Assembly (NCBI GenBank): GCA_035525455.1 | Contig: DATLEF010000209.1 | Span: forward strand, 1 to 63,984 | DNA length: 63,984 nt | DNA from: Burkholderiales bacterium | Lineage (GTDB): Bacteria; Pseudomonadota; Gammaproteobacteria; Burkholderiales; SG8-41 | Direction: 5' to 3' | Shown: piece after piece, positions 1 through 63,984 of the stretch | Layout of the letters: each line of letters starts with the position of its first letter | Position numbering within the stretch: position 1 is the first letter of the stretch | Notes under the pieces: generated by a model | The model's input: the letters and a program-made list of their open reading frames with translations, nothing else | Databases searched by the model: none | What the model was told of the DNA's origin: nothing | Made by a program: the position numbers and the translations under genes

Positions 1-94
1 CCAGCCCATTGCGATGGAAGAGGGTCTGCGCTTTGCGATTCGCGAAGGCGGCCGCACCGTGGGTGCGGGGGTGGTGGCGAAGGTTATCGAGTAA
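1..94 (+). CDS. tuf: Elongation factor Tu, C-terminal fragment (gene runs off the 5' edge)
   Basis: Frame 2 reads [30 protein letters not shown] then TAA at 92-94, the conserved EF-Tu C-terminus. It lies directly upstream of rpsJ. Confidence 0.9.
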
Positions 95-185
95 CAACAT
101 CCGCGAAGCGGCAGGCGATGAGCGGTCAGCCCTCAAGGCAAACCCTCGACTCACCGCCTACGGCTCACGGTCTACGGGAAACCAA

Positions 186-500
186 ATGGCAGTCAAGTCT
201 CAAAAAATACGCATCCGGCTCAAGGCGTTCGACTACCGGCTGATCGATCAGTCCGCGCTCGAGATTGTCGATACGGCCAAGCGCACGGGTGCCGTGGTCA
301 AAGGCCCGGTCCCGCTGCCGACGCGCAAGCAGCGCTTCGATCTGCTGCGTTCGCCGCACGTGAACAAGACGTCGCGCGATCAGCTCGAGATACGCACGCA
401 CCTGCGCCTGATGGACATTATCGATCCCACGGACAAGACGGTAGACGCGCTCATGAAGCTCGATCTGCCGGCCGGTGTGGACGTCGAGATCAAGTTGTAA
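186..500 (+). CDS. rpsJ: 30S ribosomal protein S10
   Basis: Internal ATG at 186 of track ORF 9..500 gives [23 protein letters not shown]... (104 aa), typical uS10. Confidence 0.97.
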
Positions 501-522
501 GATTTTTCGTGGCAGTTTCAAG

Positions 523-591
523 CTGAATTGTCGGGCTTTGCCCGCGATTCAGTTCAAGCTAGATCGGCGCAAAGTAGGTTTTCACTTTGCG
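523..591 (+). other. Two stem-loops in the unusually long rpsJ-rplC spacer
   Basis: Hairpin 523-552 (ctgaat..gggc tttg gccc..attcag, with an internal loop). Hairpin 568-591 (cgcaaagt / actttgcg, 8 bp stem, 8-nt loop). Confidence 0.4.
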
Positions 592-666
592 ACGGGAAGT
601 TAAAGTCGCCGACCAATTGTAGTCGGCGCCAGGCAAGTAGCCTGTAAACCCGAAGAGGGATAGAAG

Positions 667-1359
667 ATGAGCTTAGGATTAGTAGGCCGCAAGGTCGGCA
701 TGACCCGCGTTTTCACCGACGACGGCGACTCCATACCGGTGACGGTCGTGGACGTGTCGAACAACCGCGTTACGCAAATCAAATCAGCCGAGACCGACGG
801 TTATCTCGCCGTGCAGGTTGCTTTCGGCAAGCGCCGCGCCAACCGCGTCAACAAAGCTGCCGCAGGTCATTTCGCCAAGGCGGGCGTGGAGGCCGGACGC
901 GTGTTGCACGAATTCCGCATCACACCCGATCAGGCTGCGAATCTGAAGGCGGGCGGCGTGGTCGGCGTCGACATTTTCCAGATCGGCCAGAAAGTCGACG
1001 TGCGCGGCGTATCTCTCGGCAAAGGCTACGCGGGCGTGATCAAGCGCCACCATTTCTCATCGAACCGCGCGAGCCACGGCAACTCGGTTTCGCACAACAA
1101 GCCTGGCTCGATCAGCATGGCTCAGGACCCGGGCCGCGTGTTTCCAGGCAAGAAGATGCCGGGACACCTCGGGGCGGTGAAGCGCACGGTTCAAAATCTC
1201 GAAATTGTGCGTATCGATGCCGAGCGCCAGCTGCTCCTGATTCGAGGCGCTGTGCCCGGCTCGCGTGGCGGAGATCTGATGGTTTCGCCTACTAAGCGCG
1301 CCACTCGCGCGACGGCCAAGCCGGCCGCGAAACCTGCGGCCAAGGCCGCTGGCAAATAA
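667..1359 (+). CDS. rplC: 50S ribosomal protein L3
   Basis: [28 protein letters not shown]... matches uL3. It carries an Ala/Lys/Pro-rich C-terminal tail. Confidence 0.97.
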
Positions 1360-1369
1360 GGCGGGCGAT

Positions 1370-1990
1370 ATGGAATTGAAACTGATCAACGAACAGGGCC
1401 AGTCGACCTCGTCGGTATCCGCATCGGATGCTGCGTTCGGGCGGGAATATAACGAATCGCTCGTGCACCAGGTCATGACCGCCTACATGGCAAACGGCCG
1501 CCAAGGCACGCGCGCTCAGAAAGATCGCGGCGAGGTCAAGCATTCGACCAAGAAGCCGTGGCGTCAGAAAGGCACGGGCCGCGCCCGCGCCGGTATGAGT
1601 TCGAGTCCGCTGTGGCGCGGCGGTGGGAGGACTTTCCCGAACAGGCCGGACGAGAACTTCAGCCACAAGTTGAACCGCAAGATGTTCCGTGCGGGCCTTT
1701 CTTCGATCCTGTCGCAGCTCGCGCGTGAAGAGCGCCTGGCGGTCGTCGACACTTTCACAGTGGATGCGCCGAAGACCAAGCTTCTCGCGCAGAAGCTCAA
1801 GGGCATGGGACTCGACAATGTGCTGATCATCACCGACGCCATCGATGAGAACCTGCAGCTTTCATCGCGCAACCTGCCGCATGTGAATATCCTCACGGTG
1901 GCGAACGCGGATCCCGTCAGCCTCATCCGCCACGACAAAGTGATCGTGACCCGCAGCGCCGTGGCCAAGATCGAGGAGATGTTTGCATGA
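1370..1990 (+). CDS. rplD: 50S ribosomal protein L4
   Basis: The [14 protein letters not shown] motif and its position in the S10 operon. Confidence 0.97.
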
Positions 1991-2310
1991 GCCAGGCACC
2001 GATGACGAGAGAGCAAGAGCGCCTGATGCAGATACTGCTGGCGCCGGTCATCTCGGAGAAAAGTACCTTCGTCGCGGACAAAGCGAATCAATACGTCTTC
2101 CGCGTGGCGCCCGATGCCACCAAACCGCAGATTAAAGCGGCGGTCGAGCTTATGTTCAAGACGCAGGTTAAGTCGGTCAGCGTCGTCAACGTGCGCGGCA
2201 AGGAAAAGCGGTTCGGCCGTTTCATGGGCCGCCGCAACAACTGGAAAAAGGCGTACGTTGCGCTGCAGCCCGGTCAGGAAATCAATTTCGCCGAAGGGGA
2301 GAACAAGTAA
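1987..2310 (+). CDS. rplW: 50S ribosomal protein L23
   Basis: uL23-like sequence; 4-nt overlap with rplD; conserved gene order. Confidence 0.95.
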
Positions 2311-3143
2311 TGCTCGTCAAAGTAAAACCGACTTCTCCCGGACGCCGTACGCTCGTCAAGGTTGTCACGCCGGAGCTGCACAAAGGCAAACCGGTGCCGA
2401 GCCTCGTTGAGAGCGAGTCGAAGAAATCCGGACGCAATGCGCATGGCCGTATCACCATGCGTCACAAAGGCGGCGGGCACAAACAGCACTATCGGCTGGT
2501 CGACTTCAAGCGCAACAAGGACGGCATCGCGGCGAAAGTGGAGCGCATTGAGTACGACCCGAATAGAAGCGCTCATCTCGCGCTGCTCCTGTATGCGGAC
2601 GGCGAGCGCCGTTATGTCGTTGCCCAGAAAGGCGTGAGTGCGGGCATGCAGCTCATGTCCGGTTCGGAAGCTCCGATCAAGACTGGCAACACCCTGCCGC
2701 TACGCAACATCCCGGTCGGCACCACGATTTGCTGCATCGAGATGATGCCGGGCAAAGGCGCGCAGATCGCGCGCGCGGCCGGCACGTCGGTGCAGCTCCT
2801 CGCCCGCGAAGGTGAATACGCGCAGCTGCGGCTGCGCTCGGGAGAAATTCGGCGCGTGCACATCAACTGCCGCGCAACGATCGGTGAAGTCGGCAACGAA
2901 GAGCATTCACTGGAGTCGATCGGCAAGGCCGGCCGTGTGCGCTGGCGCGGCGTGCGGCCCACCGTACGCGGTGTCGCGATGAACCCCATCGACCATCCGC
3001 ATGGCGGCGGCGAAGGCAGGACCTCTGCGGGGCAACATCCGGTGAGCCCGTGGGGCGTACTGACCAAGGGTTACAAGACGCGCAAGAACAAGCGCACCAA
3101 CAGCATGATAGTGCGACGTCGCAACGCGAAGACCACGGGATAA
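2310..3143 (+). CDS. rplB: 50S ribosomal protein L2
   Basis: [22 protein letters not shown] and [14 protein letters not shown] motifs. Confidence 0.98.
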
Positions 3144-3149
3144 AGAGCT

Positions 3150-3464
3150 ATGGCACGTTCAATCAAGAAGGGCCCGTTCGTAGATCATCACCTGCTCGAC
3201 AAGGTGGAGGCGGCGCGCGCCGCATCGGACAAGCGTCCGATCAAAACCTGGTCGCGCCGTTCCACCATACTCCCCGATTTTGTCGGGCTCACCATCGCGG
3301 TCCACAACGGCAAGCAACATGTCCCGGTATATATCACCGAGAACATGGTGGGTCACAAGCTCGGAGAATTCGCGCACACGCGTGTGTTCAAAGGCCATTC
3401 GAAGGCAGGCTCTGCAGGCGCGGCCGACAAGAAAGCCAGCCCCACGCCGCCGCCGGCCAGATAA
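3150..3464 (+). CDS. rpsS: 30S ribosomal protein S19
   Basis: [19 protein letters not shown]...[21 protein letters not shown]. It has about 12 extra C-terminal residues. Confidence 0.96.
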
Positions 3465-3477
3465 CGGATATACGAAT

Positions 3478-3816
3478 ATGGATACCACTGCAAAATTGCG
3501 CGGCGTGCGATTGTCTTCCCAGAAGGGAAGGCTCGTGGCCGATCTCATTCGCGGCAAGTCGGTCGAGAACGCTTTGAACATTCTGCAGTTCAGCCCGAAA
3601 AAGGGCGCTGTAATCATCCGCAAGGTGCTCGAATCCGCTATCGCGAACGCGGAGCACAATGCCGGCGCAGACATCGACGAGCTTAAAGTGACGCACATTT
3701 GCGTCGAAAAAGGGCCGGTTCTGAAACGCTTTTCGGCACGGGCCAAGGGGCGCGGAGTACAGATACTCAAGCCAACGAGCCACATTTTTCTAACGGTCGG
3801 CGACGGCAGGAATTAG
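3478..3816 (+). CDS. rplV: 50S ribosomal protein L22
   Basis: ATG at 3478 (residue 67 of track ORF 3280..3816) gives [27 protein letters not shown]..., which is uL22. Confidence 0.96.
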
Positions 3817-3824
3817 GAATCCAT

Positions 3825-4580
3825 ATGGGTCAGAAGATACATCCGACGGGTTTTCGTCTCGCGCTGAACAAGAACTGGGCTTCGCGCTGGTATGCGAACA
3901 ACAAGTATTTCTCGGGGATGCTTCTCGAGGACATCAAGGTCCGGGATTACCTCAAAGATAAACTCGGCCATGCCGCAGTCTCGCGCGTGATCATCGAGCG
4001 CCCGGCGAAAAACGCGCGCATCACGATTTTCAGCGCGCGTCCCGGTGTCGTGATTGGCAAGAAAGGCGAGGACATCGAGTCATTGAAAGGTCAGCTGCAG
4101 CGCATGCTCGGCGTTCCCGTGCATGTCAACATCGAAGAAGTTCGTAAGCCCGAGCTCGACGCGCAACTGATTTCCGATTCGATCGCTCAGCAGCTGCAGA
4201 AGCGCATCATGTTCCGGCGTGCGATGAAGCGCGCGATTACAAATGCGATGCGTCTCGGCGCGCAGGGCATCAAGATCATGAGCGCCGGCCGCCTGAACGG
4301 TATCGAAATCGCCCGCACCGAGTGGTACCGGGAGGGCCGCGTACCGCTGCACACCATGCGCGCGGACATCGATTACGGTTTTTCAGAGGCGAAAACCACT
4401 TACGGTGTGATCGGCATCAAGGTCTGGGTATTCAAAGGCGAAATCATGGCCAAGAACGAACAGCCATTGCTCGGCGCGATCCAGGCCCCGCCACCCGAGC
4501 CCGAGCAGCCGCCGGCGCGTAAAGCGCGCAAGACGCCAGCCAGAACAGGAGCGAGACGTGCTACAGCCAGCCAGACGTAA
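3825..4580 (+). CDS. rpsC: 30S ribosomal protein S3
   Basis: ATG at 3825 gives [23 protein letters not shown]... It has a Pro/Arg-rich C-terminal tail that overlaps rplP by 23 nt. Confidence 0.96.
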
Positions 4581-4974
4581 ATACCGCAAGGAGCAGAAAG
4601 GCCGCAACACCGGCAAGGCGACGCGCGGCAACAAGGTGAGCTTCGGCGAATACGGCCTGAAGGCAACCGGCCGCGGGCGTCTTACAGCGCGCCAGATCGA
4701 GGCTGCTCGTCGTGCGATGACCCGGCACATCAAACGTGGTGGTCGCATCTGGATCCGTATTTTCCCGGACAAGCCGATCTCGCAGAAACCGGCCGAAGTC
4801 CGCATGGGTAAAGGCAAGGGCAATCCGGAATACTGGGTTGCAGAAATTCAGCCCGGCAAAGTCCTTTACGAAATGGACGGCGTCGATGAAGTCACGGCCA
4901 AGGAAGCGTTCCGGCTTGCTTCGGCGAAACTGCCGATCGCAACGACGTTCGTGCAGCGGATGGTGGGGGTCTAA
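4558..4974 (+). CDS. rplP: 50S ribosomal protein L16
   Basis: GTG start; [17 protein letters not shown]...[16 protein letters not shown], which is uL16. Confidence 0.96.
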
Positions 4975-4977
4975 GCA

Positions 4978-5169
4978 ATGAATGCGAGCGAATTGAGAGC
5001 AAAGTCAGCTGAAGAGCTGCAAACCGAGCTGCACTCGCTGCTCCGCGCGCAATTTGCGCTGCGGATGCAAAAAGCGACGCAGCAGCTCACCAATACCAGT
5101 CAGATCAGGAAAGTGCGCCGCGATATCGCGCGCGTGCGCACATTCCTGAACGAGAAGACGAAGGCTTAA
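4978..5169 (+). CDS. rpmC: 50S ribosomal protein L29
   Basis: 63 aa; [18 protein letters not shown]... matches uL29; conserved gene order. Confidence 0.95.
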
Positions 5170-5171
5170 GC

Positions 5172-5450
5172 ATGAGCGAAGCAACCGAAAAGCAGGTAGC
5201 TAACAAGCGCACCCTCACCGGGCGTGTCGTGAGCGACAAGATGACGAAGACCGTGACCGTGCTCGTTGAACGGCGTGTAAAACACCCGCTTTACGGCAAG
5301 TTCATGACGCGCACGAGGAAATACCACGCCCACGACGAAGCCGGCGAGTTCCACGAAGGCGATCTCGTAGAAATCGAAGAGTGCCGGCCGCTTTCGAAGA
5401 CCAAAGCGTGGCGCGTGACCAAGCTTCTCGAAAAAGCGCGCAACGTATAA
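5172..5450 (+). CDS. rpsQ: 30S ribosomal protein S17
   Basis: [30 protein letters not shown] motif, typical uS17. Confidence 0.96.
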
Positions 5451-5573
5451 AGAACTGTGACGCGCCTTCAGGTACACAAGCAGCGTCAGGCGCCATGGAA
5501 AGATCAAGCTCGATGGGCGTTTGGCGGCTCCTGCGCAAGGGCCAGTTTAACGCCTGTCGCGGCGCCGCAAAAT

Positions 5574-5602
5574 TTGCTGAAACAGCGGGATACGCATATA
5601 AT
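5574..5602 (+). promoter_or_regulatory. Candidate sigma70 promoter of the spc operon
   Basis: TTGCTG (5574-5579), a 17-nt spacer, then a perfect TATAAT (5597-5602). It sits in the 288-nt rpsQ-rplN gap, where the S10 operon ends and the spc operon begins in E. coli. Confidence 0.4.
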
Positions 5603-5738
5603 TTACGGCTTTTCGCGCCGCCCTGATTCTGGACGCGCGGCGCTCTGACCCGGACGGGCTCCAATACTGGCTTCGGCTGCTGTCGGTAACTTGCAGTCGG
5701 CACTAAGTTGGGGAAGCAGTAATCAGCGAGGCAACACA

Positions 5739-6107
5739 ATGATACAAATGCAGTCCATTCTGGACGTGGCCGACAATACCGGTGCGCGCGCGGTGATGTG
5801 CATCAAGGTCCTGGGCGGCTCCAAGCGGCGGTATGCCGGTGTCGGCGATGTCATCAAAGTCAGCATCAAGGACGCGGCGCCGCGCGGCCGCGTGAAAAAA
5901 GGCGAAATCTACGACGCCGTCGTCGTGCGTACCGCCAAGGGCGTGCGCCGCAGTGATGGGTCGCTCATCAAATTCGATTCGAATGCCGCCGTGCTGCTGA
6001 CGGCGAAGCTCGAGCCGATCGGCACCCGGATCTTCGGACCAGTCACGCGCGAGTTGCGCACCGAGCGCTTCATGAAGATCGTGTCGCTCGCGCCGGAAGT
6101 GTTGTAA
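5739..6107 (+). CDS. rplN: 50S ribosomal protein L14
   Basis: ATG at 5739 gives [27 protein letters not shown]... (122 aa), which is uL14. Confidence 0.97.
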
Positions 6108-6165
6108 GCGAGAACAGTTACAGAAGGGAGCTCCGCCGGATGGGGGCTCGTCGAGGAAGATAGGC

Positions 6166-6483
6166 ATGAAAAAGATCAGAAAGGGCGACGACGTTGTCGT
6201 CACGACCGGCCGGGACCGCGGCAAACGAGGCACGGTCCTGCGCATTGTGGATGCCGAGCACGTCGTGGTGGAAGGCGCGAACCGCGTGAAGAAGCACCAG
6301 CGGCCGAATCCTATGAAAGGCATGACTGGCGGCATCATCGATAAGGAAATGCCGCTACACATTTCGAACGTAGCGCTCTTCAATCCGGGGACGAAGAAAG
6401 CCGATCGCATCGGCGTGCGCGTCCTCGAGGATGGACGCCGCGTTCGTTATTTCAAATCCAACGGCGAAGTGGTTGACGTATGA
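6166..6483 (+). CDS. rplX: 50S ribosomal protein L24
   Basis: [25 protein letters not shown]..., the KOW motif of uL24. Confidence 0.96.
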
Positions 6484-7196
6484 GCGAGAAAGACCCCAAA
6501 AAAGGCAAGCCGGCGAAGGACAGCAAAGGCGGCAAGGACGCGCAGCCGCCCAAGCAGCCGAAGCAGGCCAAACAGCCGAAGCAGCCGAAGCAGGATTCGG
6601 GTGACGCGAAGCAGCAGGTGGAAGTGCGCGAGGAGAAGCCGGCGGGTCCGATAGCGCCAGCGCGCCTGCAGACGTTCTATCGCGACACGGTGATGAAAGA
6701 CCTGACCCAGCAATTCGGCTACAAGACCGTGATGCAGGTGCCGCGCATCCAGAAGATCGTGCTCAATATGGGCGTGGGCGAAGCGGTCGCGGACAAGAAG
6801 ATCATGGACAATGCGCTCGCCGACATGCAGAAGATCGCGGGGCAGAGGCCGATCGTCACGAAGGCCCGCAGGTCGGTGGCGAACTTCAAGATTCGCGAAG
6901 GCTATCCGGTGGGATGCAAAGTGACGCTGCGCGGTGCGCGTATGTACGAGTTCCTCGATCGCCTGGTGAGTGTCGCGATGCCGCGCATCCGCGATTTTCG
7001 CGGCATTTCCTCGCGTTCATTCGACGGTCGCGGCAACTACAACATGGGTGTGAAAGAACAGATCATTTTCCCCGAAGTTGAATACGACAAGATCGACGCG
7101 ATCCGCGGCATGAACATCACCATTTCGACCACCGCGAAGACAGACGCCGAAGCGAAGGCGCTGCTTGCCGCATTCAAATTTCCGTTCAGAGGCTAG
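6480..7196 (+). CDS. rplE: 50S ribosomal protein L5 with a long Lys/Pro/Gln-rich N-terminal extension
   Basis: The uL5 core starts at [15 protein letters not shown]...[22 protein letters not shown] 6480 overlaps the rplX stop (ATGA). Alternative in-frame GTG starts at 6618 and 6624 cannot be excluded. Confidence 0.9.
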
Positions 7197-7209
7197 AGGG
7201 TTCTTATCC

Positions 7210-7515
7210 ATGGCAAAGCTCGCATTGATCAATCGGAACGAAAAGCGCCGCAAAGAAGTAAAGAAGTACGCCGCCAGGCGCGCTGAACTTTTTGCGATTG
7301 CGAATAATCCGAAGCTCGCGCAGGAAGATCGTTACGAAGCGCGGCTGAAGCTTCAGAAGTTGCCGCGGGACGCATCACCGGTGCGGGTACGTAATCGTTG
7401 CGCGCTCACGGGCCGCCCGCGCGGCACGTACCGCAAGTTCGGTCTCGGCCGCAACAAGCTGCGCGAAATTGCAATGCGCGGCGAGATCCCGGGCGTCATC
7501 AAGGCAAGCTGGTAG
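7210..7515 (+). CDS. rpsN: 30S ribosomal protein S14
   Basis: ATG at 7210 gives [20 protein letters not shown]...IPGVIKASW (101 aa). Confidence 0.96.
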
Positions 7516-7534
7516 GGGTGCTGGAGAAAAATAC

Positions 7535-7930
7535 ATGAGTATGAGTGATCCGATCTCCGACATGCTCACGCGCATACGCAACGCGCAGCAGTCGGAAAAA
7601 CAGTCGGTGGCGATGCCGGCGTCCAAATTGAAAGCGTCGATCGCCAAGGTGCTGAAAGACGAGGGCTACATCGACGACTATGCCGTGCGCGACACGACCG
7701 GCAAGCCGCAGCTTGAAATCAGCCTCAAGTACTATGCCGGTCGTCCTGTCATCGAAAAAATCGAGCGCGTCAGCCGACCCGGACTTCGCATTTACAAGCC
7801 GAGCCGAGATATTCCGAACGTCATGAACGGTCTGGGCATCGCGATCGTGTCCACGTCGAAAGGCGTGATGACCGATCGTAAGGCGCGCGGCCTCGGAGTC
7901 GGCGGCGAAGTGCTGTGCATCGTCGCGTAG
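7535..7930 (+). CDS. rpsH: 30S ribosomal protein S8
   Basis: ATG at 7535 gives [18 protein letters not shown]..., matching the E. coli S8 N-terminus. Confidence 0.96.
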
Positions 7931-7945
7931 AGGGAATGTCGAGCA

Positions 7946-8479
7946 ATGTCCAGGATAGCGAATTACCCGGTCATCGTGCCGGACAAAGTTGAAGTGACGG
8001 TCCAGCCCGATCAGATCTCGGTGAAGGGACCGCTTGGAACGCTGACGCAGAAAGTGTCCCAGCGCGTGAAGATCGAGCGCGTCGAAAACCGGCTCGAGTT
8101 CAAGATGAATGAGAACTCACGCCAGGCGAACGCATTGTCCGGCACAGTGCGCGCGCTGGTGGCGAACATGGTTACCGGGGTGACCAAGGGCTTCGAGAGG
8201 AGACTGACGCTGGTTGGAGTGGGTTACAGAGCGCAGGCGCAGGGCGACAAGATCAATCTGACGCTGGGCTTCTCGCACCCGGTCGTGCACCAGCTGCCGC
8301 AAGGTGTGAAGGCGGAAACGCCGACTCAGACCGAGATCGTGCTCAAGGGCACGGACAAACAGGTGGTCGGCCAGGTCGCCGCGGAAGTGCGGCGCTACCG
8401 CTCGCCGGAGCCGTATAAGGGCAAAGGCGTGCGCTACACCGGCGAGCAGATCGTGCTCAAAGAAACCAAGAAGAAGTAG
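7946..8479 (+). CDS. rplF: 50S ribosomal protein L6
   Basis: 177 aa; [17 protein letters not shown]...; conserved gene order. Confidence 0.96.
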
Positions 8480-8489
8480 GTGGTGAGAA

Positions 8490-8846
8490 ATGAGTGACAA
8501 GATCGAAGCGCGCGTGAGGCGCGCGCGGGCGACGCGAGCGAAGATACGACAATTGAAAGCGGTGCGTCTCACCGTGCATCGCTCGAACGCGCATATCTAT
8601 GCGCAAGTCATCGACGCCAGCGGATCGAAGGTGCTGGCGAGCGCGTCGACGGCAGAAGCCGAGATCAAAGCGGCCGTCAAAAACGGCGGCAACGTGAAAG
8701 CTGCGGCGGAGATCGGCAAGCGCATCGCCGAAAAAGCGAAGCAGCTCGGCATATCGAATGTGGCATTCGACCGGTCGGGCTATAAGTTCCACGGTCGCGT
8801 GAAAGCGCTTGCTGAGGCGGCGCGCGAAGCGGGATTGAAGTTCTGA
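8490..8846 (+). CDS. rplR: 50S ribosomal protein L18
   Basis: 118 aa; ...[27 protein letters not shown], which is uL18. Confidence 0.96.
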
Positions 8847-8918
8847 CTACGTCGTATTGTCCAGCGCGGGTGGCGAGCCGCCCGCGTCTAACTTAACTCG
8901 AGCGGTAAGCGGCGGATT

Positions 8919-9443
8919 ATGGCGAAAATACAGGCAGGCAAGATGCAGTCCGGCGACGAGCGTTCCGACGGTCTGCGCGAGAAGATGGTCGCGGTCAATC
9001 GCGTCACCAAGGTCGTCAAAGGCGGGCGCGTGCTCGGTTTTGCGGCGTTGACTGTAGTCGGCGACGGCGACGGCGGCATTGGCATGGGGAAAGGCAAAGC
9101 GCGTGAAGTACCGGTCGCGGTGCAGAAAGCCATGGAAGAGGCGCGCCGGAAAATGGTGAAGGTGCCTTTGCGAAACGGCACACTGCAGCACGCAGTGGTC
9201 GGGCGTCATGGTGCGGCGAGGGTCTACATGCAGCCCGCATCCGAAGGTACCGGCATTATCGCCGGCGGTCCCGTTCGCGCAGTACTCGAGGTGATGGGCG
9301 TCACGAATATTCTTTCGAAGTGCCTCGGCTCGACCAATCCCTATAACGTGGTGCGTGCCACGATCAACGGTCTTACGGCGATGAATACGCCGGCAACGAT
9401 TGCTGCCAAGCGCGGCAAATCGGTCGAAGAGATCATGGGGTAG
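8919..9443 (+). CDS. rpsE: 30S ribosomal protein S5
   Basis: [42 protein letters not shown] motif. Confidence 0.96.
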
Positions 9444-9446
9444 ACG

Positions 9447-9641
9447 ATGGCTGAAGCAAAAAAAATCAAGGTAACGCTCGTGAAGAGTGTGATTGGTACC
9501 AAGCCCGAGCATCGCGCATGCGTGCGCGGCCTGGGCCTGAGACGCCTGAATCACACAGTCGAAGTGATCGACACGCCCGCAAACCGCGGCATGATCAACA
9601 AGGTTTCCTATCTCCTGAAGTACACAGCTACGGGTAACTAG
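9447..9641 (+). CDS. rpmD: 50S ribosomal protein L30
   Basis: 64 aa; [28 protein letters not shown], which is uL30. Confidence 0.94.
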
Positions 9642-9642
9642 A

Positions 9643-10140
9643 ATGCAGCTCAACACGATGAAGCCCGCAGCGGGCGCCAAGCATGCCAAGAAGCGCGTCG
9701 GCCGCGGCATCGGCTGCGGGCTGGGCAAAACCGCGGGACGCGGCCACAAAGGCCAGAAAGCACGTGCGGGCGGCTTCCATAAAGTCGGTTTCGAAGGCGG
9801 TCAGATGCCGCTTCAGCGCCGGCTGCCCAAGCGGGGTTTCGTTTCGCTCCTGACGAAAGACACCGCCGAGGTGAGGTTGGGCGATCTGCAGAAAATCAAA
9901 GCGGAAGTAGTCGATCTCGCCGCACTCAAGGCCGCCGGTGTCGTGCCGCACCTCGCATTGCGTGCGAAAGTGATACTTGCCGGCAAGATCGAGCGCAAAG
10001 TCGCTCTGCAAGGTATTGCCGTGAGTAAAGGCGCGCGCGCAGCCATCGAAGCTGCGGGCGGCAGCGTCGAGCCGCCGGCTGAGGCGAAAGCCGCAGGCAA
10101 GCTCCAGAAGAAGACAGCCGTCGCGGACAAGGCTGAGTAA
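9643..10140 (+). CDS. rplO: 50S ribosomal protein L15
   Basis: [24 protein letters not shown] motif. It has an Ala/Lys-rich C-terminal tail. Confidence 0.95.
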
Positions 10141-10142
10141 GT

Positions 10143-11465
10143 TTGGCTACGAACGCATCACTGCTCGCATCCGGAAAGCTGGGCGACCTCAAGCGCCGGC
10201 TGCTGTTTCTTCTGGGAGCGCTGATCGTCTTTCGCATCGGATCGTTCATCCCGGTGCCGGGCATCGATCAGCTGCAGCTCGCCGAGCTCTTCAAGTCGCA
10301 GCGCGGCGGCATTCTGGACATGTTCAACATGTTTTCGGGCGGCGCGCTGTCGCGCTTCTCGATTTTCGCGCTCGGCATCATGCCTTACATATCGGCTTCG
10401 ATCATCATGCAGTTGATGACAGTGGTTTCGCCGACGCTGGAAGCGCTGAAGAAGGAAGGCGAGGCGGGACGCCGCAAGATCACGCAGTACACGCGCTATG
10501 CGACGCTCGCGCTCGCGCTGTTTCAATCGATGGGCATCGCGATAGCGCTCGAATCGCAGCGAGGACTCGTGCTGGACCCGGGTCTGATGTTTCGTCTGAC
10601 GGCGATGATTACGCTTACGACCGGTACGATCTTCCTCATGTGGCTGGGCGAGCAGATTACGGAGCGCGGCGTCGGTAACGGCATCTCGTTGATCATTTTC
10701 GCGGGAATTGCAGCCGGGTTTCCGCAGGCGATCGGCGGCACTTTGGAGCTTGCACGCACCGGGGCCTTCTCGATACCCGTCGTGCTGTTCATCTTCGCGA
10801 CAGTCGTGCTGGTGACGGCGTTCGTGTGCTTTGTCGAACGCGGGCAGCGCAAGATACTCGTGAATTACGCGAAGCGTCAGGTCGGTCGGAAGGTCTACGG
10901 CGGCCAGACGTCGCATTTGCCGCTCAAGCTCAACATGGCCGGCGTCATACCGCCGATCTTTGCGTCATCGATCATCCTCTTTCCCGCGACGCTTGTCGGC
11001 TGGTTCGGTTCGTCGGAAGGTTGGACATGGCTCAAGAATATTGCCGCCACGCTGCATCCGGGGCAGCCGATTTACGCGATGCTTTACGCCTCCGCGATCA
11101 TATTCTTCTGCTTCTTCTATACCGCTCTGGTCTTCAATCCGAAGGAGACCGCGGACAACCTGAAGAAAAGCGGCGCCTTCGTGCCCGGCATCAGACCCGG
11201 TGACCAAACCGCGCGCTACATCGAAAAAATCATGATGCGGCTCACTCTCACCGGGTCGATCTACGTGACGCTGGTATGTCTGCTGCCGGAAGCGCTCATC
11301 GTATGGAAGAACGTGCCTTTTTACTTCGGCGGCACCAGCTTGCTGATCATCGTGGTCGTGACCATGGATTTCATGGCGCAGGTTCAGGCATACCTGATGT
11401 CGCACCAGTACGAAAGCCTGCTCAAGAAGGCGAATTTCAAGGGCGGCGTATTTCCGACACGCTAA
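10143..11465 (+). CDS. secY: Preprotein translocase subunit SecY
   Basis: TTG start; 440 aa; multi-TM; [15 protein letters not shown] and [18 protein letters not shown] motifs. Confidence 0.97.
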
Positions 11466-11683
11466 TGTCCAAAGAAGAAACGATCCAGATGCAGGGCGAG
11501 ATCGTGGAAACCTTGCCCAACGCGACATTCAGAGTGAAGCTCGAGAACGGACACATCGTTTTAGGACACATTTCCGGCAAGATGCGCATGCACTACATCC
11601 GCATTCTTCCCGGCGACAAAGTGACGGTGGAGCTGACGCCGTACGATTTAACGCGCGGGCGCATCGTGTTTCGCGCTAAGTAA
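11465..11683 (+). CDS. infA: Translation initiation factor IF-1
   Basis: The ATG overlaps the secY TAA (TAATG). [30 protein letters not shown]... (72 aa). Confidence 0.96.
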
Positions 11684-11707
11684 CGCAGGATCGAACAGGA
11701 GTGGGAC

Positions 11708-11824
11708 ATGAAAGTGCTCGCATCGGTGATGCGGATATGCCGCAACTGCAAGATCATCAAGCGCAAGGGTGTCGTGCGCGTTATCTGCAGCAAGGACCCG
11801 CGCCACAAGCAGCGGCAAGGGTGA
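11708..11824 (+). CDS. rpmJ: 50S ribosomal protein L36 (not in the ORF track, 38 aa)
   Basis: Manual translation gives [38 protein letters not shown] then TGA. It lies between infA and rpsM, as in other betaproteobacteria. Confidence 0.93.
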
Positions 11825-11847
11825 AAAATCAGCGCGCTTCGGCAGGG

Positions 11848-11867
11848 CGCAAAGGTTCGCCTTTGCG
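11848..11867 (+). other. Stem-loop between rpmJ and rpsM (no T-run)
   Basis: cgcaaagg / cctttgcg 8-bp stem closing a TTCG tetraloop. No U-tract follows, so it is probably a processing or stability element rather than a terminator. Confidence 0.35.
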
Positions 11868-11952
11868 GTGCGCGGCGCAGATATAGTCTTGAAAATTAAG
11901 CGTTTAACCGCTATAATTTTCGGTTTTCCGTTTTGAGTAAGAGGAGCAGGGC

Positions 11953-12330
11953 ATGGCTCGCATAGGTGGCGTAAACATTCCGAATCAACAGCACGCCGAG
12001 ATCGCGCTGACAGCTGTTTTTGGCATTGGGCGCAGTCGCGCTCAGGCCATCTGCGCTGCTGCCGGAATCGCGAGCACTACCAAGATCAAGGATCTCTCCG
12101 ACAACGACATGGACCGCCTGCGGGAACAAGTCGCGAAGTACACGATCGAAGGAGACCTCCGTCGCGAAGTTTCGATGAACATCAAGCGGCTGACGGACCT
12201 CGGCACGTGGCGCGGAAAGCGTCATCGTGCGGGTCTGCCCGTCCGCGGCCAGCGCACGCGCACGAATGCGCGCACGCGCAAGGGTCCGCGCAAGGCTGCA
12301 GTCAGGATCGTCCGCGCAGGCGCTGTGTAA
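11953..12330 (+). CDS. rpsM: 30S ribosomal protein S13
   Basis: [30 protein letters not shown]..., which is uS13. Confidence 0.96.
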
Positions 12331-12352
12331 GACCAATCAAAGGCAAAGGCAC

Positions 12353-12742
12353 ATGGCTAAGGCAAGCACCCGGGTACGCAAGAAAGTCAGGAAGAATGTG
12401 GCGGAAGGCATCGCTCACGTCCATGCATCGTTCAACAACACGATCGTGACGATCACCGATCGCCAGGGCAATGCTCTCGCATGGGCAACGTGCGGCAGCA
12501 ACGGCTTCAAAGGCTCGCGCAAGTCGACGCCGTTCGCGGCGCAGGTCGCTGCGGAACAGGCCGGCCGCCTTGCCGCCGAATCCGGTGTCAAGAACATCGA
12601 AGTGCGCATCAAAGGACCCGGCCCGGGCCGCGAATCGGCTGTGCGCGCCTTGAACGCCGTGGGCTTCAAAATCACCAGCATCTCGGACGTGACCCCGGTG
12701 CCGCACAACGGCTGCCGGCCGCCGAAGAAGCGCCGAATCTAA
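12353..12742 (+). CDS. rpsK: 30S ribosomal protein S11
   Basis: ATG at 12353; ...[28 protein letters not shown]...[13 protein letters not shown]. Confidence 0.96.
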
Positions 12743-12756
12743 GGGAGACGCGACAC

Positions 12757-13383
12757 GTGGCAAGAAACCTCGACGCGCGATGCCGTCAATGCCGCAGGGA
12801 AGGCGAGAAGCTGTTCCTGAAGGCCGAGAAGTGCTTCACCGATAAGTGCGCCATCGAACGGCGCAACTATCCGCCGGGCCAGCACGGTCAGAAAAATACG
12901 CGGCTTTCGGGCTACGGCGTGCAGCTGCGGGAGAAACAGAAAGTACGCCGCACTTACGGCGTGCTGGAAAAACAGTTTCGCCTCAATTATTTCCAGGCGG
13001 CGGCCAGCAAGGGCGTCACCGGCGAAGCGCTCCTGCAGATCCTCGAAGGACGGCTCGACAGCGTCTGCTACCGCATGGGTTTCGGCGGTTCGCGCACCGA
13101 AGCGCGCCAGATCGTGCGCCACAACGGGATCCTGGTGAACACCAAGCGAGTCAACATCCCGTCCTACCAGGTGCGTCCCGGCGACGTAATCGAGGTCGCG
13201 CAGCCGGCGAAAGCGCAGCTCCGCATCAAGGCCGCTGCTGAAGCGGTCGCCTCGCGCGGCTACCCGGAATGGGTAGAAGTCGATACCGCGGCGCTCAAAG
13301 GCACGTTCAAAGCACGGCCGCAGCGCTCCGAGCTGTCGTCCACCATCAATGAGTCGCTCGTGGTCGAGCTGTACTCCAAGTAA
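12757..13383 (+). CDS. rpsD: 30S ribosomal protein S4
   Basis: GTG at 12757 (in frame with track ORF 12481..13383) gives [25 protein letters not shown]...[14 protein letters not shown] Shine-Dalgarno lies upstream. Confidence 0.95.
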
Positions 13384-13406
13384 TCGATCGAAGAGGTACC
13401 GACACT

Positions 13407-14384
13407 ATGGCCAGCAGCGCCTTCCTGAAGCCCCGCATCATCGATGTATCCAACATCTCGCCTTTTCACGCCCGGCTCACGATGGAGCCGTTCGAGCGCG
13501 GCTATGGCCATACGTTGGGCAACGCCTTGCGCCGCACACTCCTGTCCTCGATGCCCGGCTACTCGGCGACCGAAGTCAAGATCGCCGGCGTCCTGCACGA
13601 GTACTCCACGATCGACGGCGTGCAGGAAGACGTGGTCGACATCCTGCTCAATCTCAAAGGTGTCGTGCTGAAAATGCATGGCCGCGACGAAGCCACGCTG
13701 ACACTCAAAAAGTCAGGCGAGGGACTCGTAACCGCCGGCGACATCGAGCAGATGCACGACGTCGAGATCGTGAATCCCGACCACGTAATCGCGCATCTTG
13801 CGGCGGGCGGCAAGCTCGACATGCAGATCAAGGTCGAGCAGGGCCGAGGCTACATCGCGGCTACGAGCCGCAAAGCGGCCGATGATAGCCGGAGCGTCGG
13901 CAGCATCATGCTCGACGCGTCCTTCAGTCCGGTCCGCCGAGTAAGCTATGCCGTCGAATCGGCGCGCGTCGAGCAGCGCACCGACTTGGACAAGCTCGTG
14001 ATGGATATCGAAACGAATGGTGCCATCGAGCCCGAAGAAGCGGTGCGTTACGCGGCTCGCATACTCGTGGAGCAGCTTACGGTTTTCGCCGATCTGAAAG
14101 GCATGCCTGCGCAGATCGAAGAGCGAAAAGCAACGCAGATCGATCCGGTGCTGCTGCGTCCGGTCGACGATCTCGAGCTCACCGTGCGCTCGGCGAATTG
14201 TTTGAAGGCCGAGAACATCTACTACATCGGCGATCTCATACAGCGCACCGAAACGGAGCTTCTGAAGACGCCGAACCTCGGGCGCAAATCGCTCAACGAG
14301 ATCAAAGAAGTCCTTGCTTCGCGCGGACTCACGCTCGGCATGAAGCTCGAGAACTGGCCGCCCGCCGGACTCGAAAAAGTTTAA
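13407..14384 (+). CDS. rpoA: DNA-directed RNA polymerase subunit alpha
   Basis: 325 aa; [20 protein letters not shown] and [22 protein letters not shown] motifs. Confidence 0.98.
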
Positions 14385-14393
14385 GGAAACGCC

Positions 14394-14825
14394 ATGCGTC
14401 ACCGTCACGGATTGCGGAAGCTCAACCGCACGAGCAGTCATCGGCTCGCCATGCTGCGCAACATGAGCTGCTCGCTGCTCAAGCACGAAATCATCAAAAC
14501 AACGCTGCCAAAAGCGAAGGAGCTGCGCCGCGTGGTCGAACCGATCATCACGCTCGGCAAGGCACCGTCGCTCGCAAATCGACGCCTCGCTTTCGATCGG
14601 CTGCGCGACCGCGACATGGTCGTGAAGCTCTTCGATGAGCTCGGACCGCGATACGCTGCGCGTAACGGCGGTTATCTTCGTATTCTCAAGTACGGCTTTC
14701 GCAAAGGCGACAACGCGCCGATGGCGCTCGTCGAGCTCGTAGATCGGCCTGAAACGGGCGAAACGGCGGAGACTACGGAAACCAGCAAGCGAAGCCGGAA
14801 AACTGAAGAGCAGCCCGCAGCTTAA
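14394..14825 (+). CDS. rplQ: 50S ribosomal protein L17
   Basis: [24 protein letters not shown]... It has an acidic Thr/Glu-rich C-terminal tail. Confidence 0.96.
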
Positions 14826-14846
14826 AGAGTCGCTGCGTGCGTATAG

Positions 14847-14872
14847 AAAGCCGGCCTTGTGCCGGCTTTTTT
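14847..14872 (+). terminator. Intrinsic terminator of the alpha operon
   Basis: aaagccggc cttgt gccggcttt stem-loop followed by a T-run, 22 nt after the rplQ stop. Confidence 0.85.
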
Positions 14873-14939
14873 GTGTGGAATCCCGAATGCGCTTTGGCGG
14901 GCTTATGCGCCGTGCGGCCCTCACTATAGAATTCGGGTG

Positions 14940-15644
14940 ATGCTGAACGATCTCGAGCTCACCGGTCGCGCGCGCACCCACGTCGTCCAGCGCGACGACC
15001 TCGGCGCTGCGCTGCACGCTGCCGTGCTGGATGCCTTCCTGAACCTGAAAGCGGACGCGGCCGGTGCTGGCATCGATCTCGCCATCACCAGTGGATTTCG
15101 CGACTTCAGCGCGCAACAGAGAATCTGGGATCTGAAATTCCGCGGCGAACGTCCGCTGTACGACAGCGCCGGTATCGAGCGCGACCATGGCGCACTCGAC
15201 CCGGAGGCGCTCGTCGAAGCAATCCTGTGTTGGAGCGCGCTGCCAGGCGCCAGTCGACATCATTGGGGCAGCGACCTCGACGTGGTCGATGCCGCTGCGA
15301 TGCCCGAGGGCTACCGCGTTCAACTCCTGCCCTCTGAAGCAGCGCCCGGCGGGGTGTTTCATTCGCTCCATGTGTGGCTCGATCGGAATATGCATCGCTA
15401 TGGATTCTTTCGACCGTATCGCACACCGCGCGGCGGTGTCTCCCCGGAACCGTGGCATTTGAGCTATGCGCCAGTAGCGGTGCCGGCGTTGCACGCACTG
15501 ACACCCGAGCTGCTGAGCGCCGCCATCGACGCGAGCGACATGCTCGGCAAGGACATCGTGCTGCGGAGCATCGCGGCAGTCCATGCACGGTACGTTGTCA
15601 ACGTCGATGTCCCGAGCGTCTCAGGCGCTTCGGCGACGGCCTGA
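14940..15644 (+). CDS. Peptidase M15 family (VanY-like D-Ala-D-Ala/LD-carboxypeptidase)
   Basis: SGFRDFSAQQRIW, SRHHWGSDLDV (H-x6-D) and EPWHLSY motifs. The start is placed at ATG 14940, downstream of the rplQ terminator. Confidence 0.75.
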   Translation: MLNDLELTGRARTHVVQRDDLGAALHAAVLDAFLNLKADAAGAGIDLAITSGFRDFSAQQRIWDLKFRGERPLYDSAGIERDHGALDPEALVEAILCWSALPGASRHHWGSDLDVVDAAAMPEGYRVQLLPSEAAPGGVFHSLHVWLDRNMHRYGFFRPYRTPRGGVSPEPWHLSYAPVAVPALHALTPELLSAAIDASDMLGKDIVLRSIAAVHARYVVNVDVPSVSGASATA

Positions 15645-15662
15645 CGCCCGCTCGCTGGCGAG

Positions 15663-15787
15663 ATGCACGCGCCCGCGCCGATTTTTCTATTCACCGATTT
15701 CGGCGGCACCGATCTCTACGTCGGGCAGGTCAAGACGGTTCTTCATGCAGAGGCGCCGCGCGTTCCGTCATCGATCTGCTGAAGTGA
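15663..15787 (+). pseudogene. Remnant of a DUF62 SAM hydrolase/adenosyltransferase gene (N-terminal ~40 codons, frameshifted)
   Basis: Manual translation gives MHAPAPIFLFTDFGGTDLYVGQVKTVLHAEAPRVP. The expected VIDLL continues only in the -1 frame, then a stop. LFTDFG..D.YVGQ.K.VL....P...VIDL is the family N-terminal signature as I remember it. Confidence 0.5.
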
Positions 15788-15814
15788 CGTCGGACGAACG
15801 CAGGTCAATCATTC

Positions 15815-16381
15815 ATGTTATCCAAGGAGCGCGAGAGCACATGCATCTACACCGTCGGCCACGGCAGCCGAGCGCTCGACGAGTTGACCCACCTGCTCGA
15901 GCATCACGACATTGCATGCCTCATCGATGTGCGCGCCCATCCCGGGTCGCGGCGCTATCCGCACTTTTCGCGCATCGACTTGGCGCAATCTCTTCCCGTG
16001 CGCTCCATAGAGTACGTGTGGGAAGGCGACGCATTGGGCGGCCGCCGGCGGCCGCGGCTGGATTCGCCGCACACGGCGCTTAGAAACCGGAGTTTCCGCG
16101 CCTATGCAGACCACATGCAAACCGCGACATTCAAGGACCGCGTCCGCCACGTACTCGAGCGTGCGATCGGCTCTCGTGTTGCCATTATGTGTGCCGAGCG
16201 TCTGCCGTGGCAGTGCCATCGGTTCCTGATCGCCGACTATCTCGTTGCCCGCGGAACGCGCGTGCTCCACATCATCGACGGTTCGCCCGTACTCGAGCAT
16301 CGGCTGCATGCTGTCGCGCGCACGCAGGGCGATGACCTGATTTACGATCGGGAAACGCAGATCGCGCTCGATCTCGAATGA
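15815..16381 (+). CDS. DUF488 domain-containing protein
   Basis: IYTVGHGSRALDELTHLLEHHDIACLIDVRAHPGSRRYPHFSR... and CAERLPWQCHRFLIADYL are typical of DUF488. Confidence 0.75.
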   Translation: MLSKERESTCIYTVGHGSRALDELTHLLEHHDIACLIDVRAHPGSRRYPHFSRIDLAQSLPVRSIEYVWEGDALGGRRRPRLDSPHTALRNRSFRAYADHMQTATFKDRVRHVLERAIGSRVAIMCAERLPWQCHRFLIADYLVARGTRVLHIIDGSPVLEHRLHAVARTQGDDLIYDRETQIALDLE

Positions 16382-16399
16382 GTCCGAACGTGCCTGGAT

Positions 16400-17017
16400 T
16401 TACATCTTTGGCGCGGTTTCGCGCCACGCGGGCAGGACCTCGATGCGCGCGTACCACGCCTGGATGTTCATGTAGGCCTCCAGCGGAAGTTGAGCCGGGG
16501 CCGCATAGTGCAGATAGGATGCGACCGCGAGATCCGCAAGCGTAAGCGTATCGTTCACGAGGTACTGCCGTTTCGCGAGGTGAGCATCGAGCACCGGCGC
16601 GTCGCGGTGGAACGCCGCTTCCGCGCGCTTCAAAGACTCCGGGTCAGTAGCGGTGCCGAGCAAGAGCTTCTTGACGAGGTTCTCCCAGAGAAACCCGCCA
16701 CATCCCTCGTGCCAGTGCGCGACCTGCCAGAACTGCCAACGTGCTATGTCAGCGCGTGTTCGGTCGTCCTCGGGCCACAATGAATTCTTCTTGAGCGATG
16801 CGAGGTACTGCATGATGGCATTCGACTCCCACAGCCTGAACTCGCCGTCTACGAGAACGGGAGTCCTGCCACCGGGGTTCATCGCAAGGAATTGTGGCGT
16901 GCGCGATTCGCCCTTTGTAATGTCCACGAATTCGAATTCGAGCGCGATGCCGAGATGAGCCGCGACTGCTTGCACCTTTCTGGTATTCGGCGATGGCGGA
17001 AAGCCATAGAGTTTCAT
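16400..17017 (-). CDS. Glutathione S-transferase family protein
   Basis: ATG at 17017 with a GGAGG Shine-Dalgarno. MKLYGFPPSPNTRKVQAVAAHLGI...LAMNPGGRTPVLVD...LWESNAIMQYL shows the GST N- and C-terminal domains. Confidence 0.85.
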   Translation of the reverse strand: MKLYGFPPSPNTRKVQAVAAHLGIALEFEFVDITKGESRTPQFLAMNPGGRTPVLVDGEFRLWESNAIMQYLASLKKNSLWPEDDRTRADIARWQFWQVAHWHEGCGGFLWENLVKKLLLGTATDPESLKRAEAAFHRDAPVLDAHLAKRQYLVNDTLTLADLAVASYLHYAAPAQLPLEAYMNIQAWYARIEVLPAWRETAPKM

Positions 17018-17054
17018 GTAAGCCTCCGGGCGTGTGTATGTCTCGTGAGTCCGG

Positions 17055-17495
17055 TCAGGCGAACAGTCGTGCCAGCCGCCGGATGCAACCGGTCCATCCC
17101 TGCTCGTGCCGTTCGCGCGCTTCCTCGTCCGCGAAGCGTTCATGCTTTAACAGAAACTCCGTGCCGTCGCCTGCGGGGGAGAGCTCTATTGTCACGAGCG
17201 ATTCGCGCTCGGGCGTGCTTTTCCACGCCCACGTATAGACGAGCTTCGTGTTCACGGTGACTTCGCGGTACACGCCGCTGACGTCGTGCTCTTCGCCATC
17301 CGGCGATTTCATGACGATGTGGTAGCGCCCGCCGACCCGCACGTCAGTTTCCGCGACGAGGATCTCAAAATCGGCGCTTGGCGCCATCCATTGTTTCAGC
17401 GCGTCCGGCTGCGTGAGCGCACGCCAGACCGCCTGCGGCGAGGCTTTGAACTTGCGGACGAGCGCGAGCGAGGTCTCGTCTCCGACTTTCTCCAT
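17055..17495 (-). CDS. SRPBCC/Aha1-like domain protein
   Basis: ...ASPQAVWRALTQPDALKQWMAP...RVGGRYHIVMKSPDGEEH...GWTGCIRRLARL. This is the classical partner of an ArsR-type regulator. Confidence 0.8.
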   Translation of the reverse strand: MEKVGDETSLALVRKFKASPQAVWRALTQPDALKQWMAPSADFEILVAETDVRVGGRYHIVMKSPDGEEHDVSGVYREVTVNTKLVYTWAWKSTPERESLVTIELSPAGDGTEFLLKHERFADEEARERHEQGWTGCIRRLARLFA

Positions 17496-17863
17496 GTTGC
17501 GGTCTCCTTTTCGAGGTAACGTTCCAGTGCGTCGAGGCGTTCTTCCCAGAACTGCCGGTACCGATCCAGCCAGTCCGACGCATCCCGCATCACCGCGGCG
17601 TTCAGAGTGCAGTGAACCACCCGCCCCTGCTTGTGAGAGACGATCAAACCTGCACCCTCGAGCACCCGCACATGCTTCAGGAAACCGGGCAGTGACATAC
17701 CGGACGGCTGCGCAAGCTCGCTCACGGCACGCCGGCCGCGCGTAAGCGCAGCGATGATGTTGCGCCGCGCAGGATTCGCAAGCGCTCCGAAGACGCTGTC
17801 TAGGCTAGTAGTTAAATGATTAACCATATGGTTAAGTATTAACTCGTACGCAGCTCTTGTCAA
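17396..17863 (-). CDS. ArsR/SmtB family transcriptional regulator
   Basis: VFGALANPARRNIIAALTRGRRAVSELAQPSGMSLPGFLKHVRVLEGAGLI wHTH motif. The ORF runs 100 nt into the SRPBCC gene with an Arg/Ser-rich tail. The start may be the ATG at 17827. Confidence 0.75.
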   Translation of the reverse strand: MTRAAYELILNHMVNHLTTSLDSVFGALANPARRNIIAALTRGRRAVSELAQPSGMSLPGFLKHVRVLEGAGLIVSHKQGRVVHCTLNAAVMRDASDWLDRYRQFWEERLDALERYLEKETATWRKSETRPRSRSSASSKPRRRRSGVRSRSRTR

Positions 17864-17878
17864 TACGCACCGGTTTGT

Positions 17879-19162
17879 CTATCGCACCAGGACGACGCGA
17901 TAATCGTTGACGTTTGTGCGCGTGGGGCCGGTCATTATGAGCGCATCGACGGCAGCGAAATACGTGTAAGCGTCGTTCTCGTCCAGCGCTCGCGCGGGAT
18001 GAAGCTTCTTGGACGCACCGCGGGCAAGCGTGTCCGGGGCGAGAAAGGCGCCGGCGTTATCCTCAGAACCGTCTATGCCGTCGGTGTCGCAAGCGAGTGC
18101 ATATACCTCGGGAAGCGCATCCAGATCGATCCCGAGCGCCAGGAGGAACTCGGCACAACGGCCGCCGCGACCTTTTCCGTGCACGGTCACAGTACATTCA
18201 CCGCCTGAGATGAGCGCAACAGGCGGCTGCCACGGATTCCCATGTTTTCTGATCTGTCGCGCGATCGCGCCCAGGACTTTTGCGACCTCGCGCGCTTCGC
18301 CGGTCACTGAATCGCCGAGAATCACACCCTGTATGGCGCGTTCCTGGAAATATTCGGCTGCGGCCTGCAGCGATTGCTGAGCGGATCCGATAACGCGGTT
18401 TTCCACCCGCCTGAAAACCTTGTCACCGGGTTTAGGCGTTTCAGTGATCTCACCTCGAGCGCCGCTCTGCAAGTGATCGATTACGCTGCGTGGTGCGCGC
18501 ACGCTGTAACGCTCGAGGATCGCCAGGGCATCGTCGTACGTCGTCGGATCGGGTGCGCATGGACCGGATGCGATATGGGTAGGGTCGTCTCCGGTAACGT
18601 CGGAGATGATCAGGGCAACGGTTTGCGCGCGGCTCACCGCTGCGAGCTTTCCTCCGTGTATAGCGGACAGATGCTTGCGCACGGTGTTCATGTCCTGGAT
18701 CGGCGCGCCGGAGCGTAAAAGCTCCTGAGTGGTCGCTTTCAGCTCTTCGATCGTGATCGCATCAGCAGGCAGCGAGAGCAGGCTCGAACCGCCCCCTGAA
18801 AGTAGCACGAGCAGCAGATCCTCACGCGTGAGCGTTTTGACAGATTTCAGGATTTCGTGCGCGGCTGTCGCGCCGGCTTCGTCGGGAACGGGATGACCGG
18901 CCTCGATGACCGTGATCCGATTGGTCAGGAGGCCGTGCTGGTAACGCGTCACGACGAGGCCATCCAGTGGCGCTTCGGCCGGCCAGTTCTGTTCGACCGC
19001 AAGCGCCATCGCTGCAGCGGCCTTGCCGGCCCCCACGACCAGCGTGCGGCCTTTCGGCGGCTGCGGGAGGTGCTGCGGGACGAGCTGCAACGGATCGGCA
19101 GCAGCGAGCGCAGCCTTGAAACTGCCGATCAGCAAGTCGCGCGCTGATCCCTCGTGCTTCAT
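17879..19162 (-). CDS. Glycerate 2-kinase / hydroxypyruvate reductase family (DUF4147 + MOFRL)
   Basis: 427 aa; [16 protein letters not shown]..., [20 protein letters not shown] and CDTDGIDG motifs of TtuD/GckA-type kinases. Confidence 0.8.
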
Positions 19163-22047
19163 TTCAGAACGCGCTGCAAATAACGCCCGGTATGGCTTGC
19201 TTTGTTACGCGCAATCTCCTCCGGTGGTCCCTCCGCGACGATCTCACCGCCGCCTGCGCCGCCCTCAGGCCCGAGATCGATGACCCAGTCAGCGGTCTTG
19301 ATCACGTCGAGGTTGTGCTCGATAACGACGACGGTATTGCCGTGATCGCGCAAGCGGTGCAGAACGCGCAGCAGCAGATCGATATCGTGGAAGTGGAGCC
19401 CGGTTGTCGGCTCATCTAGGATGTAGAGCGTGCGTCCGGTATCGCGCTTCGAGAGTTCGAGCGCGAGTTTGACCCGTTGAGCTTCACCGCCCGATAGCGT
19501 CGTCGCGCTCTGGCCGAGCGTGATATATCCAAGACCTACATCGAGCAATGTCTGGAGCTTCCGTGCAAGCACAGGCACTGCGCTGAAGAACTCGGTCGCC
19601 TGTTCAACCGTCATTTGCAGCACCTCGTGGATGCTTTTTCCTTTGTAGTGAATTTCCAAAGTCTCGCGGTTATACCTGCGTCCGTGGCAGACGTCGCACG
19701 GCACATAGATATCCGGCAGGAAATGCATTTCGACTTTGAGTACGCCGTCTCCCTGGCACGCTTCACAACGCCCGCCTTTTACGTTGAAAGAAAACCGGCC
19801 GGCGCCGTAACCGCGCTCCCGTGCTGCCGGAACGCCTGAGAACAGCTCGCGAATTGGCGTGAAGAGACCGGTGTAGGTGGCGGGATTCGATCGCGGCGTG
19901 CGGCCGATCGGGCTCTGGTCGACGTTTACCACCTTGTCGATCAGCTCGAGGCCGCTGATGGAATCGTGCGGTGCCGGTTCTGCCGCGCTGCCATAAAGTT
20001 GACGGGCCGCTGCGCAGTACAACGTGTCGTTGACCAGGGTGGATTTGCCGGATCCCGATACTCCGGTCACGCATACGAACAGCCCGACAGGCATGTTCAC
20101 CGTAATATTCTTAAGATTGTTTCCGGCTGCACTGCAGATCGTAAGCCGCCGCTTGGCGTTTGCGCGGTGACGCAGCCCCGGAATGTCGATACGTCGCCGG
20201 CCGCTCAGGTATTGTCCGGTAAGCGATTCGGCGTGCTGCTTGATCTCGTCCGGGGTGCCTTGAGCGACGATTCTGCCGCCGTGTTCGCCTGCGCCCAGAC
20301 CCATATCGACCACGTAGTCGGCATTCGTGATTGCGTCGTCGTCGTGCTCGACGACGATGACTGAGTTGCCGATGTCACGCAGGCGCTTCAATGTCTCGAG
20401 CAGCCTGCCGTTGTCGCGCTGGTGCAGGCCGATCGAAGGCTCGTCGAGCACGTACATCACACCGGTCAAGCCTGAGCCAATCTGACTCGCGAGCCGAATG
20501 CGCTGCGCTTCACCGCCCGAAAGTGTGTCCGCAGATCGGTCAAGCGAAAGGTACTCGAGTCCGACGTTCACCAGAAACTGCACCCGGTTCACGATCTCAC
20601 GCACGATCTTGTCGGCGATAGCCTGCTTTACGCCCGGCAGACGCAGATGTCTGAAGAACTCAATCGATTGGCTGAGCGGCAGCGCCGAGACCTCGTATAT
20701 CGGCTGGCCCGCGACCGTGACGTAGCGCGCCTCCCGCCGCAGGCGAGTTCCGGCGCATTCCGGACAGGGCTGCGTGTTGAGGTACTTGGCAAGTTCTTCG
20801 CGAACAACCGCAGACTCGGTCTCGCGGTAGCGCCGCTCGAGATTCGGCAGCACACCTTCGAAGGGATGCTCGCGCACGTGGTTGTTGCCGCGCTCACCCG
20901 CGTACAGAAATCGAATCTTGTCGCGGCCGGAGCCGTTCAGTATCGCCTCCCGTACTTTTTCCGGCAGCTCGCCATACGGCTGTTCGAGGTCGAAGCGGTA
21001 ATGCGTCGCAAGCGATTGCAGCATCTGGAAGTAGAACTGGTTACGCCGGTCCCAGCCTTTGATCGCGCCCGACGCGAGCGAGAGCTCGGGAAACGCGACG
21101 ACGCGCTTCGAGTCGAAGAAACTCACAGAGCCCAGGCCGTCGCAGCGTGGGCACGCGCCCATCGGATTATTGAACGAAAAAAGACGCGGCTCGAGCTCCG
21201 GCAGCGAGTAGCTGCACACCGGACACGCAAACTTAGCTGAAAAGAGATGTTCGTGGCCGCTGTCGATTTCGACAGCGAGCGCGCGGCCGTCCGCATGCCG
21301 CAACGCGGTTTCGAACGATTCAGCTAGACGCTGTTTCGCGTCCTCGCGTACTTTCAACCGGTCTACGACGACTTCGACCGTATGCTTGATGTTCTTCTTG
21401 AGCTTCGGCAGCTGATCGAGTTCGTACACTTCGCCGTCGACGCGGATGCGCACGAATCCCTGCGCGCGTAGCTCATCGAACAGATCGGCCTGCTCGCCTT
21501 TCCGGCCCACGATCAGCGGCGCGAGGATCATGAGCCGCGTGTCCTCGGGCAGGCTCAGCACATGATCCACCATTTGTGACACGCTCTGTGCCGATAAGAC
21601 GATCTGATGGTCGGGACAGCGCGGGTCGCCCACGCGCGCGTATAGCAAACGCAGATAATCGTGGATTTCCGTAACGGTACCGACGGTCGAGCGCGGATTA
21701 TGGCTGGCTGCTTTCTGCTCGATCGATATGGCGGGCGACAGACCTTCGATCAGGTCGACATCCGGTTTTTCCATCAGCTGCAGGAACTGGCGTGCATAGG
21801 CTGAAAGCGATTCGACGTAGCGCCGCTGTCCTTCCGCGTACAGCGTGTCGAACGCAAGCGAAGATTTGCCGGAGCCCGACAAGCCGGTGATCACCACGAG
21901 CCGGTTGCGCGGGAGGTCGAGATTTATATTTTTGAGATTGTGCGTGCGTGCGCCGCGGATGCGTATGACTTCGCCGACGCCGGCGTCGTCATGGCGCGAG
22001 CTCTGCAGAGGCACGACTTTCGAAGATGAAGGGGACGCGGAAGCCAA
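19159..22047 (-). CDS. uvrA: Excinuclease ABC subunit A
   Basis: [65 protein letters not shown] start per the track, so the exact start is uncertain. The stop overlaps the downstream ATG (ATGA). Confidence 0.97.
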
Positions 22048-22119
22048 GTCTGAGTACCAAGCAAACCTGCTAATATACCGGAGTCCGCACGCATTCCCAA
22101 CGTTTCAACCCCCCCGCCG

Positions 22120-23493
22120 ATGTCGCAGCACGATCGCATGAGCCCTCTCGAGCTGCGCGCAAGCATCGGGCTCGCGAGCATTTTCGGATTGCGGCTGCTG
22201 GGCATGTTCGTGATCCTTCCGGTTTTCGCCATTTATGCAGAGCGCCTGCCCGGGGGTAACGATCTCACGCTCGTCGGTATCGCAATCGGTGCCTATGGCC
22301 TCACCCAGGCGGTGCTGCAGATTCCTTTCGGCTGGTGGTCGGACCGGTACGGCCGGAAACCGGTGATCTATGTGGGCCTCGCGATTTTTGCGGCTGGCAG
22401 TTTTGTCGCCGCGGCGGCAGGGGATATTTACATCGTCATACTCGGGCGCGTGCTACAGGGCGCCGGCGCAATTTCTGCCGCAGTAATGGCAATGGCGGCA
22501 GATCTCACGCGCGACGAACACCGTACCAAGGCAATGGCGATGATCGGCTCGACGATCGGGCTTTCCTTTGCGCTGTCGCTGATCGCAAGCCCGTGGCTCA
22601 ACGATCGCATCGGGGTACCTGGGCTCTTTGCGCTGACGGGCTTTCTTGCAATGGCTGCCGTATTAGTCGTGTGGCGTGTCGTTCCTGATGTCGTTGAGAT
22701 CCGTGCGCCGCGCGCCGGCGCACTCCGCGAATTCTGGACCATTCTTGGCGATGCGCAGCTCGCCCGGCTGAACTACGGCATTTTCGCGTTGCACGCCGTG
22801 CTCATGGCGCTCTTTATCGTCGTTCCTTTCGCGCTGCGCGACGCAGGCTTGCCTTTGAGCCAGCACTGGAAAGTTTATCTACCGGTCATGCTCGCCTCCT
22901 TCGTGTTGATGTTGCCGCCGATCATGGCTCAAGGCCGCGGAGGGCACCTGAAGCTTTACTTCAGCGGATCGGTCGCGCTCATACTTGCCGCGCACATCGC
23001 GCTACCCTGGCTCGACAGCGGCGTGCTGACGCTCGCGTTTTTCCTATTGTTGTTTTTCACGCCGTTCAACGTGCTGGAAGCTCTGCTGCCCTCACTCACA
23101 TCAAGACTGGCGCCGCCAGGCACGAAAGGCGTAGCGATAGGGCTCTACAGCAGCATCCAGTTCTTCGGCACGTTTGTCGGCGCGGCCGGCGGCGGCTATG
23201 CCTATGGCAGATGGGGCCTGACAGGTGTCGTCATCGCGGACGTGGTGTTGCTCGTTATATGGTTGGTGTTGTCCCTGAAGATGCGGACGCCGGTTGTCCT
23301 GAGCACGCGTACGTATATCGTGCCCCGGCTGGACGCGCGCAGCGCCGAAACGCTGACGGCACGCTTGCGCTCATTGTCCGGCGTGCATGATGTGCGCGTC
23401 GTGGCGGGCGAAAGCACCGCGTTCCTGACGGTGGACAGCGGCGTTTTTGACGAACACAATGTATTGAACGCGATAACCGAAAAGGCAGGCTGA
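22120..23493 (+). CDS. MFS transporter, YajR-like with a C-terminal YAM-type domain
   Basis: 12-TM MFS ([14 protein letters not shown] motif) plus a soluble ~65-aa C-terminal domain. It sits in the conserved uvrA-MFS-ssb position. Confidence 0.85.
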
Positions 23494-23494
23494 C

Positions 23495-23941
23495 ATGGCA
23501 TCGGTAAACAAAGTGATACTTATCGGCAACCTGGGCGCAGATCCGGAAACACGCTATTTGCCGAGTGGTGACGCAGTCACGAACATACGGATCGCGACGA
23601 CGGATACCTGGAAAGACAAAAGTGGCGAGAAGCAGGAGCACACCGAATGGCATCGCGTAGCGTTCTTCGGCAAGCTCGCCGAAATCGCCGGTGAGTATCT
23701 GAAAAAAGGCTCGCCGTGCTACGTCGAAGGTCGCATACGCACGCGCAAGTGGCAGGACAAAGAAGGGCAGGAGCGCTATTCGACCGAAATCGTCGCCGAC
23801 CGCATGCAGCTACTCGGCGGGAGAAGCGGCGGCGCGGATGCCATGAACCGCGAACCCGCTACGGCAGCCGCCGGTGGCACGAAAACGCCCGCTAAAAAGG
23901 GCGGCGCCTTCGACGAGATGGACGACGATATTCCGTTTTAG
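23495..23941 (+). CDS. ssb: Single-stranded DNA-binding protein
   Basis: [28 protein letters not shown]...[14 protein letters not shown]... with the C-terminal DDDIPF tip. Confidence 0.97.
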
Positions 23942-23957
23942 GTTCGTTGCGTTGCCG

Positions 23958-25130
23958 TCATGCGGCCGGCCAGGCATCCGACGGGGAGCGCTCCTGCGGC
24001 CTGCCGCCAGAGCGACCGAACGCCTGTAGCAACATCGCCCCCATTCCTCCAGCTGCAGCCAGTATCAAGACCAGCGGACCCGCGTACGGCACGCTGCCCG
24101 CAAGTGCAAGCAACACGAGCGCGGCTGCGAGGAACAGCAAGTCCCAGTTGCGTGCGCCGGGTGCGCGTCTGAACACTTGCGCACTTTTCTCGGCGAGCAG
24201 GAAGGCTGTCACCAGATAGCCCGTCAGCAGCCCCAGAATGTGGCACGCGGCGACGAAAATCCCCAGCGGTATCCCGATAATTGTGATCATGAGCAGTACG
24301 ACGACAGGCGGCACGCTGAAGAAAAGCACCGTGCCCAGGCCCAGGCTTTTCGCAGGCGCCGTCGTCAGAACGTGCACTGACCGGCGCACGAAGTTCTGCC
24401 AAAGCGCGTACAACAGCAGCCCTGCTGCGAACAGACTCGCCAGCAGCAAAGGGCGCAATGGCTTTGCTGCCAGGAGGCCGGTCTCCGACTCCCGCGATGC
24501 GGCCTGACCTCCAGTCCGCGATACTTTGCCTGTAACCTGTGCTTTGGAACTGATGATAATTGCGCGCGCGCTCGAATAACCAAGGTCCCCATGTATGCGG
24601 GCGGAGTCGCCAATTTCGATACTGTCAGCGACGATTTCGAGCGGGCCGTAAGTCGCGCCTTCGATCCGCACGTGGCGGCCGTATATCTTCATGCTGGAGA
24701 ACGCAAGCCCGCCGACCGAAATGTGACTGCCTCCGAGCCATGCGTGGCCGTGCAGCTCCGCATCGCGACCGATCACGATGCGTGCTGCCGCAATCATTAC
24801 TTCGCCGTGCACGCGATTCCCGAGCGTTACGATGCCGCCCGCTGCGCGCAAGTCCTCGCCCACGGGCGCCTGCACGTCGAGCGATCCTGCTCCGAGAATC
24901 GCGTCTCCCGCGATCGGCTTGTCAACGTGCATACGCCCTGCTGCAGCGATCAGGTCGCCATCGACCGGACGGTCGATGCGCACTTCCGCGCCGGTCATAT
25001 ATACGGGCTCTGCGGCGCGGTCCTCCTCCGCTGCGCGGGCACTGGTCGCCAATAGCAGCAGCCATGAAAACGCCACTGCCCATACCGGGTAGCGGCGGGA
25101 TTGCGCTCGAGGGTGCGTCATCCTTGGCAT
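23958..25130 (-). CDS. Membrane protein with an N-terminal bactofilin-like (polymer-forming, beta-helical repeat) domain and a C-terminal multi-TM domain
   Basis: Signal/anchor WAVAFSWLLLLATSARA. Repeats of the type V.GDL.AAGG.V...V.GD follow, then about 5 hydrophobic helices. Start at ATG 25130 or 25121. Confidence 0.6.
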   Translation of the reverse strand: MPRMTHPRAQSRRYPVWAVAFSWLLLLATSARAAEEDRAAEPVYMTGAEVRIDRPVDGDLIAAAGRMHVDKPIAGDAILGAGSLDVQAPVGEDLRAAGGIVTLGNRVHGEVMIAAARIVIGRDAELHGHAWLGGSHISVGGLAFSSMKIYGRHVRIEGATYGPLEIVADSIEIGDSARIHGDLGYSSARAIIISSKAQVTGKVSRTGGQAASRESETGLLAAKPLRPLLLASLFAAGLLLYALWQNFVRRSVHVLTTAPAKSLGLGTVLFFSVPPVVVLLMITIIGIPLGIFVAACHILGLLTGYLVTAFLLAEKSAQVFRRAPGARNWDLLFLAAALVLLALAGSVPYAGPLVLILAAAGGMGAMLLQAFGRSGGRPQERSPSDAWPAA

Positions 25131-25274
25131 GATCGAACTTCGGTGAAGACCGATTGTGCCCTGCAATGCGCTAGTTTGCTGTGCCGCTGCTTGCATTCCG
25201 GAAAAACCCTTCATTTCCCGCGTACATACGCTCTAACCGGTTCAGGTATAATAACTTTTTGCTCGGGAGCTTTT

Positions 25275-25595
25275 ATGCCCATTTACGAATATCGCTGCGC
25301 CGCATGCGGATATCAGAAGGAATACTTACAAAAAGTGAGCGATCCGTTGCTCACCGATTGTCCCGATTGCGGCAAATCCACTCTTGGCAAACTTTTGAGC
25401 GCTGCCGGATTCCAACTCAAGGGCAGCGGTTGGTATGCGACCGATTTCCGGAACAAAGGCGCGCAGCCCAAAGCGGACAAGGAGAAAAGCGAAGCCGCCG
25501 AACCGAAAAAGGAAGACAAGTCCGAAGCCGCCGAACCGAAAAAGCAAGACAAGTCCGAACCCGCCGGTACGGGCGCCTGCCCGGCCTGTACCTGA
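25275..25595 (+). CDS. FmdB-family zinc-ribbon protein
   Basis: MPIYEYRCAACGYQKEYLQKVSDPLLTDCPDCGKSTLGKLLSAAGFQLKGSGWY (CxxC...CxxC). It has a Lys/Glu-rich repeat tail. Confidence 0.85.
   Translation: MPIYEYRCAACGYQKEYLQKVSDPLLTDCPDCGKSTLGKLLSAAGFQLKGSGWYATDFRNKGAQPKADKEKSEAAEPKKEDKSEAAEPKKQDKSEPAGTGACPACT
25491..25566 (+). repeat. 33-nt in-frame tandem repeat (2.3 copies) inside the FmdB-family gene
   Basis: gaagccgccgaaccgaaaaaggaagacaagtcc (25491-25523) is repeated at 25524-25556 with one mismatch, followed by a partial third copy. It encodes EAAEPKK(E/Q)DKS. Confidence 0.85.
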
Positions 25596-25717
25596 ATCGA
25601 CGCGGCCTTCCGGCCGTCCCCCTTCCTTAGGTGTCAGGCAGCGCCTCGCGCGCACATGACGCCTGACACTCTTGCCGGCCTTTACAGGATCGCAATTCCT
25701 CGGCTGAAGTCCGCTAC

Positions 25718-26398
25718 ATGCCTCCCAAAAATCCAATCCGCCGCTACCTGATCACCGGCCTTCTGGTGTGGGTGCCGCTGGTCATTACCGTCTGGGTGCT
25801 GACGCTCCTGGTGGGGACGATGGACCAGACGCTGCTGCTGCTCCCGTCAGCGCTACGTCCTGAGCACTGGCTCGGCATCTATATCCCGGGAATGGGCGTA
25901 CTGCTGACGCTGCTCGTCGTATTTCTGACAGGTGTTTTTACGGCGAACATTCTCGGGCAGCGGTTGGTGCGCTTCGGCGAGCGCGCGCTTGCGCGCATAC
26001 CGGTCGTCAATACCATCTATAACGGCGTGAAGCAGGTGAGCGATACGCTTTTCTCGCCGAGCGGTCAGGCATTTCGCAAGGCATTGCTCGTGCAGTGGCC
26101 GAGCCCGGGCATGTGGACGATTGCGTTCATGACCGGGAAGCCGGGCGGCGATGTGATCAATCATCTGCAGGGCGACTACGTCAGCATCTACGTGCCGACC
26201 ACCCCAAATCCAACGGGAGGCTACTTCGTCATGGTTGCACGCAGCGCGGTCATCGAGCTCGACATGTCGGTGGACGAGGCGCTCAAGTACATCATCTCGA
26301 TGGGTGTCGTCGCTCCAGGGCACCGCACGCGCTTGTCCGTGCCGTTAGCGAGGCCCGAGCCTGCAAGCGAGGGACATGCGCAGACCGTGAACCGGTAG
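25718..26398 (+). CDS. DUF502 domain-containing membrane protein
   Basis: Two N-terminal TM helices; IPVVNTIYNGVKQVSDTLF...YVPTTPNPTGGYFVMV motifs. It occupies the conserved position upstream of aspS. Confidence 0.8.
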   Translation: MPPKNPIRRYLITGLLVWVPLVITVWVLTLLVGTMDQTLLLLPSALRPEHWLGIYIPGMGVLLTLLVVFLTGVFTANILGQRLVRFGERALARIPVVNTIYNGVKQVSDTLFSPSGQAFRKALLVQWPSPGMWTIAFMTGKPGGDVINHLQGDYVSIYVPTTPNPTGGYFVMVARSAVIELDMSVDEALKYIISMGVVAPGHRTRLSVPLARPEPASEGHAQTVNR

Positions 26399-26434
26399 TG
26401 CGGCTGCAGTTCGGTCTATTACTTTCAAGAAACC

Positions 26435-28216
26435 ATGCGTACTGAATATTGCGGCCGTGTGAGCCGCGCACAGCTGGGGCAGACGGTGACGCTTTGCGGA
26501 TGGGTCCACCGGCGGCGCGATCACGGAGGTGTCATCTTCGTCGACATGCGTGACCGCGAAGGTCTCGTCCAAATCGTATGCGATCCCGACACGCCCGAAA
26601 CTTTCGGCGTGGCAGATAAGCTGCGCAGCGAGTTCGTATTGCAAGTGACCGGGCGCGTGCGCGAGCGTCCCGCGGGCACGGTAAATCCAAATCTCGTGAG
26701 CGGTGAAATCGAGGTTCTTGCCAGCGACATCGAAATTCTGAATCCGTCCCTGACGCCGCCTTTCCAAATGGACGAGGAGCACCTCTCGGAAACGGTGCGG
26801 CTCGAATACCGCTTTCTCGATTTGCGGCGCCCGCAGATGCAGAAAAATCTGCGTTTGCGCTACCGGACGGCGATGGCCGTGCGCAAGTTTCTCGATCGCG
26901 AAGGCTTCCTGGACATTGAAACGCCGATGCTCACCCGCTCGACGCCCGAGGGCGCACGCGATTACTTGGTGCCCTCCCGCGTGCATCCAGGACTGTTCTT
27001 CGCGCTGCCGCAGTCGCCGCAGCTTTTCAAACAGCTGCTGATGATCTCGGGCTTCGATCGCTACTATCAGATCGTAAAGTGTTTCCGCGACGAAGACTTG
27101 CGCGCTGACCGCCAGCCGGAATTCACGCAGATCGACATCGAGACGTCCTTTCTCGACCAGAACGAAATCATCGCGCTCATGGAAGAGCTCATGCGCGAGA
27201 CATTCAGGGAAGTCCTCGAGGTCGAGCTGCCGAAGCCTTTTCCCCGCATGGCGTACGACGAGGCCATGGCGTTATATGGGTCGGATAAGCCGGACCTGCG
27301 CATCCCGCTCACATTGACCGATCTCACCGACGTCATGAAAGGGGTCGAATTCAAAGTTTTTCGCGATGCGGCGACGCTGAGCGGCGGTCGTGTCGCGGCG
27401 CTGCGGGTGCCCAATGGCGGAACGCTTACGCGCAGCGAGATCGACGGTTATACGGAGTTCGTCAAGATCTATGGTGCAAAAGGCCTGGCCTATATCAAGG
27501 TCAATGCACTCAGCAAAGGTGTTGAAGGATTGCAGTCGCCGATACTGAAATTCCTCTCGCCTCAAGTCGTCTCGCAAATAATCGAACGCACTGGCGCGCA
27601 GGACGGAGATCTCGTTTTCTTCGGCGCAGACAAGGCCAAGATCGTCAACGAATCGCTGGGAGCGCTGCGCCTGAAAGTCGGGCAGGATCGCGATCTCGTC
27701 GAGCCCGGCTGGCGGCCGCTGTGGGTCCTCGATTTTCCGATGTTCGAGTGGGACCAGGAGGGTGACCGCTGGTCCGCCATGCATCATCCTTTCACGGCGC
27801 CTGCCGACGGCCACGAAGACCTGCTCGGAACCGATCCCGGCCGCGCTCGAGCGAAAGCGCACGACATGGTGCTGAATGGCTGGGAAATCGGTGGCGGCTC
27901 GGTGCGCATTCATCGACAGGACGTGCAATCGAAGGTATTTCGCGCGCTGAAGATCAGCGAAGACGAGGCTGAAGCGAAGTTCGGATTCCTGCTGCAAGCG
28001 CTGCAGTACGGCGCTCCGCCGCATGGCGGCATTGCGTTCGGGCTCGATCGAATCGTTACGTTGATGGCGGGCGCGGAATCGATACGCGACGTCATCGCGT
28101 TTCCGAAAACGCAGCGCGCACAGGATCTGCTCACGCATGCGCCGAATACGGTGGACGAGCAGCAACTGCGCGAGCTGCACATCCGGCTGCGGCAAACCGA
28201 ACCCCGGAAAAGCTGA
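26435..28216 (+). CDS. aspS: Aspartate--tRNA ligase
   Basis: 593 aa; [41 protein letters not shown] and GGGSVRIH motifs of class IIb AspRS. Confidence 0.97.
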
Positions 28217-28238
28217 AGCCGAAGCACACGAGGCACGT

Positions 28239-28634
28239 GTGAAGCGGGAGTCATCTTGCAATCGTTCACTCGTGCCGCTTGTCGCCGTAGTCATCGCGCT
28301 GGTTTGTGTTGCGGCACCAGCAGCTGCACCTCGCGCGACTGATACATCGCACCAGCAGCTGCCGGTCGTCCGCCTCGCGGACCTGCCGTACGAAGCGCGA
28401 CAGACGCTGCGGCTGATCGGGAGGGGCGGGCCTTTCCCCTATGAGCGCGACGGCGTCGTGTTCGGAAATTTCGAGCGGCTGCTGCCGAGGCGCGAACGCG
28501 GATACTATCGCGAATACACAGTCCCCACCCCCGCGCTCAATCATCGCGGCGCACGGCGCCTAGTCGTGGGCCGAGGAGGCGAGTTGTATTACACCGACGA
28601 TCACTATCGGACGTTCCGTCAGGTTCGCGAGTGA
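28239..28634 (+). CDS. Secreted guanyl-specific ribonuclease (RNase Sa/barnase/N1-T1 family)
   Basis: GTG at 28239 with a GAGG Shine-Dalgarno gives a signal peptide (KRESSCNRSLVPLVAVVIALVCVAAPAAA). LPYEARQTLRLIGRGGPFPYERDGVVFGNFERLLP...YYREYTV...YYTDDHYRTF aligns with RNase Sa. Confidence 0.85.
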   Translation: MKRESSCNRSLVPLVAVVIALVCVAAPAAAPRATDTSHQQLPVVRLADLPYEARQTLRLIGRGGPFPYERDGVVFGNFERLLPRRERGYYREYTVPTPALNHRGARRLVVGRGGELYYTDDHYRTFRQVRE

Positions 28635-29047
28635 AGAAAGCCCCCTTGCCGGCACCGGCACTCTCGGGGGCCTACCATGCGCCCGCTCATGTCGCGGCGG
28701 TGCGCGAAAGCCTGGAAAGAAGCGGCGCGCGTTGGGTGGATATCGATCTCACCACGGCGCGCACGAAGGCCGAGCTCATGGCGGCGCTCGGTCGGAACAT
28801 CGCGGCCCCCGCTGATTTTGGCCACAACTGGGACGCGCTGGCAGACGTGTTGCAGGACTTGTCGTGGCAGTCGGCGAGCGCCTATGTGCTGCATGTGCGC
28901 GAGTGCGCGGCAGCGTCCCGTGCGTTGGGCCGCGACTGGGCGACTCTGCTTGAAATCCTCGCTGAGAGCGCCATGTACTGGAAGAGACGGCGCAAACCTT
29001 TCGTTGTGCTGGTCGATGACGCCGCAGAGCTTCCGCCGTGGATATAA
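28631..29047 (+). CDS. Barstar-family ribonuclease inhibitor
   Basis: GTGA overlap with the RNase stop. The ...APADFGHNWDALADVLQDL... motif corresponds to barstar YGENLDALWDCLTG. Confidence 0.8.
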   Translation: MKKAPLPAPALSGAYHAPAHVAAVRESLERSGARWVDIDLTTARTKAELMAALGRNIAAPADFGHNWDALADVLQDLSWQSASAYVLHVRECAAASRALGRDWATLLEILAESAMYWKRRRKPFVVLVDDAAELPPWI

Positions 29048-29511
29048 GCTCAAAAACGTACAAGCAACCGATTTCGGTGCTGGTGATCGTTCACACGCCG
29101 GACTTGCAGGTCCTGTTGCTCGAGCGCGCCGATCGGCCCGGTTTTTGGCAATCGGTCACCGGGAGCCAGCTCGAGGGCGAGACGCTGGAGCGGACGGCGC
29201 TGCGCGAGCTCGCGGAAGAGACGGGCATCGATGCGAGCCGGTACGGACTGATCGACTGGCAGCAACAGAACCGTTACGAAATTTATCTGCGGTGGCGCCA
29301 CCGTTATGCGCCTGGCGTCACGCACAACACAGAGCACGTGTTTGCTGTCGAAGTACCGGGGCCGCTGGACATCGTGCTGGCACCGCGAGAGCACCTGGCT
29401 TACGCATGGCTCCCATGTCATGAGGCCGCCGAGAAGGCTTTCTCATGGAGCAACGCTGAGGCGATCCGCGAGTTGCCGCGGCGAATTTCCGCAGTGCAGT
29501 CGGGAACTTAG
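29038..29511 (+). CDS. nudB: Dihydroneopterin triphosphate diphosphatase (Nudix)
   Basis: YKQPISVLVIVH...PGFWQSVTGSQLEGETLERTALRELAEETGI...HRYAPGVTHNTEHVF...HLAYAWL aligns along its length with E. coli NudB. GTG start. Confidence 0.88.
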   Translation: MDISSKTYKQPISVLVIVHTPDLQVLLLERADRPGFWQSVTGSQLEGETLERTALRELAEETGIDASRYGLIDWQQQNRYEIYLRWRHRYAPGVTHNTEHVFAVEVPGPLDIVLAPREHLAYAWLPCHEAAEKAFSWSNAEAIRELPRRISAVQSGT

Positions 29512-29649
29512 CCGCCTCTCTGCAGGTCGCATGCTGTCTTGCTAGTGTTGCGTGCGACCGAACGCGCGCGCTGTCGCTGCAAAGTGGCATTTTTAGTGCT
29601 TTATGGTATGTTCGATCTTTGCTGTCGCTCCGAGGGACGCGTGAGAGGC

Positions 29650-30747
29650 ATGGAAGCAACCACGATCGGTTTTGACCATTTCAAGACGCTGGCGGACGAA
29701 GCGTGTGACGCGCGTATCGTCGCGGCCAAGCGAGCGCTGGGTAAGCGCGCCGTAATACTCGGCCATCACTACCAGCGCGCGGATGTGTACAAACACGCGG
29801 AGCTTACCGGCGATTCATTGCGGTTGTCCAAACTCGCGGCGCAGGCCGACGCCGAATACATCGTGTTCTGCGGCGTGCATTTCATGGCGGAAGTTGCGGA
29901 TGTTTTATCGAAGCCGCATCAGAAAGTCGTTCTTCCGGACCTGAGCGCCGGGTGCTCGATGGCGGATATGGCGAACCTCGCAAAGGTCGAGCGTGCGTGG
30001 CGCGAAATCGCGGAGGTGCTCGATCCGGACGAAAAAATCACGCCGGTCACGTACATCAATTCGGCGGCCGACCTGAAGGCGTTCTGCGGCGAGCACGGCG
30101 GTATCGTATGTACGTCGACCAACGCGCGTCCGATTCTGCAATGGGCGCTCGGCAGGCGCGAGAAAGTGCTGTTCTTTCCCGATCAGCATCTCGGTCGCTG
30201 GACCGGTTACCTCATGGACATTCCGCTGGCCGAGATGCTCGTATGGGACCCCGATGAGCCTATGGGCGGGCTCACGCCTCAGCAGATCAAGATGGCGAAA
30301 ATCCTGCTTTGGAAAGGCCACTGCTCGGTGCATCAGATGTTCCAGGCACAGCACGTGCTGCGCTGGCGTCAGCAGAACCCGAGCGGCATGGTCATCAGCC
30401 ACCCCGAATGCAATTTCGAAGTGTGCAAGCTTTCGGATTACGTCGGCTCGACCGATTTCATCATCAAGACGATCGCGTCGAGCGCGCCGGGCACGCGCTG
30501 GCTCGTCGGCACCGAGTTGAATCTGGTTAATCGCATCGCGGAAGAATTCAAGCCGCAGGGCAAGGTCGTCCAGTTCATGGCACCTACGGTATGCATGTGC
30601 TCGACGATGGCGAGAATCGACCCGCAGCACCTCGCCTGGAGCCTCGAAAACCTTGTGGCAGGCAAAGTCGTGAACCAGATCAAAGTGCCGGCTCACGAAG
30701 CCGAGCTCGCTCGGATCGCGCTCGATCGAATGCTGGCCGTCTCCTGA
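29650..30747 (+). CDS. nadA: Quinolinate synthase NadA
   Basis: ATG at 29650 with a GAGAGG Shine-Dalgarno. ILGHHYQRADVYKHAELTGDSL, FCGVHFMAE, YINSAADLKAF and the conserved Cys ligands (GCSMA, GHCSVH, CMCSTM). Confidence 0.9.
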   Translation: MEATTIGFDHFKTLADEACDARIVAAKRALGKRAVILGHHYQRADVYKHAELTGDSLRLSKLAAQADAEYIVFCGVHFMAEVADVLSKPHQKVVLPDLSAGCSMADMANLAKVERAWREIAEVLDPDEKITPVTYINSAADLKAFCGEHGGIVCTSTNARPILQWALGRREKVLFFPDQHLGRWTGYLMDIPLAEMLVWDPDEPMGGLTPQQIKMAKILLWKGHCSVHQMFQAQHVLRWRQQNPSGMVISHPECNFEVCKLSDYVGSTDFIIKTIASSAPGTRWLVGTELNLVNRIAEEFKPQGKVVQFMAPTVCMCSTMARIDPQHLAWSLENLVAGKVVNQIKVPAHEAELARIALDRMLAVS

Positions 30748-30794
30748 CGGCAATCATCACCGATTCACCGTTGTGCGCGTGACGTGGGCCGAAC

Positions 30795-31553
30795 GTGACA
30801 CGCAGTCTGCAGGTCGTAACGTACAACATCCACAAAGGGCTGTCCCTTTTCAATCGGCGGCTGGTCATACATGAGCTGCGCGATCGTCTGCGTACCCTCG
30901 GCGCCGACATCGTTTTTCTGCAGGAAGTACAGGGCACCAACGAGCGCAACGCCGCACGCCACGGCGACTGGCCTGCGGAGCCCCAGTACGAGTTTCTGGC
31001 CGATACCATGTGGGGAGATTTTGCGTACGGGCGCAACGCCGTCTACGACCATGGGCATCACGGCAATGCAATCCTGTCGCGCTTTCCCATCCAGCGCTGG
31101 GACAATCAGGACGTCTCGGCCCATCGCTTCGAGCGGCGTGGGTTGCTCCACTGCGAGCTCGAGGTGCCCGGCTGGAATACGTCGCTGCATTGCGTTTGCG
31201 TACATCTGGCGCTGACAGCAAGGGGAAGAAGCCGCCAGCTCGAACGCCTGCGTCAACGCATCGAACGCCTCGTGCCTTCGCATGCGCCCCTGATTGTCGC
31301 GGGCGATTTCAACGACTGGCACTGGCGTTACAAAGCGACACACGAGCTTGCGCACCCGCTCAACATGCATGAAGTGTTCGAGCTTCTGAAAGGCATGCCG
31401 GCGCGCAGCTTTCCGGCCATGCTGCCACTCTTCCGACTCGACCGCATCTACGTACGCGGCTTTCGCGTCAGGCGTGCGCACGTGCACCATGGCCCGATCT
31501 GGGGCCGGATCTCCGACCATGCCGTGCTCACGACCACGCTCGAGCGGCTATGA
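30795..31553 (+). CDS. Endonuclease/exonuclease/phosphatase family protein (YbhP-like)
   Basis: VVTYNIHKG...DIVFLQEV...GNAILSRFP...GDFNDW...SDHAVL motifs. It precedes clsB, as in E. coli ybhP-clsB. Confidence 0.85.
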   Translation: MTRSLQVVTYNIHKGLSLFNRRLVIHELRDRLRTLGADIVFLQEVQGTNERNAARHGDWPAEPQYEFLADTMWGDFAYGRNAVYDHGHHGNAILSRFPIQRWDNQDVSAHRFERRGLLHCELEVPGWNTSLHCVCVHLALTARGRSRQLERLRQRIERLVPSHAPLIVAGDFNDWHWRYKATHELAHPLNMHEVFELLKGMPARSFPAMLPLFRLDRIYVRGFRVRRAHVHHGPIWGRISDHAVLTTTLERL

Positions 31554-32716
31554 CCGACTGGGTGGAAGGCAATCGGCTCAATTTGCTTGAGAGTGGACGG
31601 GACTATTTCCCGGCGTTAGAGAGCGCTTGTGACCAGGCGCAACGCGAAATCCATGTCGAAACCTATATATTCGAAGACGACGACGCCGGTCGCCGGATAG
31701 GTCAAGCACTCGTGCGCGCCGCACACCGAGGCGTCGCGACTCATCTATTGGTAGACGGCTACGGATCGCGAACGCTCGGCGCACGTCTTGCCGACGAACT
31801 GAAACAGGCTGGCGTCAAGTTCATTGTCTACCGCCCCGACATTGCGCCATGGACTTTCCAACGGCAGCGCCTGCGCCGCATGCATCGCAAGCTGGCGGTG
31901 ATCGATGCCCGGGTCGCATTCGTCGGCGGTATCAACGTCATCGACGATATGCATACTCCACACCATACGCCCCCGCGGGTGGATTACGCAGTACGTATCG
32001 AAGGTCCGTTGGTCGAAGCCATTCACGGTGCCGCGAAAAGATTGTGGACAATCGTGCTGCTCACGCAATTGAGCGGCGGCTGGCCGGAATATGAAGGGCT
32101 CGAGCCCGATCGCGCGCGGCGCGGTTCCCAGCGCGCCGCTTTTCTCGTGCGCGACAATCTTTGGCATCGCAACGACATTGAAGAGGCGTACTTGTCCTCG
32201 ATTGCGTCTGCGCGATCGGAGATTCTAATTGCAAGCTCGTATTTTTTTCCGGGGCTGGCGTTTCGTCACGCGTTGGCGCAGGCGGCTGCCCGCGGGGTGC
32301 GAGTCATGCTTCTGCTGCAGGGCCGCGTGGAATATCGTCTGTTGCACTACGCTTCCCGCGCACTGTACGGAACGTTGCTCGACTCAGGCGTCGAAATCCA
32401 CGAGCATCACAAGAGTTTTTTGCACGCGAAAGTCGCTGTGATAGACAGCAGTTGGGCGACCGTAGGGTCCTCGAATATCGACCCTTTCAGCCTGCTGCTC
32501 GCCCGTGAGGCGAATGTCGTTGCTGATGACGCGCGTTTCGCCAGCGAGCTCCGGGCGAGCCTGGGCGTTGTCATGGCCGACGGCGCGCGCCAAGTGAAAG
32601 CTGAAAGCTGGCACCGGCGCCCTTTGCCCGACCGCATTGCGCACTGGACGTGTTACGGCCTGGCGCGGCTGCTGACGGGACTCTTTGCGTATGGCCCGGC
32701 AAAGGAGTTCAGCTAA
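31550..32716 (+). CDS. clsB: Cardiolipin synthase B (PLD superfamily)
   Basis: Two HKD motifs: HRKLAVIDARVAFVGGIN and HAKVAVIDSSWATVGSSN. 4-nt overlap with the EEP gene. Confidence 0.88.
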   Translation: MTDWVEGNRLNLLESGRDYFPALESACDQAQREIHVETYIFEDDDAGRRIGQALVRAAHRGVATHLLVDGYGSRTLGARLADELKQAGVKFIVYRPDIAPWTFQRQRLRRMHRKLAVIDARVAFVGGINVIDDMHTPHHTPPRVDYAVRIEGPLVEAIHGAAKRLWTIVLLTQLSGGWPEYEGLEPDRARRGSQRAAFLVRDNLWHRNDIEEAYLSSIASARSEILIASSYFFPGLAFRHALAQAAARGVRVMLLLQGRVEYRLLHYASRALYGTLLDSGVEIHEHHKSFLHAKVAVIDSSWATVGSSNIDPFSLLLAREANVVADDARFASELRASLGVVMADGARQVKAESWHRRPLPDRIAHWTCYGLARLLTGLFAYGPAKEFS

Positions 32717-32901
32717 AGGACTTCTGTCCCTACGTCCGGCATCGCAATTGCTACGTACATCATGAAAGCGGGGAGCGCCACGCTCTTTCGTTTTCATCCT
32801 CCTCCTTTGGTACGTCTTCGGGCGCGGTTTCCGCGCCCGTTTTTTATCAGGCTCGACCGCGAACGGGCAGGCGAAAGCGCGCTGCTAGAATCGGCTGCCA
32901 C

Positions 32902-34728
32902 ATGAGAACCTCCCCGGTCAGCGCCACTTCGCCGCAGCGCGGGACACGCGAGTGGCGTGTCCTGCCCATGCTCCTGCCGTATCTCTGGGAATACAAGTGG
33001 CGTGTCGGCGTTGCGCTTGCTTTTCTGATAACCGCCAAACTCGCGAACGTGGCGGTGCCGCTGGTGTTGAAAGAGATCGTCGACGCCCTCACCCCCGCCC
33101 GCGCGATCCTGGTCCTGCCGTTCGCGCTTCTGGTTGCATACGGAGTGCTGCGTCTGTCCACGACGCTCTTCGCCGAGCTTCGGGATCTCGTCTTCGTGCG
33201 AGTGACGCAGCGCGCGATTCGCCGTATCGCGCTGAACGTGTTTCGACACCTGCACGCGCTGTCGCTGCGCTTTCATCTGGAAAGACAGACGGGCGGTGTC
33301 TCGAGAGACATCGAACGCGGCACCCGCGGCATCTCGACGCTCTTGTCTTACATGCTGTTCTCGATCATTCCTGTAGTACTCGAGTTCACGCTGGTCGCGG
33401 CGGTGCTCTTTGCGAAATTCGACTGGCGTTTCGTCGCGGTTACATTTGGCGCGATTATCGTGTACCTCGCATTCACGTTCGGCATCACCGAGTGGCGCAT
33501 GGACATTCGGCGGCACGCGAACGAGCTCGACTCGCGCGCCAACACCCGCGCGATCGACAGTCTGCTGAACTACGAAACGGTGAAGTACTTCAACAACGAA
33601 GACTACGAAGCGCGCAGGTACGACGAGAATTTGCGGCAGTACGAGACAGCGGCAGTGAAGACGGAGGCCTCGCTCGGGGTCCTCAACATCGGACAAAGCC
33701 TGATCATCGCCATCGCCGTCACGATACTGATGATACTGGCCGCCGAGGGTGTCGTCGGTACGACGCTCAGCCTTGGCGACCTCGTGCTGATCAACGGCTT
33801 GCTCATACAGCTCTATATCCCGCTCAATTTCCTCGGCATGGTCTATCGCGAGATCAAGCAGGCGCTCGCCGACATGGACCGGATGTTTCGCTTGCTGGAG
33901 GCCCATCGCGAGATCGAAGACCGGCCGGACGCCATCGAGTTGCCGCCCGGGCCCGCGTCCATACGTTTCGAGCACGTCGACTTCAGCTACGATCCGAAGA
34001 GGCAAATCCTTTACGACGTCAGCTTCGAGGTGCCTCCCGGCACCAAAGTGGCAGTAGTGGGGCCCAGCGGTTCGGGCAAGTCGACGCTCGCGCGGCTGTT
34101 ATATCGATTTTACGACGTGAGCAATGGGTCCGTGCGTATCAATGGCTGCGACATACGCGAGGCGCGACAAGCGAGCCTCCGTGCGGCAATCGCGATCGTC
34201 CCGCAGGATACGGTTCTTTTCAACGACACGATTTACTACAATATTCAGTATGGCCGCCCTGACGCAACGCGTGAGGATGTTATAGCCGCTGCAAAAGCTG
34301 CGCACATCCACGACTTCATCACGAGCCTGCCGGACGGCTATGACGCGCGAGTGGGCGAGCGCGGGTTGAAGCTTTCCGGCGGAGAAAAGCAACGCGTGGC
34401 CATTGCAAGAGCTATATTGAAGGATCCGCGTATCCTGATTTTCGACGAGGCCACGTCAGCGCTGGATTCGAAGTCAGAAAAAGCTATTCAGGCGGAGCTC
34501 GACCGCATCGCGCGCGGACACACTACGCTCGTCATCGCACACCGGCTCTCGACGGTGATGGATGCGGACGAAATTCTGGTATTGGACCGGGGGCGCATCG
34601 TCGAGCGCGGCACCCATCGTGAGCTGCTCATGCAGCGCGGCGCGTACGAACAGATGTGGTCGCTGCAGCAGCAGGAGGATGCCCGGCGCGCGCATGAAGA
34701 GCAGATCGCAACTGTCGCGAGCCATTAG
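32902..34728 (+). CDS. ABC transporter permease/ATP-binding protein, Atm1/HMT1-type exporter
   Basis: ATG at 32902 (residue 85 of the track ORF). Six TM helices, then Walker A GPSGSGKST, the signature LSGGEKQRVAIAR and Walker B ILIFDEATSALD. Confidence 0.88.
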   Translation: MRTSPVSATSPQRGTREWRVLPMLLPYLWEYKWRVGVALAFLITAKLANVAVPLVLKEIVDALTPARAILVLPFALLVAYGVLRLSTTLFAELRDLVFVRVTQRAIRRIALNVFRHLHALSLRFHLERQTGGVSRDIERGTRGISTLLSYMLFSIIPVVLEFTLVAAVLFAKFDWRFVAVTFGAIIVYLAFTFGITEWRMDIRRHANELDSRANTRAIDSLLNYETVKYFNNEDYEARRYDENLRQYETAAVKTEASLGVLNIGQSLIIAIAVTILMILAAEGVVGTTLSLGDLVLINGLLIQLYIPLNFLGMVYREIKQALADMDRMFRLLEAHREIEDRPDAIELPPGPASIRFEHVDFSYDPKRQILYDVSFEVPPGTKVAVVGPSGSGKSTLARLLYRFYDVSNGSVRINGCDIREARQASLRAAIAIVPQDTVLFNDTIYYNIQYGRPDATREDVIAAAKAAHIHDFITSLPDGYDARVGERGLKLSGGEKQRVAIARAILKDPRILIFDEATSALDSKSEKAIQAELDRIARGHTTLVIAHRLSTVMDADEILVLDRGRIVERGTHRELLMQRGAYEQMWSLQQQEDARRAHEEQIATVASH

Positions 34729-36116
34729 TTTAGGTCTGTTCGGTCGCGTGCCAGGGTCACTCGCTGTTCAGGTGCCGGGAAAGAGACAGTAACTATTGTG
34801 CCTATACCCGCGGTTCCCCGAGTTAGCGTTACGTCAGCGCCGTGGGTTTGCGCAATCTCGCTCACGATCGCGAGTCCCAGGCCCACGCCCTCGGCGCCTG
34901 TGCCGAGCACCCGGTAGAAGCGCTCGAATACGCGGGTGCGCTCAGCCTCGGGTATGCCAGGGCCGTTATCCTCGATGGTGAGTACGGGTCGGCCTTCTAC
35001 AGAGCGCACGCAGACGGTGACCTGCCCACCGCTTTGAGTGTAGCGAATTGCATTGTCCAGCAGATTGTTCAGCATCTCGCGCAAAAGGAACGGGTCGCCT
35101 TCAACCCCCGCGTGCTGCGAACGGTCGTCGAAGCCGAGATCGACGTTGCGTTCGATTGCGCGCGGAACCCACTCGGTCGTCGCTTCGCGGGCGAGATCGT
35201 GCAGATCGAAGCGCAGGGTCGCCTCGATCCGGCCCGCAGGCGGCTCGGCTCGTGCGAGCGAGAGCAGCTGATTCACCAATCGCGTCGCTTGTTCCGTGGC
35301 ACTGCGTAATTGCCGCAGCGTGGTCTGCGCCTCGCCAGGCGGCGTCTGTCGCAGCGCGAGCTCGGTCTGGGTCTTCAGTCCCGCGATCGGCGTGCGCAGC
35401 TGATGTGCCGCATCGGCGATAAACCGCTGTTGAGCGGCAAGAGCGAGGCTCAGCCGTTCAAGCAGCTCGTTCAGCGCCCGGATAAGTGGACGCACCTCTT
35501 GCGGTGTCTGCTCCTCCGGCAAAGCGGACAAGTCGCGATGAGAACGGCTTTCGATTTCGAGTCGCAATGCGCGCAGCGGCGCGAGGCCGCGTCCCACCGC
35601 ATACCAGAGCATGATGCCCGCGACTATGATCAGCAGCGCCTGCGGCAGGATCATGCGCAGGAGAATCTGACGCGCAAATTCCTCGCGCGCGGCGCGGTTC
35701 TCCGCGACCTGCACCATAACCAGGCTGTTGCTCTTGCCCGTCTCGAGCGGAAGGTGAAGCGCCACCACACGGACCGGTTTGCCGTGATAACCGTCATCGT
35801 AATAGTTCACCCGCCCCGAAAACGGATCGGGCGGCGGAGGAAGATCGGGCTCGCCGGTGATGTACTCGTTGTCCGGGCCCGTGACGAGGTAGTAGAGCCG
35901 ACCGGACTCGCGCGATTGGAGCATTTGCACGGCAATCTCCGGCAGGTCTACATAGATCCGCTCGTTCAGAACCTTTACCTGGCGGCCGATGTCGAGTGCC
36001 GATTCGAGCAGCGAACGATCATAGGCGAGATTGACGAAGCGATTAGCGATATCGTAATCGATCACGCTGTTTACCGACCACAAAACGAGCAGCGGCCAGC
36101 AGAGCCACATGAGCAC
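34725..36116 (-). CDS. Sensor histidine kinase (TctE/QseC-like, N-terminal 2CSK_N-type sensor domain)
   Basis: H-box AAHQLRTPIAGLKTQTELAL; N/G boxes NLLDNAIRYT, IEDNGPGIP and GLGLAIV. The true start may lie upstream (see findings). Confidence 0.88.
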   Translation of the reverse strand: MLMWLCWPLLVLWSVNSVIDYDIANRFVNLAYDRSLLESALDIGRQVKVLNERIYVDLPEIAVQMLQSRESGRLYYLVTGPDNEYITGEPDLPPPPDPFSGRVNYYDDGYHGKPVRVVALHLPLETGKSNSLVMVQVAENRAAREEFARQILLRMILPQALLIIVAGIMLWYAVGRGLAPLRALRLEIESRSHRDLSALPEEQTPQEVRPLIRALNELLERLSLALAAQQRFIADAAHQLRTPIAGLKTQTELALRQTPPGEAQTTLRQLRSATEQATRLVNQLLSLARAEPPAGRIEATLRFDLHDLAREATTEWVPRAIERNVDLGFDDRSQHAGVEGDPFLLREMLNNLLDNAIRYTQSGGQVTVCVRSVEGRPVLTIEDNGPGIPEAERTRVFERFYRVLGTGAEGVGLGLAIVSEIAQTHGADVTLTRGTAGIGTIVTVSFPAPEQRVTLARDRTDLN

Positions 36117-36169
36117 CTGACGGCGCAGCGTCGTCGGTTTCGCGCGAGCCCTGTTGAGCGCGACGGTGC

Positions 36170-36844
36170 TCAGGCTGTGGGCCCTTTCTCGAGCAGATAG
36201 CCGAGCCCGCGTATCGTGCGGATGCTGACTCCGGCAGGCTCCAGCTTGCGCCGCAGGCGGTGCACATAAACCTCGATCGCGTTGGCTCCGACTTCTTCGT
36301 CCCAGCCGTAAAGCTGCTCCGCGAGTTGCTCCTTGTTCACCACGCGGCCGCTGCGCATCATCAATACTTCGAGCACGCCGAGCTCGCGCGCAGAAAGATC
36401 GAGTGGTTCCCCGCCCAGTGTTGCGCGACGCCCTGCGGTATCGAGTACGAGCGCGCCATGCGTAAGCAGAGATGCTCCCCCGGATTGGCCGCGGCGTATC
36501 AACGCCCGCACGCGGGCCTCCAGCTCCGGCAGGTCGAAAGGCTTGACCATGTAATCATCGGCGCCCAGGTCGAGTCCTCTGACGCGATCGGGGAGTGCGT
36601 CGCGTGCAGTGAGTACGAGCACGGGGACCGCACCGCCGCGACGGCGGAGCCGGCGCAGAACTTCAAAACCGTCGAGACCGGGTAACCCGACGTCGAGTAT
36701 TACCAGATCGTACGACTGAGCCGCGAGCACGTGGTCGGCCTCGTCGCCCTTATTTACGCAGTCGACGGCATAGTCTGCGTGTCGCAGCGAACGCGTGAGT
36801 CCATCGGCGAGCACGGGATCGTCTTCAACTATCAGTATTCTCAT
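36170..36844 (-). CDS. OmpR-family response regulator
   Basis: MRILIVEDDPVLADGL...DLVILDVGLPGLDGFEVL...LVLTARD receiver domain plus a winged-helix domain (IEVYVHRLRRKL). Confidence 0.92.
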   Translation of the reverse strand: MRILIVEDDPVLADGLTRSLRHADYAVDCVNKGDEADHVLAAQSYDLVILDVGLPGLDGFEVLRRLRRRGGAVPVLVLTARDALPDRVRGLDLGADDYMVKPFDLPELEARVRALIRRGQSGGASLLTHGALVLDTAGRRATLGGEPLDLSARELGVLEVLMMRSGRVVNKEQLAEQLYGWDEEVGANAIEVYVHRLRRKLEPAGVSIRTIRGLGYLLEKGPTA

Positions 36845-37072
36845 TGCCCGAATTAAACCGAGGTCACTACGGCACTTCCGAGGAGTTCAGGTGCAAGAAA
36901 CGTCGTGCACGCGTGCGTAAGATTCATGTAAGTCTCGATTGCTAACTTGGCTTCGCTTTCTGCGAGACACACCGTCTCGCGCATTTTGGCAGTTTGTTCA
37001 GTCTTTCCTCCTCGGAGGCCTGGCAGTTGCAGCGACCTGTGCTGAGCGGGTGGCTGTATGGCCTCTTTCAAT

Positions 37073-37114
37073 CCCGCCGGGGCATCCCACACTGCCCCGA
37101 GCGGGGTTTTTTTT
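37073..37114 (+). terminator. Strong orphan intrinsic terminator (no upstream plus-strand gene)
   Basis: cccgccggggca tcccacac tgccccgagcgggg gives 12 GC-rich base pairs with one bulged A, followed by T8 (37107-37114). Confidence 0.7.
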
Positions 37115-37258
37115 AGGCCCAACGCCCCTTCAGTTTACGACCCGATATGAGGAATTTCATGCCATTCCTAAAAAAGTGCTTGAAAAGACTGGGTTAACCC
37201 TGTATTTTTTCGAGCATAATCGGAATCTTAGCGGTCCCGTACAACATCGGAGGAAGCG

Positions 37259-38203
37259 GTGAGGAACTGGGTAATTGCGCTGCTGACAATCTTTGCGCTC
37301 CATGGCGCCGCTTGGGCAGGCGTCCAGCCCTCGAAGTCGCACAAGAAGTACGCCGGTAAAGTCGTGAAAAAACCCCAACCTCGCGCACAGGCCAGAACCA
37401 GGGCTCCACGCCCTCACGTGGCTGCGGTCCCGGAGGAGCATGGCGATCACCCCACACTCAAGTCAACCTCTGCGTTCGTGGTCGACCAGGCGGGGCGCAC
37501 CTTGTACGCAAAGAATATCACTACCGTGCAGCCGATCGCCTCGATCACCAAGCTGATGACGGCGATGGTCGTACTCGACGCAAAGCTCGATCTCGCTGAG
37601 CACATCGCGATAACCGAGGAGGACGTCGACGCCCTGAAGCACACGCGCTCGCGCCTGCAGGTCGGCAGCGTGCTGCCCCGCGATGACCTGATGCGTCTCG
37701 CGCTGATGGCTTCTGAAAACCGCGCAGCGGCCGCGCTCGGACGCGCGTATCCCGGCGGGTTGCATGCTTTCGTGAAAGCCATGAATCAGAAAGCGGCCGA
37801 GCTGGGCATGCTGCGCACGCACTTTGTCGACAGTACCGGGCTCTCCAGCGAAAACGTCTCGACGGCGGAAGATCTCGCAAAAATGGTGACGGCAGCCTAT
37901 CGCTACCTGGCGATTCAGCAATTCACGACGATGACCGACTATAGCGTCCACCTGAATAACGGCCGGCTACTTACGTTTCGCAACTCGAATGGACTCGTGA
38001 AAAGCGATCAGTGGCAGATTGACGTCTCTAAAACCGGCTATATATCCGAAGCCGGACGGTGCCTCGTCATGCAGGCACGTATAGCGACCAAACCGGTCAT
38101 CATTGTGCTGCTCGACTCGTGGGGCAAATACACGCGTACTGCGGACGCGAACCGGGTCAAGAAATGGGTCGAAAGCCATCTGGCTCGCTCGACGCCAGGC
38201 TAA
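37259..38203 (+). CDS. pbpG: D-alanyl-D-alanine endopeptidase (PBP7-type, peptidase S11)
   Basis: Signal peptide; active-site motifs SITK, SEN and KTG; GTG start. Confidence 0.85.
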   Translation: MRNWVIALLTIFALHGAAWAGVQPSKSHKKYAGKVVKKPQPRAQARTRAPRPHVAAVPEEHGDHPTLKSTSAFVVDQAGRTLYAKNITTVQPIASITKLMTAMVVLDAKLDLAEHIAITEEDVDALKHTRSRLQVGSVLPRDDLMRLALMASENRAAAALGRAYPGGLHAFVKAMNQKAAELGMLRTHFVDSTGLSSENVSTAEDLAKMVTAAYRYLAIQQFTTMTDYSVHLNNGRLLTFRNSNGLVKSDQWQIDVSKTGYISEAGRCLVMQARIATKPVIIVLLDSWGKYTRTADANRVKKWVESHLARSTPG

Positions 38204-38278
38204 TCGACACCTGACTTTAGCGTGCGGGCCGCGTGGCGCCCGCGCGATTCACTCCTAGCCGGACTCGTGCTTCAGCAA

Positions 38279-39250
38279 ATGGATTCGAGCGCGCGCTTCG
38301 AGTATCTCGATCTCCAGCCCACCACGGGTTCGTTCCTGAACGATGTGATCGCAGGTCTGTCGGCTGAACACAAAGCTTTACCGCCAAAGTATTTCTATGA
38401 TGCCCGCGGATCCGCCCTGTTCGACGCGATCTGTGAGCTTCCCGAGTACTATCCAACCCGCACCGAGCTCGCGGTTCTGCAGTCGTCCTCGAGCGAGATT
38501 GCCGAGCGGGCAGGGCGCCGTGGCGCGATCGTCGAATATGGCAGCGGCTCGGGCCGCAAGACTCGCGTATTGATTGCAGCGCTGGAGCCCGCCGTCTACG
38601 TCGCAATCGATATTTCCGCGGAGCAGCTGCGCTCGGCCGTTGCTAACCTCAGTGCGGAATTCACACAGGTACGCATGTATGCGGTCTGCGCGGACTACAC
38701 GCAAGCCGTGCCTCTGGACGATCTCGAAGCCTTACGCGGCCCACGCCGCATCATTTATTTTCCTGGCTCTACGATCGGCAATTTCACCACCGCGGATGCG
38801 CAGCGTTTTCTCGTCAACGCGCGGCAGGTTGCACGTAACGGCGGCGCGATGCTGGTGGGCGTAGATCTGAAGAAGGACGTGCGGCTCTTGCACGCCGCCT
38901 ACAACGATGCGCAGGGTGTTACTGCCGCGTTCAATCTCAACGTCCTCGCGCACATCAATCGCGAGCTTGGCGGCGATTTCGATCTCTCCGCATTTCGCCA
39001 TCATGCCTTTTACAACGAGGCGGAAAGTCGCATCGAAATGCATCTCGTGAGCACGCGCGCGCAACGCGCGATCATAGCCGGCCGAAGTTTCATGTTCAGT
39101 GCCGGTGAAAGCATCCACACGGAGAACTCCTACAAGTACTCGGTCGCGGAATTTCAGGCGCTCGCACGCGAAGCAGGCTTCGTCGACGAGCATTGCTGGG
39201 TCGACGATCAGGGTCTGTTCGCGATCCATTACCTGAGCGCGATGCCATAG
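38279..39250 (+). CDS. egtD: L-histidine N-alpha-methyltransferase (EgtD family)
   Basis: LPPKYFYDARGSALFDAICELPEYYPTRTE, EYGSGSGRKT, FPGSTIGNF, AYNDAQGVTAAFNLNVLAHINRELGGDFDL and IHTENSYKY align with mycobacterial EgtD. Confidence 0.85.
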   Translation: MDSSARFEYLDLQPTTGSFLNDVIAGLSAEHKALPPKYFYDARGSALFDAICELPEYYPTRTELAVLQSSSSEIAERAGRRGAIVEYGSGSGRKTRVLIAALEPAVYVAIDISAEQLRSAVANLSAEFTQVRMYAVCADYTQAVPLDDLEALRGPRRIIYFPGSTIGNFTTADAQRFLVNARQVARNGGAMLVGVDLKKDVRLLHAAYNDAQGVTAAFNLNVLAHINRELGGDFDLSAFRHHAFYNEAESRIEMHLVSTRAQRAIIAGRSFMFSAGESIHTENSYKYSVAEFQALAREAGFVDEHCWVDDQGLFAIHYLSAMP

Positions 39251-39397
39251 ACTCTGAGTGGGGCCGTCGCGGCGCTTATTGCCGCTATGCGGGTGCCTCA
39301 AGGCCACGGTATTCGAATAAACATGTGATGGGTACGCGCTGCTAATATCACCAGCGGTAACGTCCTGGCGCTAGGGTGCCGCGCGCATTCATTTCAG

Positions 39398-40558
39398 ATG
39401 TCGATTCACCTCATCGTTCTCCTGTGCGCGCTCAGCCATTCGGGCTTCGGCGGCAGCCGCATTGCGATTTCCCTCTATGCGTTGAATCTCGGTGCCACGC
39501 AATTCACGATCGGCGTGCTGATGGCGTTGTATGCCATCTGTCCGCTGCTCATGGCGCTGTATGTGGGCCGGCTTGCCGACCGCGTCGGTCCGCGCATACT
39601 GATGCTGATAGGCTCCGCCGGTGTGACGATAGGGCTCTTGTTACCGCCTCTCTTTCCGGGCTTGCCTGTGCTCTATGTGACGGCCCTGCTTCTCGGCTCG
39701 ACGTTTCTTTTCTTTTTCATCACCGTGCAGGGAATCGCAGGCGGCATCGGCGGCACCGAAAATCGTGCGCGCAATTTCGCCCTCGTCGGTATGGGCTTTT
39801 CCGCGGCAGGATTCATCGGCCCATTCGCCGCCGGCCTTGCAATCGATCATCTGGGGCATGTCCCGGCGTTCCTCGTGCTTGCGGTGTTTCCGAGCGTGTC
39901 CGTGCTGCTCCTGCTGTGCAAGCCCGATTTTCTGCCAAGAGCACGGAAGCACGCGGCCGTATCGGGCAGCCGCAGCGCACTCGACCTGTGGCGCAATGGC
40001 GCGTTACGCAACACGTTTATCGCGAGCGGCATCATTTCCTCGGCGTGGGATTTGTTCTTGTTCTATTTCCCCGTGTATGGACACTCGGTCGGCCTCTCGG
40101 CGTCGGTCATCGGCGCCGTGCTCGGTGTATTCGCGCTGGCAACATTCACGATACGCATCGTTTTGCCGGCGCTGGCGAAGCGTTATTCGGAGTCGCAGGT
40201 GCTGACGGGCGGCATCTTCGTGGCGGCGTTTGCTTTTGTGTTATTTCCGTTTTTCGAAAGCGCCTACGCGCTCGGTGCCAGCGCGTTCTTGCTCGGCCTC
40301 GGGGTAGGCTGCGGCCAGCCTATGTCGATGTCGCTCATTTACGCGCTTGCGCCGCCGGGGCGTCAGGCCGAAGCCGCAGGGCTGCGCGTGACTGCGAACA
40401 ACGTGACCCATCTGGTGATTCCGCTCTTGTTCGGCAGCCTGGGAACGGCGTTCGGCTACATGCCGGTGTTTCTGTGCAATTCCGCAATGCTCGTCGCAGG
40501 TGGGGTGATGATGCGGCGCGCGAAAATCGGTATTTCCCAACATACCTACATCACGTGA
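39398..40558 (+). CDS. MFS transporter
   Basis: 386 aa with about 12 hydrophobic helices. The GRLADRVGPR motif lies between TM2 and TM3. Confidence 0.85.
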   Translation: MSIHLIVLLCALSHSGFGGSRIAISLYALNLGATQFTIGVLMALYAICPLLMALYVGRLADRVGPRILMLIGSAGVTIGLLLPPLFPGLPVLYVTALLLGSTFLFFFITVQGIAGGIGGTENRARNFALVGMGFSAAGFIGPFAAGLAIDHLGHVPAFLVLAVFPSVSVLLLLCKPDFLPRARKHAAVSGSRSALDLWRNGALRNTFIASGIISSAWDLFLFYFPVYGHSVGLSASVIGAVLGVFALATFTIRIVLPALAKRYSESQVLTGGIFVAAFAFVLFPFFESAYALGASAFLLGLGVGCGQPMSMSLIYALAPPGRQAEAAGLRVTANNVTHLVIPLLFGSLGTAFGYMPVFLCNSAMLVAGGVMMRRAKIGISQHTYIT

Positions 40559-40583
40559 GCCGCGCGTCCACGACTTGTGGACG

Positions 40584-40606
40584 AAAAAAAACCCCGATTC
40601 GGGGTT
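40584..40606 (-). terminator. Intrinsic terminator for the glycine-zipper lipoprotein gene
   Basis: The minus strand reads aaccccgaatcggggtt followed by T8. Confidence 0.75.
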
Positions 40607-40652
40607 CGAGGCTGGTAACGCGCACGCGGCTTACGCCGCGTGCGCGCTTTGC

Positions 40653-40871
40653 TTACTGACGCTTGCCGACTTCGGAGCCGACCACGCCGCCGGCCACTGC
40701 GCCGCCGATCGTGCCCAAGGCGCTGCCGCCCGTAAGCGCGCTGCCTACCACACCGCCGCCGACGGCGCCGATGGCCGCACCCTGCGTCTGTTTAGATACC
40801 GGAATGCTATCGCACGCCGTAAGCGTGGCAAGGGCGCCCGCTGCTACTGCAATCGCTAAGAAACGCTTCAT
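40653..40871 (-). CDS. Glycine-zipper (OsmB-like) lipoprotein
   Basis: Lipobox LATLTAC, then GAAIGAVGGGVVGSALTGGSALGTIGGAVAGGVVG. Confidence 0.8.
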   Translation of the reverse strand: MKRFLAIAVAAGALATLTACDSIPVSKQTQGAAIGAVGGGVVGSALTGGSALGTIGGAVAGGVVGSEVGKRQ

Positions 40872-40981
40872 ATCAATCTCCTCGTTTCAATGATGAGCAG
40901 CCCTTCAGGCTTGCCCGGTTTCACCCACGCTGTCGCCAGCGCTACGTGGTGTTCCTTCGGTCAGCATGTGTTGGCAGTGCG

Positions 40982-41407
40982 TTATTTCTTGTCCGCCTTC
41001 GCCTGCTTCTTGGCTTGGTCGTGGGCAGCTTTCGCGTCCTTCTCGCAAGCCTTCTTGTCCTTGCCTTTCATGTCGTCGCACTTTTCCTTCGCGACGTGAT
41101 ATTCCATATCGGCTTTTGCCACGGCAACGTCATACCGGTTCTTCGGCGTGTCCTTTTGCTTCAGATCGAGTTCGGCCTTGGCTAGCTTTTCGTTACCCTT
41201 GGCTTCTGCCATGCATATATCTTTGGCATTGCCCTTCATATCTTTGCATTTGTCCTTGGCTGCTTTTGCCTCGGACGAAATGCGGTCCTTCTCGGCCTTC
41301 ACCTGGTCCTTCGACATTGCATCCGCCGCAAATACCGAACCCGACAGACTCAGCGCAGCAGCGACGAGCATTATTCTGATCAGTGACATCATCATCTCCT
41401 TCTCCAC
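40982..41407 (-). CDS. Secreted Lys-rich protein with a duplicated Cys-x-motif
   Basis: Signal peptide ...LSLSGSVFA-AD. Two copies of AK(D/E)KC.DMKG..K..C...AK. No family recognised. Confidence 0.65.
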   Translation of the reverse strand: MEKEMMMSLIRIMLVAAALSLSGSVFAADAMSKDQVKAEKDRISSEAKAAKDKCKDMKGNAKDICMAEAKGNEKLAKAELDLKQKDTPKNRYDVAVAKADMEYHVAKEKCDDMKGKDKKACEKDAKAAHDQAKKQAKADKK

Positions 41408-41617
41408 GAGGGGGCAGTGAGTTATTGGTTAGCCGCGGCAACGCCGCTGCGCCTTACATTACAAATACTTACACTCCATCAAAACGTCGGCCCTCGGCCG
41501 ATTGGTACACCGGGTTACAGCAACCTGCATGCCTGGGGTCCGACGAATGCCTGTATGCACAGTGAAAAACTGGGCGCGAACCACCCGTGGTGACCGCGTT
41601 CCGACAACGTCCAGACG

Positions 41618-43633
41618 CTAGTCCTTCAATATTCTGAACAGGTTGTTGTAGTCGTCAGTCCAGACGCCGAGACCGGGTATGGTCTCGATTTCGGTTGCAG
41701 CCGACGTGATTTCCTGCTGACTGAGCAACGCGGGATTCCGCGCAAGCAGCACCCAATCCGTTTTTGCGAGATCGCTTTCTTCGGCTTCGTCGATCACGAG
41801 CACGCTGCGCAGCCTGTACTCATCGGCGATCATCTTGACGACCGGCGCGAGTCGCAGGAATCGGTTCGTCACGTGAAAAGCGAGGATGCCATCCGGCTTC
41901 AGGTGCTTCAGGTACACGGCCATCGCTTCTCGTGTAATCAAGTGCACGGGGATCGAATCGCTCGAGAATGCATCGATCGCGATGAGGTCGTAATTCTGCG
42001 CAGGCTCGCGTTCCATGTTGAGGCGCGCGTCGCCAAGCACGGTCTCGATCGTGGCACGGCTATCGGAGAGATATGTAAACTGCGCGCGAGCGATGCCGAT
42101 CACCTGGGGATTGAGCTCGTAGAACCGGTAGACATCGCCAGGACGGCCATACGCTGCAAGCGTGCCGGTACCGAGGCCGACTACAGCCACGCGCAGCGGA
42201 TTCGCGCTGAGTCGTGCGATCGCCCGTCCGATGCCTGAGCTCGGCCCGTAATAGGTAGTCGGCTCTGTCCGACGTTTTTCGGAAAGATACTGCTCGCCAT
42301 GCATGATGACGCCGTGCATGAGCCTGCGCACGCCGTCCGCGCCGGAGCCCACGTCGCGCACGCGCAGCGTCCCGTAAAAATTACGGGTCATGACTCGTGC
42401 GTTGCGGGACAGCGATTCCACATATGCGTACACGTGGTACGCGGTAAAGCCTGCGGCGCAAACCACGAGCAGCGGCACGAAAAAAGGCATTCGCCGCACC
42501 AGCGCTGCGGCGAGCAGCAGTGTGATGACCAGTCCTACCCCAAACTCGTAGTAAGTCGGAAAGAGCCGCGGTGCCACAAATCCCACGAAGAAGCCGCCCA
42601 ACGCACCGCCCAGTGACACCATCAGATAGAAGCTCGTCAGGTAACGCGGCGCCGGTTTCATGTCGGCGAGCTCTCCGTGAAAAAACATACAGCACACGAA
42701 AAGACCTGCGGAGAAGAGCGCCACCGCCTCTTTAATATCGTGAATGCTGCGGTCCGCGTGCAGTGCCCACGCCATAGCTGCTGCGACCATGATCAGCGGT
42801 CCGAGAAAAATATTCCGCCGGTACCATCCGCGCCCTTCGAAACACAGGATGAAGGTCAGGAGATAAATAGTGAGCGGCAGGATCCACAGGAAGGGCACTG
42901 AGGCGACGTCGTGCGTGATGTGGTTCGTCACGGCCAGCAGCATGAACGAGCCCATCGCCGACAGGAGCAGCCATAGCGCAAACTCGCGCGGCATCGGCCG
43001 GGGACCTTCGTTCATGGTCGCGATCGTCGCAGCGGCCGGGCTTCCAGTCGGATGGGATCGCAGACTGTATACGGCTGCGCCAGCGCAGAGCAGCACAAAC
43101 ACACCGTACGCGATGCTCCAACCGACAGACTGGCGCACGGTGCTCACCCATGGCTCGAGCACGAAAGGGTATGACACGAGCGCGAGCAGAGACGCCAGAT
43201 TCGACAACGCGAAAAGACGGTATACCGTGCCAGCGGGAAAGCTGCGGGTGAACCAGGCCTGTACCAGCGGACCTGTCGTCGAAAGAAGGAAGTACGGCAA
43301 GCCGATCGTAGCAGTGAGCAATCCAAGAATGCGCCATGCCGGCTCTTCATCGCCGGCGGGCTTCCATGCAGCGCTCGCAATTATGGGAAGCGAGGCAAGG
43401 CTCAGTAGCAGCAGCGCAATATGCAGCCCGACCTGGTGAGTCGCTTTCAGGCGGCGTGTGGTCCAGTCCGAGTACGCGTAACCGAACAGCAGCAGGAACT
43501 GAAAGAACACGAGACAGGTCGTCCAGACTGCGGCGGAGCCACCGAACCACGGCAGGATTTGCTTCGCCATGATCGGCTGCACGAGGAACAGCAGAAACGC
43601 GCTCGCGAAGATGGTCAGCGCGTAAAGTATCAT
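41618..43633 (-). CDS. Fused membrane domain / spermidine-synthase-like (class I MTase fold) protein
   Basis: The N-terminal ~430 aa are polytopic. The C-terminal part (VAVVGLGTGTLAAYG...YDLIAIDAFSSDSIPVHLIT...LKPDGILAFH) is aminopropyltransferase-like. Confidence 0.7.
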   Translation of the reverse strand: MILYALTIFASAFLLFLVQPIMAKQILPWFGGSAAVWTTCLVFFQFLLLFGYAYSDWTTRRLKATHQVGLHIALLLLSLASLPIIASAAWKPAGDEEPAWRILGLLTATIGLPYFLLSTTGPLVQAWFTRSFPAGTVYRLFALSNLASLLALVSYPFVLEPWVSTVRQSVGWSIAYGVFVLLCAGAAVYSLRSHPTGSPAAATIATMNEGPRPMPREFALWLLLSAMGSFMLLAVTNHITHDVASVPFLWILPLTIYLLTFILCFEGRGWYRRNIFLGPLIMVAAAMAWALHADRSIHDIKEAVALFSAGLFVCCMFFHGELADMKPAPRYLTSFYLMVSLGGALGGFFVGFVAPRLFPTYYEFGVGLVITLLLAAALVRRMPFFVPLLVVCAAGFTAYHVYAYVESLSRNARVMTRNFYGTLRVRDVGSGADGVRRLMHGVIMHGEQYLSEKRRTEPTTYYGPSSGIGRAIARLSANPLRVAVVGLGTGTLAAYGRPGDVYRFYELNPQVIGIARAQFTYLSDSRATIETVLGDARLNMEREPAQNYDLIAIDAFSSDSIPVHLITREAMAVYLKHLKPDGILAFHVTNRFLRLAPVVKMIADEYRLRSVLVIDEAEESDLAKTDWVLLARNPALLSQQEITSAATEIETIPGLGVWTDDYNNLFRILKD

Positions 43634-43802
43634 CGGATGTAAGCGCGCAATTGAAAACGGGGCATTATACCGACGCGGCCGTTAGCGACGCGGAGATCGC
43701 TTGGGTGTTGCCCGGGTGATGGCTCGTTCGACCGATGCAAAGCGATTTGAATAGGGCGAACGCATTGACGCATCGCGCGTGGGTGCTGCACTCCCCAACC
43801 AC

Positions 43803-45056
43803 TCAGCGATTGGCGATGTCGAGTAGCGCCGCGGTCAGCACGCGCGCGCCGGCCGCGAGATCCTCCGGCTTCGCGTTCTCGGCTTCGTTGTGGCTCACTC
43901 CTTTCTCGCACGGCACGAAGATCATGCCGGTGGGACAGAGCCGCGCCATGTACATCGCGTCGTGGCTGGCGCCCGAAGCGAGACGCATGTTGGTGATGCC
44001 CAGATCGTTCGCGGCACGCTCGATCACGTCGGCTACGCTCTCGTCGAATGCACACGGCCCATCACGGAGCGTCGCAGCAACCGTCACCGTGCACGGACCT
44101 GCTTCCTTGCGCGCGATCGGTTCGACCGCCGCCGCAAGCCGGTCCGCTGTCTGCGCATCCGGGTGCCTCAGATCGACCGAAAACAGGACATGGCTCGCGA
44201 CCGAATTGGGGGAGTTAGGTGTGACGAGCATGCGCCCTACCGTATAACGCACGGCATCGCCAGCATCGAGCGCGAGTGATTCGAGCGCCCGGATGATGCG
44301 CAGCGCCGCGCGCAACGCGTCCTTGCGCGCACCGAGGGGTGTGGTGCCGGCATGCGCACTCTCGCCGAACACCTCGACATTGAACCAGCGCAGCCCCTGT
44401 ATGCCGGTGACCACCCCGACGGTCTTGTCTTGCAACTCCAGTAAAGGCCCTTGCTCAATGTGAGCTTCGATATACGCCGTCGCGGGGGTATTGAATTCCC
44501 GGCGGCGCACCTCTGGTGTCGCCGCCAGCGTCTCTGCGAGCGCGGCGCCGAGGACATTGCCGTCGTTGTCTTTGATGTCCAGGAAGTCGCTGAGTGCGCG
44601 CGCGCCGCTGAATACGGAGGAGCCCATGGTGCAGGGCGCGAACCGGCCGCCTTCCTCGTTACTCCATGCAACGAGCTCGATCGGACGCCGCGTTTTCAAA
44701 CCGGCCTCGTCAATCGCTTCGAGCGCTTCCAGAGCAGCCAGCACGCCGTATATGCCATCAAAGCGGCCGCCGCGCGGCTGACTGTCCATGTGACTGCCGG
44801 CCATCACCGGCGGCGCATCGGCTTCGACGCCGGGGCGCCGTACGAACATATTGCCGATATCGTCAATGCTCACGCTGAAGTTACGGGCGTGAGCCCACGA
44901 CAGCAGTAGACGGCGGGCGCGGATGTCTTCCGCGGAAAAAGCAGCCCGGTTCACTCCATCGCCCGGGATGGCGCCGATCTCCGCCATCTGCATGTGGCGC
45001 TCCCACAGCCGATCTGCATCGACACGTTCGACGGCGTCCTGAATGTCTTCTCTCAT
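43803..45056 (-). CDS. M20-family amidase (N-carbamoyl-amino-acid / allantoate amidohydrolase type)
   Basis: ATG at 45056 overlaps the Bug stop (ATGA). SHMDSQPRGGRFDGIYGVLAALEA...WSNEEGGRF motifs. Confidence 0.8.
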   Translation of the reverse strand: MREDIQDAVERVDADRLWERHMQMAEIGAIPGDGVNRAAFSAEDIRARRLLLSWAHARNFSVSIDDIGNMFVRRPGVEADAPPVMAGSHMDSQPRGGRFDGIYGVLAALEALEAIDEAGLKTRRPIELVAWSNEEGGRFAPCTMGSSVFSGARALSDFLDIKDNDGNVLGAALAETLAATPEVRRREFNTPATAYIEAHIEQGPLLELQDKTVGVVTGIQGLRWFNVEVFGESAHAGTTPLGARKDALRAALRIIRALESLALDAGDAVRYTVGRMLVTPNSPNSVASHVLFSVDLRHPDAQTADRLAAAVEPIARKEAGPCTVTVAATLRDGPCAFDESVADVIERAANDLGITNMRLASGASHDAMYMARLCPTGMIFVPCEKGVSHNEAENAKPEDLAAGARVLTAALLDIANR

Positions 45057-46021
45057 TCCGCTTTGATTCCTGCTGTGCGTACGACCTTGGCCCATTTGGC
45101 GACATCGACTCTGATGCGCTCAGCGAGCTGTTCGGGGCCGCCGGGCGAGACAAACCCACCGACGGTGAGCAGCCGCTCCTTCACATCCTGCAGCGCTAGC
45201 GCTTTCTGTACGTCCGCGTTGAACTTCGTCACGATCTCCCGCGGTGTGCCGGCCGGCATCATGACCCCGAACCAGGAGTCGGCCTCGAAGCCTTTCAGAG
45301 ACTCACCGATCGTCGGTACCTCGGGAAGCGCAGGCGATCGCGTCGACGATGCGACACCAAGCGCGCGCACTTTGCGCGATTTCACGTGCGGCAGCGCGGA
45401 AGGAATACTGTCGAAGAAAAGCGCGACGTGGCCGGCGATGAGATCTGCTATGCCCGGAGCGCTGCCTTTGTAAGGCACGTGCAGCGCAGTGAATCCGCCC
45501 ATCTGCTTGAGCATCTCCTGCTCGAGATGAGACAGCGTGCCGGGGCCTTGCGACGCAAAATTGAGTGCACCCGGCTGTGCTTTGCCCAGCGCAATGAGCT
45601 CCTTCACGTTGCGCGCGGGCAGCGTTGGATGGGCTACGAGTATGTGTGGCACATTGCCAACGAGCGATACCGGCACGAGATCTTTTTCGAGGTTGTAATT
45701 CAATTTCGCATACGTGCTCATTCCGATCGCGTTGGTCGTCACCGCGGCCATGACCGCGGTGTATCCATCAGGCGCGGCTTTGGCTGTGAGCTCGAGACCC
45801 AGATTGCCGCCTGCACCAGGCCGATTGTCGACGATCACCTGGTGTCCCCATGCATCACCGAGTTTCTGCCCGAGCGTGCGCGACAATAAATCCGCCGCAC
45901 CGGCCGGGGGGAAAGGCACGATAAGCCGCACTGCTTTCGCAGGATAAGTTTGTGCTTGCAGTGGATGCGCCGCCAGCGTCGCGCAGCAGGCGATGAATAG
46001 CGACCACAACGCACGACGCAT
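45053..46021 (-). CDS. Bug-family (TctC-like) tripartite tricarboxylate transporter substrate-binding protein
   Basis: ATG at 46021. Signal peptide, then YPAKAVRLIVPFPPAGAADLLSRTLGQKL...VDNRPGAGGNLG. Confidence 0.88.
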   Translation of the reverse strand: MRRALWSLFIACCATLAAHPLQAQTYPAKAVRLIVPFPPAGAADLLSRTLGQKLGDAWGHQVIVDNRPGAGGNLGLELTAKAAPDGYTAVMAAVTTNAIGMSTYAKLNYNLEKDLVPVSLVGNVPHILVAHPTLPARNVKELIALGKAQPGALNFASQGPGTLSHLEQEMLKQMGGFTALHVPYKGSAPGIADLIAGHVALFFDSIPSALPHVKSRKVRALGVASSTRSPALPEVPTIGESLKGFEADSWFGVMMPAGTPREIVTKFNADVQKALALQDVKERLLTVGGFVSPGGPEQLAERIRVDVAKWAKVVRTAGIKAE

Positions 46022-46079
46022 GAGACATCTCCGATTGGCGTGCGTGATCGGTGATAGCCGCAACCGCGCGTCGGCGAAC

Positions 46080-46174
46080 TGGCGGAAGAGAGTGGGAGTC
46101 GAACCCACGCAGGACCGCCTGCGGCCCCTACCGGGTTTGAAGTCCGGCCGCCCCACCGGGAGCGATTCCCTTCC
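46080..46174 (-). tRNA. selC: tRNA-Sec (anticodon UCA), CCA encoded
   Basis: The reverse complement is GGAAGGGAATCGCTCCCGGTGGGGCGGCCGGACTTCAAACCCGGTAGGGGCCGCAGGCGGTCCTGCGTGGGTTCGACTCCCACTCTCTTCCGCCA (95 nt). It has an 8-bp acceptor stem and a long variable arm, and is nearly collinear with E. coli selC. Confidence 0.95.
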
Positions 46175-46237
46175 GTTATTGAAACTATGAGCTGATGCGT
46201 GGGACTGCGTGAGGCGGGTTTACACCGACCAGTGCTG

Positions 46238-46423
46238 CTAGCCGAGCTGTTTGTTCGGCTCGGCTCGAGCAACCACGCTGTTGTATTGCCGCACGAACTG
46301 AAGGGCTACGGCAGCTGCGCGTTTGTCTCCGTTCGTGAAAGCGGTTGCGTATTGCTGGAGCCAGTAATCCCTGCGGCCGTCCTGAGACCCTGCTTGTATG
46401 TTGCTGCTTGTGTTCTCAGCCAT
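46238..46423 (-). CDS. Hypothetical 61-aa protein between the TrxR-like gene and selC
   Basis: ATG preceded by an AAGGGGGA Shine-Dalgarno. No recognisable motif. Same orientation as the sel genes. Confidence 0.45.
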   Translation of the reverse strand: MAENTSSNIQAGSQDGRRDYWLQQYATAFTNGDKRAAAVALQFVRQYNSVVARAEPNKQLG

Positions 46424-46506
46424 GACATCCCCCTTACTGGAAGAACCAAGATTTTACAACGGTGTGCTTCGTGATTGAAGCTTGCGTTTCGCTGCGCATC
46501 CGTCCG

Positions 46507-47412
46507 CTATATGAGCGCTTGTTGCAGCGCGGCAGCCGCCCGTCGTGCGTCATCGAGCGCAGCGCCCAAAGTGCCGCCGAACTGGCTGCGCACGGCGCCG
46601 ATCGCGGAGACTCCCGCGACGTTCGTCTGCAACGCATCATTAACGCGCAGGAAACGGTTCGCATCGCGCTCGACATCATTCGCCAGAAATTCCACGTTGG
46701 GCTCGAGACCGATGTAGGCGAAAACACCTGCGCACGGCAGGTCCTCGGTGCGGCCGTCGGCGTGTTTCAACTGGGCCTTCTCGACCATTTTGGAGCCGTC
46801 GATCGCCTGAACGGTTGCATTCCAGATAACCCGAATCTTGTCGTTGGTTCGCACCTGGTCGGCAAAATGCGGTGTGCCGGTGAATGTATCTCGGCGATGT
46901 ACCAGAGTCACCCGCCGACAGTACTGCGCGAGCACCAGCGCTTCCTGCAGTGCCGAGTCTCCACCGCCGACCACGATGACTTCTTCGTTCTGATACATGG
47001 GCCCGTCGCAATCGGCACACTGGGAAACGCCGCGGCCCTCGTATTCCGCTTCGCCGGGAACGCCCAGCTTTTTCAAGCGTGCGCCGGAGGCGACGATGAC
47101 GCAGCGGGCGCGATACGACCCGGACGCGGTCACGATCTCTTTTTGATCACCGTTATTGCGTACGAGCGTCACCGGCTCCTGAATGCTCGTGACACCCGCT
47201 TCGGCGTTCGCCTGCATCATTCCTGCAGCGAGCTCGGCACCCGATGTCGGCTGGCCTGCGGGAACCGGATCGAGCTCGTTCACATTGATGACGAGGCCCC
47301 CGAAGAGCTGTCCTTCGATCGTTGCGACTTTGAGTCCGGCCTGGGCGAGCATGCCGGCGGCGCTGAGCCCGCTCACGCCCTCGCCGATCACGATTACGTC
47401 ATGAATAGACAC
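46507..47412 (-). CDS. Thioredoxin-reductase-like FAD/NAD(P)H disulfide oxidoreductase
   Basis: DVIVIGEGVSGLSAA (FAD), redox-active CADC (compare TrxB CATC), VVGGGDSALQEA and HRRD (NADPH). It starts 12 nt after the selB stop. Confidence 0.85.
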   Translation of the reverse strand: MSIHDVIVIGEGVSGLSAAGMLAQAGLKVATIEGQLFGGLVINVNELDPVPAGQPTSGAELAAGMMQANAEAGVTSIQEPVTLVRNNGDQKEIVTASGSYRARCVIVASGARLKKLGVPGEAEYEGRGVSQCADCDGPMYQNEEVIVVGGGDSALQEALVLAQYCRRVTLVHRRDTFTGTPHFADQVRTNDKIRVIWNATVQAIDGSKMVEKAQLKHADGRTEDLPCAGVFAYIGLEPNVEFLANDVERDANRFLRVNDALQTNVAGVSAIGAVRSQFGGTLGAALDDARRAAAALQQALI

Positions 47413-47424
47413 GTGCGTATCCCT

Positions 47425-49425
47425 TTATCGTCGGTATGTTTGAAGCGGCCGCCGCGGAGGTCCCGTGGGCTTGGCCTGTGCTTTTGCGGGCGGCCGCTGG
47501 ACTGGGCTCGCTGCACCCAGTATCGGCACAAAATCCTTCCGCATCTTGCGCGCATCGCCAAGGCGCTGAGTAATGCCGAGCGTGTCCAGAAATTCGAGGA
47601 TCTCGATCGCGAGGCTGCGTCCAACTCCGGTCGCATCACGGTATTGGGCTGCAGTGAATTGCCCGTTCGGCTGCCCCTGCGCCGTAGCCTGAGCGATCGC
47701 CGCGAGTGTCGCCAGCGTAGACCGCGTGTAGAAGCGATCGGCCGTGACCTTGAGCACTTCGCCGCTCTTCGCTTTGCGATGAAGAAAATCCTTGACGATG
47801 CCTTCCTTCAATTTGACCTGCAGCGCAAGCTCGCGCAGCGGCGGCGAGTTGAAACCGGCGCTTTCGAGCGCCGGCCGAACAGTCTGCCACATTCGATCGT
47901 CCGCGGCGTTCGCCGTCGCGTCGTGGCCCGCGATGCGCGCGGTCGAGCCGCTCGCCTCTATTTTGCGCTCGTCCGTGAGACGTCTCAGAAACGAGCCGAA
48001 CATGTCAGCGCTCAGGTCCGGCGCAACCGATCTGCGCAGCGTTTCCACTTCCTGCCCCACTGCCTGTGGGTGCTCGCTGTGGAAGCGCAGGAGCTCCGCA
48101 ACGATGGCTTCCTGTAATGCCTGGTAATGTCCGCGTGTGACAGCGACCCGCGCATCTTTGCCTAACTGCACGAGCTCCGCATTCGCGTAGAGTTGCGTTG
48201 CACGCTCCCGCGTCAGGTTGTACACCACCTCGAAACGCCGCAGATCGATCACGCGCTCGCCGGTGCGCAGCAATTCGGACAGCGCGGTCTCGGGCGCGTC
48301 GTGCTCGAGCGCTGCGAGCTCGACCTTGCGCGCTGGGGACGTGCGGCGCGTCGCCGGAGCGAATGGGTCGAGGACGAAGCCGCCGCCTATGGTGCGCGTG
48401 GCTGACTGGTCGCGCAGAATGAACCGATCACCTCGCAGTGCGCAAATCGGCTGATCGAGCACGAGCTGGGCCACCGCCCCAGTACCCGGCTCAAGCGCTG
48501 TCCCTTGCCGGGTGGCGATACGCGCGGTTACATCACTGGTTGCAAGATGCAAATGGACCGGCGTCCAATGCTCGAGCGCACGAGCTTCGGCGCCCAATAC
48601 CGTCACGCGAGCGTCGAGGCGTCGAGTCGGGCGATGGAGCTCAGGCGCGACAACCCAATCCCCGCGATGCACGGCTTCGAGACCGGCGCCCGTCAGATTG
48701 AGCGCGCAGCGTTCACCCGCTGATGCGCCCTGTGCAACGTCGCCCTTGATCTGTATGCCCCGCACACGCACTTCCTGCCCCGCCGGCGAGACGACGAGCT
48801 TGTCGCCCACCTTCACGACTCCGTTGAAAACCGTGCCGGTAACCACCGTGCCGCTGCCGGCCACACTGAACGTGCGGTCGACTGCGTATCTGAAATTCTG
48901 GCCCGCGGATAGCCGGGCCGAATGCTGCATCGCTTCCGCAATAAGAAGCTCGCGAAGCTCCGTCATTCCGGATCCGGTGACAGCCGAAACCGCTATCACC
49001 GGCACATGCGCGAGCTGGGTGCTCTGAACGAGCGCGGCGACCTGCTGCTCGACTTCGCGAACACGATCGCTGTCAACGCGATCGGTTTTGGTAATGACTG
49101 CCACGCCGCGATTCACGTGCAGCAGATCGAGGATATGCAGGTGCTCTATCGTTTGCGGCATGATGCCATCGTCCGCTGCCACGACGAGCAACGAGAAATC
49201 GATGCCGCATACGCCTGCCAGCATGTTGCGTATGAAGCGTTCGTGGCCCGGAACGTCAACGAAACCGATCAGCTTGCCGTCAGGCAGCGGCAGATACGCA
49301 AAACCCAGGTCGATCGAGATGCCGCGCGCTTTCTCTTCCGGCAGACGGTCGGTGTCGACGCCGGTCAATGTCTTCACGAGCAACGTCTTGCCGTGATCGA
49401 TATGGCCTGCAGTCGCGACGATCAT
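47425..49425 (-). CDS. selB: Selenocysteine-specific translation elongation factor SelB
   Basis: MIVATAGHIDHGKTLLVKTLTGVDTDRLPEEKARGISIDLGF...DVPGHERF and a long winged-helix C-terminal extension. 666 aa. Confidence 0.93.
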   Translation of the reverse strand: MIVATAGHIDHGKTLLVKTLTGVDTDRLPEEKARGISIDLGFAYLPLPDGKLIGFVDVPGHERFIRNMLAGVCGIDFSLLVVAADDGIMPQTIEHLHILDLLHVNRGVAVITKTDRVDSDRVREVEQQVAALVQSTQLAHVPVIAVSAVTGSGMTELRELLIAEAMQHSARLSAGQNFRYAVDRTFSVAGSGTVVTGTVFNGVVKVGDKLVVSPAGQEVRVRGIQIKGDVAQGASAGERCALNLTGAGLEAVHRGDWVVAPELHRPTRRLDARVTVLGAEARALEHWTPVHLHLATSDVTARIATRQGTALEPGTGAVAQLVLDQPICALRGDRFILRDQSATRTIGGGFVLDPFAPATRRTSPARKVELAALEHDAPETALSELLRTGERVIDLRRFEVVYNLTRERATQLYANAELVQLGKDARVAVTRGHYQALQEAIVAELLRFHSEHPQAVGQEVETLRRSVAPDLSADMFGSFLRRLTDERKIEASGSTARIAGHDATANAADDRMWQTVRPALESAGFNSPPLRELALQVKLKEGIVKDFLHRKAKSGEVLKVTADRFYTRSTLATLAAIAQATAQGQPNGQFTAAQYRDATGVGRSLAIEILEFLDTLGITQRLGDARKMRKDFVPILGAASPVQRPPAKAQAKPTGPPRRPLQTYRR

Positions 49426-50831
49426 CGACTGAAATCCAGGTTACCGAGCTGGGCGACGAAACCGTGCTCGTCGTCGAGGCAGCGCAGGTCCATCAGAAAA
49501 GCGCCGTCTTTGATGCGGCCGATGACGGGCACGGGCAAAGCACGAAACGCTTTAGCGATGATCTGCACGGCGGACGTTTTGTTTTTTCCCGTACTGACGA
49601 TCGCGATTCCGGCGCTGGGCAGCGATTCGACCGGCAGCGAGCCGCTTCCGATCTGGCTCGCGCACTGAATGACCGTAGCGCTCGCTTTGCCATTGAGGAC
49701 GGCAAGGATGCGCGGCAAGAGGCGCGCAGCAAGCGCTTCCAATTCAGCGACTGGACGCGTGAGTGCGGACATTATGGGCAATTCGTCTTTCAGCCGCTGC
49801 GGGTTGGCATAAAGCTGCAATACGGATTCCAGAGCAGCCAACGTCATCTTGTCGACTCTCAGCGCGCGTTTCATCGGGTTCTTCTTGATGCGCTGGATCA
49901 GATCTTTGCGGCCGACGATGAGACCCGCCTGCGGGCCGCCGAGAAGCTTATCGCCGCTGAACGTAACGATGTGGGCGCCCTGCGCGAGCGCTTCGCGCGG
50001 CGTAGGTTCGTGAGGCAGGCCGTATTCTTCCAGATCGACGAGCGTGCCACTTCCCAGATCGACGATGAAGGGCAGCTCGTGTTTGCGCGCAAGGGCTGCG
50101 AGATCCGCTTCGGAAACGGCCGCAGTAAAGCCCTGGATCGCATAGTTGCTCGTGTGCACCTTCATGATGGCTGCGACGCGCGGCCCGATGGCGTCGGCAT
50201 AATCCCTGGGGTGCGTGCGATTCGTTGTGCCAACTTCGTGAAGCTTGCAGCCCGCGCGCGACATGATGTCGGGAATGCGAAACGCGCCTCCAATTTCGAT
50301 CAACTCTCCGCGCGAGACGAGGACTTCCTTTTTCGCCGCAAGCGTATTCAACACGAGATATACGGCCGCCGCGTTGTTGTTGACCACTACGGCGCTCTCG
50401 GCACCGGTCAGTCTCGTCAGCCAACGCTCGACGTGCTGATCGCGTTCGCCGCGAGCGGCGCCGTCGAGATCGAATTCGAGGTTAACCGGACGCGTCATCG
50501 CCTGCACGACGGCGTCGGCGGCGCAGCGCGGCATGACCGCGCGCCCGAGATTGGTATGCAGCACCGTGCCGCTGAGATTGAAAACAGGCTTCAGTGACGG
50601 TTGGGCGTCCTGGATCAGCTGTGTTGCACAACGTTCAATGAACGCGGCTTCGTTGAAGCTCCAATCGGCTCGTTCGCCGAGTGCAGCGCGCTCGCGATCG
50701 AGCTGCGTGCGCAAAGCGTCGACTACGAGCGGCCTGCCATAGCGCGAGACTAAAGTCGCGACGCGCCTGTCGTTGAGAAGCCGATCGACCGCTGGAAGCG
50801 CGCGACGCGCGGCCGCAGCCGTGTTCAGCAC
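49422..50831 (-). CDS. selA: L-seryl-tRNA(Sec) selenium transferase SelA
   Basis: GTG start. NLSGTVLHTNLGRA, GELIEIGGAFRIPDIM, KVHTSNY and FSGDKLLGGPQAG (PLP lysine). ATGA overlap with selB. Confidence 0.93.
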   Translation of the reverse strand: MLNTAAAARRALPAVDRLLNDRRVATLVSRYGRPLVVDALRTQLDRERAALGERADWSFNEAAFIERCATQLIQDAQPSLKPVFNLSGTVLHTNLGRAVMPRCAADAVVQAMTRPVNLEFDLDGAARGERDQHVERWLTRLTGAESAVVVNNNAAAVYLVLNTLAAKKEVLVSRGELIEIGGAFRIPDIMSRAGCKLHEVGTTNRTHPRDYADAIGPRVAAIMKVHTSNYAIQGFTAAVSEADLAALARKHELPFIVDLGSGTLVDLEEYGLPHEPTPREALAQGAHIVTFSGDKLLGGPQAGLIVGRKDLIQRIKKNPMKRALRVDKMTLAALESVLQLYANPQRLKDELPIMSALTRPVAELEALAARLLPRILAVLNGKASATVIQCASQIGSGSLPVESLPSAGIAIVSTGKNKTSAVQIIAKAFRALPVPVIGRIKDGAFLMDLRCLDDEHGFVAQLGNLDFSR

Positions 50832-51028
50832 GGCTGCAGGCGAAGTCGAATGAGTGGAGGCGGAGCCGGAAAGCCTGCTCTGCGCGATAACAGCATGGCA
50901 ACGGTGGAGCGTGTGGAGCGCGCTAGTTTAACTCAAGCACGGAGCGCAATCTAATCGATACGCGGCCGGCGTCGAGGGCATGTGCTCGCGAAAACCCGCG
51001 CTGGTGCGCGGCTTTTGCTCTGCTGCGG

Positions 51029-51802
51029 TTACTCCCAAAGCCTTTCGGGCAGCGGCAGCCCCGCCAGATCCTGAGGCGTCGGGCGCCGCTCGGGCTGTAT
51101 GCCGTAGCGCTCCAATACGGCGGCGAGTTGGCGCGCGTGCTGCGCGGAATGCCACGTCGAGCGCTCCAGGAGCTGATGCATCGGCTGAGGTCCGTAGAAC
51201 GTGGGGGCGTTCTGCGTGCAGGATTTGTCCGCGAGCTGCGACCACCATGTTTCGAGGCGGGCGATGACCTGATCGCCGTAGTCCGCGACATGCTTACCCG
51301 TCGTAAAGGTGCCTTCGGCGGGCGGTACATTGGCGTGCTGGACCGCGTACACCACGTTATCGTTTACCGTCTCGAGAAACGCTTCGCCGATGCGGAAAAC
51401 ATGATGCGCGAGCAGCCGTAGGGCGCGATCGCGATTGGGAATCACGCGGTCGCTCATCTTGTCGTCTGGAATCTGACGTATCAGGCTTTGCGCGATACGC
51501 AGGACGTTGGTCCATTTGGCAATGAGCTCGTGCGGCGGTAACGGTGTGTGCCCCGTGCCCTGGAGGCCGACGAACTCGGCAACATCTTCGAGATTCTGTC
51601 CGAAGACGAATTGCCCGCCCTTCGATACGACCGGCACGTTACGCACGCCGAGCTTGAGCAAACGCTCGCGGCCGCCGGCATCGTTCAGCACGTCGACTGC
51701 GTCAAACTCGATGCCTTTGCGCGAAAGAAACTCTTTCGCCCGTAGACAGCTGCTTCAGCCGGGCTGTGTAAAGAGAACGAATCTGTCTGCGACGGTGTTC
51801 AT
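51029..51802 (-). CDS. Candidate selenoprotein: glutaredoxin-like (U-S-S-C) domain fused to a DinB-like domain; in-frame TGA (Sec) at 51755-51757
   Basis: Track ORFs 51755..52000(-) and 51029..51691(-) share a frame and are separated only by the TGA. Read-through gives MNTVADRFVLFTQPG-U-SSCLRAKEFLSRKGIEFDAVDVLNDAGGRERLLKLGVRNVPVV..., a complete Grx/NrdH fold. The C-terminus has DinB-like His residues. The sel genes are adjacent. The start could also be ATG 51820. Confidence 0.75.
51721..51739 (-). promoter_or_regulatory. Candidate bacterial SECIS hairpin
   Basis: The mRNA reads UGA + 15 nt, then GCGAAAG AGUUU CUUUCGC (7-bp stem). The apical loop contains G-U, about 24 nt after the UGA. Confidence 0.5.
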
Positions 51803-51911
51803 GGGGGATCCAGAGAGCATGAAAAGGGAATGCAAGGCTACTCCCGCGCTATTCGCAGCGTCAAGGCGGGAGACATCGCGGCGTGCGTAGTGCGCGAGGC
51901 GCAGCAAGGCG

Positions 51912-53063
51912 TTACTGATTCGGCTCAGCGCGAGTGCCCGCGGGACATCCGCTTTGCGACGCGGCAGCGTGATCCTTTTGCGCGGATTCGATGATCCCAC
52001 CGCCGAGACATACCCGGCTTTCGTAAATCACGACCGACTGCCCGGGTGTCACCGCCCACTGTGCCTCTGCGAAGTCCACGACACAGTGCTCGCTATTCAC
52101 GTCCACTATCGTACAAGGCGCATCCTTCTGGCGGTATCGCGTTTTCGCTCCGTACACCCATTGGCAATGGGGAACAGTTCCGGCGATCCAGTTCAGCCGC
52201 ACTGCGCTCACCTGGAGTGAATACAACGCGCGGCTCTCGCGTCCCTGTACCACGACGAGGCGATTGCGCTTCATGTCTTTGTCGACGACGTACCAGGCAT
52301 CGCCGTCGCCGTCGCGCTGCCCGCCGATGCGAAGGCCCTGGCGCTGGCCCAAGGTATAAAACATTAGGCCCATGTGCTCGCCGACGATGCGTCCATCCAG
52401 GGTGTAGATCTCGCCCGGATTGGCAGGCAGATAGCGGTTCAGAAATTCCCGAAACGGCCGCTCACCTATGAAACAGATTCCCGTGGAATCGCGCTTGTCG
52501 TGATTCGGCAGCCCTTCTCGCCGTGCGATATCGCGTACCTCACGCTTGTACAGGCCACCCAGCGGAAAGAGCGTCTTCGAAAGCTGCCGCTGGTCGAGCC
52601 GATACAGAAAATAGGTTTGATCCTTCGATCCGTCTTCGGCCTTGACGAGCTGATACAGACCGTCCACTTCACGAACGTGCGCATAATGACCGGTCGCGAT
52701 GTAGTCCGCGCCCAGCGTCAGCGCGTGATTGAGGAATGCGCGAAATTTGATTTCCGCGTTGCACAGCACGTCCGGATTCGGCGTGCGTCCGGCACGATAC
52801 TCGGACAGGAATTCGCTGAACACGCGCTCTTTGTATTCGGCCGAAAAATTGACGGCGTCGATTTCGATGCCGATGCGGTCGGCGACGGCAACAGCGTCCA
52901 CGAGGTCCTGTCGCGAGCTGCAATACTCGTCGTTGTCGTCGTCTTCCCAGTTCTTCATGAAAAGACCGACGACCTCGTGCCCCTGCTGCTTGAGCAGCAG
53001 CGCTGCGACCGCCGAGTCGACACCGCCCGAGAGGCCCACGACGATACGTTTTCTTGCCGGCAT
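51912..53063 (-). CDS. mnmA: tRNA 2-thiouridine(34) synthase MnmA
   Basis: [18 protein letters not shown] (PP-loop), [16 protein letters not shown] and TGHYA motifs. Confidence 0.94.
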
Positions 53064-53133
53064 GGGAACGTTGGATGGCAGTCAGGAGTAGGAAGGGCGG
53101 GTGCCTGTAGCGCGCGGCTTATTCTAGCGAAAT

Positions 53134-53160
53134 AAAAAAGGCAGGGCTTGCGGCCCTGCC
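53134..53160 (-). terminator. Intrinsic terminator downstream of the 65-aa Lys-rich protein gene
   Basis: ggcagggc...gccctgcc 8-bp stem. The minus strand is followed by T6. Confidence 0.7.
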
Positions 53161-53180
53161 TTTCGAACGAGTGAGCTGGA

Positions 53181-53378
53181 TTACTTCTTGACGGCTTTTT
53201 TCTCGTCGGCGCTTGCTTTCTTGTCGTCGGCCTTCGACTTCTCGGCCTTTTTCGCATCCCCTTTCGACTTCTCGGACTTCTTCTCTTCCGATTTCCTCGT
53301 GTCCTGCGCGAATGCGACCGGAGTCACAGACGCCACAGCAAAGAAAGCGGCCACCAGAGCGGACAGGAGCTTCATCAT
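53181..53378 (-). CDS. Small secreted Lys-rich protein (65 aa)
   Basis: Signal peptide MMKLLSALVAAFFAVASVTPVAFA, then a KSEEKKSEKSKGDAKKAEKSK low-complexity region. A terminator follows. Confidence 0.55.
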   Translation of the reverse strand: MMKLLSALVAAFFAVASVTPVAFAQDTRKSEEKKSEKSKGDAKKAEKSKADDKKASADEKKAVKK

Positions 53379-53490
53379 GATGTTTCCCTTTTTTTGATTG
53401 AAGAATAACGCAGTGACCGGAATGATCGGTCACGGCCATTAACGGACGAGGTAAACCCGGTTGACAGTGATGTCCGCGCGACAGCGTCGC

Positions 53491-54108
53491 CTACTGGCGA
53501 CCCTCTCTGATGCGCCCGCGATGAGCTGCACTGCGTGCCGGCGGCGGACGCCTGGATGCAGGAGACTCGACTTCGATCGCGCGCCACTGCCCCGGCGCCA
53601 GGCCCTCAATCGTCCAATCGCTGACGGAGTAGCGGATGAGACGCAGTGTCGGCAGCCCGACTGCGGCAGTCATGTGTCGCACCTGGCGATTCTTGCCCTC
53701 TTGCAGACGAAGCTCGAGCCAGGCCGTGGGAATCGCGCGACGCTCGCGGATCGGCGGCGTGCGCGGCCACAACCACAAAGGCTCGTCGGCGAGCCGTGCT
53801 TCGGCCGGTTGCGTCGTGATCTCGCCCAAACGCAGTCCCTGCCTCAGCTGGTCGAGCGCGTTTTCAGAAGGCACGCCTTCGACTTGCACCAGATATGTTT
53901 TTGCATGCTTATGGCGCGGATCGGCTATTCGGTGCTGCAGCGCGCCGTCAGCGGTCAGTAATACGAGACCTTCGCTGTCAGCATCGAGGCGGCCGACAGG
54001 GTAAACGTTCGCGTGCGGAATGAAATTCTTGAGCGTCTGGCGCCCTGCCTGGGGACTGAACTGGCACAGGACGCCGTAGGGCTTGTTGAAGAGCACTACG
54101 GCGCTCAT
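53491..54108 (-). CDS. rluE: 23S rRNA pseudouridine synthase, RsuA/RluE family
   Basis: ATG at 54108. [13 protein letters not shown]...[20 protein letters not shown]...[11 protein letters not shown]...[14 protein letters not shown]. Confidence 0.85.
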
Positions 54109-54197
54109 TTTTCCCGCGCGCCTGGAATTTCTCGCGGATTGTGGCGGGCTCATAAGTTACGTTCAGGCGGGAGGAGGAACGCGACCCCGGAAGCAGC

Positions 54198-54362
54198 TCA
54201 TAGCCAGAAAACGCGGGTCACTTCGCGGCCATCGCCGAGGACGCCTTTCTCGCTGCGCATCCACGGCCACAGCTGCGAGCGCGAAACCTCTGCTGTCGCC
54301 GCATCTTCCATCAGATTATAGACGGGCACGTAGCCATTTCCTGCGAGCCAGGCGCCGATGCA
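54198..54362 (-). pseudogene. Internal fragment (~54 codons) of a malate synthase A gene
   Basis: Manual translation gives [54 protein letters not shown]-stop, bounded upstream by an in-frame TAG. It aligns to Ace[35 protein letters not shown]. There is no start codon, and the rest of the ~530-aa enzyme is missing. Confidence 0.6.
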
Positions 54363-54548
54363 CTACCCGATGCTGGAAGCAGCGCAACACGGTATAATTT
54401 TTGTTTTGCGGCCGGCGTCTTTCAGGACGCATTTCCCCGCTGTGGCGTCGGGTCCTGAGCCAACTGGAATTCGGGGAGTGGCTGCCTTCCAAGGCATCTG
54501 TTACGTCAGCCCACCACGCTACTGCCCACTGAACGGAGAAGGAAAACC

Positions 54549-55925
54549 ATGACTGAACGACTCGACCTGCTGAAGATCGCGCAGGAAGAACAGAGCGGTG
54601 ACCTGTTCAAGTATCTGGACAGCATTTACAAGAGATCCAAGACACAGCCCCGTGGCATTGCGGACGCGGTCATCTGGGAGGGCGGGAACCCCGCAGGCAA
54701 CGTAAAGCCCGTTGCCCATGCTTTTACCGATATGTTTGCGCTCAACGGCACCTTGATGGCGCTCGACGTGCTGGGCTTGCCGTTCCTCGGCGTGCCGATG
54801 ATGGCGCAGTACCGGCACGACACCAATCTCGCACCGCTCGAATGGTTCGGCAAGCTCGATGCAACGGCGATCAAGTGGTCGACGGCTGGCGATGCGCTGG
54901 TGAACGACAACGGTAAAAAGGTCGTGGTCAAAGGCAAGTCGGCGAATGCGCCGCTGCGCACTGCAGCGGGGGTGTATTGCAACGTGCGCCCGTACGGCAC
55001 CATAACCAGCGTACGTTTCATGCCGGGCCTGCCGTACTCGCAGGACAGCAAGAAATTCCGCGTCGACCGCGATAGCGGCAACATCCATTCGGAAATGAAC
55101 ACGCCCGGTGTGCGGATGGCATACGCGGTGCGCCTCTTCCTGAAGATGGTGCACGAGACCGGACACGTCGGCCGCATTGCGACCAAGCCTACCCAAGCCC
55201 AGGAAGACGCCGTCAACGCCGGCATCGTCCGCTGGCTGCTCCAGGGCACGAAGTTCCAATTGAAACGCCAGTACGCCGTCGACGCCTACGCCGAGCACAA
55301 AGCGAACGTCGATGCGATCGTCGCGCTGCTGCCCAAGGACTTCAAAGCCGGCATGGAGAATTGGGGCGGCGAGATTAACGAGCACATCTCCGACACCAAC
55401 TTCGGAATTCTGCTGCACGACATGTATCAGCAGCGCAATGCGATCGTGTACGCAACCGACCTGGACGGTGATCGCCTGACCGATCTCATGGCTGACGGGC
55501 CCGACGTGCTGCGCGGCTGGGGCCAGAAGATCCTCGACCACGTAAAGGCCGGCGTGGACATGAAACAGGTCTGGAAAGACATGGGCTTCACCATGACGAA
55601 CGGAAAAGACATGACGAGCGTCATGTACCGCATCGAGGGTGCGCCGATTTTCGAGCAGACGCTGGGCTCAGCGGACGCGATGTTGCTGCGCCTGCTCGCC
55701 GGGGATGAGACAGTCGGCGGCGAGAAACAGCCTTACGATCCGCGGATTCATTTCGTTCTGATTAACGAGGCCTACAAGGCCGCGAATCCGGGCAACACTG
55801 AATTCGCGCGCTGGCTCGATGCGCAGCTTGCGACGTTCGACAAGCTTTACAGCGGCAAGCGGCCGCGCTATCTCGAGGGTTACAACAAGCTGAAAGAGGC
55901 GATCAAGCCCTGGGGTACAAAGTAA
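54549..55925 (+). CDS. Hypothetical soluble protein, 458 aa, no family recognised
   Basis: Long ORF with protein-like composition and native codon bias. No signal peptide, TM helix or catalytic motif that I recognise. The antisense ORF has the Arg/Ala/His/Val-rich composition typical of artefacts. Confidence 0.7.
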   Translation: MTERLDLLKIAQEEQSGDLFKYLDSIYKRSKTQPRGIADAVIWEGGNPAGNVKPVAHAFTDMFALNGTLMALDVLGLPFLGVPMMAQYRHDTNLAPLEWFGKLDATAIKWSTAGDALVNDNGKKVVVKGKSANAPLRTAAGVYCNVRPYGTITSVRFMPGLPYSQDSKKFRVDRDSGNIHSEMNTPGVRMAYAVRLFLKMVHETGHVGRIATKPTQAQEDAVNAGIVRWLLQGTKFQLKRQYAVDAYAEHKANVDAIVALLPKDFKAGMENWGGEINEHISDTNFGILLHDMYQQRNAIVYATDLDGDRLTDLMADGPDVLRGWGQKILDHVKAGVDMKQVWKDMGFTMTNGKDMTSVMYRIEGAPIFEQTLGSADAMLLRLLAGDETVGGEKQPYDPRIHFVLINEAYKAANPGNTEFARWLDAQLATFDKLYSGKRPRYLEGYNKLKEAIKPWGTK

Positions 55926-56040
55926 AGCGCCCTCCGCTCGTAGGAACGGAGATTACGGAGGGAAATCTCCGTTTCCCTCTATTCGTGCAGCAACGAGGCC
56001 CGAGCGCGTGAGCCGCGCGTTGCTGCATGTCCCCCAAAGC

Positions 56041-56080
56041 AAAGCCCACTCAGCCGAAAGGCTAGTGGGCTTTTTTCTTT
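56041..56080. terminator. Bidirectional intrinsic terminator between the 458-aa gene and cspA
   Basis: aaagcccact(c)agcc gaaa ggctagtgggcttt, followed by TTTTTTCTTT on the plus strand and a T-rich tract on the minus strand. Confidence 0.75.
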
Positions 56081-56116
56081 ATGCGTCCGAGCCGGTGGGG
56101 CTCCGGCGTGAGTGCG

Positions 56117-56320
56117 TCAGACGGCTTGGATGTTAGACGCCTGCTTACCCTTCGGGCCTTGCGTCACCTCGAAGGATACTTTCTGGCCTTCCTTGAGCGT
56201 TTTGAACCCGCCCATCTGAATGGCGGAGAAGTGCGCAAAGAGATCTTCGCTGCCGTCATCCGGCGTAATGAAGCCATAGCCTTTTGCGTCGTTGAACCAT
56301 TTAACCGTGCCAGTTGCCAT
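56117..56320 (-). CDS. cspA: Cold-shock protein, CspA family
   Basis: [34 protein letters not shown]... shows the RNP1 and RNP2 motifs. Confidence 0.95.
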
Positions 56321-56551
56321 ACATCTTCCTCACCTACAAAAAAACGGGCCCCAGCCCGCATTTGCTTGGCTTCGAGAGTCGCGTACGGCGACGTGCGACG
56401 TCAGCGAAATCCTGCAGCCAAACACCCGATTGCTTTCTAGGCTATTTAAAAAGGGAAGTCAAGTATACTCAGCTGAAGTAGGCGCTGAATGTACTTGATA
56501 TTTCCGGGATTCCGTCCAAAATAGTGTGTGAAGTATGCATTGACGTTTTAA

Positions 56552-56866
56552 TTGGGCATGGCGACGAGGCAACGCGAAGACACGGTCTTAGAGGCGAAGA
56601 AAAGCCGGACCAAACCGCCGCCGATGTTCAAGGTGTTGCTGCTGAATGACGACTACACGCCTATGGATTTTGTCGTGCTCGTGCTGCAGAAAATTTTTGC
56701 TTTGAGCAGGGAGCAGGCTACGCAGATCATGCTCAAGGTGCATCGTGAGGGAATGGGAATTTGCGGCATCTATCCGAAAGATGTCGCTGCAACCAAAGTG
56801 GAGCAGGTACGGTCGTACGCCAAACAGCATCAGCATCCGTTACAGTGTGTAATGGAAGAAAATTGA
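56552..56866 (+). CDS. clpS: ATP-dependent Clp protease adaptor ClpS
   Basis: [27 protein letters not shown]...[20 protein letters not shown] at 56552 or ATG at 56558. Confidence 0.93.
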
Positions 56867-56882
56867 AGGTGTATCCACTCCG

Positions 56883-59156
56883 ATGATTGCCCAGGAACTC
56901 GAAGTCAGTCTGCACATGGCGTTCATGGAAGCGCGCCAGAAGCGCCACGAATTCATTACCGTGGAGCATCTGCTGCTCGCTTTGCTCGATAACCCGTCGG
57001 CTTCCGAAGTGCTCCGCGCCTGCGCCGCCGATATCGACGAGCTGCGGAAGCTCCTTTCCGACTTCGTCACCGAGCACACGCCCATCCTGGCCGGAGACGA
57101 CGTCGACACCCAGCCCACGCTTGGATTTCAGCGCGTCATACAGCGCGCGATCCTGCACGTTCAGTCCTCGGGCAAGAAGGAAGTCACGGGCGCCAACGTG
57201 CTCGTTGCAATTTTCGGCGAAAAAGACTCGCATGCCGTTTATTTCCTGCACCAAAAAGGCGTAACCCGGCTCGACGTCGTGAACTTCATTTCGCACGGCA
57301 TCAGCAAAGTGCCGCAGGCGCAGCAGGCGAAGACCGAGAACGATTCGGAAACCGAGCACGAAGCGCAGCCTGGAGGCGCGCTCGAAAACTACACGCTCAA
57401 CCTCAACGCGCTGGCGCTTTCCGGCAAGATCGATCCGCTCATCGGCCGTGAAAAAGAGCTCGAGCGCGTGGTGCAGACCCTCTGCCGTCGTCGCAAGAAC
57501 AATCCATTACTCGTCGGTGAGGCGGGCGTGGGCAAAACTGCCATCGCAGAAGGCCTCGCGCGGCGCATCGTCGAAGGCAGCGTTCCGGACATACTCAAGA
57601 AGAGCAACGTGTACGCGCTCGACATGGGGGCGCTCCTCGCGGGCACGAAATACCGCGGTGACTTCGAACAGCGCCTGAAGTCCGTGCTAAAGCAGCTCGT
57701 CGACAATCCTCATGCGATTCTGTTCATCGATGAAATTCATACGCTGATCGGCGCTGGCGCCGCATCCGGAGGCACGCTGGACGCGTCCAACCTGCTCAAG
57801 CCGGCCTTGTCGACGGGGCAGCTGAAATGCATCGGTGCGACCACCTATCAGGAATATCGCGGCGTTTTCGAAAAGGACCACGCGCTCTCACGCCGCTTCC
57901 AGAAAATAGACGTCATCGAGCCGACGGTCGCGGAGACGGTCCTGATACTCAAAGGACTCAAATCGCGCTTCGAAGCCCATCACGGCGTGAAGTATCAGCC
58001 TTCTGCGCTTGCGGCTGCTGCTGAGCTCTCCGCGCGTTTCATCAATGACCGCCATCTGCCGGACAAGGCGATCGACGTCATAGACGAGGCGGGGGCCGCG
58101 CAGAAGATACTGCCGAAATCGAAGCAGAAGCGCGTCATCAGCAAGCACGAGATCGAAGAGATCATCGCGAAGATCACCCGGATCCCCGCGCAGACCGTGT
58201 CGAGCGACGATCGTAATGCGCTGAAGAATCTCGATCGCGACCTGAAAGCCGTGGTTTTTGGCCAGGACAAAGCGATCGATGCATTGTCGGCCGCCATCAA
58301 GATGGCGCGCAGTGGGCTCGGCAATCCGCAGAAACCGATCGGCTGTTTTCTTTTCAGCGGTCCCACCGGTGTCGGCAAGACTGAGGTCGCTCGCCAGCTT
58401 GCCTACACCATGGGCGTCGAGCTGATCCGGTTCGACATGTCCGAGTACATGGAGCGCCATGCAGTGTCGCGCTTGATCGGCGCGCCGCCCGGATACGTCG
58501 GCTTCGATCAGGGCGGGCTGCTGACCGAGCAGATCACCAAACACCCCTATTCGGTCCTGCTCCTCGACGAAATCGAGAAGGCGCATCCGGATATCTTCAA
58601 TATCCTGCTGCAGGTCATGGATCACGGCACGCTTACGGACAACAACGGTCGCAAGGCCGACTTCCGCAACATCGCGATCGTCATGACGACCAATGCGGGC
58701 GCGTCGGAGCTTTCGAAGACATCGATGGGCTTTACCGCAAGCAAGCAGGCCGGTGACGAAATGGGCGAGATCAAACGGCTGTTCACGCCGGAGTTCCGCA
58801 ATCGCCTCGATGCGACGATTTCGTTCCAGGCGCTGGACAAGGAAATCATTCTGCGCGTCGTCGACAAGTTCCTCATGCAGCTCGAAGACCAGCTGCACGA
58901 GAAGAAAGTCGAGATCCTGTTTACGCAGCCGCTCAAAGAGCATCTCGCGAAGACGGGCTTCGACCCGCTAATGGGCGCGCGGCCGATGGCGCGGCTTATC
59001 CAGGATACGATACGCCGTGCGCTGGCCGACGAGCTGCTTTTCGGTCGTCTCGCGAATGGGGGCAAGGTCACCATAGACGTGGACGAGGAGGACAAAGTGC
59101 GTCTCGTCTTCATCGAGGAGCCCGCAGGCGTCCCCTCTACGACTGTAACCCCGTAG
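56883..59156 (+). CDS. clpA: ATP-dependent Clp protease ATP-binding subunit ClpA
   Basis: 757 aa; two AAA+ modules (GEAGVGKTA, GPTGVGKTE). It follows clpS. Confidence 0.97.
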   Translation: MIAQELEVSLHMAFMEARQKRHEFITVEHLLLALLDNPSASEVLRACAADIDELRKLLSDFVTEHTPILAGDDVDTQPTLGFQRVIQRAILHVQSSGKKEVTGANVLVAIFGEKDSHAVYFLHQKGVTRLDVVNFISHGISKVPQAQQAKTENDSETEHEAQPGGALENYTLNLNALALSGKIDPLIGREKELERVVQTLCRRRKNNPLLVGEAGVGKTAIAEGLARRIVEGSVPDILKKSNVYALDMGALLAGTKYRGDFEQRLKSVLKQLVDNPHAILFIDEIHTLIGAGAASGGTLDASNLLKPALSTGQLKCIGATTYQEYRGVFEKDHALSRRFQKIDVIEPTVAETVLILKGLKSRFEAHHGVKYQPSALAAAAELSARFINDRHLPDKAIDVIDEAGAAQKILPKSKQKRVISKHEIEEIIAKITRIPAQTVSSDDRNALKNLDRDLKAVVFGQDKAIDALSAAIKMARSGLGNPQKPIGCFLFSGPTGVGKTEVARQLAYTMGVELIRFDMSEYMERHAVSRLIGAPPGYVGFDQGGLLTEQITKHPYSVLLLDEIEKAHPDIFNILLQVMDHGTLTDNNGRKADFRNIAIVMTTNAGASELSKTSMGFTASKQAGDEMGEIKRLFTPEFRNRLDATISFQALDKEIILRVVDKFLMQLEDQLHEKKVEILFTQPLKEHLAKTGFDPLMGARPMARLIQDTIRRALADELLFGRLANGGKVTIDVDEEDKVRLVFIEEPAGVPSTTVTP

Positions 59157-59171
59157 CACAGCAGCATAAGC

Positions 59172-59210
59172 AAAGCCCCGCCCGGTCTGATGACCCGGCG
59201 GGGCTTTCGT
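59172..59210 (+). terminator. Intrinsic terminator after clpA
   Basis: aaagccccgcccggtc tgat gacccggcggggcttt (one mismatch), followed by TTTCGTT. Confidence 0.6.
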
Positions 59211-59244
59211 TATAATGCTCTCGCTGCGTCACCGGGGAAAACGC

Positions 59245-59595
59245 ATGAACCTGTCCATTCCGCAGGCGTTTGGTTTTTCCGCTCTCTGCTCATTCGGCTT
59301 GGTGTTCTCCGCCGCCGCCCAGGATTCGAACGCGGGGCGCAATCTCGCCGCCAACTGCTTTACCTGTCACGGCACCAACGGCAACAGCGCCGGCGGTGTC
59401 CCGCCGAGCCTGGCAGGCCGTGCGCACGCCGAGCTCTTTCAGACGATGAAGGACTTCCAGTCCGGCAGTCGGCCCGCCACGATCATGCATCAGCAGGCGA
59501 AAGGCTATAACGACGAGCAGCTGCAGCTCATCGCTGCTTATTTTGCCGCGCAGAAACCGGCGCCTGCGCGCGTGCCGCCCAAAGCCTCAAACTGA
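59245..59595 (+). CDS. fccA: Monohaem c-type cytochrome, flavocytochrome c sulfide dehydrogenase small subunit (FccA/SoxE-like)
   Basis: ATG at 59245; signal peptide; CFTCHG haem site. It lies directly upstream of fccB. Confidence 0.75.
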   Translation: MNLSIPQAFGFSALCSFGLVFSAAAQDSNAGRNLAANCFTCHGTNGNSAGGVPPSLAGRAHAELFQTMKDFQSGSRPATIMHQQAKGYNDEQLQLIAAYFAAQKPAPARVPPKASN

Positions 59596-59605
59596 GGAGC
59601 ATGAA

Positions 59606-60904
59606 ATGCCCTTCTCCCGACGCGAATTCCTGAAGTGGATTTCGGCGAGTGCCGGCGCGACCGCGCTTGGCGGTTGCGAATCCCCTGGCGCGCCGCGCAC
59701 TGCGGTCGATGCACCCGCGCGCGCTGCTGCACGAGTCGTGGTCATCGGCGGCGGCTATGGCGGCGCCACTGCGGCCAAATACGTGAAGATGTGGGCGCCG
59801 GATGTCGACGTCGTGCTGGTCGAGCGTAGCACGCGATTTATTTCGTGCCCCATCAGCAACCTCGTGCTCGCCGGTAACACGACCATGCAGGAGATCACCA
59901 TGGGTTACGACGCGCTGCGGGCACGCGGCGTGCGCGTAATCCACGACGACGCGAGTGCCATCGATGCAGATCGGCGCCAAGTCCGACTGGCGAGCGGTGT
60001 TGTCCTCTCGTACGATCGCGCGATCGTGTCGCCCGGAGTCGACTTCATGTACGACCAGATTCCGGGTTTACGCAGTGCCGAGGCCCAGCAGCGCATCCTG
60101 CACGCGTGGAAAGCGGGTGAGCAGACGATTGCGCTCCGCAAGCAACTCGAAGCGATGCCGGACGGCGGCGTCTATGTGCTGCAGATTCCAGTGGCGCCCT
60201 ATCGCTGCCCGCCCGGGCCATACGAGCGCGTCTGTCAGGTTGCCGATTATTTCAAGCGCGCGAAGGCGCGCTCGAAAATTATCGTCCTTGATGCGAATCC
60301 CGACATCGTGTCGAAGAAAGGCCTCTTTCTCCAGGAATGGAACGGCGCGTACAAAGGCATGATCGAGTACCGGCCGAACAGCGAGCTCGCCGACATCGAC
60401 GTGCGAGGCATGACGGTGAAGCTCCAGTTCGAGGACGTGAAAGGCACAGTCATCAACGTTGTCCCGCCGCATCGCGCGGGCGACATCGCTCAAAAGAGCG
60501 GTCTTATCACCGCGAATCAGCGCTGGTGTGGTGTGGATTGGCTCACCGCCGAATCAGTCGCAGTCAAGAATGTCCACGTCATCGGAGATTCGACGCTATC
60601 GGCCTCGGCGATGCCGAAATCGGCGAGCATGGCGAACCAGCACGGCAAGCTTTGCGCGGCCAGTGTGGTCGCGCTGCTCAAAGGCGAGCCGGTGAATCCG
60701 AACCCGGTCATCATGAATACGTGCTACAGCTTCGTGAGCCGCAACAGCGCGATGCACGTCGCGTCAGTCCATCAATACGACGCGAAGGAAAAAACGCTGT
60801 TGCCCGTCAAAGGCGCCGGTGGCGTTTCCGACAAGGCCTCGGAGATCGAAGGTTCTTACGCGTGGGGTTGGGCAAGAAACATCTGGGCGGATGCGCTCGC
60901 CTGA
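59606..60904 (+). CDS. fccB: Flavocytochrome c sulfide dehydrogenase flavoprotein subunit (FccB/SoxF)
   Basis: Tat signal MPFSRREFLKWISASAG. VVVIGGGYGGATAAKY (FAD), the CPISN and YRCPPGPYER redox Cys motifs, and VHVIGDS. Confidence 0.85.
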   Translation: MPFSRREFLKWISASAGATALGGCESPGAPRTAVDAPARAAARVVVIGGGYGGATAAKYVKMWAPDVDVVLVERSTRFISCPISNLVLAGNTTMQEITMGYDALRARGVRVIHDDASAIDADRRQVRLASGVVLSYDRAIVSPGVDFMYDQIPGLRSAEAQQRILHAWKAGEQTIALRKQLEAMPDGGVYVLQIPVAPYRCPPGPYERVCQVADYFKRAKARSKIIVLDANPDIVSKKGLFLQEWNGAYKGMIEYRPNSELADIDVRGMTVKLQFEDVKGTVINVVPPHRAGDIAQKSGLITANQRWCGVDWLTAESVAVKNVHVIGDSTLSASAMPKSASMANQHGKLCAASVVALLKGEPVNPNPVIMNTCYSFVSRNSAMHVASVHQYDAKEKTLLPVKGAGGVSDKASEIEGSYAWGWARNIWADALA

Positions 60905-60946
60905 TCAGTCTGCAGCAAAACGCGCTCAATCGTTAGAGAGGTGTCG

Positions 60947-61405
60947 TTAGCGTGCACTGCGGGCGCCGATGGCGAGTCGATTGGCGTTTGCGCGATGCAT
61001 CAAGGCGAGCGGCGGAGCGGTGACGGGAAGCTCATCGGACGCCGGGCAAACCTCATCGGCGCCATCCTCGTCCGCCCGGGACTCCCGGACGTTCTCGAGA
61101 AGACCCAGCTTGCGTGCAGTGATCGCTGCCTGTACACGACTCTCGACGTTCAGCTCTCTCAGGATGCAGCTGATGTGCGTCTTTACGGTTCCGGCGCAGA
61201 TATTCAGTGTCCGGCATATGAGCTTGTTCGGCATTCCCTCGCACAGCAATTCGAGCACGTCGCGCTGGCGCGGCGTGAGGTAAGCCTGACGTGCCGGGCC
61301 TGGCCCGCGGCCCCCGTCCACTGCGATCGACATGGCACGGTCTCTGAGCTCGACGGATGCCAACTGCAAAACCGAAACGGCGTTCACTGAAGGGGCTGAT
61401 CTCAT
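60947..61405 (-). CDS. LuxR/GerE-type HTH regulator without a receiver domain
   Basis: LTPRQRDVLELLCEGMPNKLICRTLNICAGTVKTHISCILRELNVESRVQAAI. An unusual ~55-aa extension follows the HTH. The start is uncertain (61405 or 61333). Confidence 0.7.
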   Translation of the reverse strand: MRSAPSVNAVSVLQLASVELRDRAMSIAVDGGRGPGPARQAYLTPRQRDVLELLCEGMPNKLICRTLNICAGTVKTHISCILRELNVESRVQAAITARKLGLLENVRESRADEDGADEVCPASDELPVTAPPLALMHRANANRLAIGARSAR

Positions 61406-61493
61406 TTGGTTCTCCTTATGAGTACCTGTAGAGAGTCAATCTACAAGTCCGCGCGATCACGGTAAGTGCGCAAAGGCACGCCCCTCGCGACAT

Positions 61494-61793
61494 TCATTCG
61501 TTCAAAAGCCGGCGACGGCGCGCCTCCAGAACAGCCTGGAGCCTGCTGTTGACGCCCAACTCGCGCAGGATGTTGCTGACGTGGACTTTGACGGTGCCGG
61601 TGGAAACACTCAGGCGCCGGCAAATGATCTTGTTCGACAGCCCTTCGCACAACAGTGCCAGCACTTCCAGTTGCCGCGGCGTCAGATGGACTGCCGCACC
61701 GTCTCCGCGGCGTGGCGCCGGGTGGTTCAGTGCACTAGTGGCAGTCGCGTTCTGCATATCCCGGTCCTTGCTGGGACTATTGGCTCGCTGCAT
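61494..61793 (-). CDS. LuxR/GerE-type HTH regulator (99 aa, paralogue of the upstream gene)
   Basis: LTPRQLEVLALLCEGLSNKIICRRLSVSTGTVKVHVSNILRELGVNSRLQAVL. Confidence 0.75.
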   Translation of the reverse strand: MQRANSPSKDRDMQNATATSALNHPAPRRGDGAAVHLTPRQLEVLALLCEGLSNKIICRRLSVSTGTVKVHVSNILRELGVNSRLQAVLEARRRRLLNE

Positions 61794-61922
61794 CGTCAGT
61801 CACCATTGCCGCTCCATATGGCAGCTAATCTAGTGACGCGCGGCAGACTGCACAGTGCGCAAAGGCACCGCCGTAGCGCGACGGTTTCCCGCGCGGCGGA
61901 ATATGCTGCACAATGTTTCGCG

Positions 61923-62657
61923 ATGCCCAATTCACAAACCATGACACGGGGCGGCGACGTGCGATCGTCGATTCTGGGCTTGCGCACTGTCAGTCTGCTG
62001 GCCGGTCTTGAGACCGAGGCGCTGGAGGAGTTGGCGCAACAGAGCACGTGGCGTCGCTACGTAGCAGGCCAGCGCGTGATTTCCCGGGAAGCACAGGATC
62101 AGGATGTCTACATCATTGTGTCGGGGAAAGTGAGGATCACCGCGTTCTCTGCCGCCGGACGCCAGGTTACCTATCGAGATATTGTGGCCGGCGACTGTTT
62201 CGGAGAGCTCTCCGCGATCGATGGCCGGTCCCGCTCCGCAGACGTGGATGCGCTGGAGGACACGCTACTGGCATCGATAAGCCCCGCCGTCTTCAAACGA
62301 TTGATTCATCGGCACGCGGTGGTGTGCGATCGGGTGCTCGATCGCTTCGTCGGCCTGGTGCGCGATCTGTCGGATCGTATCTTCGAGTTCAGCACGTTAG
62401 GGGTTCAAAACCGGGTTCATGCAGAGCTTCTACGCCTCGCGAAGCAGGCCGGTGTGCAGGGTAATCGGGCTCGGTTGGATCCCGCGCCGAAGCACTCCGA
62501 CATCGCCAGCCGGGTTAGTACTTACCGGGAGCAGGTTACCCGGGAGCTCTCGGGCCTGGCAAAGCAGGGCCTGACTCAGCGCGACGGCCGCGCCTTGGTG
62601 GTTTGCGATGTCCGGCGGCTTGAAAGCATCGTTAACGCCGTCCGGCGTTCGACATAG
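61923..62657 (+). CDS. Crp/Fnr family transcriptional regulator
   Basis: cNMP-binding fold (GDCFGELSAIDGRSRSADV) and a C-terminal HTH (HSDIASRVSTYREQVTRELSGLAKQGL). Start at ATG 61923 or 61941. Confidence 0.85.
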   Translation: MPNSQTMTRGGDVRSSILGLRTVSLLAGLETEALEELAQQSTWRRYVAGQRVISREAQDQDVYIIVSGKVRITAFSAAGRQVTYRDIVAGDCFGELSAIDGRSRSADVDALEDTLLASISPAVFKRLIHRHAVVCDRVLDRFVGLVRDLSDRIFEFSTLGVQNRVHAELLRLAKQAGVQGNRARLDPAPKHSDIASRVSTYREQVTRELSGLAKQGLTQRDGRALVVCDVRRLESIVNAVRRST

Positions 62658-62857
62658 GTCTTTGGTAGTAAATCGATCCGCCGCAGTGCGTTTACGCACA
62701 TACGCGATTCCCCCCGGGGCCCTAGCCTTGGCTTACCCTGACATACGGATCGTGGCGCGCCGCTCAGGCATCAGCCCGGCTGTTCGCGCGACTTCAAACA
62801 GTTTTGAGCCTATCGACTGCAAGGCTTGGCGCAACAAAGCGGCCTGCCGTTTCGACC

Positions 62858-63984
62858 ATGCCGTCGAGTGAATCCGCCGGCTTGCGCGGATCGCTTTTCC
62901 GTAAATACGTCGCCTATTTCGTAGCGCTCGTGAGTACGGCGCTGATCGGCAGCGGTCTCGTCGGCTTCTACTACACCTATGAGGAAAGCAAGACGGCCCG
63001 CCTCAATCTGCAGCTCGAAAAAGCAGACGCGGCCGCCTCCAGGATCGAAGCTTTCATCAGGGAAATCGAGCATCAGCTCGGCTGGATGAGACTGCCGCAG
63101 GCCGGTCCGGTCACGCCGGAGCATCGGCGCCTCGACTATCTCAAACTGTTGCGGCAGGTGCCGTCGATTTCCGATGCCAGTCTGCTGGATGCCGGCGGCC
63201 GGGAGCAGCTTCGGGTGTCGCGCGTCGCCATGAATGTCGTGGGCAGCGGCGACGATTATTCGGCGAGTCCGAAATTCACCGAGACGCGACAGGCGGAGAC
63301 GTACTTCAGCCCGGTCTATTTCCGCAGAGAGACCGAGCCTTACATGACCATATCCGTGCGGAGCGACACCGACGAAGTGACAGTAGCGGAAGTCAATCTC
63401 AAGTTCATCCTGGAGGTTATTTCCCGCATCAAGGTCGGCCGCAACGGCTTTGCATATCTGGTGGATGGGAAAGGTCACCTCATCGCACATCCGGACATCA
63501 GCCTGGTGCTTAAGAAAACGGACCTTTCTCCGCTGGGTCACGTGCGAGCCGCGCTGGACGGGCAGAAGGCTGATGGCGTCGAACGCGTGATGATATCGAG
63601 GAACGTTCAGGGAGCCGACGCGCTTCTTGCCTATGCGCCCGTAGCGCCGCTCGGGTGGGTGGTCTTCGTGGAACAGCCGCTCGCCGAAGCATTCGCTCCG
63701 CTGTACTCCTCGCTGCTGCGCACCGGACTGCTCCTGCTGGCCGGCCTCGGGCTGGCCGTTACCGGAAGCCTTTTTCTCGCCAGACACATGGTCATGCCAA
63801 TACGCGCGATTCAGGCGGGTGCCGCGCGGATTGCCGCGGGCAAGCTCGACCAGAGCATAAGCGTGCACACCGGCGACGAGCTGGAATCGCTCGCGGGCGA
63901 ATTCAACGACATGGCGAAGCAGCTTCGCGAGTACTACGCCGGCCTCGAGCGCAAGGTGGACGAGCGCACGCGCGATCTCACCGA
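62858..63984 (+). CDS. Membrane sensor with a Cache-like periplasmic domain and HAMP domain (partial; runs off the 3' edge)
   Basis: Not in the ORF track because there is no stop in the window. Manual translation from ATG 62858 is open to the end: TM1 (YVAYFVALVSTALIGSGLVGFYY), GFAYLVDGKGHLIAHPD (Cache-like), TM2, then HAMP (PIRAIQAGAARIAAGKLDQSISVHTGDELESLAGEFNDMAKQL). Confidence 0.8.
   Translation, partial: MPSSESAGLRGSLFRKYVAYFVALVSTALIGSGLVGFYYTYEESKTARLNLQLEKADAAASRIEAFIREIEHQLGWMRLPQAGPVTPEHRRLDYLKLLRQVPSISDASLLDAGGREQLRVSRVAMNVVGSGDDYSASPKFTETRQAETYFSPVYFRRETEPYMTISVRSDTDEVTVAEVNLKFILEVISRIKVGRNGFAYLVDGKGHLIAHPDISLVLKKTDLSPLGHVRAALDGQKADGVERVMISRNVQGADALLAYAPVAPLGWVVFVEQPLAEAFAPLYSSLLRTGLLLLAGLGLAVTGSLFLARHMVMPIRAIQAGAARIAAGKLDQSISVHTGDELESLAGEFNDMAKQLREYYAGLERKVDERTRDLT

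Follow-up and report, generated by a model that had tools for sequence, protein, structure and literature searches.

Thioredoxin-reductase genes are found with selenoprotein genes in the glycine reductase (grd) operons of anaerobic Firmicutes, in which trxB-trxA is embedded and the thioredoxin reductase feeds electrons to a CxxU/UxxC selenoprotein, and the Cp34/Cp9 pair of Clostridium pasteurianum consists of a TrxR-like enzyme and a Grx-like partner. Thioredoxin reductase also reduces NrdH-type redoxins (PMC3190916). In proteobacterial selABC(D) clusters such as fdoGHI-selABCD, selA and selB are translationally coupled, a tRNA-Sec gene follows on the same strand and a client selenoprotein gene lies close by, and these clusters have been described without a reductase gene of the kind reported here (PMC8124441). 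In cyanobacteria, an NADH oxidoreductase (COG1252) fused to SelD couples a pyridine-nucleotide-dependent flavoprotein genetically to selenium utilization, and was proposed to reduce a selenium compound (PMC2432076).

We analysed a stretch of 63,984 nt (the window) from a Burkholderiales bacterium, in which a first-pass annotation had recognized five closely spaced minus-strand elements. All five were reproduced at the coordinates and spacings first given (Table 1), including the ATGA overlap of selA and selB (49425–49422) and the 12 nt between the selB TAA (47427–47425) and the start of the gene for a TrxR-like flavoprotein. The locus shares with the proteobacterial clusters the coupling of selA to selB, the tRNA-Sec gene next to them and a client gene close by, but its client is not a formate dehydrogenase, selD is absent and the TrxR-like gene lies between selB and selC. 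As in grd operons, a thioredoxin-reductase gene is kept within a selenoprotein gene cluster; however, the grd reductase lies beside the selenoprotein genes and not the Sec-insertion machinery, and is accompanied by a gene for a separate thioredoxin. The cyanobacterial flavoprotein is of another family, and its genetic link is a fusion to SelD, not a position between selB and selC.

Table 1 Features of the sel locus and its neighbours in the window
Feature	Position	Strand	Remarks
selC, tRNA-Sec gene, anticodon TCA	46080..46174	-	Last in operon; ARAGORN, Rfam RF01852
61-aa ORF, unknown family	46238..46423	-	Lineage-specific insertion
TrxR-like flavoprotein gene, 301 aa	46507..47412	-	GTG start at 47412
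selB, Sec-specific elongation factor	47425..49425	-	TIGR00475 and Pfam domains
selA, selenocysteine synthase	49422..50831	-	TIGR00474
Terminator-like hairpin, between Grx-DinB and selA	50996..51011	-	CCGCGC-ACCA-GCGCGG, then GTTTT
Grx-DinB selenoprotein gene	51029..51802	-	In-frame TGA, Pfam Glutaredoxin
SECIS core hairpin of Grx-DinB	51722..51738	-	CGAAAGA-GUU-UCUUUCG
mnmA, tRNA 2-thiouridine synthase	51912..53063	-	NF001138

The matches were made at curated thresholds and are no chance likeness: 587.6 bits for selA (cut-off 267.9), 465.1 bits for selB (cut-off 242.25), with both the SelB β-barrel and winged-helix domains found by Pfam, and 75.8 bits for tRNA-Sec (gathering score 47), in which ARAGORN read the anticodon. 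When all window ORFs of at least 290 aa were scanned against Pfam or NCBIfam, no SelD, formate dehydrogenase, SelU or YedE/YedF was found among them, in agreement with the annotation as to formate dehydrogenase and selD; selD was also not found among the called genes of three further loci (L001–L003). Since selD is missing from the window, the locus cannot be claimed as a ‘self-contained’ selenium redox module, as had been suggested. The accompanying remark that selC is often unlinked was too strong, as selABC(D) clusters and overlapping selB-selC genes have been described in Proteobacteria (PMC8124441). The 61-aa ORF has the expected Shine–Dalgarno sequence (GGGGGA, 7 nt upstream of the ATG) and ends 63 nt before tRNA-Sec. 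It had no match in Pfam or NCBIfam, and had been counted as part of the unit; it was found in three loci only, the window and its two closest relatives (L001 and L003). Its differences from the L003 copy were mostly synonymous (8 synonymous and 2 non-synonymous substitutions), so that the ORF is probably a genuine small gene.

We compared 80 species-level genomes with an orthologue of the TrxR-like protein (50–74% identity). The orthologue was directly preceded by selB in 76 of the 80 loci (median gap 13 nt) and directly followed by a same-strand tRNA-Sec gene in 72 (median gap 85 nt). Sel genes were lacking at only one locus, the other incomplete loci ending at contig ends; an Eremiobacterota genome (L076) carries a 51% identical relative without sel neighbours. 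Gene order was identical in all nine metagenome contigs that reached far enough, the TrxR-like gene was present in every sampled locus extending downstream of selB, and the gap of ~13 nt after selB was kept down to 50% identity. Other insertions were seen as well, of 1.2–1.7 kb before tRNA-Sec in several loci and, in L072, L074 and L078, of an extra ORF (about 200 aa) that separates selA from selB. Thus the order selA-selB-[TrxR-like]-tRNA-Sec has been conserved in a broad clade of uncultivated Betaproteobacteria/Burkholderiales, and the neighbourhood comparison that the annotation had proposed revealed phylogenetic co-occurrence, with the TrxR-like gene fixed between selB and selC. These genes, together with the 61-aa ORF in the sublineage of the window, would be co-transcribed as one unit that provides for the synthesis and delivery of Sec-tRNA and, along with it, for the expression of a divergent thioredoxin-reductase paralogue of low molecular weight. 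With its gene inside the sel operon, the reductase comes and goes with the ability to insert Sec, in expression as in inheritance and loss.

The TrxR-like protein contains GxGxxG (FAD), the redox-active C132-A-D-C135 and GGGDSA/HRRD (NAD(P)H) motifs, and GxGxxG, CADC and GGGDSA were invariant across 26 orthologues. Its AlphaFold model (pLDDT 87.6) superimposes on Lactococcus lactis TrxR (5mh4) with a TM score of 0.91, and its best solved relative is 5uwy (190 bits). Motifs and model alike suggest that the protein is functional. The housekeeping TrxB is clearly a different protein, because the TrxR-like one scored 245.8 bits against TIGR01292, under the cut-off of 343.45, and only 110 bits against the Escherichia coli-type model NF007614 (cut-off 644).

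Upstream of selA lies the Grx-DinB gene, in which an in-frame TGA (51757–51755) falls within PG-U-SSC of a glutaredoxin domain; an alternative ATG start is at 51820. The N-terminal domain is an NrdH/cGrx1-like glutaredoxin with U16-S-S-C19 (Pfam Glutaredoxin, 51.4 bits) that scored below the cut-offs of the NCBIfam models for NrdH and YruB. In both sequence and structure the domain is closest to NrdH, BC3987 and cGrx1, the closest solved sequence being the cGrx1-type 7c10 (56 bits, TMt 0.86). The C-terminal domain, as seen in the structure of a Cys homologue, is a DinB/YfiT four-helix bundle with a His triad, and the window protein scored slightly under the Pfam DinB_2 threshold. TGA was present in all 44 full-length genome copies and in 77 of 80 metagenome copies, and homologues with cysteine at the Sec position exist. 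The loop of the SECIS hairpin begins 23 nt past the UGA, and this 17-nt hairpin, a motif that occurs once in the window, was unchanged in 44/44 orthologues, third codon positions included. It was retained in diverged copies unlinked to sel genes, where a single change keeps the pairing as G-U, whereas Cys-form genes lack it and have different codons at that place. At the level of sequence, the conserved TGA, the invariant SECIS-like hairpin and the Cys homologues identify Grx-DinB as a genuine selenoprotein gene. A list from 2026, with 119 selenoprotein families, does not include it, and its GenBank annotation is truncated; it is apparently an uncatalogued selenoprotein. The fold and the UxxC position are shared with known selenoprotein glutaredoxins (PF00462), such as Clostridium oremlandii Grx1, solved in its Cys form as 7c10, but those are free-standing proteins of about 80–100 aa, whereas here the domain with U-S-S-C is followed by a fused DinB domain (about 170 aa).

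In 63 loci Grx-DinB was found upstream of selA at a distance of no more than 5 kb, with 1.2–5 kb of other genes between the two in 37 of these. In 19 of 25 compact loci an intrinsic terminator (AAAAGCCGCGC-loop-GCGCGGCTTTT), whose stem changes are compensatory, lies 15–30 nt past the Grx-DinB stop, and the terminator-like hairpin of the window is a degenerate copy of it. Nine of the long metagenome contigs, about half, carried a Sec-form Grx-DinB with neither sel genes nor TrxR homologues less than 8 kb away, and three Cys-form loci had no TrxR neighbour. Conversely, at least four genome loci (L018, L038, L074 and L078) had the sel-TrxR-like operon and no Grx-DinB in the ~4–6 kb fetched upstream of selA. 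The tie of the TrxR-like gene to Grx-DinB is thus looser than that to selB and selC, and Grx-DinB is predicted to be mostly a separate transcription unit, upstream of the sel operon and ending in its own terminator. Of the grouping of Grx-DinB with the sel genes in the first-pass annotation, what stands is that it is a Sec gene and their neighbour in many species; the terminator, the intervening genes, the unlinked metagenome copies and the Cys forms without TrxR place it mostly outside the sel operon. In about 40 loci, Grx-DinB and an orthologous GST gene form a divergent pair. By gene neighbourhood alone, mnmA (463 bits in the window; cut-off 284) is also a conserved upstream neighbour of Grx-DinB, lying directly upstream or with one opposite-strand GST gene between in 54 loci.

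In the sampled loci an unusual reductase accompanies an unusual selenoprotein, and the reading that we favour, tentatively, is that the TrxR-like enzyme reduces the U-S-S-C redoxin domain of Grx-DinB, in line with the NrdH-type and Cp34/Cp9 pairs and the embedded trxB of grd operons. Electrons would pass from NAD(P)H through FAD and C132/C135 to the selenenylsulfide U16-C19. The target of the selenolate so reduced would be a substrate at the His-triad metal site of the DinB domain, and the reaction that of a thiol/selenol transferase or of a reductase. The locus thereby suggests a new selenium-linked redox system in which NAD(P)H electrons would enter selenium chemistry. The looser linkage of Grx-DinB, the terminator splitting the two units and the GST pairing argue against this reading. 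By analogy with cGrx1, the closest solved redoxin, which according to a reference title in PMC13188914 was crystallized with glutathione bound, the domain may instead be reduced by glutathione.

The main rival, which we consider only a little less likely, takes the TrxR-like enzyme as part of Sec biosynthesis, making selenide for SelD with NAD(P)H from selenite-derived species (selenodiglutathione, protein-bound Se or Se(0)), with Grx-DinB merely one client selenoprotein or the redoxin partner of the enzyme. It accords with a gene locked between selB and selC whose linkage to the selenoprotein gene is lost when the latter moves. The thioredoxin system reduces selenite and E. coli selenoprotein formation needs TrxA (PMC8538045), the in vivo selenium donor of SelD is still unresolved (PMC13188914), and the cyanobacterial fusion was earlier proposed to generate the SelD substrate. 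However, a helper of SelD would be expected next to selD, and the absence of selD from the cluster, the window and the called genes of L001–L003 counts against it, as do the fdoGHI-selABCD clusters without such a gene. Moreover, the Pseudomonas stutzeri Trx system reduced selenite only with TrxA (PMC8538045), and therefore a low-molecular-weight TrxR probably needs a redoxin partner, which the operon does not encode. We regard it as less plausible still, and quite improbable, that a TrxR paralogue entered the interval from selB to selC a single time, in the clade ancestor, and persists trapped in a tight operon, where it would serve general thiol-redox housekeeping or a substrate of some unrelated kind and have no role specific to selenium. 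Other inserts are indeed accepted by the sel operon of this clade, the Eremiobacterota relative stands apart from sel genes, and all loci may share a single ancestral arrangement, so that the counts are not independent events. Yet those inserts are sporadic, whereas the TrxR-like gene is constant, and its invariant catalytic residues, its conserved spacing and its divergence from TrxB speak against a mere passenger.

If the TrxR-like enzyme reduces the redoxin domain, the pair would resemble NrdH-redoxin/TrxB and Cp34/Cp9 in that a low-molecular-weight TrxR-type flavoenzyme, and not glutathione, serves a glutaredoxin-fold redoxin, but this redoxin has Sec and a second fused domain, and no peroxiredoxin or ribonucleotide reductase partner lies near the window locus. 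The four-helix bundle with its His triad is shared with DinB/YfiT (S-transferase-like) thiol transferases, a superfamily in which a thiol(ate) activated by a metal is the nucleophile (PMC5815605, PMC10950700) and whose cellular partner is a TrxR-like reductase, the bacillithiol disulfide reductase YpdA; here the nucleophile would be the protein selenolate of the fused redoxin rather than a free low-molecular-weight thiol. The path would also parallel, in function only, that of animal selenoprotein thioredoxin reductase (NADPH to FAD to dithiol to selenenylsulfide), but the animal enzyme is one high-molecular-weight polypeptide with a C-terminal GCUG, whereas the Sec centre here would sit on a separate protein.

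The gene order drawn in the first-pass annotation (selA, selB, a thioredoxin-reductase-like gene, hereafter TrxR-like, a 61-aa ORF and tRNA-Sec, all on the minus strand) was reproduced by ORF listing, ARAGORN and Rfam, and the spacings claimed there were confirmed, with an ATGA overlap of selA and selB, 12 nt from selB to the TrxR-like gene and 63 nt before the tRNA. In an NCBIfam profile search SelA and SelB cleared their equivalog cut-offs widely, and SelB retained its C-terminal winged-helix SECIS-binding domains (Pfam matches PF25461, PF09106 and PF09107). As had also been stated, neither selD nor formate dehydrogenase lies nearby: a Pfam/NCBIfam scan of all window ORFs of at least 290 aa detected no SelD, formate dehydrogenase, SelU or YedE/F. 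A sigma-70 promoter scan, which is uninformative for this organism, returned no sites. The sel genes and the tRNA are textbook components, as is the SECIS logic, and this is not a new kind of system.

Features of the sel region and of other window genes discussed in the text
Feature	Position	Strand	Remarks
Distant GST gene	16400-17143	minus	29% identity
egtD	38222-39250	plus	TIGR03438 406 bits (cut-off 291)
MFS gene	39398-40558		beside egtD
Large ORF	41618-43633	minus	671 aa; no Pfam match
tRNA-Sec (selC)	46080-46174	minus	ARAGORN anticodon TCA (UCA); Rfam RF01852 75.8 bits (gathering score 47)
61-aa ORF	46238-46423	minus	no family match
TrxR-like gene	46507-47412	minus	301 aa
selB	47425-49425	minus	TIGR00475 465.1 bits (cut-off 242.25)
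selA	49422-50831	minus	TIGR00474 587.6 bits (cut-off 267.9)
Terminator copy after Grx-DinB	50996-51011		weaker than canonical
Grx-DinB gene	51029-51802	minus	in-frame TGA
mnmA	51912-53063		upstream of Grx-DinB
Large ORF	54549-55925	plus	458 aa; no Pfam match
Cytochrome/flavoprotein gene pair	59215-60904	plus	FCSD domains

The conservation of this order was analysed in 80 species-representative genome loci retrieved via the TrxR-like protein, which come from uncultivated Betaproteobacteria/Burkholderiales MAGs, some of them obviously mislabelled by their submitters; addition of L001-L003, which include the two closest relatives of the window (L001 and L003), gave 83 loci. The co-occurrence of the TrxR-like gene with sel genes expected from the first-pass annotation was seen on both sides of the gene. 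selB lay directly upstream in 76 of the 80, three further loci begin at the TrxR-like gene with the upstream side beyond the contig, and the last, an Eremiobacterota chromosome (L076), carries the gene without sel genes. A same-strand tRNA-Sec followed in 72/80, and seven of the other eight sequences end 17-1300 nt past the gene. The median distance was 13 nt from selB to the TrxR-like gene and 85 nt from there to the tRNA, and each of the nine metagenome contigs reaching beyond selB showed the same order. The TrxR-like gene is thus a truly fixed passenger of the sel operon, and selA-selB-TrxR-like-selC is a conserved, probably co-transcribed unit, carried by a clade that is widespread in soil, groundwater and freshwater. 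Single loci showed local peculiarities, such as two tRNA-Sec genes 2 kb apart in L041 (10942-11036 and 13156-13250) and a rearrangement in L070 that places selA downstream of tRNA-Sec. Several records with the betaproteobacterial cluster (L006, L013-L015, L019-L021, L073 and others) are labelled as Bordetella parapertussis, Streptomycetaceae, Rhodospirillaceae or Chitinophaga pinensis, and these labels are probably taxonomic mislabels or binning errors of MAGs.

The 61-aa ORF, which had been counted as an operon element, did not hold up as a conserved member: sensitive tblastn found it in only 3/83 loci, namely the window, L001 and L003. Its substitution pattern resembles that of coding sequence, and on this pattern it is best described as a putative sublineage-specific small gene. 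At the same position other loci are empty or, in L002, L004, L005, L047, L051 and L083, hold an insert of 1.2-1.7 kb; in L004, the sole insert inspected, no convincing ORF was seen. Another passenger of the sel operon is an extra ORF of ~200 aa in a 640-715 nt gap between selA and selB (L072, L074 and L078), which by eye resembles a SAM-dependent methyltransferase.

The TrxR-like protein scored 245.8 bits against the TrxB equivalog model TIGR01292, short of the cut-off of 343.45, and 110.6 bits against the E. coli-type model NF007614 (cut-off 644). These scores rule out a housekeeping TrxB and indicate a divergent paralogue. A contig search with the exact sequence of the window protein gave no record. 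Its structural model, in which residues 36-43 are of low confidence, showed the two-domain fold of low-molecular-weight TrxR (TM 0.91 to Lactococcus lactis TrxR 5mh4, 33% identity), with C132-A-D-C135 aligned with CAVC of 5uwy, the redox-active CxxC of the NADPH domain. This motif, the FAD-binding GxGxxG and GGGDSA are invariant among the orthologues. The NADPH signature HRRxxxR reads HRRDTFTG, with HRR kept and the last arginine absent, and the C-terminal FAD-binding GD has become an invariant GA (G272-A273, aligned with GD of 5uwy); the subfamily also has an extra invariant cysteine, Cys227.

The candidate selenoprotein that had been noted upstream of selA was substantiated. This gene, Grx-DinB, reads MNTVADRFVLFTQPG-TGA-SSCLRAKEFL... 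and stays open for 241 codons past the TGA, encoding a glutaredoxin domain (PF00462, 51.4 bits; threshold 22.9) and, after it, a DinB-like domain (Pfam), with Sec at the first CxxC position of the glutaredoxin domain (U-S-S-C). Full-length Grx-DinB was found in 44 of the 83 loci, and all 44 had TGA at the same codon, giving PG-U-SSC in alignment with PGC[ST]SC of the numerous homologues with Cys at that position (Cys forms). Grx-DinB is abundant in metagenomes, where a search matched 3553 clusters (E <= 1e-5) and confirmed no fewer than 574 related loci; 77 of the best 80, which were checked, had the Sec form. Downstream of the TGA, 17 nt (CGAAAGAGTTTCTTTCG) were identical in 44/44 copies, synonymous sites included, whereas every 60-nt stretch outside them differed and the adjoining third codon positions were free to vary. 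Folding of the segment gives a stem of 7-8 bp capped by a GUU loop, with the apical G, that starts 23 nt after the UGA. This fits the geometry usual for bacterial SECIS elements; the folding energy alone was unexceptional (z = -1.17). In the three Cys-form loci examined, K-E-F-L at this site is encoded by AAG GAR TTC CTS and no hairpin forms, whereas diverged metagenome copies keep it, including one A-to-G change in which pairing is preserved as G-U. Judged from these sequence patterns, Grx-DinB is very probably a true selenoprotein gene. No second copy of the SECIS-like element was present in the window, where the 17-mer occurs once. A crude scan of the window for TGA-split ORFs gave no further selenoprotein candidate with a Cys/Sec redox motif; the scan missed Grx-DinB too and is hence a weak negative.

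At 257 aa, the protein of the window is a fusion of glutaredoxin with a DinB/YfiT bundle and so not a free-standing small redoxin. No NCBIfam model reached its cut-off (YruB, 44.4 against 88.55 bits; Uxx_star, 41 against 66; NrdH, 35.6 against 85.75), and DinB_2 (PF12867) scored 22.9 bits, under the gathering score of 24.8; many homologues have a precomputed PF12867 match. By sequence, the redoxin domain is nearest to Clostridium oremlandii cGrx1 and NrdH proteins. The structure was modelled for P0243, a Cys homologue 48-49% identical to the window protein, for which the AlphaFold model had a pLDDT of 93.4. In Foldseek its N-terminal domain superposed on BC3987, cGrx1 and related small redoxins (TM 0.86-0.90), and its C-terminal domain was a DinB-family four-helix bundle, with YfiT (1rxq), DR0053 and others matched at a probability of 1.0 and a TMt of up to 0.82 (6iz2). 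The DinB metal triad (His-x...HxxxH) has its counterpart in His142, His225 and His229 (P0243 numbering), which do not vary in sets of 12 and 49 sequences. Enzymes of the DinB/YfiT superfamily act as metal-dependent thiol S-transferases (PMC5815605, PMC10950700).

Membership of Grx-DinB in one module with the sel genes was only partly upheld. The gene neighbours the sel operon in many loci, but it is no more than 300 nt from selA in just 23 of 63, and in 37 of the 63 it is 1.2-5 kb away with other genes intervening. Moreover, a canonical intrinsic terminator follows it in 19/25 compact loci, with an A-tract, a GCCGCGC stem with compensatory changes and a T-tract. A single operon from Grx-DinB through selC is therefore ruled out for most genomes by the terminator and by the genes inserted before selA. 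Among long metagenome contigs with the Sec form, eight have the sel operon downstream, and nine have no sel gene or TrxR homologue within ~8 kb; the three Cys-form loci have unrelated neighbours. An obligate genomic partnership of TrxR-like with the Grx-DinB family was thus unsupported, as no TrxR homologue lies near Cys-form or sel-unlinked Sec-form loci.

Grx-DinB has other recurrent neighbours as well. In 54 loci among L001-L166, mnmA is directly upstream or separated by one opposite-strand GST gene, and it stays beside Grx-DinB even where the latter sits several kilobases from selA. MnmA makes 2-thiouridine, which the selenouridine pathway converts into 2-selenouridine. In ~40 loci a GST orthologue (62-84% identity) and Grx-DinB form a divergent pair, for example with the GST gene at 4870-5481 (minus strand) in L001; this orthologue is absent at that position in the window, which has a distant GST only. 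Distantly related GST-like genes also adjoin sel-unlinked Grx-DinB copies in L162 and L165. Together, the pairing and these GST-like genes hint at a glutathione-linked role for Grx-DinB.

We infer that the TrxR-like enzyme couples NAD(P)H to selenium chemistry. The reading we prefer, tentatively and as a possibility still short of probable, is that it would reduce the selenenylsulfide of the U-S-S-C redoxin domain in Grx-DinB. The catalytic motifs are intact in both proteins. In favour of this reading, the redoxin domain is of the NrdH/cGrx1 type, and keeping the reductase within the sel operon would account for the lack of a TrxR neighbour beside Cys-form genes. Thioredoxin-system genes within selenoprotein clusters have precedents in the grd operons and Cp34/Cp9. 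Ordinary fdoGHI-selABCD clusters have been described without a TrxR-like gene (PMC8124441). The redoxin domain may instead be reduced by glutathione, consistent with the GST pairing and with cGrx1 structures with glutathione bound, which are named in the title of a reference listed in PMC13188914.

The main rival, which we regard as somewhat unlikely, is that the enzyme makes selenide for SelD. The loyalty of its gene to selB and selC argues for this, as do the requirement for thioredoxin-dependent selenite reduction in E. coli selenoprotein synthesis (PMC8538045) and the existence of SelD-oxidoreductase fusions (PMC2432076); however, the window has no selD, and the operon encodes no redoxin partner. 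One ancestral insertion may underlie all loci and the sel operon tolerates other inserts, so that the gene could be a passenger and nothing more, which seems improbable. A bolder version, which we consider unlikely, would make the TrxR-like enzyme and U-S-S-C Grx-DinB a dedicated bacterial selenium redox relay, either a counterpart, split over two proteins, of the Sec-containing thioredoxin reductase of animals or the missing NAD(P)H-driven reaction by which SelD receives reduced selenium in aerobic bacteria. In either form the relay, if real, would define a new accessory element of the Sec trait that is passed on together with the sel operon.

Our search of review articles and comparative-genomics studies turned up no large clade in which a TrxR paralogue is fixed between selB and selC, no DinB-fused selenoprotein and no proteobacterial Sec cluster without a nearby formate dehydrogenase. 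Bacterial selenium metabolism has few accessory genes (YedE, YedF, LysR_Se, DUF3343 and the SelD-fused oxidoreductase), and all were found by gene-neighbourhood evidence. The reductase, with its fixed place within the sel operon, is a concrete new candidate for an accessory gene of the Sec trait, and the locus bears on the question of what reduces selenium or selenoproteins in vivo. Formate dehydrogenase is usually considered the main reason why proteobacteria keep Sec, and the cluster described here is not built around it. Among the 119 prokaryotic selenoprotein families of a 2026 inventory (PMC13188914), Grx (UxxC) appears in free-standing form and the DinB fusion is absent; Grx-DinB is apparently an uncatalogued family. 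In GenBank/IMG it is labelled as a truncated 205-238-aa 'DinB family protein', 'glutaredoxin domain-containing protein' or 'NrdH-redoxin', and because of this truncated annotation it is missed by selenoproteome surveys and MAG annotation. The value of the locus lies in a testable lead on selenium/selenoprotein reduction and in a correction to MAG annotation.

The remainder of the window (63,984 bp, 60.6% G+C) contains a ribosomal-protein/secY/rpoA block, uvrA, clpA/B-like genes, aspS and more. An egtD gene for the hercynine-forming histidine methyltransferase, with no adjoining egtB and with an MFS gene beside it, lies ~7 kb from selC; a link between this orphan gene and the DinB domain was considered and dropped, as synteny of egtD is limited to the closest relatives (L002-L004). 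Two large ORFs are without Pfam match, and the longer, of 671 aa, has a weak likeness to proteins in which MFS and spermidine synthase are fused; its conservation extends to L002-L004, L016 and L017. Finally, a gene for a flavocytochrome c sulfide dehydrogenase flavoprotein comes after a c-type cytochrome gene, and the two look like a sulfide-oxidising pair.

Follow-up and report, generated by a model that had tools for sequence, protein, structure and literature searches.

Thioredoxin reductase (TrxR) paralogues dedicated to a particular partner are among the closest described parallels to the gene analysed here. In the clostridial grd operon, which encodes trxA3 and trxB3, the TrxB paralogue is held to be dedicated to, and required for, re-reducing the selenoprotein GrdA (PMC10880999). 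In Clostridium pasteurianum, the TrxR-like protein Cp34 reduces the YruB-class redoxin Cp9, whose gene lies between cp34 and a peroxiredoxin gene (PMC3720550), and NrdH receives its electrons from thioredoxin reductase (PMC3190916); redoxins of the YruB/Cp9 and NrdH classes are reduced by TrxR-type enzymes and not by glutathione (PMC3720550, PMC3190916). AhpF, which is dedicated to one partner, is a protein of about 520 aa with an N-terminal double Trx-fold domain and a C-terminal TrxR-like module carrying a CxxC centre. To our knowledge, almost nothing is known about how bacterial U-x-x-C selenoproteins are re-reduced, though such proteins are numerous in metagenomes. The UGSC proteins, predicted U-x-x-C selenoproteins whose function is unknown, rank with the most abundant families of selenoproteins in metagenomes from non-marine aquatic samples (PMC2398784).

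A TrxR-like gene between selB and selC

The window is a stretch of 63,984 nucleotides from the metagenome-assembled genome (MAG) of a Burkholderiales bacterium. On its minus strand lies a selenocysteine (Sec) gene cluster in the order mnmA, Sec-Grx-DinB, selA, selB, TrxRL and tRNA-Sec, in which TrxRL (46507..47412) is a TrxR-like flavoprotein of 301 aa with a CADC redox centre, characterized here from its ORF and translation, profiles, an alignment and a tree. The upstream neighbour mnmA (51912..53063) encodes the tRNA 2-thiouridine synthase (NF001138, 463.3 bits). It is followed by the selenoprotein gene Sec-Grx-DinB (51029..51802), obtained by reading through the TGA at 51757-51755, whose U16-S-S-C centre makes it a candidate substrate. 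Next come selA for selenocysteine synthase (49422..50831; 469 aa; TIGR00474, 587.6 bits) and selB for the selenocysteine-specific elongation factor (47425..49425; 666 aa; TIGR00475, 465.1 bits against a cut-off of 242.25, with Pfam SelB domains), which overlap by 4 nt. The selC gene for tRNA-Sec with anticodon UCA, found by ARAGORN at 46080..46174, forms the downstream end of the cluster.

Between the selB stop codon TAA (47427-47425) and the GTG start of TrxRL at 47412 lies a spacer of 12 nt (47413..47424), AGGGATACGCAC, which contains a Shine-Dalgarno-like AGGGA. Consensus scans of this spacer found no terminator-like or promoter-like sites. The close coupling of TrxRL to selB, asserted in the first-pass annotation, is thus borne out. 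TrxRL is probably co-transcribed with selA-selB and selC, as predicted from this arrangement, and its translation is probably coupled.

The Grx head of Sec-Grx-DinB matched PF00462 with 51.4 bits, and the DinB_2 match, at 22.8 bits, was slightly below its cut-off. The best NCBIfam models for the head were YruB (TIGR02196, the best), Uxx-star and NrdH redoxin. Grx-DinB was found in 139 of the 151 genomes searched, and the TGA was kept in all the matches listed.

Compared with the systems above, TrxRL appears by analogy to resemble the dedicated paralogues TrxB3, Cp34 and AhpF, from which it differs in clade, active-site stretch and location between selB and selC. Like TrxB3/TrxA3, it belongs to an operon with selenoprotein genes; the grd operon, however, is a catabolic operon of Clostridia in which a separate atypical thioredoxin, TrxA3, mediates, whereas TrxRL lies in a Sec-decoding operon of aerobic-type Burkholderiales where no Trx-fold module other than the Grx head of the selenoprotein is encoded. 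As with Cp34/Cp9/Cp20, a TrxR-like gene stands near a glutaredoxin-like module of the YruB class, although the pairing is only a candidate one for TrxRL. Cp9 is a free Cys redoxin of 75-80 aa feeding the peroxiredoxin Cp20, whereas the Grx module of the TrxRL cluster is a Sec-containing one joined to DinB, and no stand-alone redoxin gene or peroxiredoxin gene was found in that cluster. With AhpF it shares a TrxR-like module with CxxC, but its 301 aa lack the N-terminal double Trx-fold domain. Classical proteobacterial sel clusters share the selA-selB overlap and the nearby selC and selenoprotein gene. They often lie beside fdh, whereas here the linked selenoprotein is Grx-DinB and an extra flavoprotein gene is inserted between selB and selC; a search of this assembly yielded no Sec formate dehydrogenase. 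In a literature search of incomplete coverage, no account of a sel operon containing a TrxR-like gene was found.

Family assignment and separation from housekeeping TrxB

The TrxRL ORF comprises 301 codons with a GTG start and a TAG stop. All four motifs that had been read from it at first pass, as marks of a 301-aa low-molecular-weight (low-Mr) TrxR architecture, were found: the FAD site G10-E-G12-V-S-G15 (GxGxxG, residues 10-15), the redox centre C132-A-D-C135, the NAD(P)H dinucleotide motif G149-G-G-D-S-A154 (GGGxxA type) and H172-R-R-D175. The last of these stands for TrxRL itself but not for the family, since HRRD is confined to its own genus, most other orthologues having HRG and those of family f7 MRG or LRG. 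Pfam Pyr_redox_2 (PF07992) matched with 134.5 bits (cut-off 26.1), and the top NCBIfam model was TIGR01292 TRX_reduct with 245.8 bits, under its cut-off of 343.45. Residues 3-297 aligned end to end with solved low-Mr TrxRs, the structure matches including 5uwy (E 3.8e-55), the Lactococcus-type 5mh4 (1e-52) and E. coli 1tde (2e-32). In these alignments C132-A-D-C135 coincided with the CAVC/CATC of the solved TrxRs and of canonical TrxB, at the position of C135/C138 in E. coli. At 301 aa, within the class range of about 300-320 aa, the protein has no C-terminal interface domain. Two of the three features that define low-Mr TrxR-type enzymes are present, the exception being the C-terminal FAD-binding G-D motif, in place of which TrxRL reads A-I-G-A-V-R. 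Judged by its sequence, TrxRL belongs to the low-Mr TrxR structural family.

Among 31 aligned sequences spanning 42-100% identity, C132, A133, C135, D136, G137 and G149-G151 were invariant, and D134 was kept in all 29 clade members in that alignment. With canonical TrxB (TIGR01292; E. coli 1tde/1f6m), TrxRL shares fold, length class, the FAD and NAD(P)H motifs and a homologous CxxC. Identity to canonical TrxB of related genomes, however, was only 29-33%, and TrxRL, unlike canonical TrxB, is encoded inside a sel operon. A maximum-likelihood tree built from 49 sequences had a 100/100 branch separating canonical TrxB (100/99), along with other CATC enzymes, from the TrxRL side, where 39 sequences form a clade with the CA[D/H]C signature. 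The clade reads GEG[VI]xGL (GEGVxGL in TrxRL) where canonical TrxB has GSGPAGY, VSQCA[D/H]CDGPM (VSQCADCDGPM in TrxRL) where canonical TrxB has VS[AG]CATCDGFF, and GGGDSALQEA where canonical TrxB has GGGNTAVEEA. It also lacks 5 residues before the FAD-binding G-A motif, and its A-[AIV]-G-A-V-R stands against A-A-G-D-V in all canonical enzymes, so that the Asp of G-D is replaced by Ala nearly universally in the clade.

The AhpF model TIGR03140 was the third-best NCBIfam match of TrxRL; it scored 167.3 bits against a cut-off of 502.9, and the match spanned profile positions 213-488 only.

The source MAG (3.05 Mb, 219 contigs) is 83% complete, and at this completeness it gave no TIGR01292 match above the cut-off; its best match, of 254.6 bits, was a second paralogue on another contig, C23. 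Canonical TrxB at 344-394 bits was present in 28 of 31 related genomes, beside paralogues of 200-260 bits, and the count takes in 10 of the 12 congeneric genomes, which have it in addition. Since 28 of the 31 relatives carry one, a canonical trxB most likely lies in the unassembled part of the MAG. That TrxRL is the only TrxB of the genome was accordingly rejected, given the 83% completeness and the canonical TrxB of 10 of the 12 congeneric genomes.

The description of TrxRL as a TrxR paralogue agrees with its score below the TIGR01292 cut-off, its low identity to TrxB and its separate 100/100 clade; the phylogenetic placement that the first-pass annotation had called for put it outside canonical TrxB and did not make it the housekeeping enzyme. 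By these sequence measures TrxRL is a non-housekeeping paralogue, outside both the TrxB equivalog and AhpF.

Operon position and phyletic pattern

All of the genomes compared are MAGs, and their kinship inflates the counts that follow. Among 150 genomes of family f1, to which the source genome belongs, about 130 contained a TrxRL orthologue at 47% identity or more, and selB was present in 130. About 30 TrxRL/selB pairs in this family were checked by coordinates, and TrxRL lay directly 3' of selB on the same strand. Locus maps built with tblastn in f1 and f7 gave the order mnmA, Sec-Grx-DinB, an insert of about 0.05-8 kb, selA, selB, TrxRL and selC, with mnmA adjoining Grx-DinB in nearly all related loci. 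The f7 orthologues, at 43-46% identity, kept the order seen in f1, and genome G226 of family f14 showed selA-selB-TrxRL-selC. The same-strand adjacency of selB and TrxRL held in every locus with sufficient flank in f1, f7 and G226. In 60 distinct loci, TrxRL begins a median of 13 nt after the selB stop, and in 52 of them no more than 42 nt after it. The spacers flanking the selA-selB-TrxRL core varied freely, but the selB-TrxRL junction did not. The selA-selB-TrxRL-selC arrangement is conserved in three families of a group of uncultured Burkholderiales.

Downstream, selC followed TrxRL in most loci, at distances that range in relatives between less than 100 and about 2,500 nt. This variable spacing led us to reject a 61-aa ORF at 46238-46423 as a conserved member of the module.

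Other arrangements were also found. The TrxRL orthologue does not adjoin selB in genomes G259 and G300. In genome G449, a different and unrelated TrxR-like gene with a CAMC centre lies 16 nt upstream of selB. A clade member in family f16 overlaps a SufS/CsdA/selenocysteine-lyase-like gene by 4 nt.

We examined the distribution of the clade in a sample of 301 genomes of the order, with clade membership called at E<=1e-60, a threshold that probably misses some f16 members, whose scores partly sit on it, and with Grx-DinB counted in either its Sec or its Cys form. In this sample selB was present in 80 genomes, the CADC clade in 18 and Grx-DinB in 36. All 18 clade-positive genomes were selB-positive and 16 of them had Grx-DinB; they belong to five families and are related to each other. 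Within the sample the clade was thus confined to Sec-decoding genomes, where it sits repeatedly in the Sec operon or overlaps a selenoprotein gene, a clade-wide tie to Sec genes. Conversely, 62 of the 80 selB-positive genomes had no clade member, which indicates that the clade is dispensable for Sec decoding as such.

The association with Grx-DinB was looser than that with selB. The invariant neighbour of TrxRL is selB; Grx-DinB is found on a different contig or some 0.05-8 kb 5' of selA. Of the 36 genomes with Grx-DinB, about half had no clade member at E<=1e-60, a count to be read with the f16 scores at the threshold in mind. The reductase is missing from the tight Grx-DinB-selA-selB-selC operon of family f16 and from the Grx-DinB-selB genes of family f18, and a Rubrivivax MAG has Grx-DinB beside selB, selA and selC, where the reductase is absent. 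Four genomes with a Grx-DinB locus (labelled delta proteobacterium in two cases, Acidiferrales and Rubrivivax) have Sec-Grx-DinB without a CADC-clade reductase and contain only CATC/CASC-type TrxRs, at 33-37% identity. In the opposite direction, Grx-DinB was searched for in the TrxRL-bearing genomes G226 (98% complete) and G300 (93% complete) and was not found.

Candidate selenoprotein partners and the proposed role of TrxRL

The source genome encodes a sister paralogue of TrxRL, with a CAHC centre and of the same clade, on contig C23 (24454-25383), and this gene overlaps the stop codon of an upstream UGSC selenoprotein gene. As called, the upstream ORF matches only the C-terminal 70 positions of PF24696 (UGSC). 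Reading through one TGA (C23:23034) yields a 585-aa protein with the motif G-C-U-G-S-C, which covers positions 3-171 of the 172 of Pfam UGSC with 97.1 bits (cut-off 25) and matches NF041046, "UGSC family (seleno)protein", below the model cut-off. The UGSC-TrxRL gene pair occurs also in family f7, at 74% identity and with the TGA retained, and relatives of the C23 UGSC fusion protein read C-*-G-S-C in 77 of 79 loci. A TrxR-like gene was directly downstream in 18 of the 72 UGSC-fusion loci that had at least 1 kb of downstream flank, and no adjoining reductase was present in the other 54. Five of the 18 are megabase-scale contigs labelled Dehalococcoidia, in which the reductase has CAWC, CSWC or CASC.

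Selenoproteins were counted by family searches with stop counting; a GC3-based scan for in-frame TGA gave 317 candidates, mostly spurious. By this count, eight UGSC-domain genes of the source MAG contain an in-frame TGA and one more is a Cys form; the MAG also has Grx-DinB and a Sec-containing selD. The latter is on another contig, where a rhodanese-domain (SelU-like) gene adjoins it and no reductase is near. Genome G016 has 12 Sec copies of UGSC-type genes. In G300, selB, selC, a domain X gene and a UGSC gene follow one another on one strand, with TrxRL about 4 kb off. About 3.5 kb 5' of selA, G226 carries both a UGSC gene and a domain X gene; a listing of read-through ORFs upstream of selA in that genome gave TctC and CoA-transferase genes only, and no selenoprotein there.

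The first-pass annotation had proposed TrxRL as a possible dedicated reductase of Sec-Grx-DinB. The pairing itself retains support from the shared conserved cluster, from the 16 of 18 genomes that have both, and from the coupling of the sister paralogue to another U-x-x-C selenoprotein. Dedication to Grx-DinB, however, is not supported in view of the constant linkage to selB, the Grx-DinB clusters without TrxRL in f16, f18 and the Rubrivivax MAG, the four further genomes with Sec-Grx-DinB but no CADC-clade reductase, the genomes G226 and G300, and the at least eight other U-x-x-C selenoprotein genes in the genome, which are equally possible substrates.

TrxRL probably recharges the selenium-containing redox proteins of its lineage, not necessarily Grx-DinB alone. 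The more specific reading that we favour, though we would place it just short of an even chance, is that TrxRL, as an NAD(P)H-dependent reductase, serves to recycle the U-x-x-C selenoproteins of the lineage, Grx-DinB among them. We infer its cofactor use, its substrates and the direction of electron flow as follows. NAD(P)H would reduce the FAD of TrxRL, the FAD would then reduce the C132-A-D-C135 disulfide, and the C132/C135 dithiol would in turn reduce the selenenylsulfide (Se-S) centre of U-x-x-C selenoproteins. Sec-Grx-DinB, whose gene opens the cluster, would offer the prime candidate substrate in its Grx-like head, and the abundant UGSC-family selenoproteins could equally well be substrates. 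The location of TrxRL inside the Sec-decoding operon would ensure that the reductase is made whenever selenoproteins are.

This reading is drawn because a complete TrxR-type enzyme forms a distinct clade, found in the sample in Sec-decoding genomes only, and because that clade sits in the Sec-decoding operon or overlaps a U-x-x-C selenoprotein gene. The overlap of the C23 paralogue with the UGSC gene is the result that shifted the interpretation most. Grx-DinB is a good candidate because the f1 and f7 clusters have it as their selenoprotein and because its head resembles YruB/Cp9, Uxx-star and NrdH. The UGSC genes beside sel or TrxRL genes in G226 and G300, both Grx-DinB-free, and the precedent of trxA3/trxB3 in the grd operon lend further support. 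Several observations count against recycling: the tight link is to selB and not to Grx-DinB; Sec-Grx-DinB and sel genes occur without TrxRL, and 54 of the 72 UGSC-fusion loci have no reductase; the f16 coupling to a SufS/CsdA-like gene is a better fit to selenium or sulfur mobilisation; and the G-D motif has changed from Asp to Ala, the flavin binding of TrxRL being itself predicted.

The link to selB would be expected if TrxRL served selenium supply, providing SelD with selenide made from selenite, selenodiglutathione or enzyme-bound perselenide and thereby feeding SelA. Its invariant neighbours are Sec biosynthesis and decoding genes and include no selenoprotein gene, all 18 clade-positive genomes of the order sample have selB, and both the f16 overlap and the CAMC gene upstream of selB in G449 point the same way. 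Selenite and selenodiglutathione (GS-Se-SG) are moreover reduced by thioredoxin systems. We nevertheless regard this explanation as unlikely, for selD lies on another contig beside the rhodanese-domain gene and away from any reductase, the clade is absent from 62 of 80 selB-positive genomes, and the sister paralogue is tied to a selenoprotein gene and not to a selenium-metabolism gene. That same paralogue, coupled directly to a UGSC gene, would suit an enzyme serving UGSC-domain selenoproteins only, while Grx-DinB would depend for its recycling on glutathione or the ordinary thioredoxin system. Most of the selenoproteome consists of UGSC-type genes (8 Sec copies in the source MAG, 12 in G016), G226 and G300 combine TrxRL with nearby UGSC genes and gave no Grx-DinB, and Grx-DinB is widespread without the clade. 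Such a restriction seems more unlikely still, however, considering that the selenoprotein gene of the cluster in f1 and f7 is Grx-DinB and not UGSC, that 16 of the 18 clade-positive genomes have Grx-DinB, and that its head resembles TrxR-dependent redoxins.

It could also be that TrxRL is an accessory TrxR acting on a conventional thioredoxin, placed in the sel operon by historical accident and having no selenium-specific role. Every generic TrxR motif is present, the source genome has four thioredoxin genes, canonical TrxB was not found in the 83%-complete assembly, and the orthologue stands apart from selB in G259 and G300. Yet the position after selB is kept over 43-100% identity and three families with gaps mostly of 9-42 nt, canonical TrxB is present as well in 10 of 12 congeneric genomes, and clade paralogues repeatedly adjoin Sec genes. 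In addition, TrxRL reads DGPM after the CxxC where canonical TrxB has DGFF, a stretch that we take to contact thioredoxin in the E. coli TrxR-Trx complex. On this evidence we consider an accessory role the least probable of the three alternatives.

The recycling of selenoproteins by TrxRL would have a wider counterpart if the CA[D/H]C clade as a whole were an unrecognised family of NAD(P)H:selenenylsulfide reductases for a lineage-specific selenoproteome made up of Sec-Grx-DinB and the expanded UGSC/domain X proteins, a generalization that we put forward tentatively, as possible but somewhat doubtful. If it were true, the TrxRL copy in the selA-selB-selC operon would make this locus a self-contained 'make, decode and recycle' selenoprotein island, and the UGSC family would gain its first biochemical handle.

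Two kinds of annotation error came to light in the course of the analysis. In the gene calls examined, selenoprotein genes end prematurely at the TGA, and the existing gene call gives TrxRL a generic TrxR name, merely "thioredoxin reductase (NADPH)".

UGSC-domain genes and domain X

The genome that contains the window (G000, a MAG) has a large UGSC-type selenoproteome. Eight UGSC-domain genes carry TGA at the U position, along with one Cys form on contig C213, and the motif at the U site reads UGSC, once UGAC. One of them, on contig C23, is a 585-aa gene (22713-24470, which is L166:4714-6471, plus strand of that fetched locus), in which C-U-G-S-C was read from an in-frame TGA at position 23034. 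Its product, P0124, matched the full Pfam UGSC profile with 97.1 bits, and about 390 aa come after this part. Other UGSC-type genes were located at C24:9636-11342, C173:16562-18100, C141:18510-20104, C77:12-1187, C66:6741-7244, C23:13382-13891, and C18:5329-5832. Another genome, G016, gave 12 UGSC-type matches.

The C-terminal part of this fusion, domain X (residues ~195-585), had no sequence match in Pfam or PDB. The UGSC-domain genes of G000 are fused to, or adjoin, a domain X gene of ~330-390 aa. Domain X paralogues (L047:11659-12624, L058:2186-4136, L166:7396-8220, and contig C12 of genome G226, 747085-747978) repeatedly adjoin TrxRL, the CADC-type TrxR-like gene, and the sel genes; the order in genome G300 is selB, tRNA-Sec, domain X, and UGSC(Sec).

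TrxR-like genes and their neighbours

A CAHC TrxR-like paralogue (L166:6455-7384) overlaps the stop codon of the 585-aa fusion gene, and this pair is kept in family f7 and in Dehalococcoidia-labelled MAGs. In family f16, a long-branch CADC-clade member (L058:5934-6854, minus strand) overlaps by 4 nt the upstream class-V aminotransferase gene (L058:6851-8134, minus strand); this is a SufS/CsdA/selenocysteine-lyase-type gene that scores 123 bits on TIGR01979, short of the model's cut-off. Locus L059 has the same overlap.

Genome G449 holds a CADC-clade orthologue (L157:8147-9022) and, elsewhere, a second type of TrxR-like gene, encoding 345 aa with CAMC and a normal G-D motif (L156:3613-4650, minus strand), which ends 16 nt upstream of selB (L156:1626-3596, minus strand), with no selA beside the pair in this locus. 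This appears to be another, independent instance in which such a reductase-like gene became linked to selB.

The selD locus

On contig C124 of G000, selD (L165:7891-8920, plus strand) contains an in-frame TGA, and SelD is therefore itself Sec-containing. A divergent gene (L165:6739-7869, minus strand) encodes a 376-aa rhodanese-domain protein, probably the tRNA 2-selenouridine synthase, and a Bcp-type peroxiredoxin gene lies alongside. This may account for the position of mnmA beside the sel cluster.

Variation in the sel clusters

The distance between TrxRL and selC ranges from <100 to ~2,500 nt in relatives, and because it is so variable, the 61-aa ORF between TrxRL and tRNA-Sec (window 46238-46423, minus strand) is unlikely to belong to the conserved module. 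L089 is the only locus seen where an insert, of ~3.7 kb, separates selB from the TrxR-like gene (12041-13945 and 17760-18599). A single MAG, G135, carries two separate selB-TrxRL-tRNA-Sec clusters (L046 and L049), whose reductases are 51% and 45% identical to TrxRL of the window; either the cluster has been duplicated in this genome or the bin combines more than one organism. This Burkholderiales-type island also occurs on several contigs recorded as 'uncultured Streptomycetaceae' or 'Bordetella parapertussis' (L009, L104, L107, L120, L126, and L143); these labels are probably taxonomic mislabels of MAGs.

Follow-up and report, generated by a model that had tools for sequence, protein, structure and literature searches.

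A predicted selenocysteine-containing glutaredoxin-DinB fusion protein encoded beside selA, selB and selC in Burkholderiales

Does the UGA codon that interrupts a reading frame directly upstream of the selenocysteine (Sec) genes selA and selB in a Burkholderiales genome end a protein, or does it encode a Sec residue? The question matters beyond the single gene, since selenoprotein genes are routinely mis-annotated because their UGA is read as a stop. The locus lies in a stretch of 63,984 nucleotides (contig DATLEF010000209.1 of assembly GCA_035525455.1, positions 1 to 63,984; hereafter the window), for which a preliminary description, made from the DNA letters, had noted two open reading frames on the minus strand, 51755..52000 and 51029..51691 (the latter with a GTG start), whose 5' ends are 309 nt apart and which are separated by a single TGA. 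It had proposed that both belong to one selenoprotein combining a glutaredoxin-like with a DinB-like domain. We have followed up this proposal by comparison of orthologous and homologous loci, by RNA and protein structure analysis and by inspection of the gene neighbourhood.

Reading frame and conservation of the UGA codon

Sequence and translation bear out that the two open reading frames share one frame and that the TGA at 51755-51757 alone interrupts it. The joined frame (51029-51802, minus strand) comprises 258 codons with codon 16 as its sole internal TGA and no further disruption, and our translation agrees letter for letter with the read-through translation given earlier. The frame starts with ATG at 51800-51802 and stops with TAA at 51029-51031; ATG 51802 is the true start, and the GTG at 52000 falls within the 3' end of mnmA. 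The product, MNTVADRFVLFTQPG-U-SSCLRAKEFLS...GLPLPERLWE, contains the redox motif U-S-S-C, in which the codon of the resolving Cys19 occupies positions 51746-51748. TGA is an ordinary stop codon in 10 of the 24 annotated genes of the window, and thus the genetic code is not reassigned. The features discussed here are compiled in the table.

Table. Features of the locus, with window coordinates and the basis of each assignment
Feature	Position	Strand	Basis
Predicted selenoprotein CDS	51029..51802	-	257 residues plus TAA; orthologues span residues 1-257 in 80 loci
TGA codon 16, predicted to be read as selenocysteine	51755..51757	-	TGA in orthologues, Cys in homologues
Candidate bacterial SECIS hairpin, GCGAAAGA-GUU-UCUUUCGC	51721..51739	-	Fold, bSECIS fit, synonymous-site invariance
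Glutaredoxin/NrdH-like thioredoxin-fold domain, about residues 7-80, cis-Pro motif V-P57-V	51563..51784	-	Pfam, PDB profile, Foldseek
DinB/YfiT-like four-helix bundle, about residues 88-240	51083..51541	-	PDB profile and fold comparison
Putative metal-binding His triad	H134 51401-51403, H218 51149-51151, H222 51137-51139	-	DinB structure alignment
selA, L-seryl-tRNA(Sec) selenium transferase, next gene downstream	49422..50831	-	Pfam SelA, 2.5e-159
selB, Sec-specific elongation factor	47425..49425	-	GTP_EFTU, Beta-barrel_SelB, SelB-wing_2/3 (Pfam)
Low-Mr thioredoxin-reductase paralogue, 301 aa, C132-A-D-C135	46507..47412	-	TIGR01292, PDB matches
selC, tRNA-Sec, anticodon UCA	46080..46174	-	ARAGORN; Rfam RF01852, 75.8 bits
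mnmA	51912-53063		Upstream of the selenoprotein gene

A TGA occupies codon 16 in all 80 orthologous loci from species-level genomes, whose proteins are 68-81% identical to the window protein, and the matching codon in 28 further, more distant metagenome loci, in which identity is lower still. Such recurrence goes well past what chance would give. The 80 genome loci have in common the sequence Met-x(4-6)-F-[VI]-L-F-T-Q-P-G-TGA-S-S-C, and a comparison of their DNA finds no conservation 5' of that Met. The UGA is thus flanked by conserved residues on both sides, F-[VI]-L-F-T-Q-P-G before and S-S-C-L-R-A-K-E-F-L after. The codons upstream of it vary synonymously while their amino acids are kept (two codons for F, six for L, four for T, two for Q, four for P and four for G), which shows selection at the protein level on these 15 codons. 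The preliminary description had asked whether the 15 N-terminal residues are conserved, as they indeed are, and had named homologues that consistently begin past the TGA as one of the findings that would refute its proposal. Database gene calls for the family do give proteins of 220 or 238 aa with starts placed after the UGA, and in protein database searches the close relatives are truncated entries; those that bear a name are labelled 'DinB family', 'glutaredoxin domain-containing' or 'hypothetical' protein. The called internal start differs among relatives, however, being V, M or L at varying positions, and the DNA of 80 of 80 loci holds conserved and selected codons upstream of it.

Homologues also bear on what the UGA stands for. 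Dozens of full-length homologues with Cys at this site were found, 30-49% identical. In an alignment of 45 full-length homologues of 247-283 aa a C-x-x-C motif occupies the UGA site in all except one (44/45, at 29-48% identity), mostly as QPG-C-[ST]-S-C, and a further 15 metagenome loci carry TGC or TGT at the UGA codon itself. Cys homologues thus align as anticipated, with the TGA at the place of the N-terminal, nucleophilic Cys of the CxxC motif.

A candidate SECIS hairpin and the reading of the UGA

A check for a SECIS element behind the UGA, suggested together with the original proposal, turned out positive. The predicted hairpin has an 8-bp stem, a 3-nt loop that opens with G-U and an energy of -10.8 kcal/mol; it begins 15 nt and its loop 23 nt past the UGA. 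The bSECIS model describes loops of 3-9 nt with a G among the two initial positions, stems of 4-16 bp, a spacing of 16-37 nt and energies of -7.5 kcal/mol or lower (PMC13188914), and loop, stem, spacing and energy of the hairpin all lie inside these ranges. The hairpin sits within codons 22-27 (A-K-E-F-L-S), which in 81 of 81 sequences are written with one codon each, GCG-AAA-GAG-TTT-CTT-TCG, unlike other invariant residues of the protein, which use two to six codons. Moreover, it has no counterpart in the Cys forms, where the 15 genes read use AAG GAA/GAG TTC/TTT CTN.

Compensatory changes are seen as a C-G to U-A replacement in one locus (L089) and at the closing pair, which occurs as G-C, A-U or G-U. 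Two-sided changes are limited to these two of the eight pairs and the core 7 bp never vary in the main clade, so that support for the structure of the core comes from synonymous-site invariance and not from covariation. As the hairpin is invariant in the clade, RNAalifold, run on 20 sequences, likewise recovered a 7-bp hairpin with no covariation; its proposal of a further stem below, UGAAG paired with CUUCG, is weakly supported and is not claimed here. For the 71 nt that follow the UGA, the folding energy has a z-score of -1.17, which is not significant by itself. An Rfam scan of positions 45500-53500 at E <= 1 yielded tRNA-Sec as the one significant match and none to a SECIS family, which says little given that the bacterial SECIS elements of different genes have little sequence in common (PMC13188914).

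Taken together, it is near-certain from these comparisons that UGA codon 16 is decoded as Sec, because it is kept in all orthologues, lies between flanks that are under selection, has a Cys counterpart in homologues and is followed by a hairpin that is held only in UGA-containing genes. But could the UGA be a plain stop codon after all? The locus would then encode a 15-residue leader peptide and a truncated DinB protein made from an internal start, GTG 51691 in the window and a Met or Leu just past the UGA in relatives, as the public gene calls have it, and the fact that other genes of the window end at TGA would agree with this. However, such a product would be deprived of beta-strand 1 and of the first active-site residue of an otherwise complete and confidently modelled thioredoxin fold, and the 15 codons of the supposed leader are under in-frame selection at the protein level. 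Plain termination would not account for the existence of full-length Cys homologues or for a hairpin, invariant at synonymous sites, that follows the UGA in UGA forms only, and the shifting internal start is what one sees with miscalled starts. We therefore regard this reading as very improbable. The TGA is also a single base away from TGC and TGT and might in principle have arisen from a Cys codon in a pseudogene or through an error in sequencing or assembly. This reading the comparative data effectively refute, in that the TGA recurs in 80 independent species-level genomes and 28 metagenome contigs and the remaining frame is intact even though the proteins of the genome loci have diverged to 68-81% identity.

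Domain architecture and gene neighbourhood

The N-terminal part of the protein had been described as a complete glutaredoxin/NrdH-type fold, and Pfam, PDB profiles and a structure model of a Cys homologue agree. With U replaced by C, residues 9-66 match PF00462 with 51.4 bits (cutoff 22.9), profile matches in the PDB comprise cGrx1 (7c10), NrdH (1h75) and BC3987 (3zij), and Foldseek aligns the domain, in the modelled Cys homologue, to BC3987 and cGrx1 with TM scores of 0.86-0.91. Among the aligned full-length homologues C16, C19 and P57 are nearly invariant. The model is an AlphaFold (AF2) prediction of the Cys homologue P0123, which is 48% identical, and not of the window protein; it has a pLDDT of 94.5 and a pTM of 0.90 and shows an NrdH/Grx-like domain joined to a YfiT/DinB four-helix bundle with a His triad. 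The NCBIfam models that come into question score under their cutoffs: all Grx and NrdH equivalog models lie far under them, and the Grx-like selenoprotein models are likewise not reached, namely Uxx_star (41 against 66), Uxx-star family 3 (27.6 against 97), family 2 (26 against 100), family 1 (23 against 72) and HUGP/GUXX-star (22.8 against 325).

The assignment of the C-terminal part to the DinB/YfiT superfamily is likewise sustained. As the DinB_2 score of the window protein (PF12867, 22.9 bits) falls just under the gathering score of 24.8, the assignment rests on PDB profiles and on fold comparison; precomputed PF12867 matches exist for many orthologues and Cys homologues. The domain has profile matches to 6iz2, 3gor, 3di5 and 3dka, and Foldseek with the model of P0123 finds YfiT (1rxq), DR0053 (6iz2, TM 0.82), 2p1a, 3gor, 3di5 and the mycothiol-dependent maleylpyruvate isomerase MDMPI (2nsf/2nsg). 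It contains the conserved motif E-R-x-x-W-H-x-x-Q-H-x-R-Q. The metal-binding triad of the superfamily consists of a His in the first helix and an HxxxH in the last. In the alignment of the H...HxxxH residues with 3gor and 3di5, H134 corresponds to the His of LATHML/VAWHIV and H218 and H222 to those of DHEIHH/NHQNHH; in the homologue alignment H222 never varies, and conservation reaches at least 90% at both H134 and H218.

The position of the gene directly upstream of selA-selB-...-selC, pointed out at the beginning, is confirmed and recurs in related loci. The order selenoprotein gene-selA-selB-thioredoxin reductase (TrxR) paralogue is kept across the loci from Burkholderiales metagenome-assembled genomes (MAGs), and of the 21 related Burkholderiales-type loci scanned, 17 have the tRNA-Sec downstream of the TrxR-like gene. 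The product of selB, which overlaps the selA stop, carries winged-helix SECIS-binding domains. The neighbouring flavoprotein would appear to be a TrxR paralogue and is not clearly TrxB: it scores 246 bits with TIGR01292, under the equivalog cutoff of 343, and in the PDB it is matched best by thioredoxin reductases (5uwy, 4e-55). The sequence CADCDG is invariant in 42 of 42 loci, but most of these loci have HRG where the nucleotide-binding motif is canonically HRR, which leaves the electron donor of the enzyme uncertain. A TrxR gene is also found directly downstream of one Cys-form homologue elsewhere. Among the window ORFs of at least 200 aa neither selD nor fdh was found, and no other selenoprotein gene came to light in the window, in agreement with the preliminary description. 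In related MAGs a second selenoprotein is encoded in the same cluster. A 61-aa ORF (46238-46423) in the gap between the TrxR-like gene and the tRNA-Sec gave no tblastn match in related loci and is not counted as a gene of the cluster.

Outside this clade the surroundings of the gene are different. Within 4 kb of the more distant Sec forms there is neither a TrxR nor a sel gene, and their neighbours vary from locus to locus with no consistent functional partner; the neighbourhoods of the Cys forms show only a partial MmgE/PrpD/TctC theme. Both forms occur amid genes for SDR, TctC, MmgE/PrpD, acyl-CoA synthetase, CoA-transferase and P450 proteins. Seven Cys-form neighbourhoods were read; in three of them an SDR gene flanks the homologue on one side, and the opposite side is taken up by genes for TctC, MmgE/PrpD, a dehydrogenase and an ADP-forming acyl-CoA synthetase. 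One protein, P0213, is a 721-aa fusion of MmgE/PrpD, Grx and DinB. TctC genes are often positioned directly downstream of the Sec form. TctC (Bug) genes recur in these loci, including the window's own cluster.

Proposed function and comparison with known systems

The best overall explanation of the locus, to which we give a probability of roughly 0.88, is a genuine selenoprotein that is decoded by way of SelB and the hairpin and in which redoxin and DinB domain act together. From the established bacterial mechanism we infer that SelB-GTP with Sec-tRNA(Sec) would bind the hairpin on the translating mRNA and insert Sec at the UGA. The Sec16 selenolate would then make a nucleophilic attack on a substrate bound at the metal site of the DinB domain, candidate substrate classes being disulfides, oxidised sulfur or selenium species and electrophiles; in relatives of known structure, sites like His134/His218/His222 hold a divalent metal. 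The fused redoxin may thus stand in for the free low-molecular-weight thiol of the stand-alone DinB/YfiT enzymes. Cys19 would resolve the adduct to a selenenylsulfide, which the TrxR paralogue with its CADC motif could re-reduce with reduced pyridine nucleotide, just as thioredoxin reductase acts on NrdH-type redoxins. The enzymatic role we infer is hence that of a selenol-based oxidoreductase or transferase that is recycled by the neighbouring reductase. One may tentatively go further and suppose that Grx(U)-DinB and the CADC TrxR paralogue form a dedicated selenol redox system which travels with selA-selB-selC and is a principal reason why the Sec trait is kept in a large soil and freshwater clade of Burkholderiales, a role played elsewhere by FdhA, and that DinB here uses a protein-borne selenol. 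We consider this extended proposal possible, with the odds against it. If true, the catalysis would follow a logic new to the DinB/YfiT superfamily, and the protein would be the first DinB-type selenoenzyme.

Why, then, should the protein be a redox enzyme, and not one that uses the same residues for another purpose? An alternative is an isomerase or lyase whose dependence on a thiol (selenol) resembles that of MDMPI and whose substrate is an organic acid or CoA ester of unsaturated or branched structure, with the redoxin as a cis nucleophile and with no net redox turnover. The resemblance of the fold to MDMPI, the catabolic genes that surround three of the seven Cys forms, the P0213 fusion and the frequent placement of TctC behind the Sec form are all in favour of such an activity. 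The nearly invariant resolving C19 and the adjacent TrxR paralogue, on the other hand, point to redox cycling, the other neighbourhoods are without the MmgE/PrpD theme, and the adjacency of TctC, being recurrent in these loci, may partly be due to chance; we hold this alternative to be unlikely. Then again, the selenoprotein might handle selenium for the Sec pathway itself, for instance by reducing selenite or selenodiglutathione or by delivering selenide to SelD. Such a role would explain why the gene travels with selA, selB, the TrxR paralogue and selC, to which it is tightly linked throughout the Burkholderiales clade, and the putative His triad might bind a metal or metalloid beside the selenol/thiol pair. 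Moreover, the thioredoxin system is reported to perform the initial step in the reduction of selenite for selenoprotein synthesis (PMC8538045). However, Cys forms and distant Sec forms are found amid catabolic genes with no sel genes nearby, the MmgE/PrpD-Grx-DinB fusion does exist, and the known clustering of FdhA with sel genes shows that linkage needs no function in selenium supply (PMC5029168). A role in selenium handling appears improbable to us, and we favour the selenol-based oxidoreductase or transferase.

Neither DinB nor Grx-DinB is entered among the 119 prokaryotic selenoprotein families of a 2026 inventory (PMC13188914), no NCBIfam model matches the Grx-DinB architecture, and a literature search for DinB proteins in connection with selenium or glutaredoxin returned nothing relevant. 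The combination of a redoxin with a DinB/YfiT domain would thus add an architecture beyond the 119 families of that inventory, and the poorly understood DinB/YfiT superfamily would gain a member with a built-in selenium nucleophile. The gene is present in more than 100 environmental bacteria, and its recognition as a selenoprotein gene corrects annotation across widespread environmental Betaproteobacteria. In addition, comparison of the Sec with the Cys forms makes the chemistry of the DinB fold experimentally approachable, and selenoprotein, selA, selB, reductase and selC, together with a short and well-defined candidate SECIS element, make up a compact natural cassette that should be useful for the study or engineering of Sec insertion.

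The known Sec-containing glutaredoxins are stand-alone, glutathione-dependent proteins of about 85 residues. They belong to PF00462, have a UxxC motif and are listed as experimentally verified (PMC13188914, Table 1, citing Kim et al. 2011, Mol Microbiol 79:1194). The window protein shares with them a thioredoxin fold, a Sec in first position of a U-x-x-C motif just after beta-strand 1, and a UGA predicted to be decoded via an in-frame bacterial SECIS hairpin. It differs from them in having 257 residues and a fused DinB/YfiT domain, and its redoxin part is closer to the NrdH/BC3987 type: the NrdH-redoxins and BC3987 (1h75, 4hs1, 3zij) match its N-terminal domain best in both structure and profile, with E values down to 1e-12. 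NrdH redoxins receive their electrons from thioredoxin reductase, and a TrxR paralogue in the cluster fits with this. Unlike the window protein, however, the NrdH and BC3987 proteins have neither Sec nor a fused domain, and NrdH-redoxins serve ribonucleotide reductase, whereas there are no nrd genes at the window locus. In its layout the protein also recalls glutathione S-transferases and CLIC, in which an all-helical domain comes after a thioredoxin-fold N-terminal domain whose active-site Cys begins helix 1. The full-length Foldseek alignments to GSTs and CLIC1 have an rmsd of 10-18 A and TM scores of 0.25-0.35; the fold of the helical domain is different, and the likeness is one of layout by analogy and not of homology.

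With the bacillithiol S-transferase YfiT/BstA (1rxq), DR0053 (6iz2) and MDMPI (2nsf) the C-terminal domain has in common the four-helix bundle and an equivalently placed H...HxxxH triad, a similarity that is marginal in sequence (22.9 bits in Pfam, 12-18% identity in the fold alignments). The characterised members of this superfamily employ a thiol nucleophile at the metal site, and the thiols they use are the free, low-molecular-weight bacillithiol and mycothiol; we know of none with a fused redoxin. Finally, the arrangement of the locus has a parallel in organisms with FdhA as their only selenoprotein, in which fdhA and sel genes cluster and sometimes form one operon (PMC5029168). In both cases a selenoprotein gene is grouped with the genes for Sec decoding. 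Different from the fdhA-sel clusters, however, the predicted selenoprotein here is Grx(U)-DinB, the cluster also contains a TrxR paralogue, and selD is not part of it.

Reading frame and conservation of the UGA codon

The minus-strand reading of positions 50900-52100 and its translation give a single frame of 258 codons, which runs from an ATG at 51800-51802 to a TAA stop at 51029-51031, has its sole internal TGA at 51755-51757 (codon 16) and encodes a peptide identical to that of the preliminary description. The two fragments joined there, 51755..52000 and 51029..51691, both stand in the mechanical ORF list, and with 309 nt between their 5' starts they share one frame. The GTG at 52000 lies within the 3' part of the upstream gene mnmA, and because conservation among orthologues begins only at the Met encoded at 51802, this ATG is the true start. 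TGA is the stop codon of 10 of the 24 annotated window genes and thus the standard genetic code applies.

Very probably the UGA is decoded as selenocysteine (Sec), a reading to which we assign a probability above 0.9. The direct evidence consists of the UGA, its Cys counterpart, conservation of the flanks, a hairpin with canonical SECIS geometry, specific to Sec forms (TGA at residue 16, as opposed to a Cys codon in Cys forms), and the adjacent selA, selB and selC genes. With C substituted for U in the query, a protein search returned 3553 relatives, the best 120 of which (205-238 aa) all begin 3' of the UGA, either at V38 or, with M or L, at position 20; this is the pattern of miscalled selenoprotein genes. 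Scanning one genome per species yielded 223 encoding loci, and in the best 80, which were fetched and stem mostly from Betaproteobacteria/Burkholderiales MAGs with a few from Binatia and Deltaproteobacteria, the aligned codon 16 is TGA without exception (80/80). These loci share the motif F-[VI]-L-F-T-Q-P-G-TGA-S-S-C-L and show no conservation 5' of the Met. The N-terminal residues, whose conservation the preliminary description had made a test of its proposal, are thus kept, while each conserved residue before the UGA is encoded by two to six synonymous codons. Such variation shows in-frame selection on the encoded peptide, which renders untenable a pseudogene, an assembly error at the TGA, and a stand-alone leader peptide ahead of a truncated protein alike.

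The Cys predicted opposite the TGA was found in proteins and genes. When the part after the UGA was searched exhaustively against 1.84 billion cluster representatives, 860 relatives emerged, 46 of which were fetched as apparently full-length (247-283 aa, apart from one fusion protein of 721 aa). C-x-x-C stands opposite U-S-S-C in 44 of the 45 aligned full-length homologues (29-48% identity), mostly as Q-P-G-C-[ST]-S-C-L-[RK]-x-K-E-F-L, and a profile search added at least 120 full-length relatives with a Glutaredoxin domain. The source names of these added relatives, where given, read 'glutaredoxin' or 'glutaredoxin/uncharacterized damage-inducible protein DinB'. In metagenome loci from a scan seeded from a distant branch, codon 16 is TGA in 28 and TGC or TGT in 15, so that Sec and Cys forms interleave through the family.

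The SECIS hairpin

The hairpin 3' of the UGA has a stem of 7-8 bp, a 3-nt loop (G-U-U), a folding energy of -10.8 kcal/mol and a UGA-loop spacing of 23 nt. In all respects it lies within the published bacterial model (PMC13188914, Fig. 2 legend), which has an apical loop of 3-9 nt with a G at position 1 or 2 (as a rule GG or GU), an upper stem of 4-16 bp, a UGA-to-loop distance of 16-37 nt and an MFE <= -7.5 kcal/mol. The stability of the 71-nt fold after the UGA is not unusual for its composition (z = -1.17), and Rfam returned no SECIS-family match in the hairpin region. As judged from sequence comparison, the strongest evidence for a SECIS element is evolutionary invariance: in 81 distinct sequences the six hairpin codons GCG-AAA-GAG-TTT-CTT-TCG are represented by one codon apiece, including TTT and CTT, which are minority Phe and Leu codons elsewhere in the same alignment and yet fixed here, while all the other invariant residues between codons -8 and +49 use two to six codons each.

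Cys-form genes encode K-E-F-L by AAG GAA/GAG TTC/TTT CTN, with which the hairpin cannot form. More distant Sec forms retain it with compensatory changes; in one related locus, L089 (GUGAAAGA-GUA-UCUUUCAC), a C-G pair is replaced by U-A, and lineages differ in the closing pair, which may be G-C, A-U or G-U. Two-sided changes occur at two of the eight pairs; of 500 shuffles, 8 attained this number. This 'type A' hairpin is present in 93 of 110 Sec-form sequences; the remaining Sec forms, as far as folded, carry a 'type B' hairpin, whose longer stem pairs L-R-V codons with S-A-R codons below the same GAG-UU apex. Type B is seen in the distant Sec forms L090-L128 (e.g. L092:4001-4696), with CUCCGGGU (L-R-V) paired to GGCCCGUG (S-A-R) in a long lower stem. 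Thus, one protein family contains two SECIS designs.

Domains, gene neighbourhood and possible function

Features of the window discussed in the text
Feature	Position	Strand	Remarks
ORF	13713-15584	-	no Pfam match
EgtD-like SAM-dependent histidine methyltransferase	38222-39250	+	Pfam Methyltransf_33, 5e-115
MFS transporter	39398-40558	+	follows EgtD-like gene
ORF	41618-43633	-	no Pfam match
tRNA-Sec	46080-46174	-	
61-aa ORF	46238-46423	-	good Shine-Dalgarno-like sequence
TrxR-like flavoprotein	46507-47412	-	301 residues; thioredoxin-reductase-like
selB	47425-49425	-	EF-Tu domains, SelB winged helices
selA	49422-50831	-	Pfam SelA, 2.5e-159
GC-rich hairpin, T-run	50996-51011		between stop codon and selA; possibly bidirectional
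Grx(U)-DinB	51029-51802	-	
SECIS hairpin	51721-51739	-	GCGAAAGA-GUU-UCUUUCGC; 15 nt 3' of UGA
GC-rich hairpin, T-run	51826-51845	-	between mnmA and start codon
mnmA	51912-53063	-	upstream of Grx(U)-DinB
340-aa ORF	54519-55541	-	no Pfam match
ORF	54549-55925	+	overlaps 340-aa ORF
126-aa ORF	59215-59595		precedes FCSD-like gene
Flavocytochrome c sulfide dehydrogenase flavoprotein (FCSD)-like gene	59543-60904	+	Pfam FCSD_central, FCSD-flav_bind
ORF	62810-63868	-	no Pfam match

The structure was modelled for P0123, the closest Cys homologue (48% identical), standing in for the window protein, with very high confidence (pLDDT 94.5, pTM 0.90). The glutaredoxin-type fold recognized earlier is borne out by Pfam Glutaredoxin (51.4 bits, residues 9-66) and by Foldseek matches of the model's N-domain to BC3987 and cGrx1 (TM about 0.9); the family profile likewise finds cGrx1, NrdH and BC3987 among solved structures. 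The DinB/YfiT assignment of the C-terminal domain holds at the level of structure; in Pfam, DinB_2 (residues 132-226) scores 22.9 bits, just under the threshold of 24.8. The profile matches the DinB/YfiT proteins 6iz2, 3gor, 3di5, 2hkv and 3dka, Foldseek matches the model to YfiT 1rxq, DR0053 6iz2 (TM 0.82), 2p1a, 3gor, 3di5 and the mycothiol-dependent maleylpyruvate isomerase 2nsf, and His134, His218 and His222 fall opposite the metal-binding H...HxxxH triad of DinB structures. The triad is invariant or nearly so, as are E213, R214, W217, Q221, R224, Q225 and a C-terminal G-L-P-x-P motif. Whole-length matches of the model to GST and CLIC (rmsd 10-18 A) reflect general layout only, in which a helical domain comes after a thioredoxin fold.

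By the established bacterial mechanism, SelB-GTP with Sec-tRNA(Sec) would bind the hairpin and deliver Sec to the UGA. Domain chemistry suggests that in a U-x-x-C redoxin of this kind Sec16 would then act as attacking nucleophile and Cys19 as resolving residue, the substrate being bound or activated at the His-triad site, with the fused redoxin in place of the free thiol of stand-alone DinB/YfiT enzymes; the resulting selenenylsulfide would be recycled by the CADC flavoprotein encoded by the TrxR-like gene. We consider it likely that the U-x-x-C centre has a redox or transferase role, and give the flavoprotein about an even chance of being its reductant. In the PDB the flavoprotein is matched best by thioredoxin reductases, although it scores under the TrxB equivalog cutoff. 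Canonical TrxB carries CATC or CAVC, whereas C-A-D-C-D-G is invariant here (42/42 loci), and H-R-G usually replaces the H-R-R NADPH motif, so that the electron donor may be other than NADPH. The pairing of redoxin and reductase gains independent support from one Cys-form locus, in which the gene directly 3' of the homologue belongs to the TrxR family and shares 33% identity with that of the window.

As first described, Grx(U)-DinB lies upstream of selA, selB and tRNA-Sec, in that order; all are on one strand, and neither selD nor formate dehydrogenase was found among window ORFs of at least 200 aa. Burkholderiales-type relatives maintain the order mnmA, Grx(U)-DinB, selA, selB, TrxR-like gene, tRNA-Sec despite insertion of up to several genes, often a TctC receptor, before selA. 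A rival and less likely explanation, that the protein serves selenium trafficking for the Sec pathway, would account for this arrangement. Against it stand three Binatia and Deltaproteobacteria loci, as well as all distant metagenome Sec forms, with no sel or TrxR genes nearby; Sec forms of that kind neighbour assorted catabolic genes. MnmA, a tRNA 2-thiouridylase encoded directly 5' in nearly all Burkholderiales-type loci, makes s2U, the substrate of 2-selenouridine synthesis, and the adjacency may be plain synteny. The other rival, likewise less probable, is a redox-neutral thiol-dependent isomerase acting on organic acids, and draws on the 2nsf match and on the Cys forms: three of the seven loci read (L081, L083, L086) share a cluster of SDR, Grx-DinB, TctC, MmgE/PrpD, ADP-forming acyl-CoA synthetase and an NAD-binding dehydrogenase, and P0213 is a direct MmgE/PrpD-Grx-DinB fusion of 721 aa. 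Cluster and fusion give a hint of organic-acid metabolism in at least some members of the family and may help to narrow the class of substrate.

The flanking GC-rich hairpins with T-runs suggest that Grx(U)-DinB may have a transcript of its own, apart from selA and selB. The 61-aa ORF between the TrxR-like gene and tRNA-Sec is probably no gene; tblastn found no match in any related locus. The 340-aa ORF is conserved in most related loci (41-64% identity) and therefore a real gene of unassigned family, and the overlapping plus-strand ORF is probably spurious. Some 7 kb separate the EgtD-like gene from the selenium cluster; a connection, for instance through hercynine, ergothioneine or selenoneine chemistry, is conceivable, and no EgtB/FGE-sulfatase match was obtained among the Pfam-scanned ORFs neighbouring the gene.

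Relation to known selenoproteins

In 13 related MAG loci the sel cluster includes a second gene with an in-frame TGA (L029:9840-11648 (-), about 600 aa; also L008, L013, L014, L028, L032, L039, L046, L052, L067, L070, L072 and L073), which has no homologue within the window. Its N-terminus matches Pfam UGSC (PF24696) with the motif IGA-U-G[AS]C-TPAVLRA (TGA in 13/13), its C-terminal extension of about 400 aa is without Pfam match, and the whole resembles an elongated, fused version of the known UGSC selenoproteins.

Among selenoproteins, those with a thioredoxin fold and U-x-x-C are the most frequent. The literature and catalogues searched yielded no DinB/YfiT-domain selenoprotein, no Grx-DinB architecture and no TrxR paralogue in a sel cluster; full-text literature held nothing relevant on DinB selenoproteins, and homology-based catalogues (BSepDB) may list members under 'Grx'. 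The 119 families inventoried in 2026 (PMC13188914) include no 'DinB', a term likewise missing from the deep-Sep and BSepDB papers. NCBIfam has no model covering Grx-DinB, none of its models, Uxx-star and other glutaredoxin-like selenoprotein models included, reaches cutoff, and public names seen for close relatives belong to truncated proteins in every case. Taken together, the Grx(U)-DinB family is solidly real, widespread and mis-annotated, and its presumed mechanism of Sec insertion is entirely conventional. Sec-containing glutaredoxin is itself an established selenoprotein family (PMC13188914), and the placement of a selenoprotein gene beside sel genes is as described for FdhA clusters (PMC5029168).

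Follow-up and report, generated by a model that had tools for sequence, protein, structure and literature searches.

The SECIS element of the Escherichia coli fdhF and fdnG genes is reportedly the experimentally characterised SelB-binding hairpin, from the work of Hüttenhofer, Böck and Engelberg-Kulka. In E. coli, an upper stem-loop reduced to about 17 nt suffices, and the fdhF SECIS displays a bulged U17, an apical G23/U24 (the U of UGA being position 1) and an 11-nt spacer. More generally, the bacterial SECIS consensus is the bSECISearch model (Zhang and Gladyshev), of which PMC13188914 gives a summary in Fig. 2A: an upper stem of 4-16 bp capped by an apical loop of 3-9 nt, a G in the first two loop positions within the pattern N1(0-1)-G-[G/U]-N-N2(0-1) with N1/N2 pairing, a UGA-to-apical-loop distance of 16-37 nt and a minimum free energy ≤ -7.5 kcal/mol. 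Glutaredoxin (Grx) selenoproteins (PF00462, UxxC) are listed for Clostridia and Deltaproteobacteria (PMC13188914, PMC1794560). In Alpha- and Betaproteobacteria, a selA-selB-selC operon with a neighbouring fdhA has been described, and a survey from 2006 found formate dehydrogenase to be the only selenoprotein in the Betaproteobacteria covered (PMC1794560).

Here we analysed a 64-kb window, that is the whole stretch of 63,984 nt, in which a 19-nt hairpin (51739-51721, minus strand) follows an in-frame UGA. Judging from sequence comparisons, this hairpin very probably serves a selenoprotein gene as its bacterial SECIS element. The original prediction had put it forward as a candidate SECIS element, and this reading is now supported by comparative evidence, namely conservation, register, covariation of the outer pairs, a control with Cys-type homologues and the sel gene context. 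The features of the locus are collected in Table 1.

Table 1. Positions of the predicted selenoprotein gene, its candidate SECIS element and the neighbouring selenocysteine genes in the window.
Feature	Position	Strand	Remarks
Predicted selenoprotein gene, unannotated	51029..51802	minus	257 codons + UAA stop; read-through of a single in-frame UGA
UGA, predicted selenocysteine codon 16	51755..51757	minus	first position of U-x-x-C
Spacer from UGA to stem, 15 nt	51740..51754	minus	AGCAGCUGUCUACGG; codes S-S-C-L-R
Candidate SECIS hairpin, G0-C18	51721..51739	minus	stem GCGAAAG/CUUUCGC, loop AGUUU; codes Ala22-Lys-Glu-Phe-Leu-Ser27
Invariant 17-nt core, C1-G17	51738-51722	minus	CGAAAGAGTTTCTTTCG
Apical loop A7-G8-U9-U10-U11	51728..51732	minus	GUU triloop if A7-U11 pair
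selA, L-seryl-tRNA(Sec) selenium transferase	49422..50831	minus	TIGR00474, 587.6 bits vs cut-off 267.9
selB, Sec-specific elongation factor	47425..49425	minus	TIGR00475, 465.1 bits vs cut-off 242
Thioredoxin-reductase-like flavoprotein, C-A-D-C motif	46507..47412	minus	Pyr_redox_2, 134.5 bits
selC, tRNA-Sec, anticodon UCA	46080..46174	minus	ARAGORN; Rfam RF01852, 75.8 bits vs gathering 47

The protein obtained by reading through the UGA combines an N-terminal glutaredoxin/NrdH-like domain, with G-U16-S-S-C19 as active site, and a C-terminal DinB/YfiT-like helical bundle. The predicted peptide around Sec16 reads FVLFTQPGUSSCLR. Pfam Glutaredoxin (PF00462) matched residues 9-66 with 51.4 bits (cut-off 22.9) and DinB_2 (PF12867), with 22.9 bits, narrowly missed its cut-off of 24.8. 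A sequence search of the PDB found the Grx domain only, the nearest chains being Grx and NrdH, and the DinB part was invisible by sequence. A Cys homologue with 49% identity was modelled with AF2 as a Grx fold followed by a YfiT/DR0053-like bundle, and Foldseek matched the C-terminal domain of this model to YfiT/DR0053 with a probability of 1.0 and a target-normalised TM of 0.65-0.84. The relatives by fold are B. subtilis YfiT (1rxq), D. radiodurans DR0053 (6iz2) and the mycothiol-dependent maleylpyruvate isomerase (2nsf). As in these DinB/YfiT thiol-dependent metalloenzymes, the domain models as a four-helix bundle in that 49%-identical homologue, but identity to the solved relatives is only 12-18% and none of those matched by fold carries an N-terminal redoxin domain. 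Three His are invariant (H134, H218 and H222) and arranged H...HxxxH.

In homologues, TGC or TGT occupied the UGA position in 59 of the 80 loci retrieved by a scan for Cys forms, and comparison of the two forms shows UGA16 as the predicted Sec codon replacing the first Cys of the CxxC redox motif. The predicted product has the Grx fold with Sec at this first CxxC position, like the Grx-type (UxxC) selenoproteins of Clostridia and Deltaproteobacteria, with which it shares both fold and Sec position; unlike them, it belongs to a Burkholderiales-type betaproteobacterium. Against the full protein, no NCBIfam model reached its cut-off. Only weak domain-level matches were obtained with UXX-star and HUGP, families in which Sec is C-terminal and which are distinct from this one.

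Gene callers shorten the gene to 220-238 aa and the shortened products are named “hypothetical”, “DinB family” or “glutaredoxin” in databases. More than 3,500 homologues were retrieved at E ≤ 1e-5, and selenium appears in none of the best 120 names. Literature searches on the hairpin sequence and on selenoproteins with a DinB domain likewise gave no relevant result, the family not being found in the searchable literature. Public databases mis-annotate the gene throughout, and the UGA together with the hairpin would restore the catalytic N-terminus and reveal a selenoprotein family. The sequence data support the view that this gene represents an unannotated selenoprotein family and a further case of known SECIS biology.

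On the minus strand, the codons CCC GGC UGA are followed by the spacer codons AGC AGC UGU CUA CGG, the hairpin codons GCG AAA GAG UUU CUU UCG and then CGC AAA. The predicted 15-nt spacer after the UGA (51757-51755), the perfect 7-bp stem GCGAAAG/CUUUCGC closing AGUUU and the position of the loop G and U, 24-25 nt past the A of the UGA, are all exact in the sequence. RNAfold adds an A-U pair, which gives an 8-bp stem with a GUU triloop. By itself the 19-mer RNA, GCGAAAGAGUUUCUUUCGC, folds at -8.6 kcal/mol (z = -3.3 against shuffles). The 71-nt context is unexceptional (z = -1.2), and so is the 43-nt context (z = -1.0); a stretch of the UGA plus 40 nt folds at -12.3 kcal/mol. The original prediction could not extend the stem convincingly and judged it shorter than that of fdhF. 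The first statement held: a lower stem UGUCU/AGGCA predicted in the window was rejected, as in orthologues it does not outscore shuffles, and a diverse set of core-bearing genes shows no consistent extension. What is conserved is a minimal hairpin of 17-19 nt rather than a long fdhF-like stem.

Similar hairpins are common by chance, and the hairpin alone is therefore evidence of little weight. Perfect 7-bp hairpins number about 80 per strand in the window vs about 36 in shuffles, and of the 944 TGA triplets on the minus strand, 16 (1.7%) precede a hairpin in keeping with the spacing and loop-G rules. The 17-nt core CGAAAGAGTTTCTTTCG occurs a single time in the 64-kb window, even when 2 mismatches are allowed. 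At gathering thresholds, an Rfam scan of the window returned tRNA-Sec only and no SECIS-type match; with E up to 10, the only match in 51500-51950 was spurious, to a luteovirus element.

We compared the hairpin with the described elements. First, it agrees with the bacterial consensus (PMC13188914) in all the published constraints: it is placed in coding sequence, directly on the 3' side of the Sec-UGA, its 5-nt loop and 7-bp stem are both in range, the loop A-G-U-U-U fits the pattern with A7 and U11 able to pair, the UGA-to-loop distance of 22 nt (51754-51733) is in range, and the energy of the 19-mer from the window lies below the threshold of -7.5 kcal/mol. However, the bare 17-nt core folds at -5.2 kcal/mol, above this threshold, so orthologues without the G0-C18 pair, which is present in only 37 of 78 close orthologues, are borderline on energy. 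Second, the element departs from that consensus (PMC13188914) in having no conserved lower stem, the apparent functional unit being just 17-19 nt, and in that the core sequence itself, not shape alone, is invariant across phyla; this conservation far exceeds what the published consensus implies. Third, as in E. coli fdhF/fdnG, the hairpin directly follows the UGA and carries a G-U in its apical loop (here G27/U28), and its conserved core has the size of the minimal stem-loop of about 17 nt. Unlike in fdhF, there is no bulged U, the loop G-U lies 4 nt farther from the UGA, the spacer is 15-16 nt instead of 11, and the stem is A-U rich and without a long lower helix. Hence the hairpin, which would function in the manner of this family, belongs neither by sequence nor by shape to the fdhF subtype.

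Downstream of the Grx-DinB gene, the minus strand carries, in this order, selA, selB, the thioredoxin-reductase-like (TrxR-like) gene and tRNA-Sec, such that the cognate Sec-decoding machinery adjoins the Grx-DinB gene. The C-terminal winged-helix mRNA-binding domains of selB (about residues 440-630) were recognised by Pfam SelB-wing_2 and SelB-wing_3 above cut-offs, and SelB_WH_2nd_bact scored 21.6 vs a cut-off of 27; TIGR01292 on the TrxR-like protein gave 245.8 bits, under its cut-off of 343. Among the 56 orthologous loci with enough flank, selA lies downstream on the same strand in 43, selB is syntenic in 42 and the TrxR-like gene in 34; of 20 compact orthologous loci, 12 contain tRNA-Sec as well. 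As in the operon described in PMC1794560, a compact sel cluster sits beside the gene for the selenoprotein it serves, but here the neighbour is the Grx-DinB gene instead of fdhA, and the TrxR-like gene lies between selB and selC. An ORF survey and a motif search found neither selD nor fdhA in the 64-kb window, and no sigma-70-like promoter was found in 50700-52000. We also considered a second SelB-binding hairpin before selA and rejected it, the 197-nt intergenic region folding no better than shuffles (z = +0.85).

This context could also suit a hairpin that works independently of SelB, by driving recoding or pausing at the UGA, for instance through near-cognate read-through or as an attenuator of the downstream selA-selB. 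Indeed, selA and selB come right after the gene, with a weak terminator-like hairpin in the interval, and in other systems read-through can be promoted by stable structures downstream. We regard this explanation as improbable: the residue replaced is a catalytic Cys, as is classic for Sec/Cys pairs, the complete Sec machinery lies next to the gene, the loop fits the SelB-type G-U consensus, and the same element is found in stand-alone Grx genes that are not beside sel genes. Moreover, in orthologues selA lies anywhere from about 0.1 to 4.5 kb away from the gene, and their coupling is thus loose.

If the hairpin is a SECIS element, it should be conserved in orthologues, as the original prediction required. 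We observed a TGA at codon 16 in 79 of 79 orthologues that share 60-81% amino-acid identity and are collinear over residues 1-257 (79/79), and the hairpin was kept at synonymous sites, with its 6-bp core intact, in all 80 orthologue sequences. Synonymous entropy at codons 22-27 was ≤0.15 bits, compared to a median of 1.06 bits over 158 conserved degenerate columns, among which the six hairpin codons GCG AAA GAG UUU CUU UCG were the only ones without synonymous variation. In particular, G8 is invariant, since Glu is written GAG in 80/80 sequences and never as the synonymous GAA, and UUU is used in 79/80. The spacer codons vary synonymously (AGC/AGT/TCC, TGC/TGT, CTC/CTT/CTG/CTA, CGG/AGA/CGA/AGG). 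Stem-breaking synonymous variants were not found among the 80 Sec-type sequences sampled by similarity. AAG at Lys23 would preserve a G.U pair, yet it is never used, which suggests that something beyond pairing is under selection. In a sister Sec clade of the same family, the register is abandoned and other conserved hairpins are present instead. In a Reyranella-like clade, two hairpins are candidates for the SECIS.

The conservation of these codons could be a by-product of the protein if K-E-F-L-S merely happened to be encoded self-complementarily, the RNA structure being functionless and read-through depending on something else. Comparable hairpins are frequent by chance, covariation is missing within orthologues, and protein-level conservation of K-E-F-L extends to the Cys forms, all of which would fit this explanation. 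The Cys-type homologues provide a negative control, for which codons were analysed in 58 of the 59 loci with TGC or TGT. Although these 58 encode the same K-E-F-L peptide, their codon choice is free (AAG 46 and AAA 12; GAA 34 and GAG 24; TTC 39 and TTT 19; CTG 39 and CTT just 7) and no stem results, 49 of 58 being able to make merely 2-3 of the 6 core pairs. In contrast, the Sec forms keep one codon set in 80/80, with AAA, UUU and CUU where the Cys-type homologues mostly use AAG, TTC and CTG. Ser after K-E-F-L is rare in Cys forms; Ser27, which would be imposed by the 3' arm of the hairpin, and the restriction at residue 22 are specific to Sec forms. These comparisons support an RNA-level constraint that is specific to Sec forms and absent from Cys-type homologues. 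We consequently hold the by-product to be very improbable, all the more so as the outer pairs covary alongside amino-acid changes at residue 22 (see below).

In an unconstrained search of a genome collection with the 17-mer, an in-frame TGA lay exactly 16 nt upstream in 101 of 120 matches, in genes for about 47 Grx-DinB proteins and about 38 stand-alone Grx-like proteins of ~80 aa from many phyla; the 19 matches without TGA are, on a rough estimate, at chance level. The TGA-preceded 17-mer is a highly specific search key for the Grx-like selenoprotein class. Overall, more than 200 Grx-like genes carry the core with a constant spacing from an in-frame UGA. Cultured carriers of the element include Neobacillus niacini, Desulfofundulus australicus and Clostridium sediminicola. 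In Clostridia, Desulfobacterales and others, stand-alone YruB/NrdH-like Grx selenoprotein genes match the 15-17 nt core exactly, both in sequence and in distance, but in our locus Grx is fused to a DinB/YfiT-like domain and linked to selA-selB-selC.

As for covariation, close orthologues show none, since their core never varies, but the two outermost pairs do covary in the wider family; the refuting condition named with the original prediction, a lack of conservation or covariation in orthologues, thus did not overturn it. We assembled a variant set by a pattern search in which position 17 was forced away from G. When position 17 is not G, pair 1-17 is U-A in 54 sequences, A-U in 16 and G-C in 4, and pair 0-18 in this set is G-C in 85, U-A in 3, A-U in 2 and C-G in 1, such that all four Watson-Crick types are present at the outer pairs. 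The covariation score was 0.079 vs 0.019 in shuffles and cells with both sides changed numbered 27 vs 5.9, neither value being reached in 500 shuffles (0/500 each), although these statistics overstate independence because the sequences are phylogenetically related. Mismatches at the closing pair make up 35% of cells, mostly U.C and usually with a G-C pair outside. The five inner pairs are invariant and thus uninformative for covariation; they were fixed by the search patterns in the wider sets, and their support comes from synonymous sites. A DNA element, with the inverted repeat serving as operator for a dimeric regulator or as recombination site, is hardly credible: the palindrome is near-perfect and a dimer-binding site also predicts symmetric covariation, but it always lies in a coding region, on the coding strand and 16 nt after an in-frame TGA, a register that holds over unrelated phyla and gene neighbourhoods, it is missing from Cys homologues, its outer pair includes G.U combinations (G-T in 16/100) and its asymmetric loop AGUUU is conserved as strongly as the arms.

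With the hairpin taken as a SECIS element, the following mechanism can be proposed. When a ribosome on the glutaredoxin-DinB mRNA arrives at UGA16, the hairpin, which begins 15-16 nt downstream, would be positioned at the mRNA entrance. The C-terminal winged-helix domain of SelB, loaded with GTP and Sec-tRNA(Sec), would then bind the apical loop via the exposed G8-U9, presumed to be the SelB contact. Tethering of this ternary complex to the A site would cause the UGA to be translated as selenocysteine rather than recognised by RF2, after which the hairpin would be melted by the ribosome and read as Ala-Lys-Glu-Phe-Leu-Ser. In this scheme, the binding of SelB, its contact with G-U and how efficiently Sec is inserted are inferences. 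Because the element is dual-coding, its sequence is frozen: the synonymous third positions G2, U14 and G17 pair with the protein-fixed C16, A4 and C1, and the third positions G8 and U11 are loop bases. The element offers a clean natural example of dual coding, in which an RNA structure would dictate codon choice and even an amino acid (Ser27).

A wider reading, which we propose only tentatively and which is rather doubtful as a whole, is that the core GAAAGAGUUUCUUUC (15-17 nt) is a near-universal, sequence-frozen SECIS cassette for selenoproteins with a glutaredoxin fold. First, the SelBs of at least ten bacterial phyla may read the same hairpin, core-bearing phyla including Bacillota, Acidobacteriota, Chloroflexota, Methylomirabilota, Desulfobacterota, Pseudomonadota and Verrucomicrobiota. 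Second, the hairpin may force the K-E-F-L-S peptide on the protein. Third, it may have moved with an N-terminal U-x-x-C module among architectures, the core being present in stand-alone Grx, Grx-DinB fusions and U-x-x-A variants. In this cassette reading, the module may head a self-contained Burkholderiales island made of Sec-Grx-DinB, selA, selB, the TrxR-like gene and selC, where the Grx-DinB gene occupies the position of fdhA, which adjoins the sel operon in the Alpha- and Betaproteobacteria that PMC1794560 surveyed. If true and not already described, such a cassette could be used as a portable SECIS to express selenoproteins heterologously and as a one-line key in searches for this selenoprotein class.

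For the organism itself, the product would act as a Sec-redoxin: the TrxR-like enzyme encoded nearby would reduce it, and it would in turn feed a thiol-dependent active site of the DinB/YfiT type. The fusion of a Sec-redoxin to DinB, together with the sel genes and the TrxR-like gene, points to a selenium-dependent pathway of thiol redox or detoxification in soil and freshwater Burkholderiales.

The hairpin is present downstream of the UGA exactly as originally predicted, with the same UGA, spacer, stem and loop (see table). We number its bases G0 C1 G2 A3 A4 A5 G6 / A7 G8 U9 U10 U11 / C12 U13 U14 U15 C16 G17 C18, and RNAfold closes an additional A7-U11 pair. The isolated 19-mer has a free energy of -8.6 kcal/mol (z = -3.3, RNAfold); the 43-nt and 71-nt contexts fold unexceptionally (z about -1). 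Perfect 7-bp hairpins occur about 80 times per strand across the window, and 16 of its 944 minus-strand TGA triplets precede a hairpin that follows the spacing and loop-G rules. Given that comparable hairpins are so frequent, this one is real yet weak evidence when taken alone.

Features of the selenoprotein locus
Feature	Position	Strand	Remarks
mnmA (tRNA 2-thiouridine synthase)	51912-53063	minus	directly upstream of selenoprotein gene
Selenoprotein gene	51802..51029	minus	257 residues on UGA read-through
UGA (codon 16)	51757-51755	minus	
Spacer		minus	15 nt, AGCAGCUGUCUACGG, between UGA and stem
Hairpin	51739-51721	minus	GCGAAAG-AGUUU-CUUUCGC, read from sequence
UAA stop	51031-51029	minus	
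GC-rich hairpin	50990-51011	minus	CCGCGC-ACCA-GCGCGG, then GUUUUCG; just 3' of UAA
selA		minus	downstream of selenoprotein gene; TIGR00474, 588 bits
selB		minus	downstream of selenoprotein gene; TIGR00475, 465 bits; SelB winged-helix domains
Thioredoxin-reductase (TrxR)-like flavoprotein	46507-47412	minus	CADC motif; TIGR01292 245.8 bits, below cut-off 343
tRNA-Sec	46080-46174	minus	downstream of selenoprotein gene
Mechanical ORF, periplasmic solute-binding-type protein	45053-46156	minus	overlaps tRNA-Sec

In the consensus bacterial SECIS, a 4-16 bp stem carries a 3-9 nt loop with G at one of its first two positions (N1-G-[G|U]-N-N2), 16-37 nt separate the UGA from the loop, and the free energy is at most -7.5 kcal/mol (PMC13188914). 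The window element falls within all four constraints, with a 5-nt loop A-G-U-U-U, 7 bp, 22-nt spacing and the energy of the 19-mer. Compared with the E. coli fdhF subtype, which has a bulged U and a long lower helix, it lacks both, and its loop G-U lies 4 nt farther from the UGA. No Rfam family matching the hairpin was found.

Two mechanical ORFs in the same frame are joined by the UGA. The N-terminal part of the product is a glutaredoxin (Grx)/NrdH-like domain (Pfam PF00462, 51.4 bits against a cut-off of 22.9) with the redox motif G-U-S-S-C, and among solved chains it is closest to Grx and NrdH; the C-terminal part is DinB_2-like at 22.9 bits, under the cut-off of 24.8. The AlphaFold model of P0125, a full-length Cys homologue 49% identical (pLDDT 94, pTM 0.90), places a helical bundle after a Grx fold, and the modelled bundle matches YfiT (1rxq), DR0053 (6iz2) and mycothiol-dependent maleylpyruvate isomerase (2nsf). 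His134, His218 and His222 (window protein numbering) are invariant. The GC-rich hairpin behind the stop codon may act as a weak intrinsic terminator or attenuator ahead of selA; the terminator scan scored it on the plus strand only, and over its full length the 197-nt intergenic region shows no folding beyond the level of shuffles.

We collected 80 orthologous loci (60-81% identity) from a species-representative genome collection, mostly from Burkholderiales or other betaproteobacterial MAGs. Codon 16 is a Sec codon, TGA in all 79 scorable orthologues. Almost all database entries for the family are fragments of 220-238 aa that begin past the UGA, as expected when gene callers stop at a conserved Sec codon, and are named "hypothetical", "DinB family" or "glutaredoxin". 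In the codon alignment of the 80 sequences, median synonymous entropy over the 158 columns with a conserved degenerate amino acid was 1.06 bits. Only six columns were at or below 0.15 bits, namely the consecutive codons 22-27 (GCG AAA GAG UUU CUU UCG), that is the hairpin, whereas adjacent codons vary freely (five codons each for Leu20 and Arg21, both for Cys19). Selection thus acts locally on the RNA: the third-codon positions G2, U14 and G17 pair with C16, A4 and C1, which are set by the protein sequence, and G8 and U11 are loop bases. Covariation is accordingly absent among the orthologues, in which the hairpin is conserved at synonymous sites. Window position 51734 is A5, the third base of Lys23. 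AAG at this codon, which would retain a G.U pair with U13, is absent from the 80 Sec orthologues but present in 46 of 58 Cys homologues, so selection bears on more than pairing, perhaps on stem stability or sequence-specific recognition.

The Cys-type homologues carry the motif QPGC[ST]SCL[KR]TKEFL. In the DNA of 58 of them, the K-E-F-L codons are free (AAG 46, AAA 12; GAA 34, GAG 24; TTC 39, TTT 19; CTG 39, CTT just 7), Leu or Ile mostly takes the place of Ser at the following residue, and 49 can make just 2-3 of the six core pairs. Hence, the nucleotide freeze and Ser27 are specific to the Sec forms.

Searching for the exact 17-mer core without constraints gave at least 120 loci. Among the 120 matches listed, 101 have an in-frame TGA exactly 16 nt upstream in a U-x-x-C context, a fixed register found in more than 30 distinct such contexts. 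About 47 of the matches listed are Grx-DinB genes and about 38 are stand-alone YruB/NrdH-like glutaredoxins of about 80 aa; by record title, their hosts include Rokuibacteriota/Methylomirabilota, Binatia, Chloroflexota, Acidobacteriota, Verrucomicrobiota, Eremiobacterota, Desulfobacterota, Clostridia, Alphaproteobacteria and others. The remaining 19 look like chance, except for two loci. L152 (Syntrophales MAG, 4782-4799) combines an intact 17-nt hairpin with a TGC (Cys) codon in place of the Sec codon, pointing to a recent switch from Sec to Cys with the SECIS left behind as a relic. L159 (Eremiobacterota MAG, 2642-2658) has TTA and may be a pseudogene, a Leu variant or the result of a sequencing error. 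In two delta-proteobacterial MAGs (L108 and L188), the UGA-plus-hairpin module accompanies the motif U-P-Y-A, which lacks a resolving Cys. The L108 module is placed at the C-terminus of a 218-aa protein whose long N-terminal region is unrelated, giving the module a third architecture.

Because compensation requires an amino-acid change, we searched with TGA-N17-GAAAGAGTTTCTTTC-H, in which position 17 is not G (synonymous within Ser) and position 1 is free; 113 of 120 matches were U-x-x-C genes. Position 1 was U in 54 of 58 cases with A at position 17 and A in 16 of 21 with U, and residue 22 shifts in step (Val/Leu/Met, Glu or Gly). Pair 1-17 was U-A 54, A-U 16, G-C 4, C-G 1 and other 39 times; pair 0-18 was G-C 85, U-A 3, A-U 2, C-G 1, G-U 1 and other 22 times. 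In these phylogenetically related sequences, whose five inner pairs are fixed by the pattern, the outer pairs covary, with a score of 0.079 against 0.019 in shuffles (reached by 0/500) and 27 cells changed on both sides against 5.9 (0/500). Every slid register scored lower. Closing-pair cells were mismatched in 35%, mainly U.C with the outer G-C behind.

In the Grx-DinB family, a sister Sec clade retains K-E-F-L-S while its canonical hairpin register is broken, CUCAAAGAGUUUCUAUCGG. In the first 72 nt from the TGA of its Reyranella-like loci (L220, L225, L228, L229, L233, L235, L237, L239; also L253, L260, L262, L264, L266, L269, L272, L273) and additional members (L246, L257), two adjoining conserved hairpins replace it: GAGACUC-AAA-GAGUUUC, whose loop has no G, and UCGGUCC-GUG-GGAUCGA, whose GUG loop lies 36 nt past the UGA and in which G.U becomes A-U in L253 and L273. 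Either is a candidate SECIS.

The selenoprotein gene adjoins Sec machinery, with a divergent TrxR homologue between selB and tRNA-Sec; neither fdhA nor selD was evident within the window. In orthologous loci, mnmA is upstream in 51/60, selA and selB are downstream in 43/56 and 42/56, the TrxR-like gene is kept in place in 34/56, and tRNA-Sec is found in 12/20 compact loci. MnmA makes s2U, from which 2-selenouridine (the other selenium-utilisation trait) derives, and the adjacency could be functional or incidental. Given its overlap with tRNA-Sec, the mechanical ORF behind it must start farther downstream, near an MRRALWSLF signal peptide, and is an annotation trap only.

Most likely, SelB-GTP-Sec-tRNA(Sec) would bind the G8-U9 loop via its C-terminal winged-helix domain with UGA16 in the A site, thereby out-competing RF2, and the hairpin would then be unwound and translated as A-K-E-F-L-S; the SelB contact and its determinants are what we infer here. 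SelB-independent recoding or attenuation is less likely in view of the Sec/Cys pairing, the sel machinery next to the gene and a loop that fits the consensus. A DNA operator is contradicted by the constant strand, by a register tied to the reading frame and the TGA, and by the occurrence of G.U pairs. The Cys control and the covariation of outer pairs refute a coding by-product.

Neither bacterial SECIS elements nor Grx (UxxC) selenoproteins are new. In searchable sources, older subscription literature aside, the Grx-DinB fusion selenoprotein, its selA-selB-selC linkage and the constancy of the 15-17 nt core across phyla appear undescribed; compared with the sel clusters of PMC1794560, the Grx-DinB gene takes the place of fdhA. 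The NrdH-like Sec-redoxin domain plausibly has its dedicated reductase in the TrxR-like protein, and the Sec-redoxin so reduced would serve a DinB/YfiT-type thiol-dependent active site.
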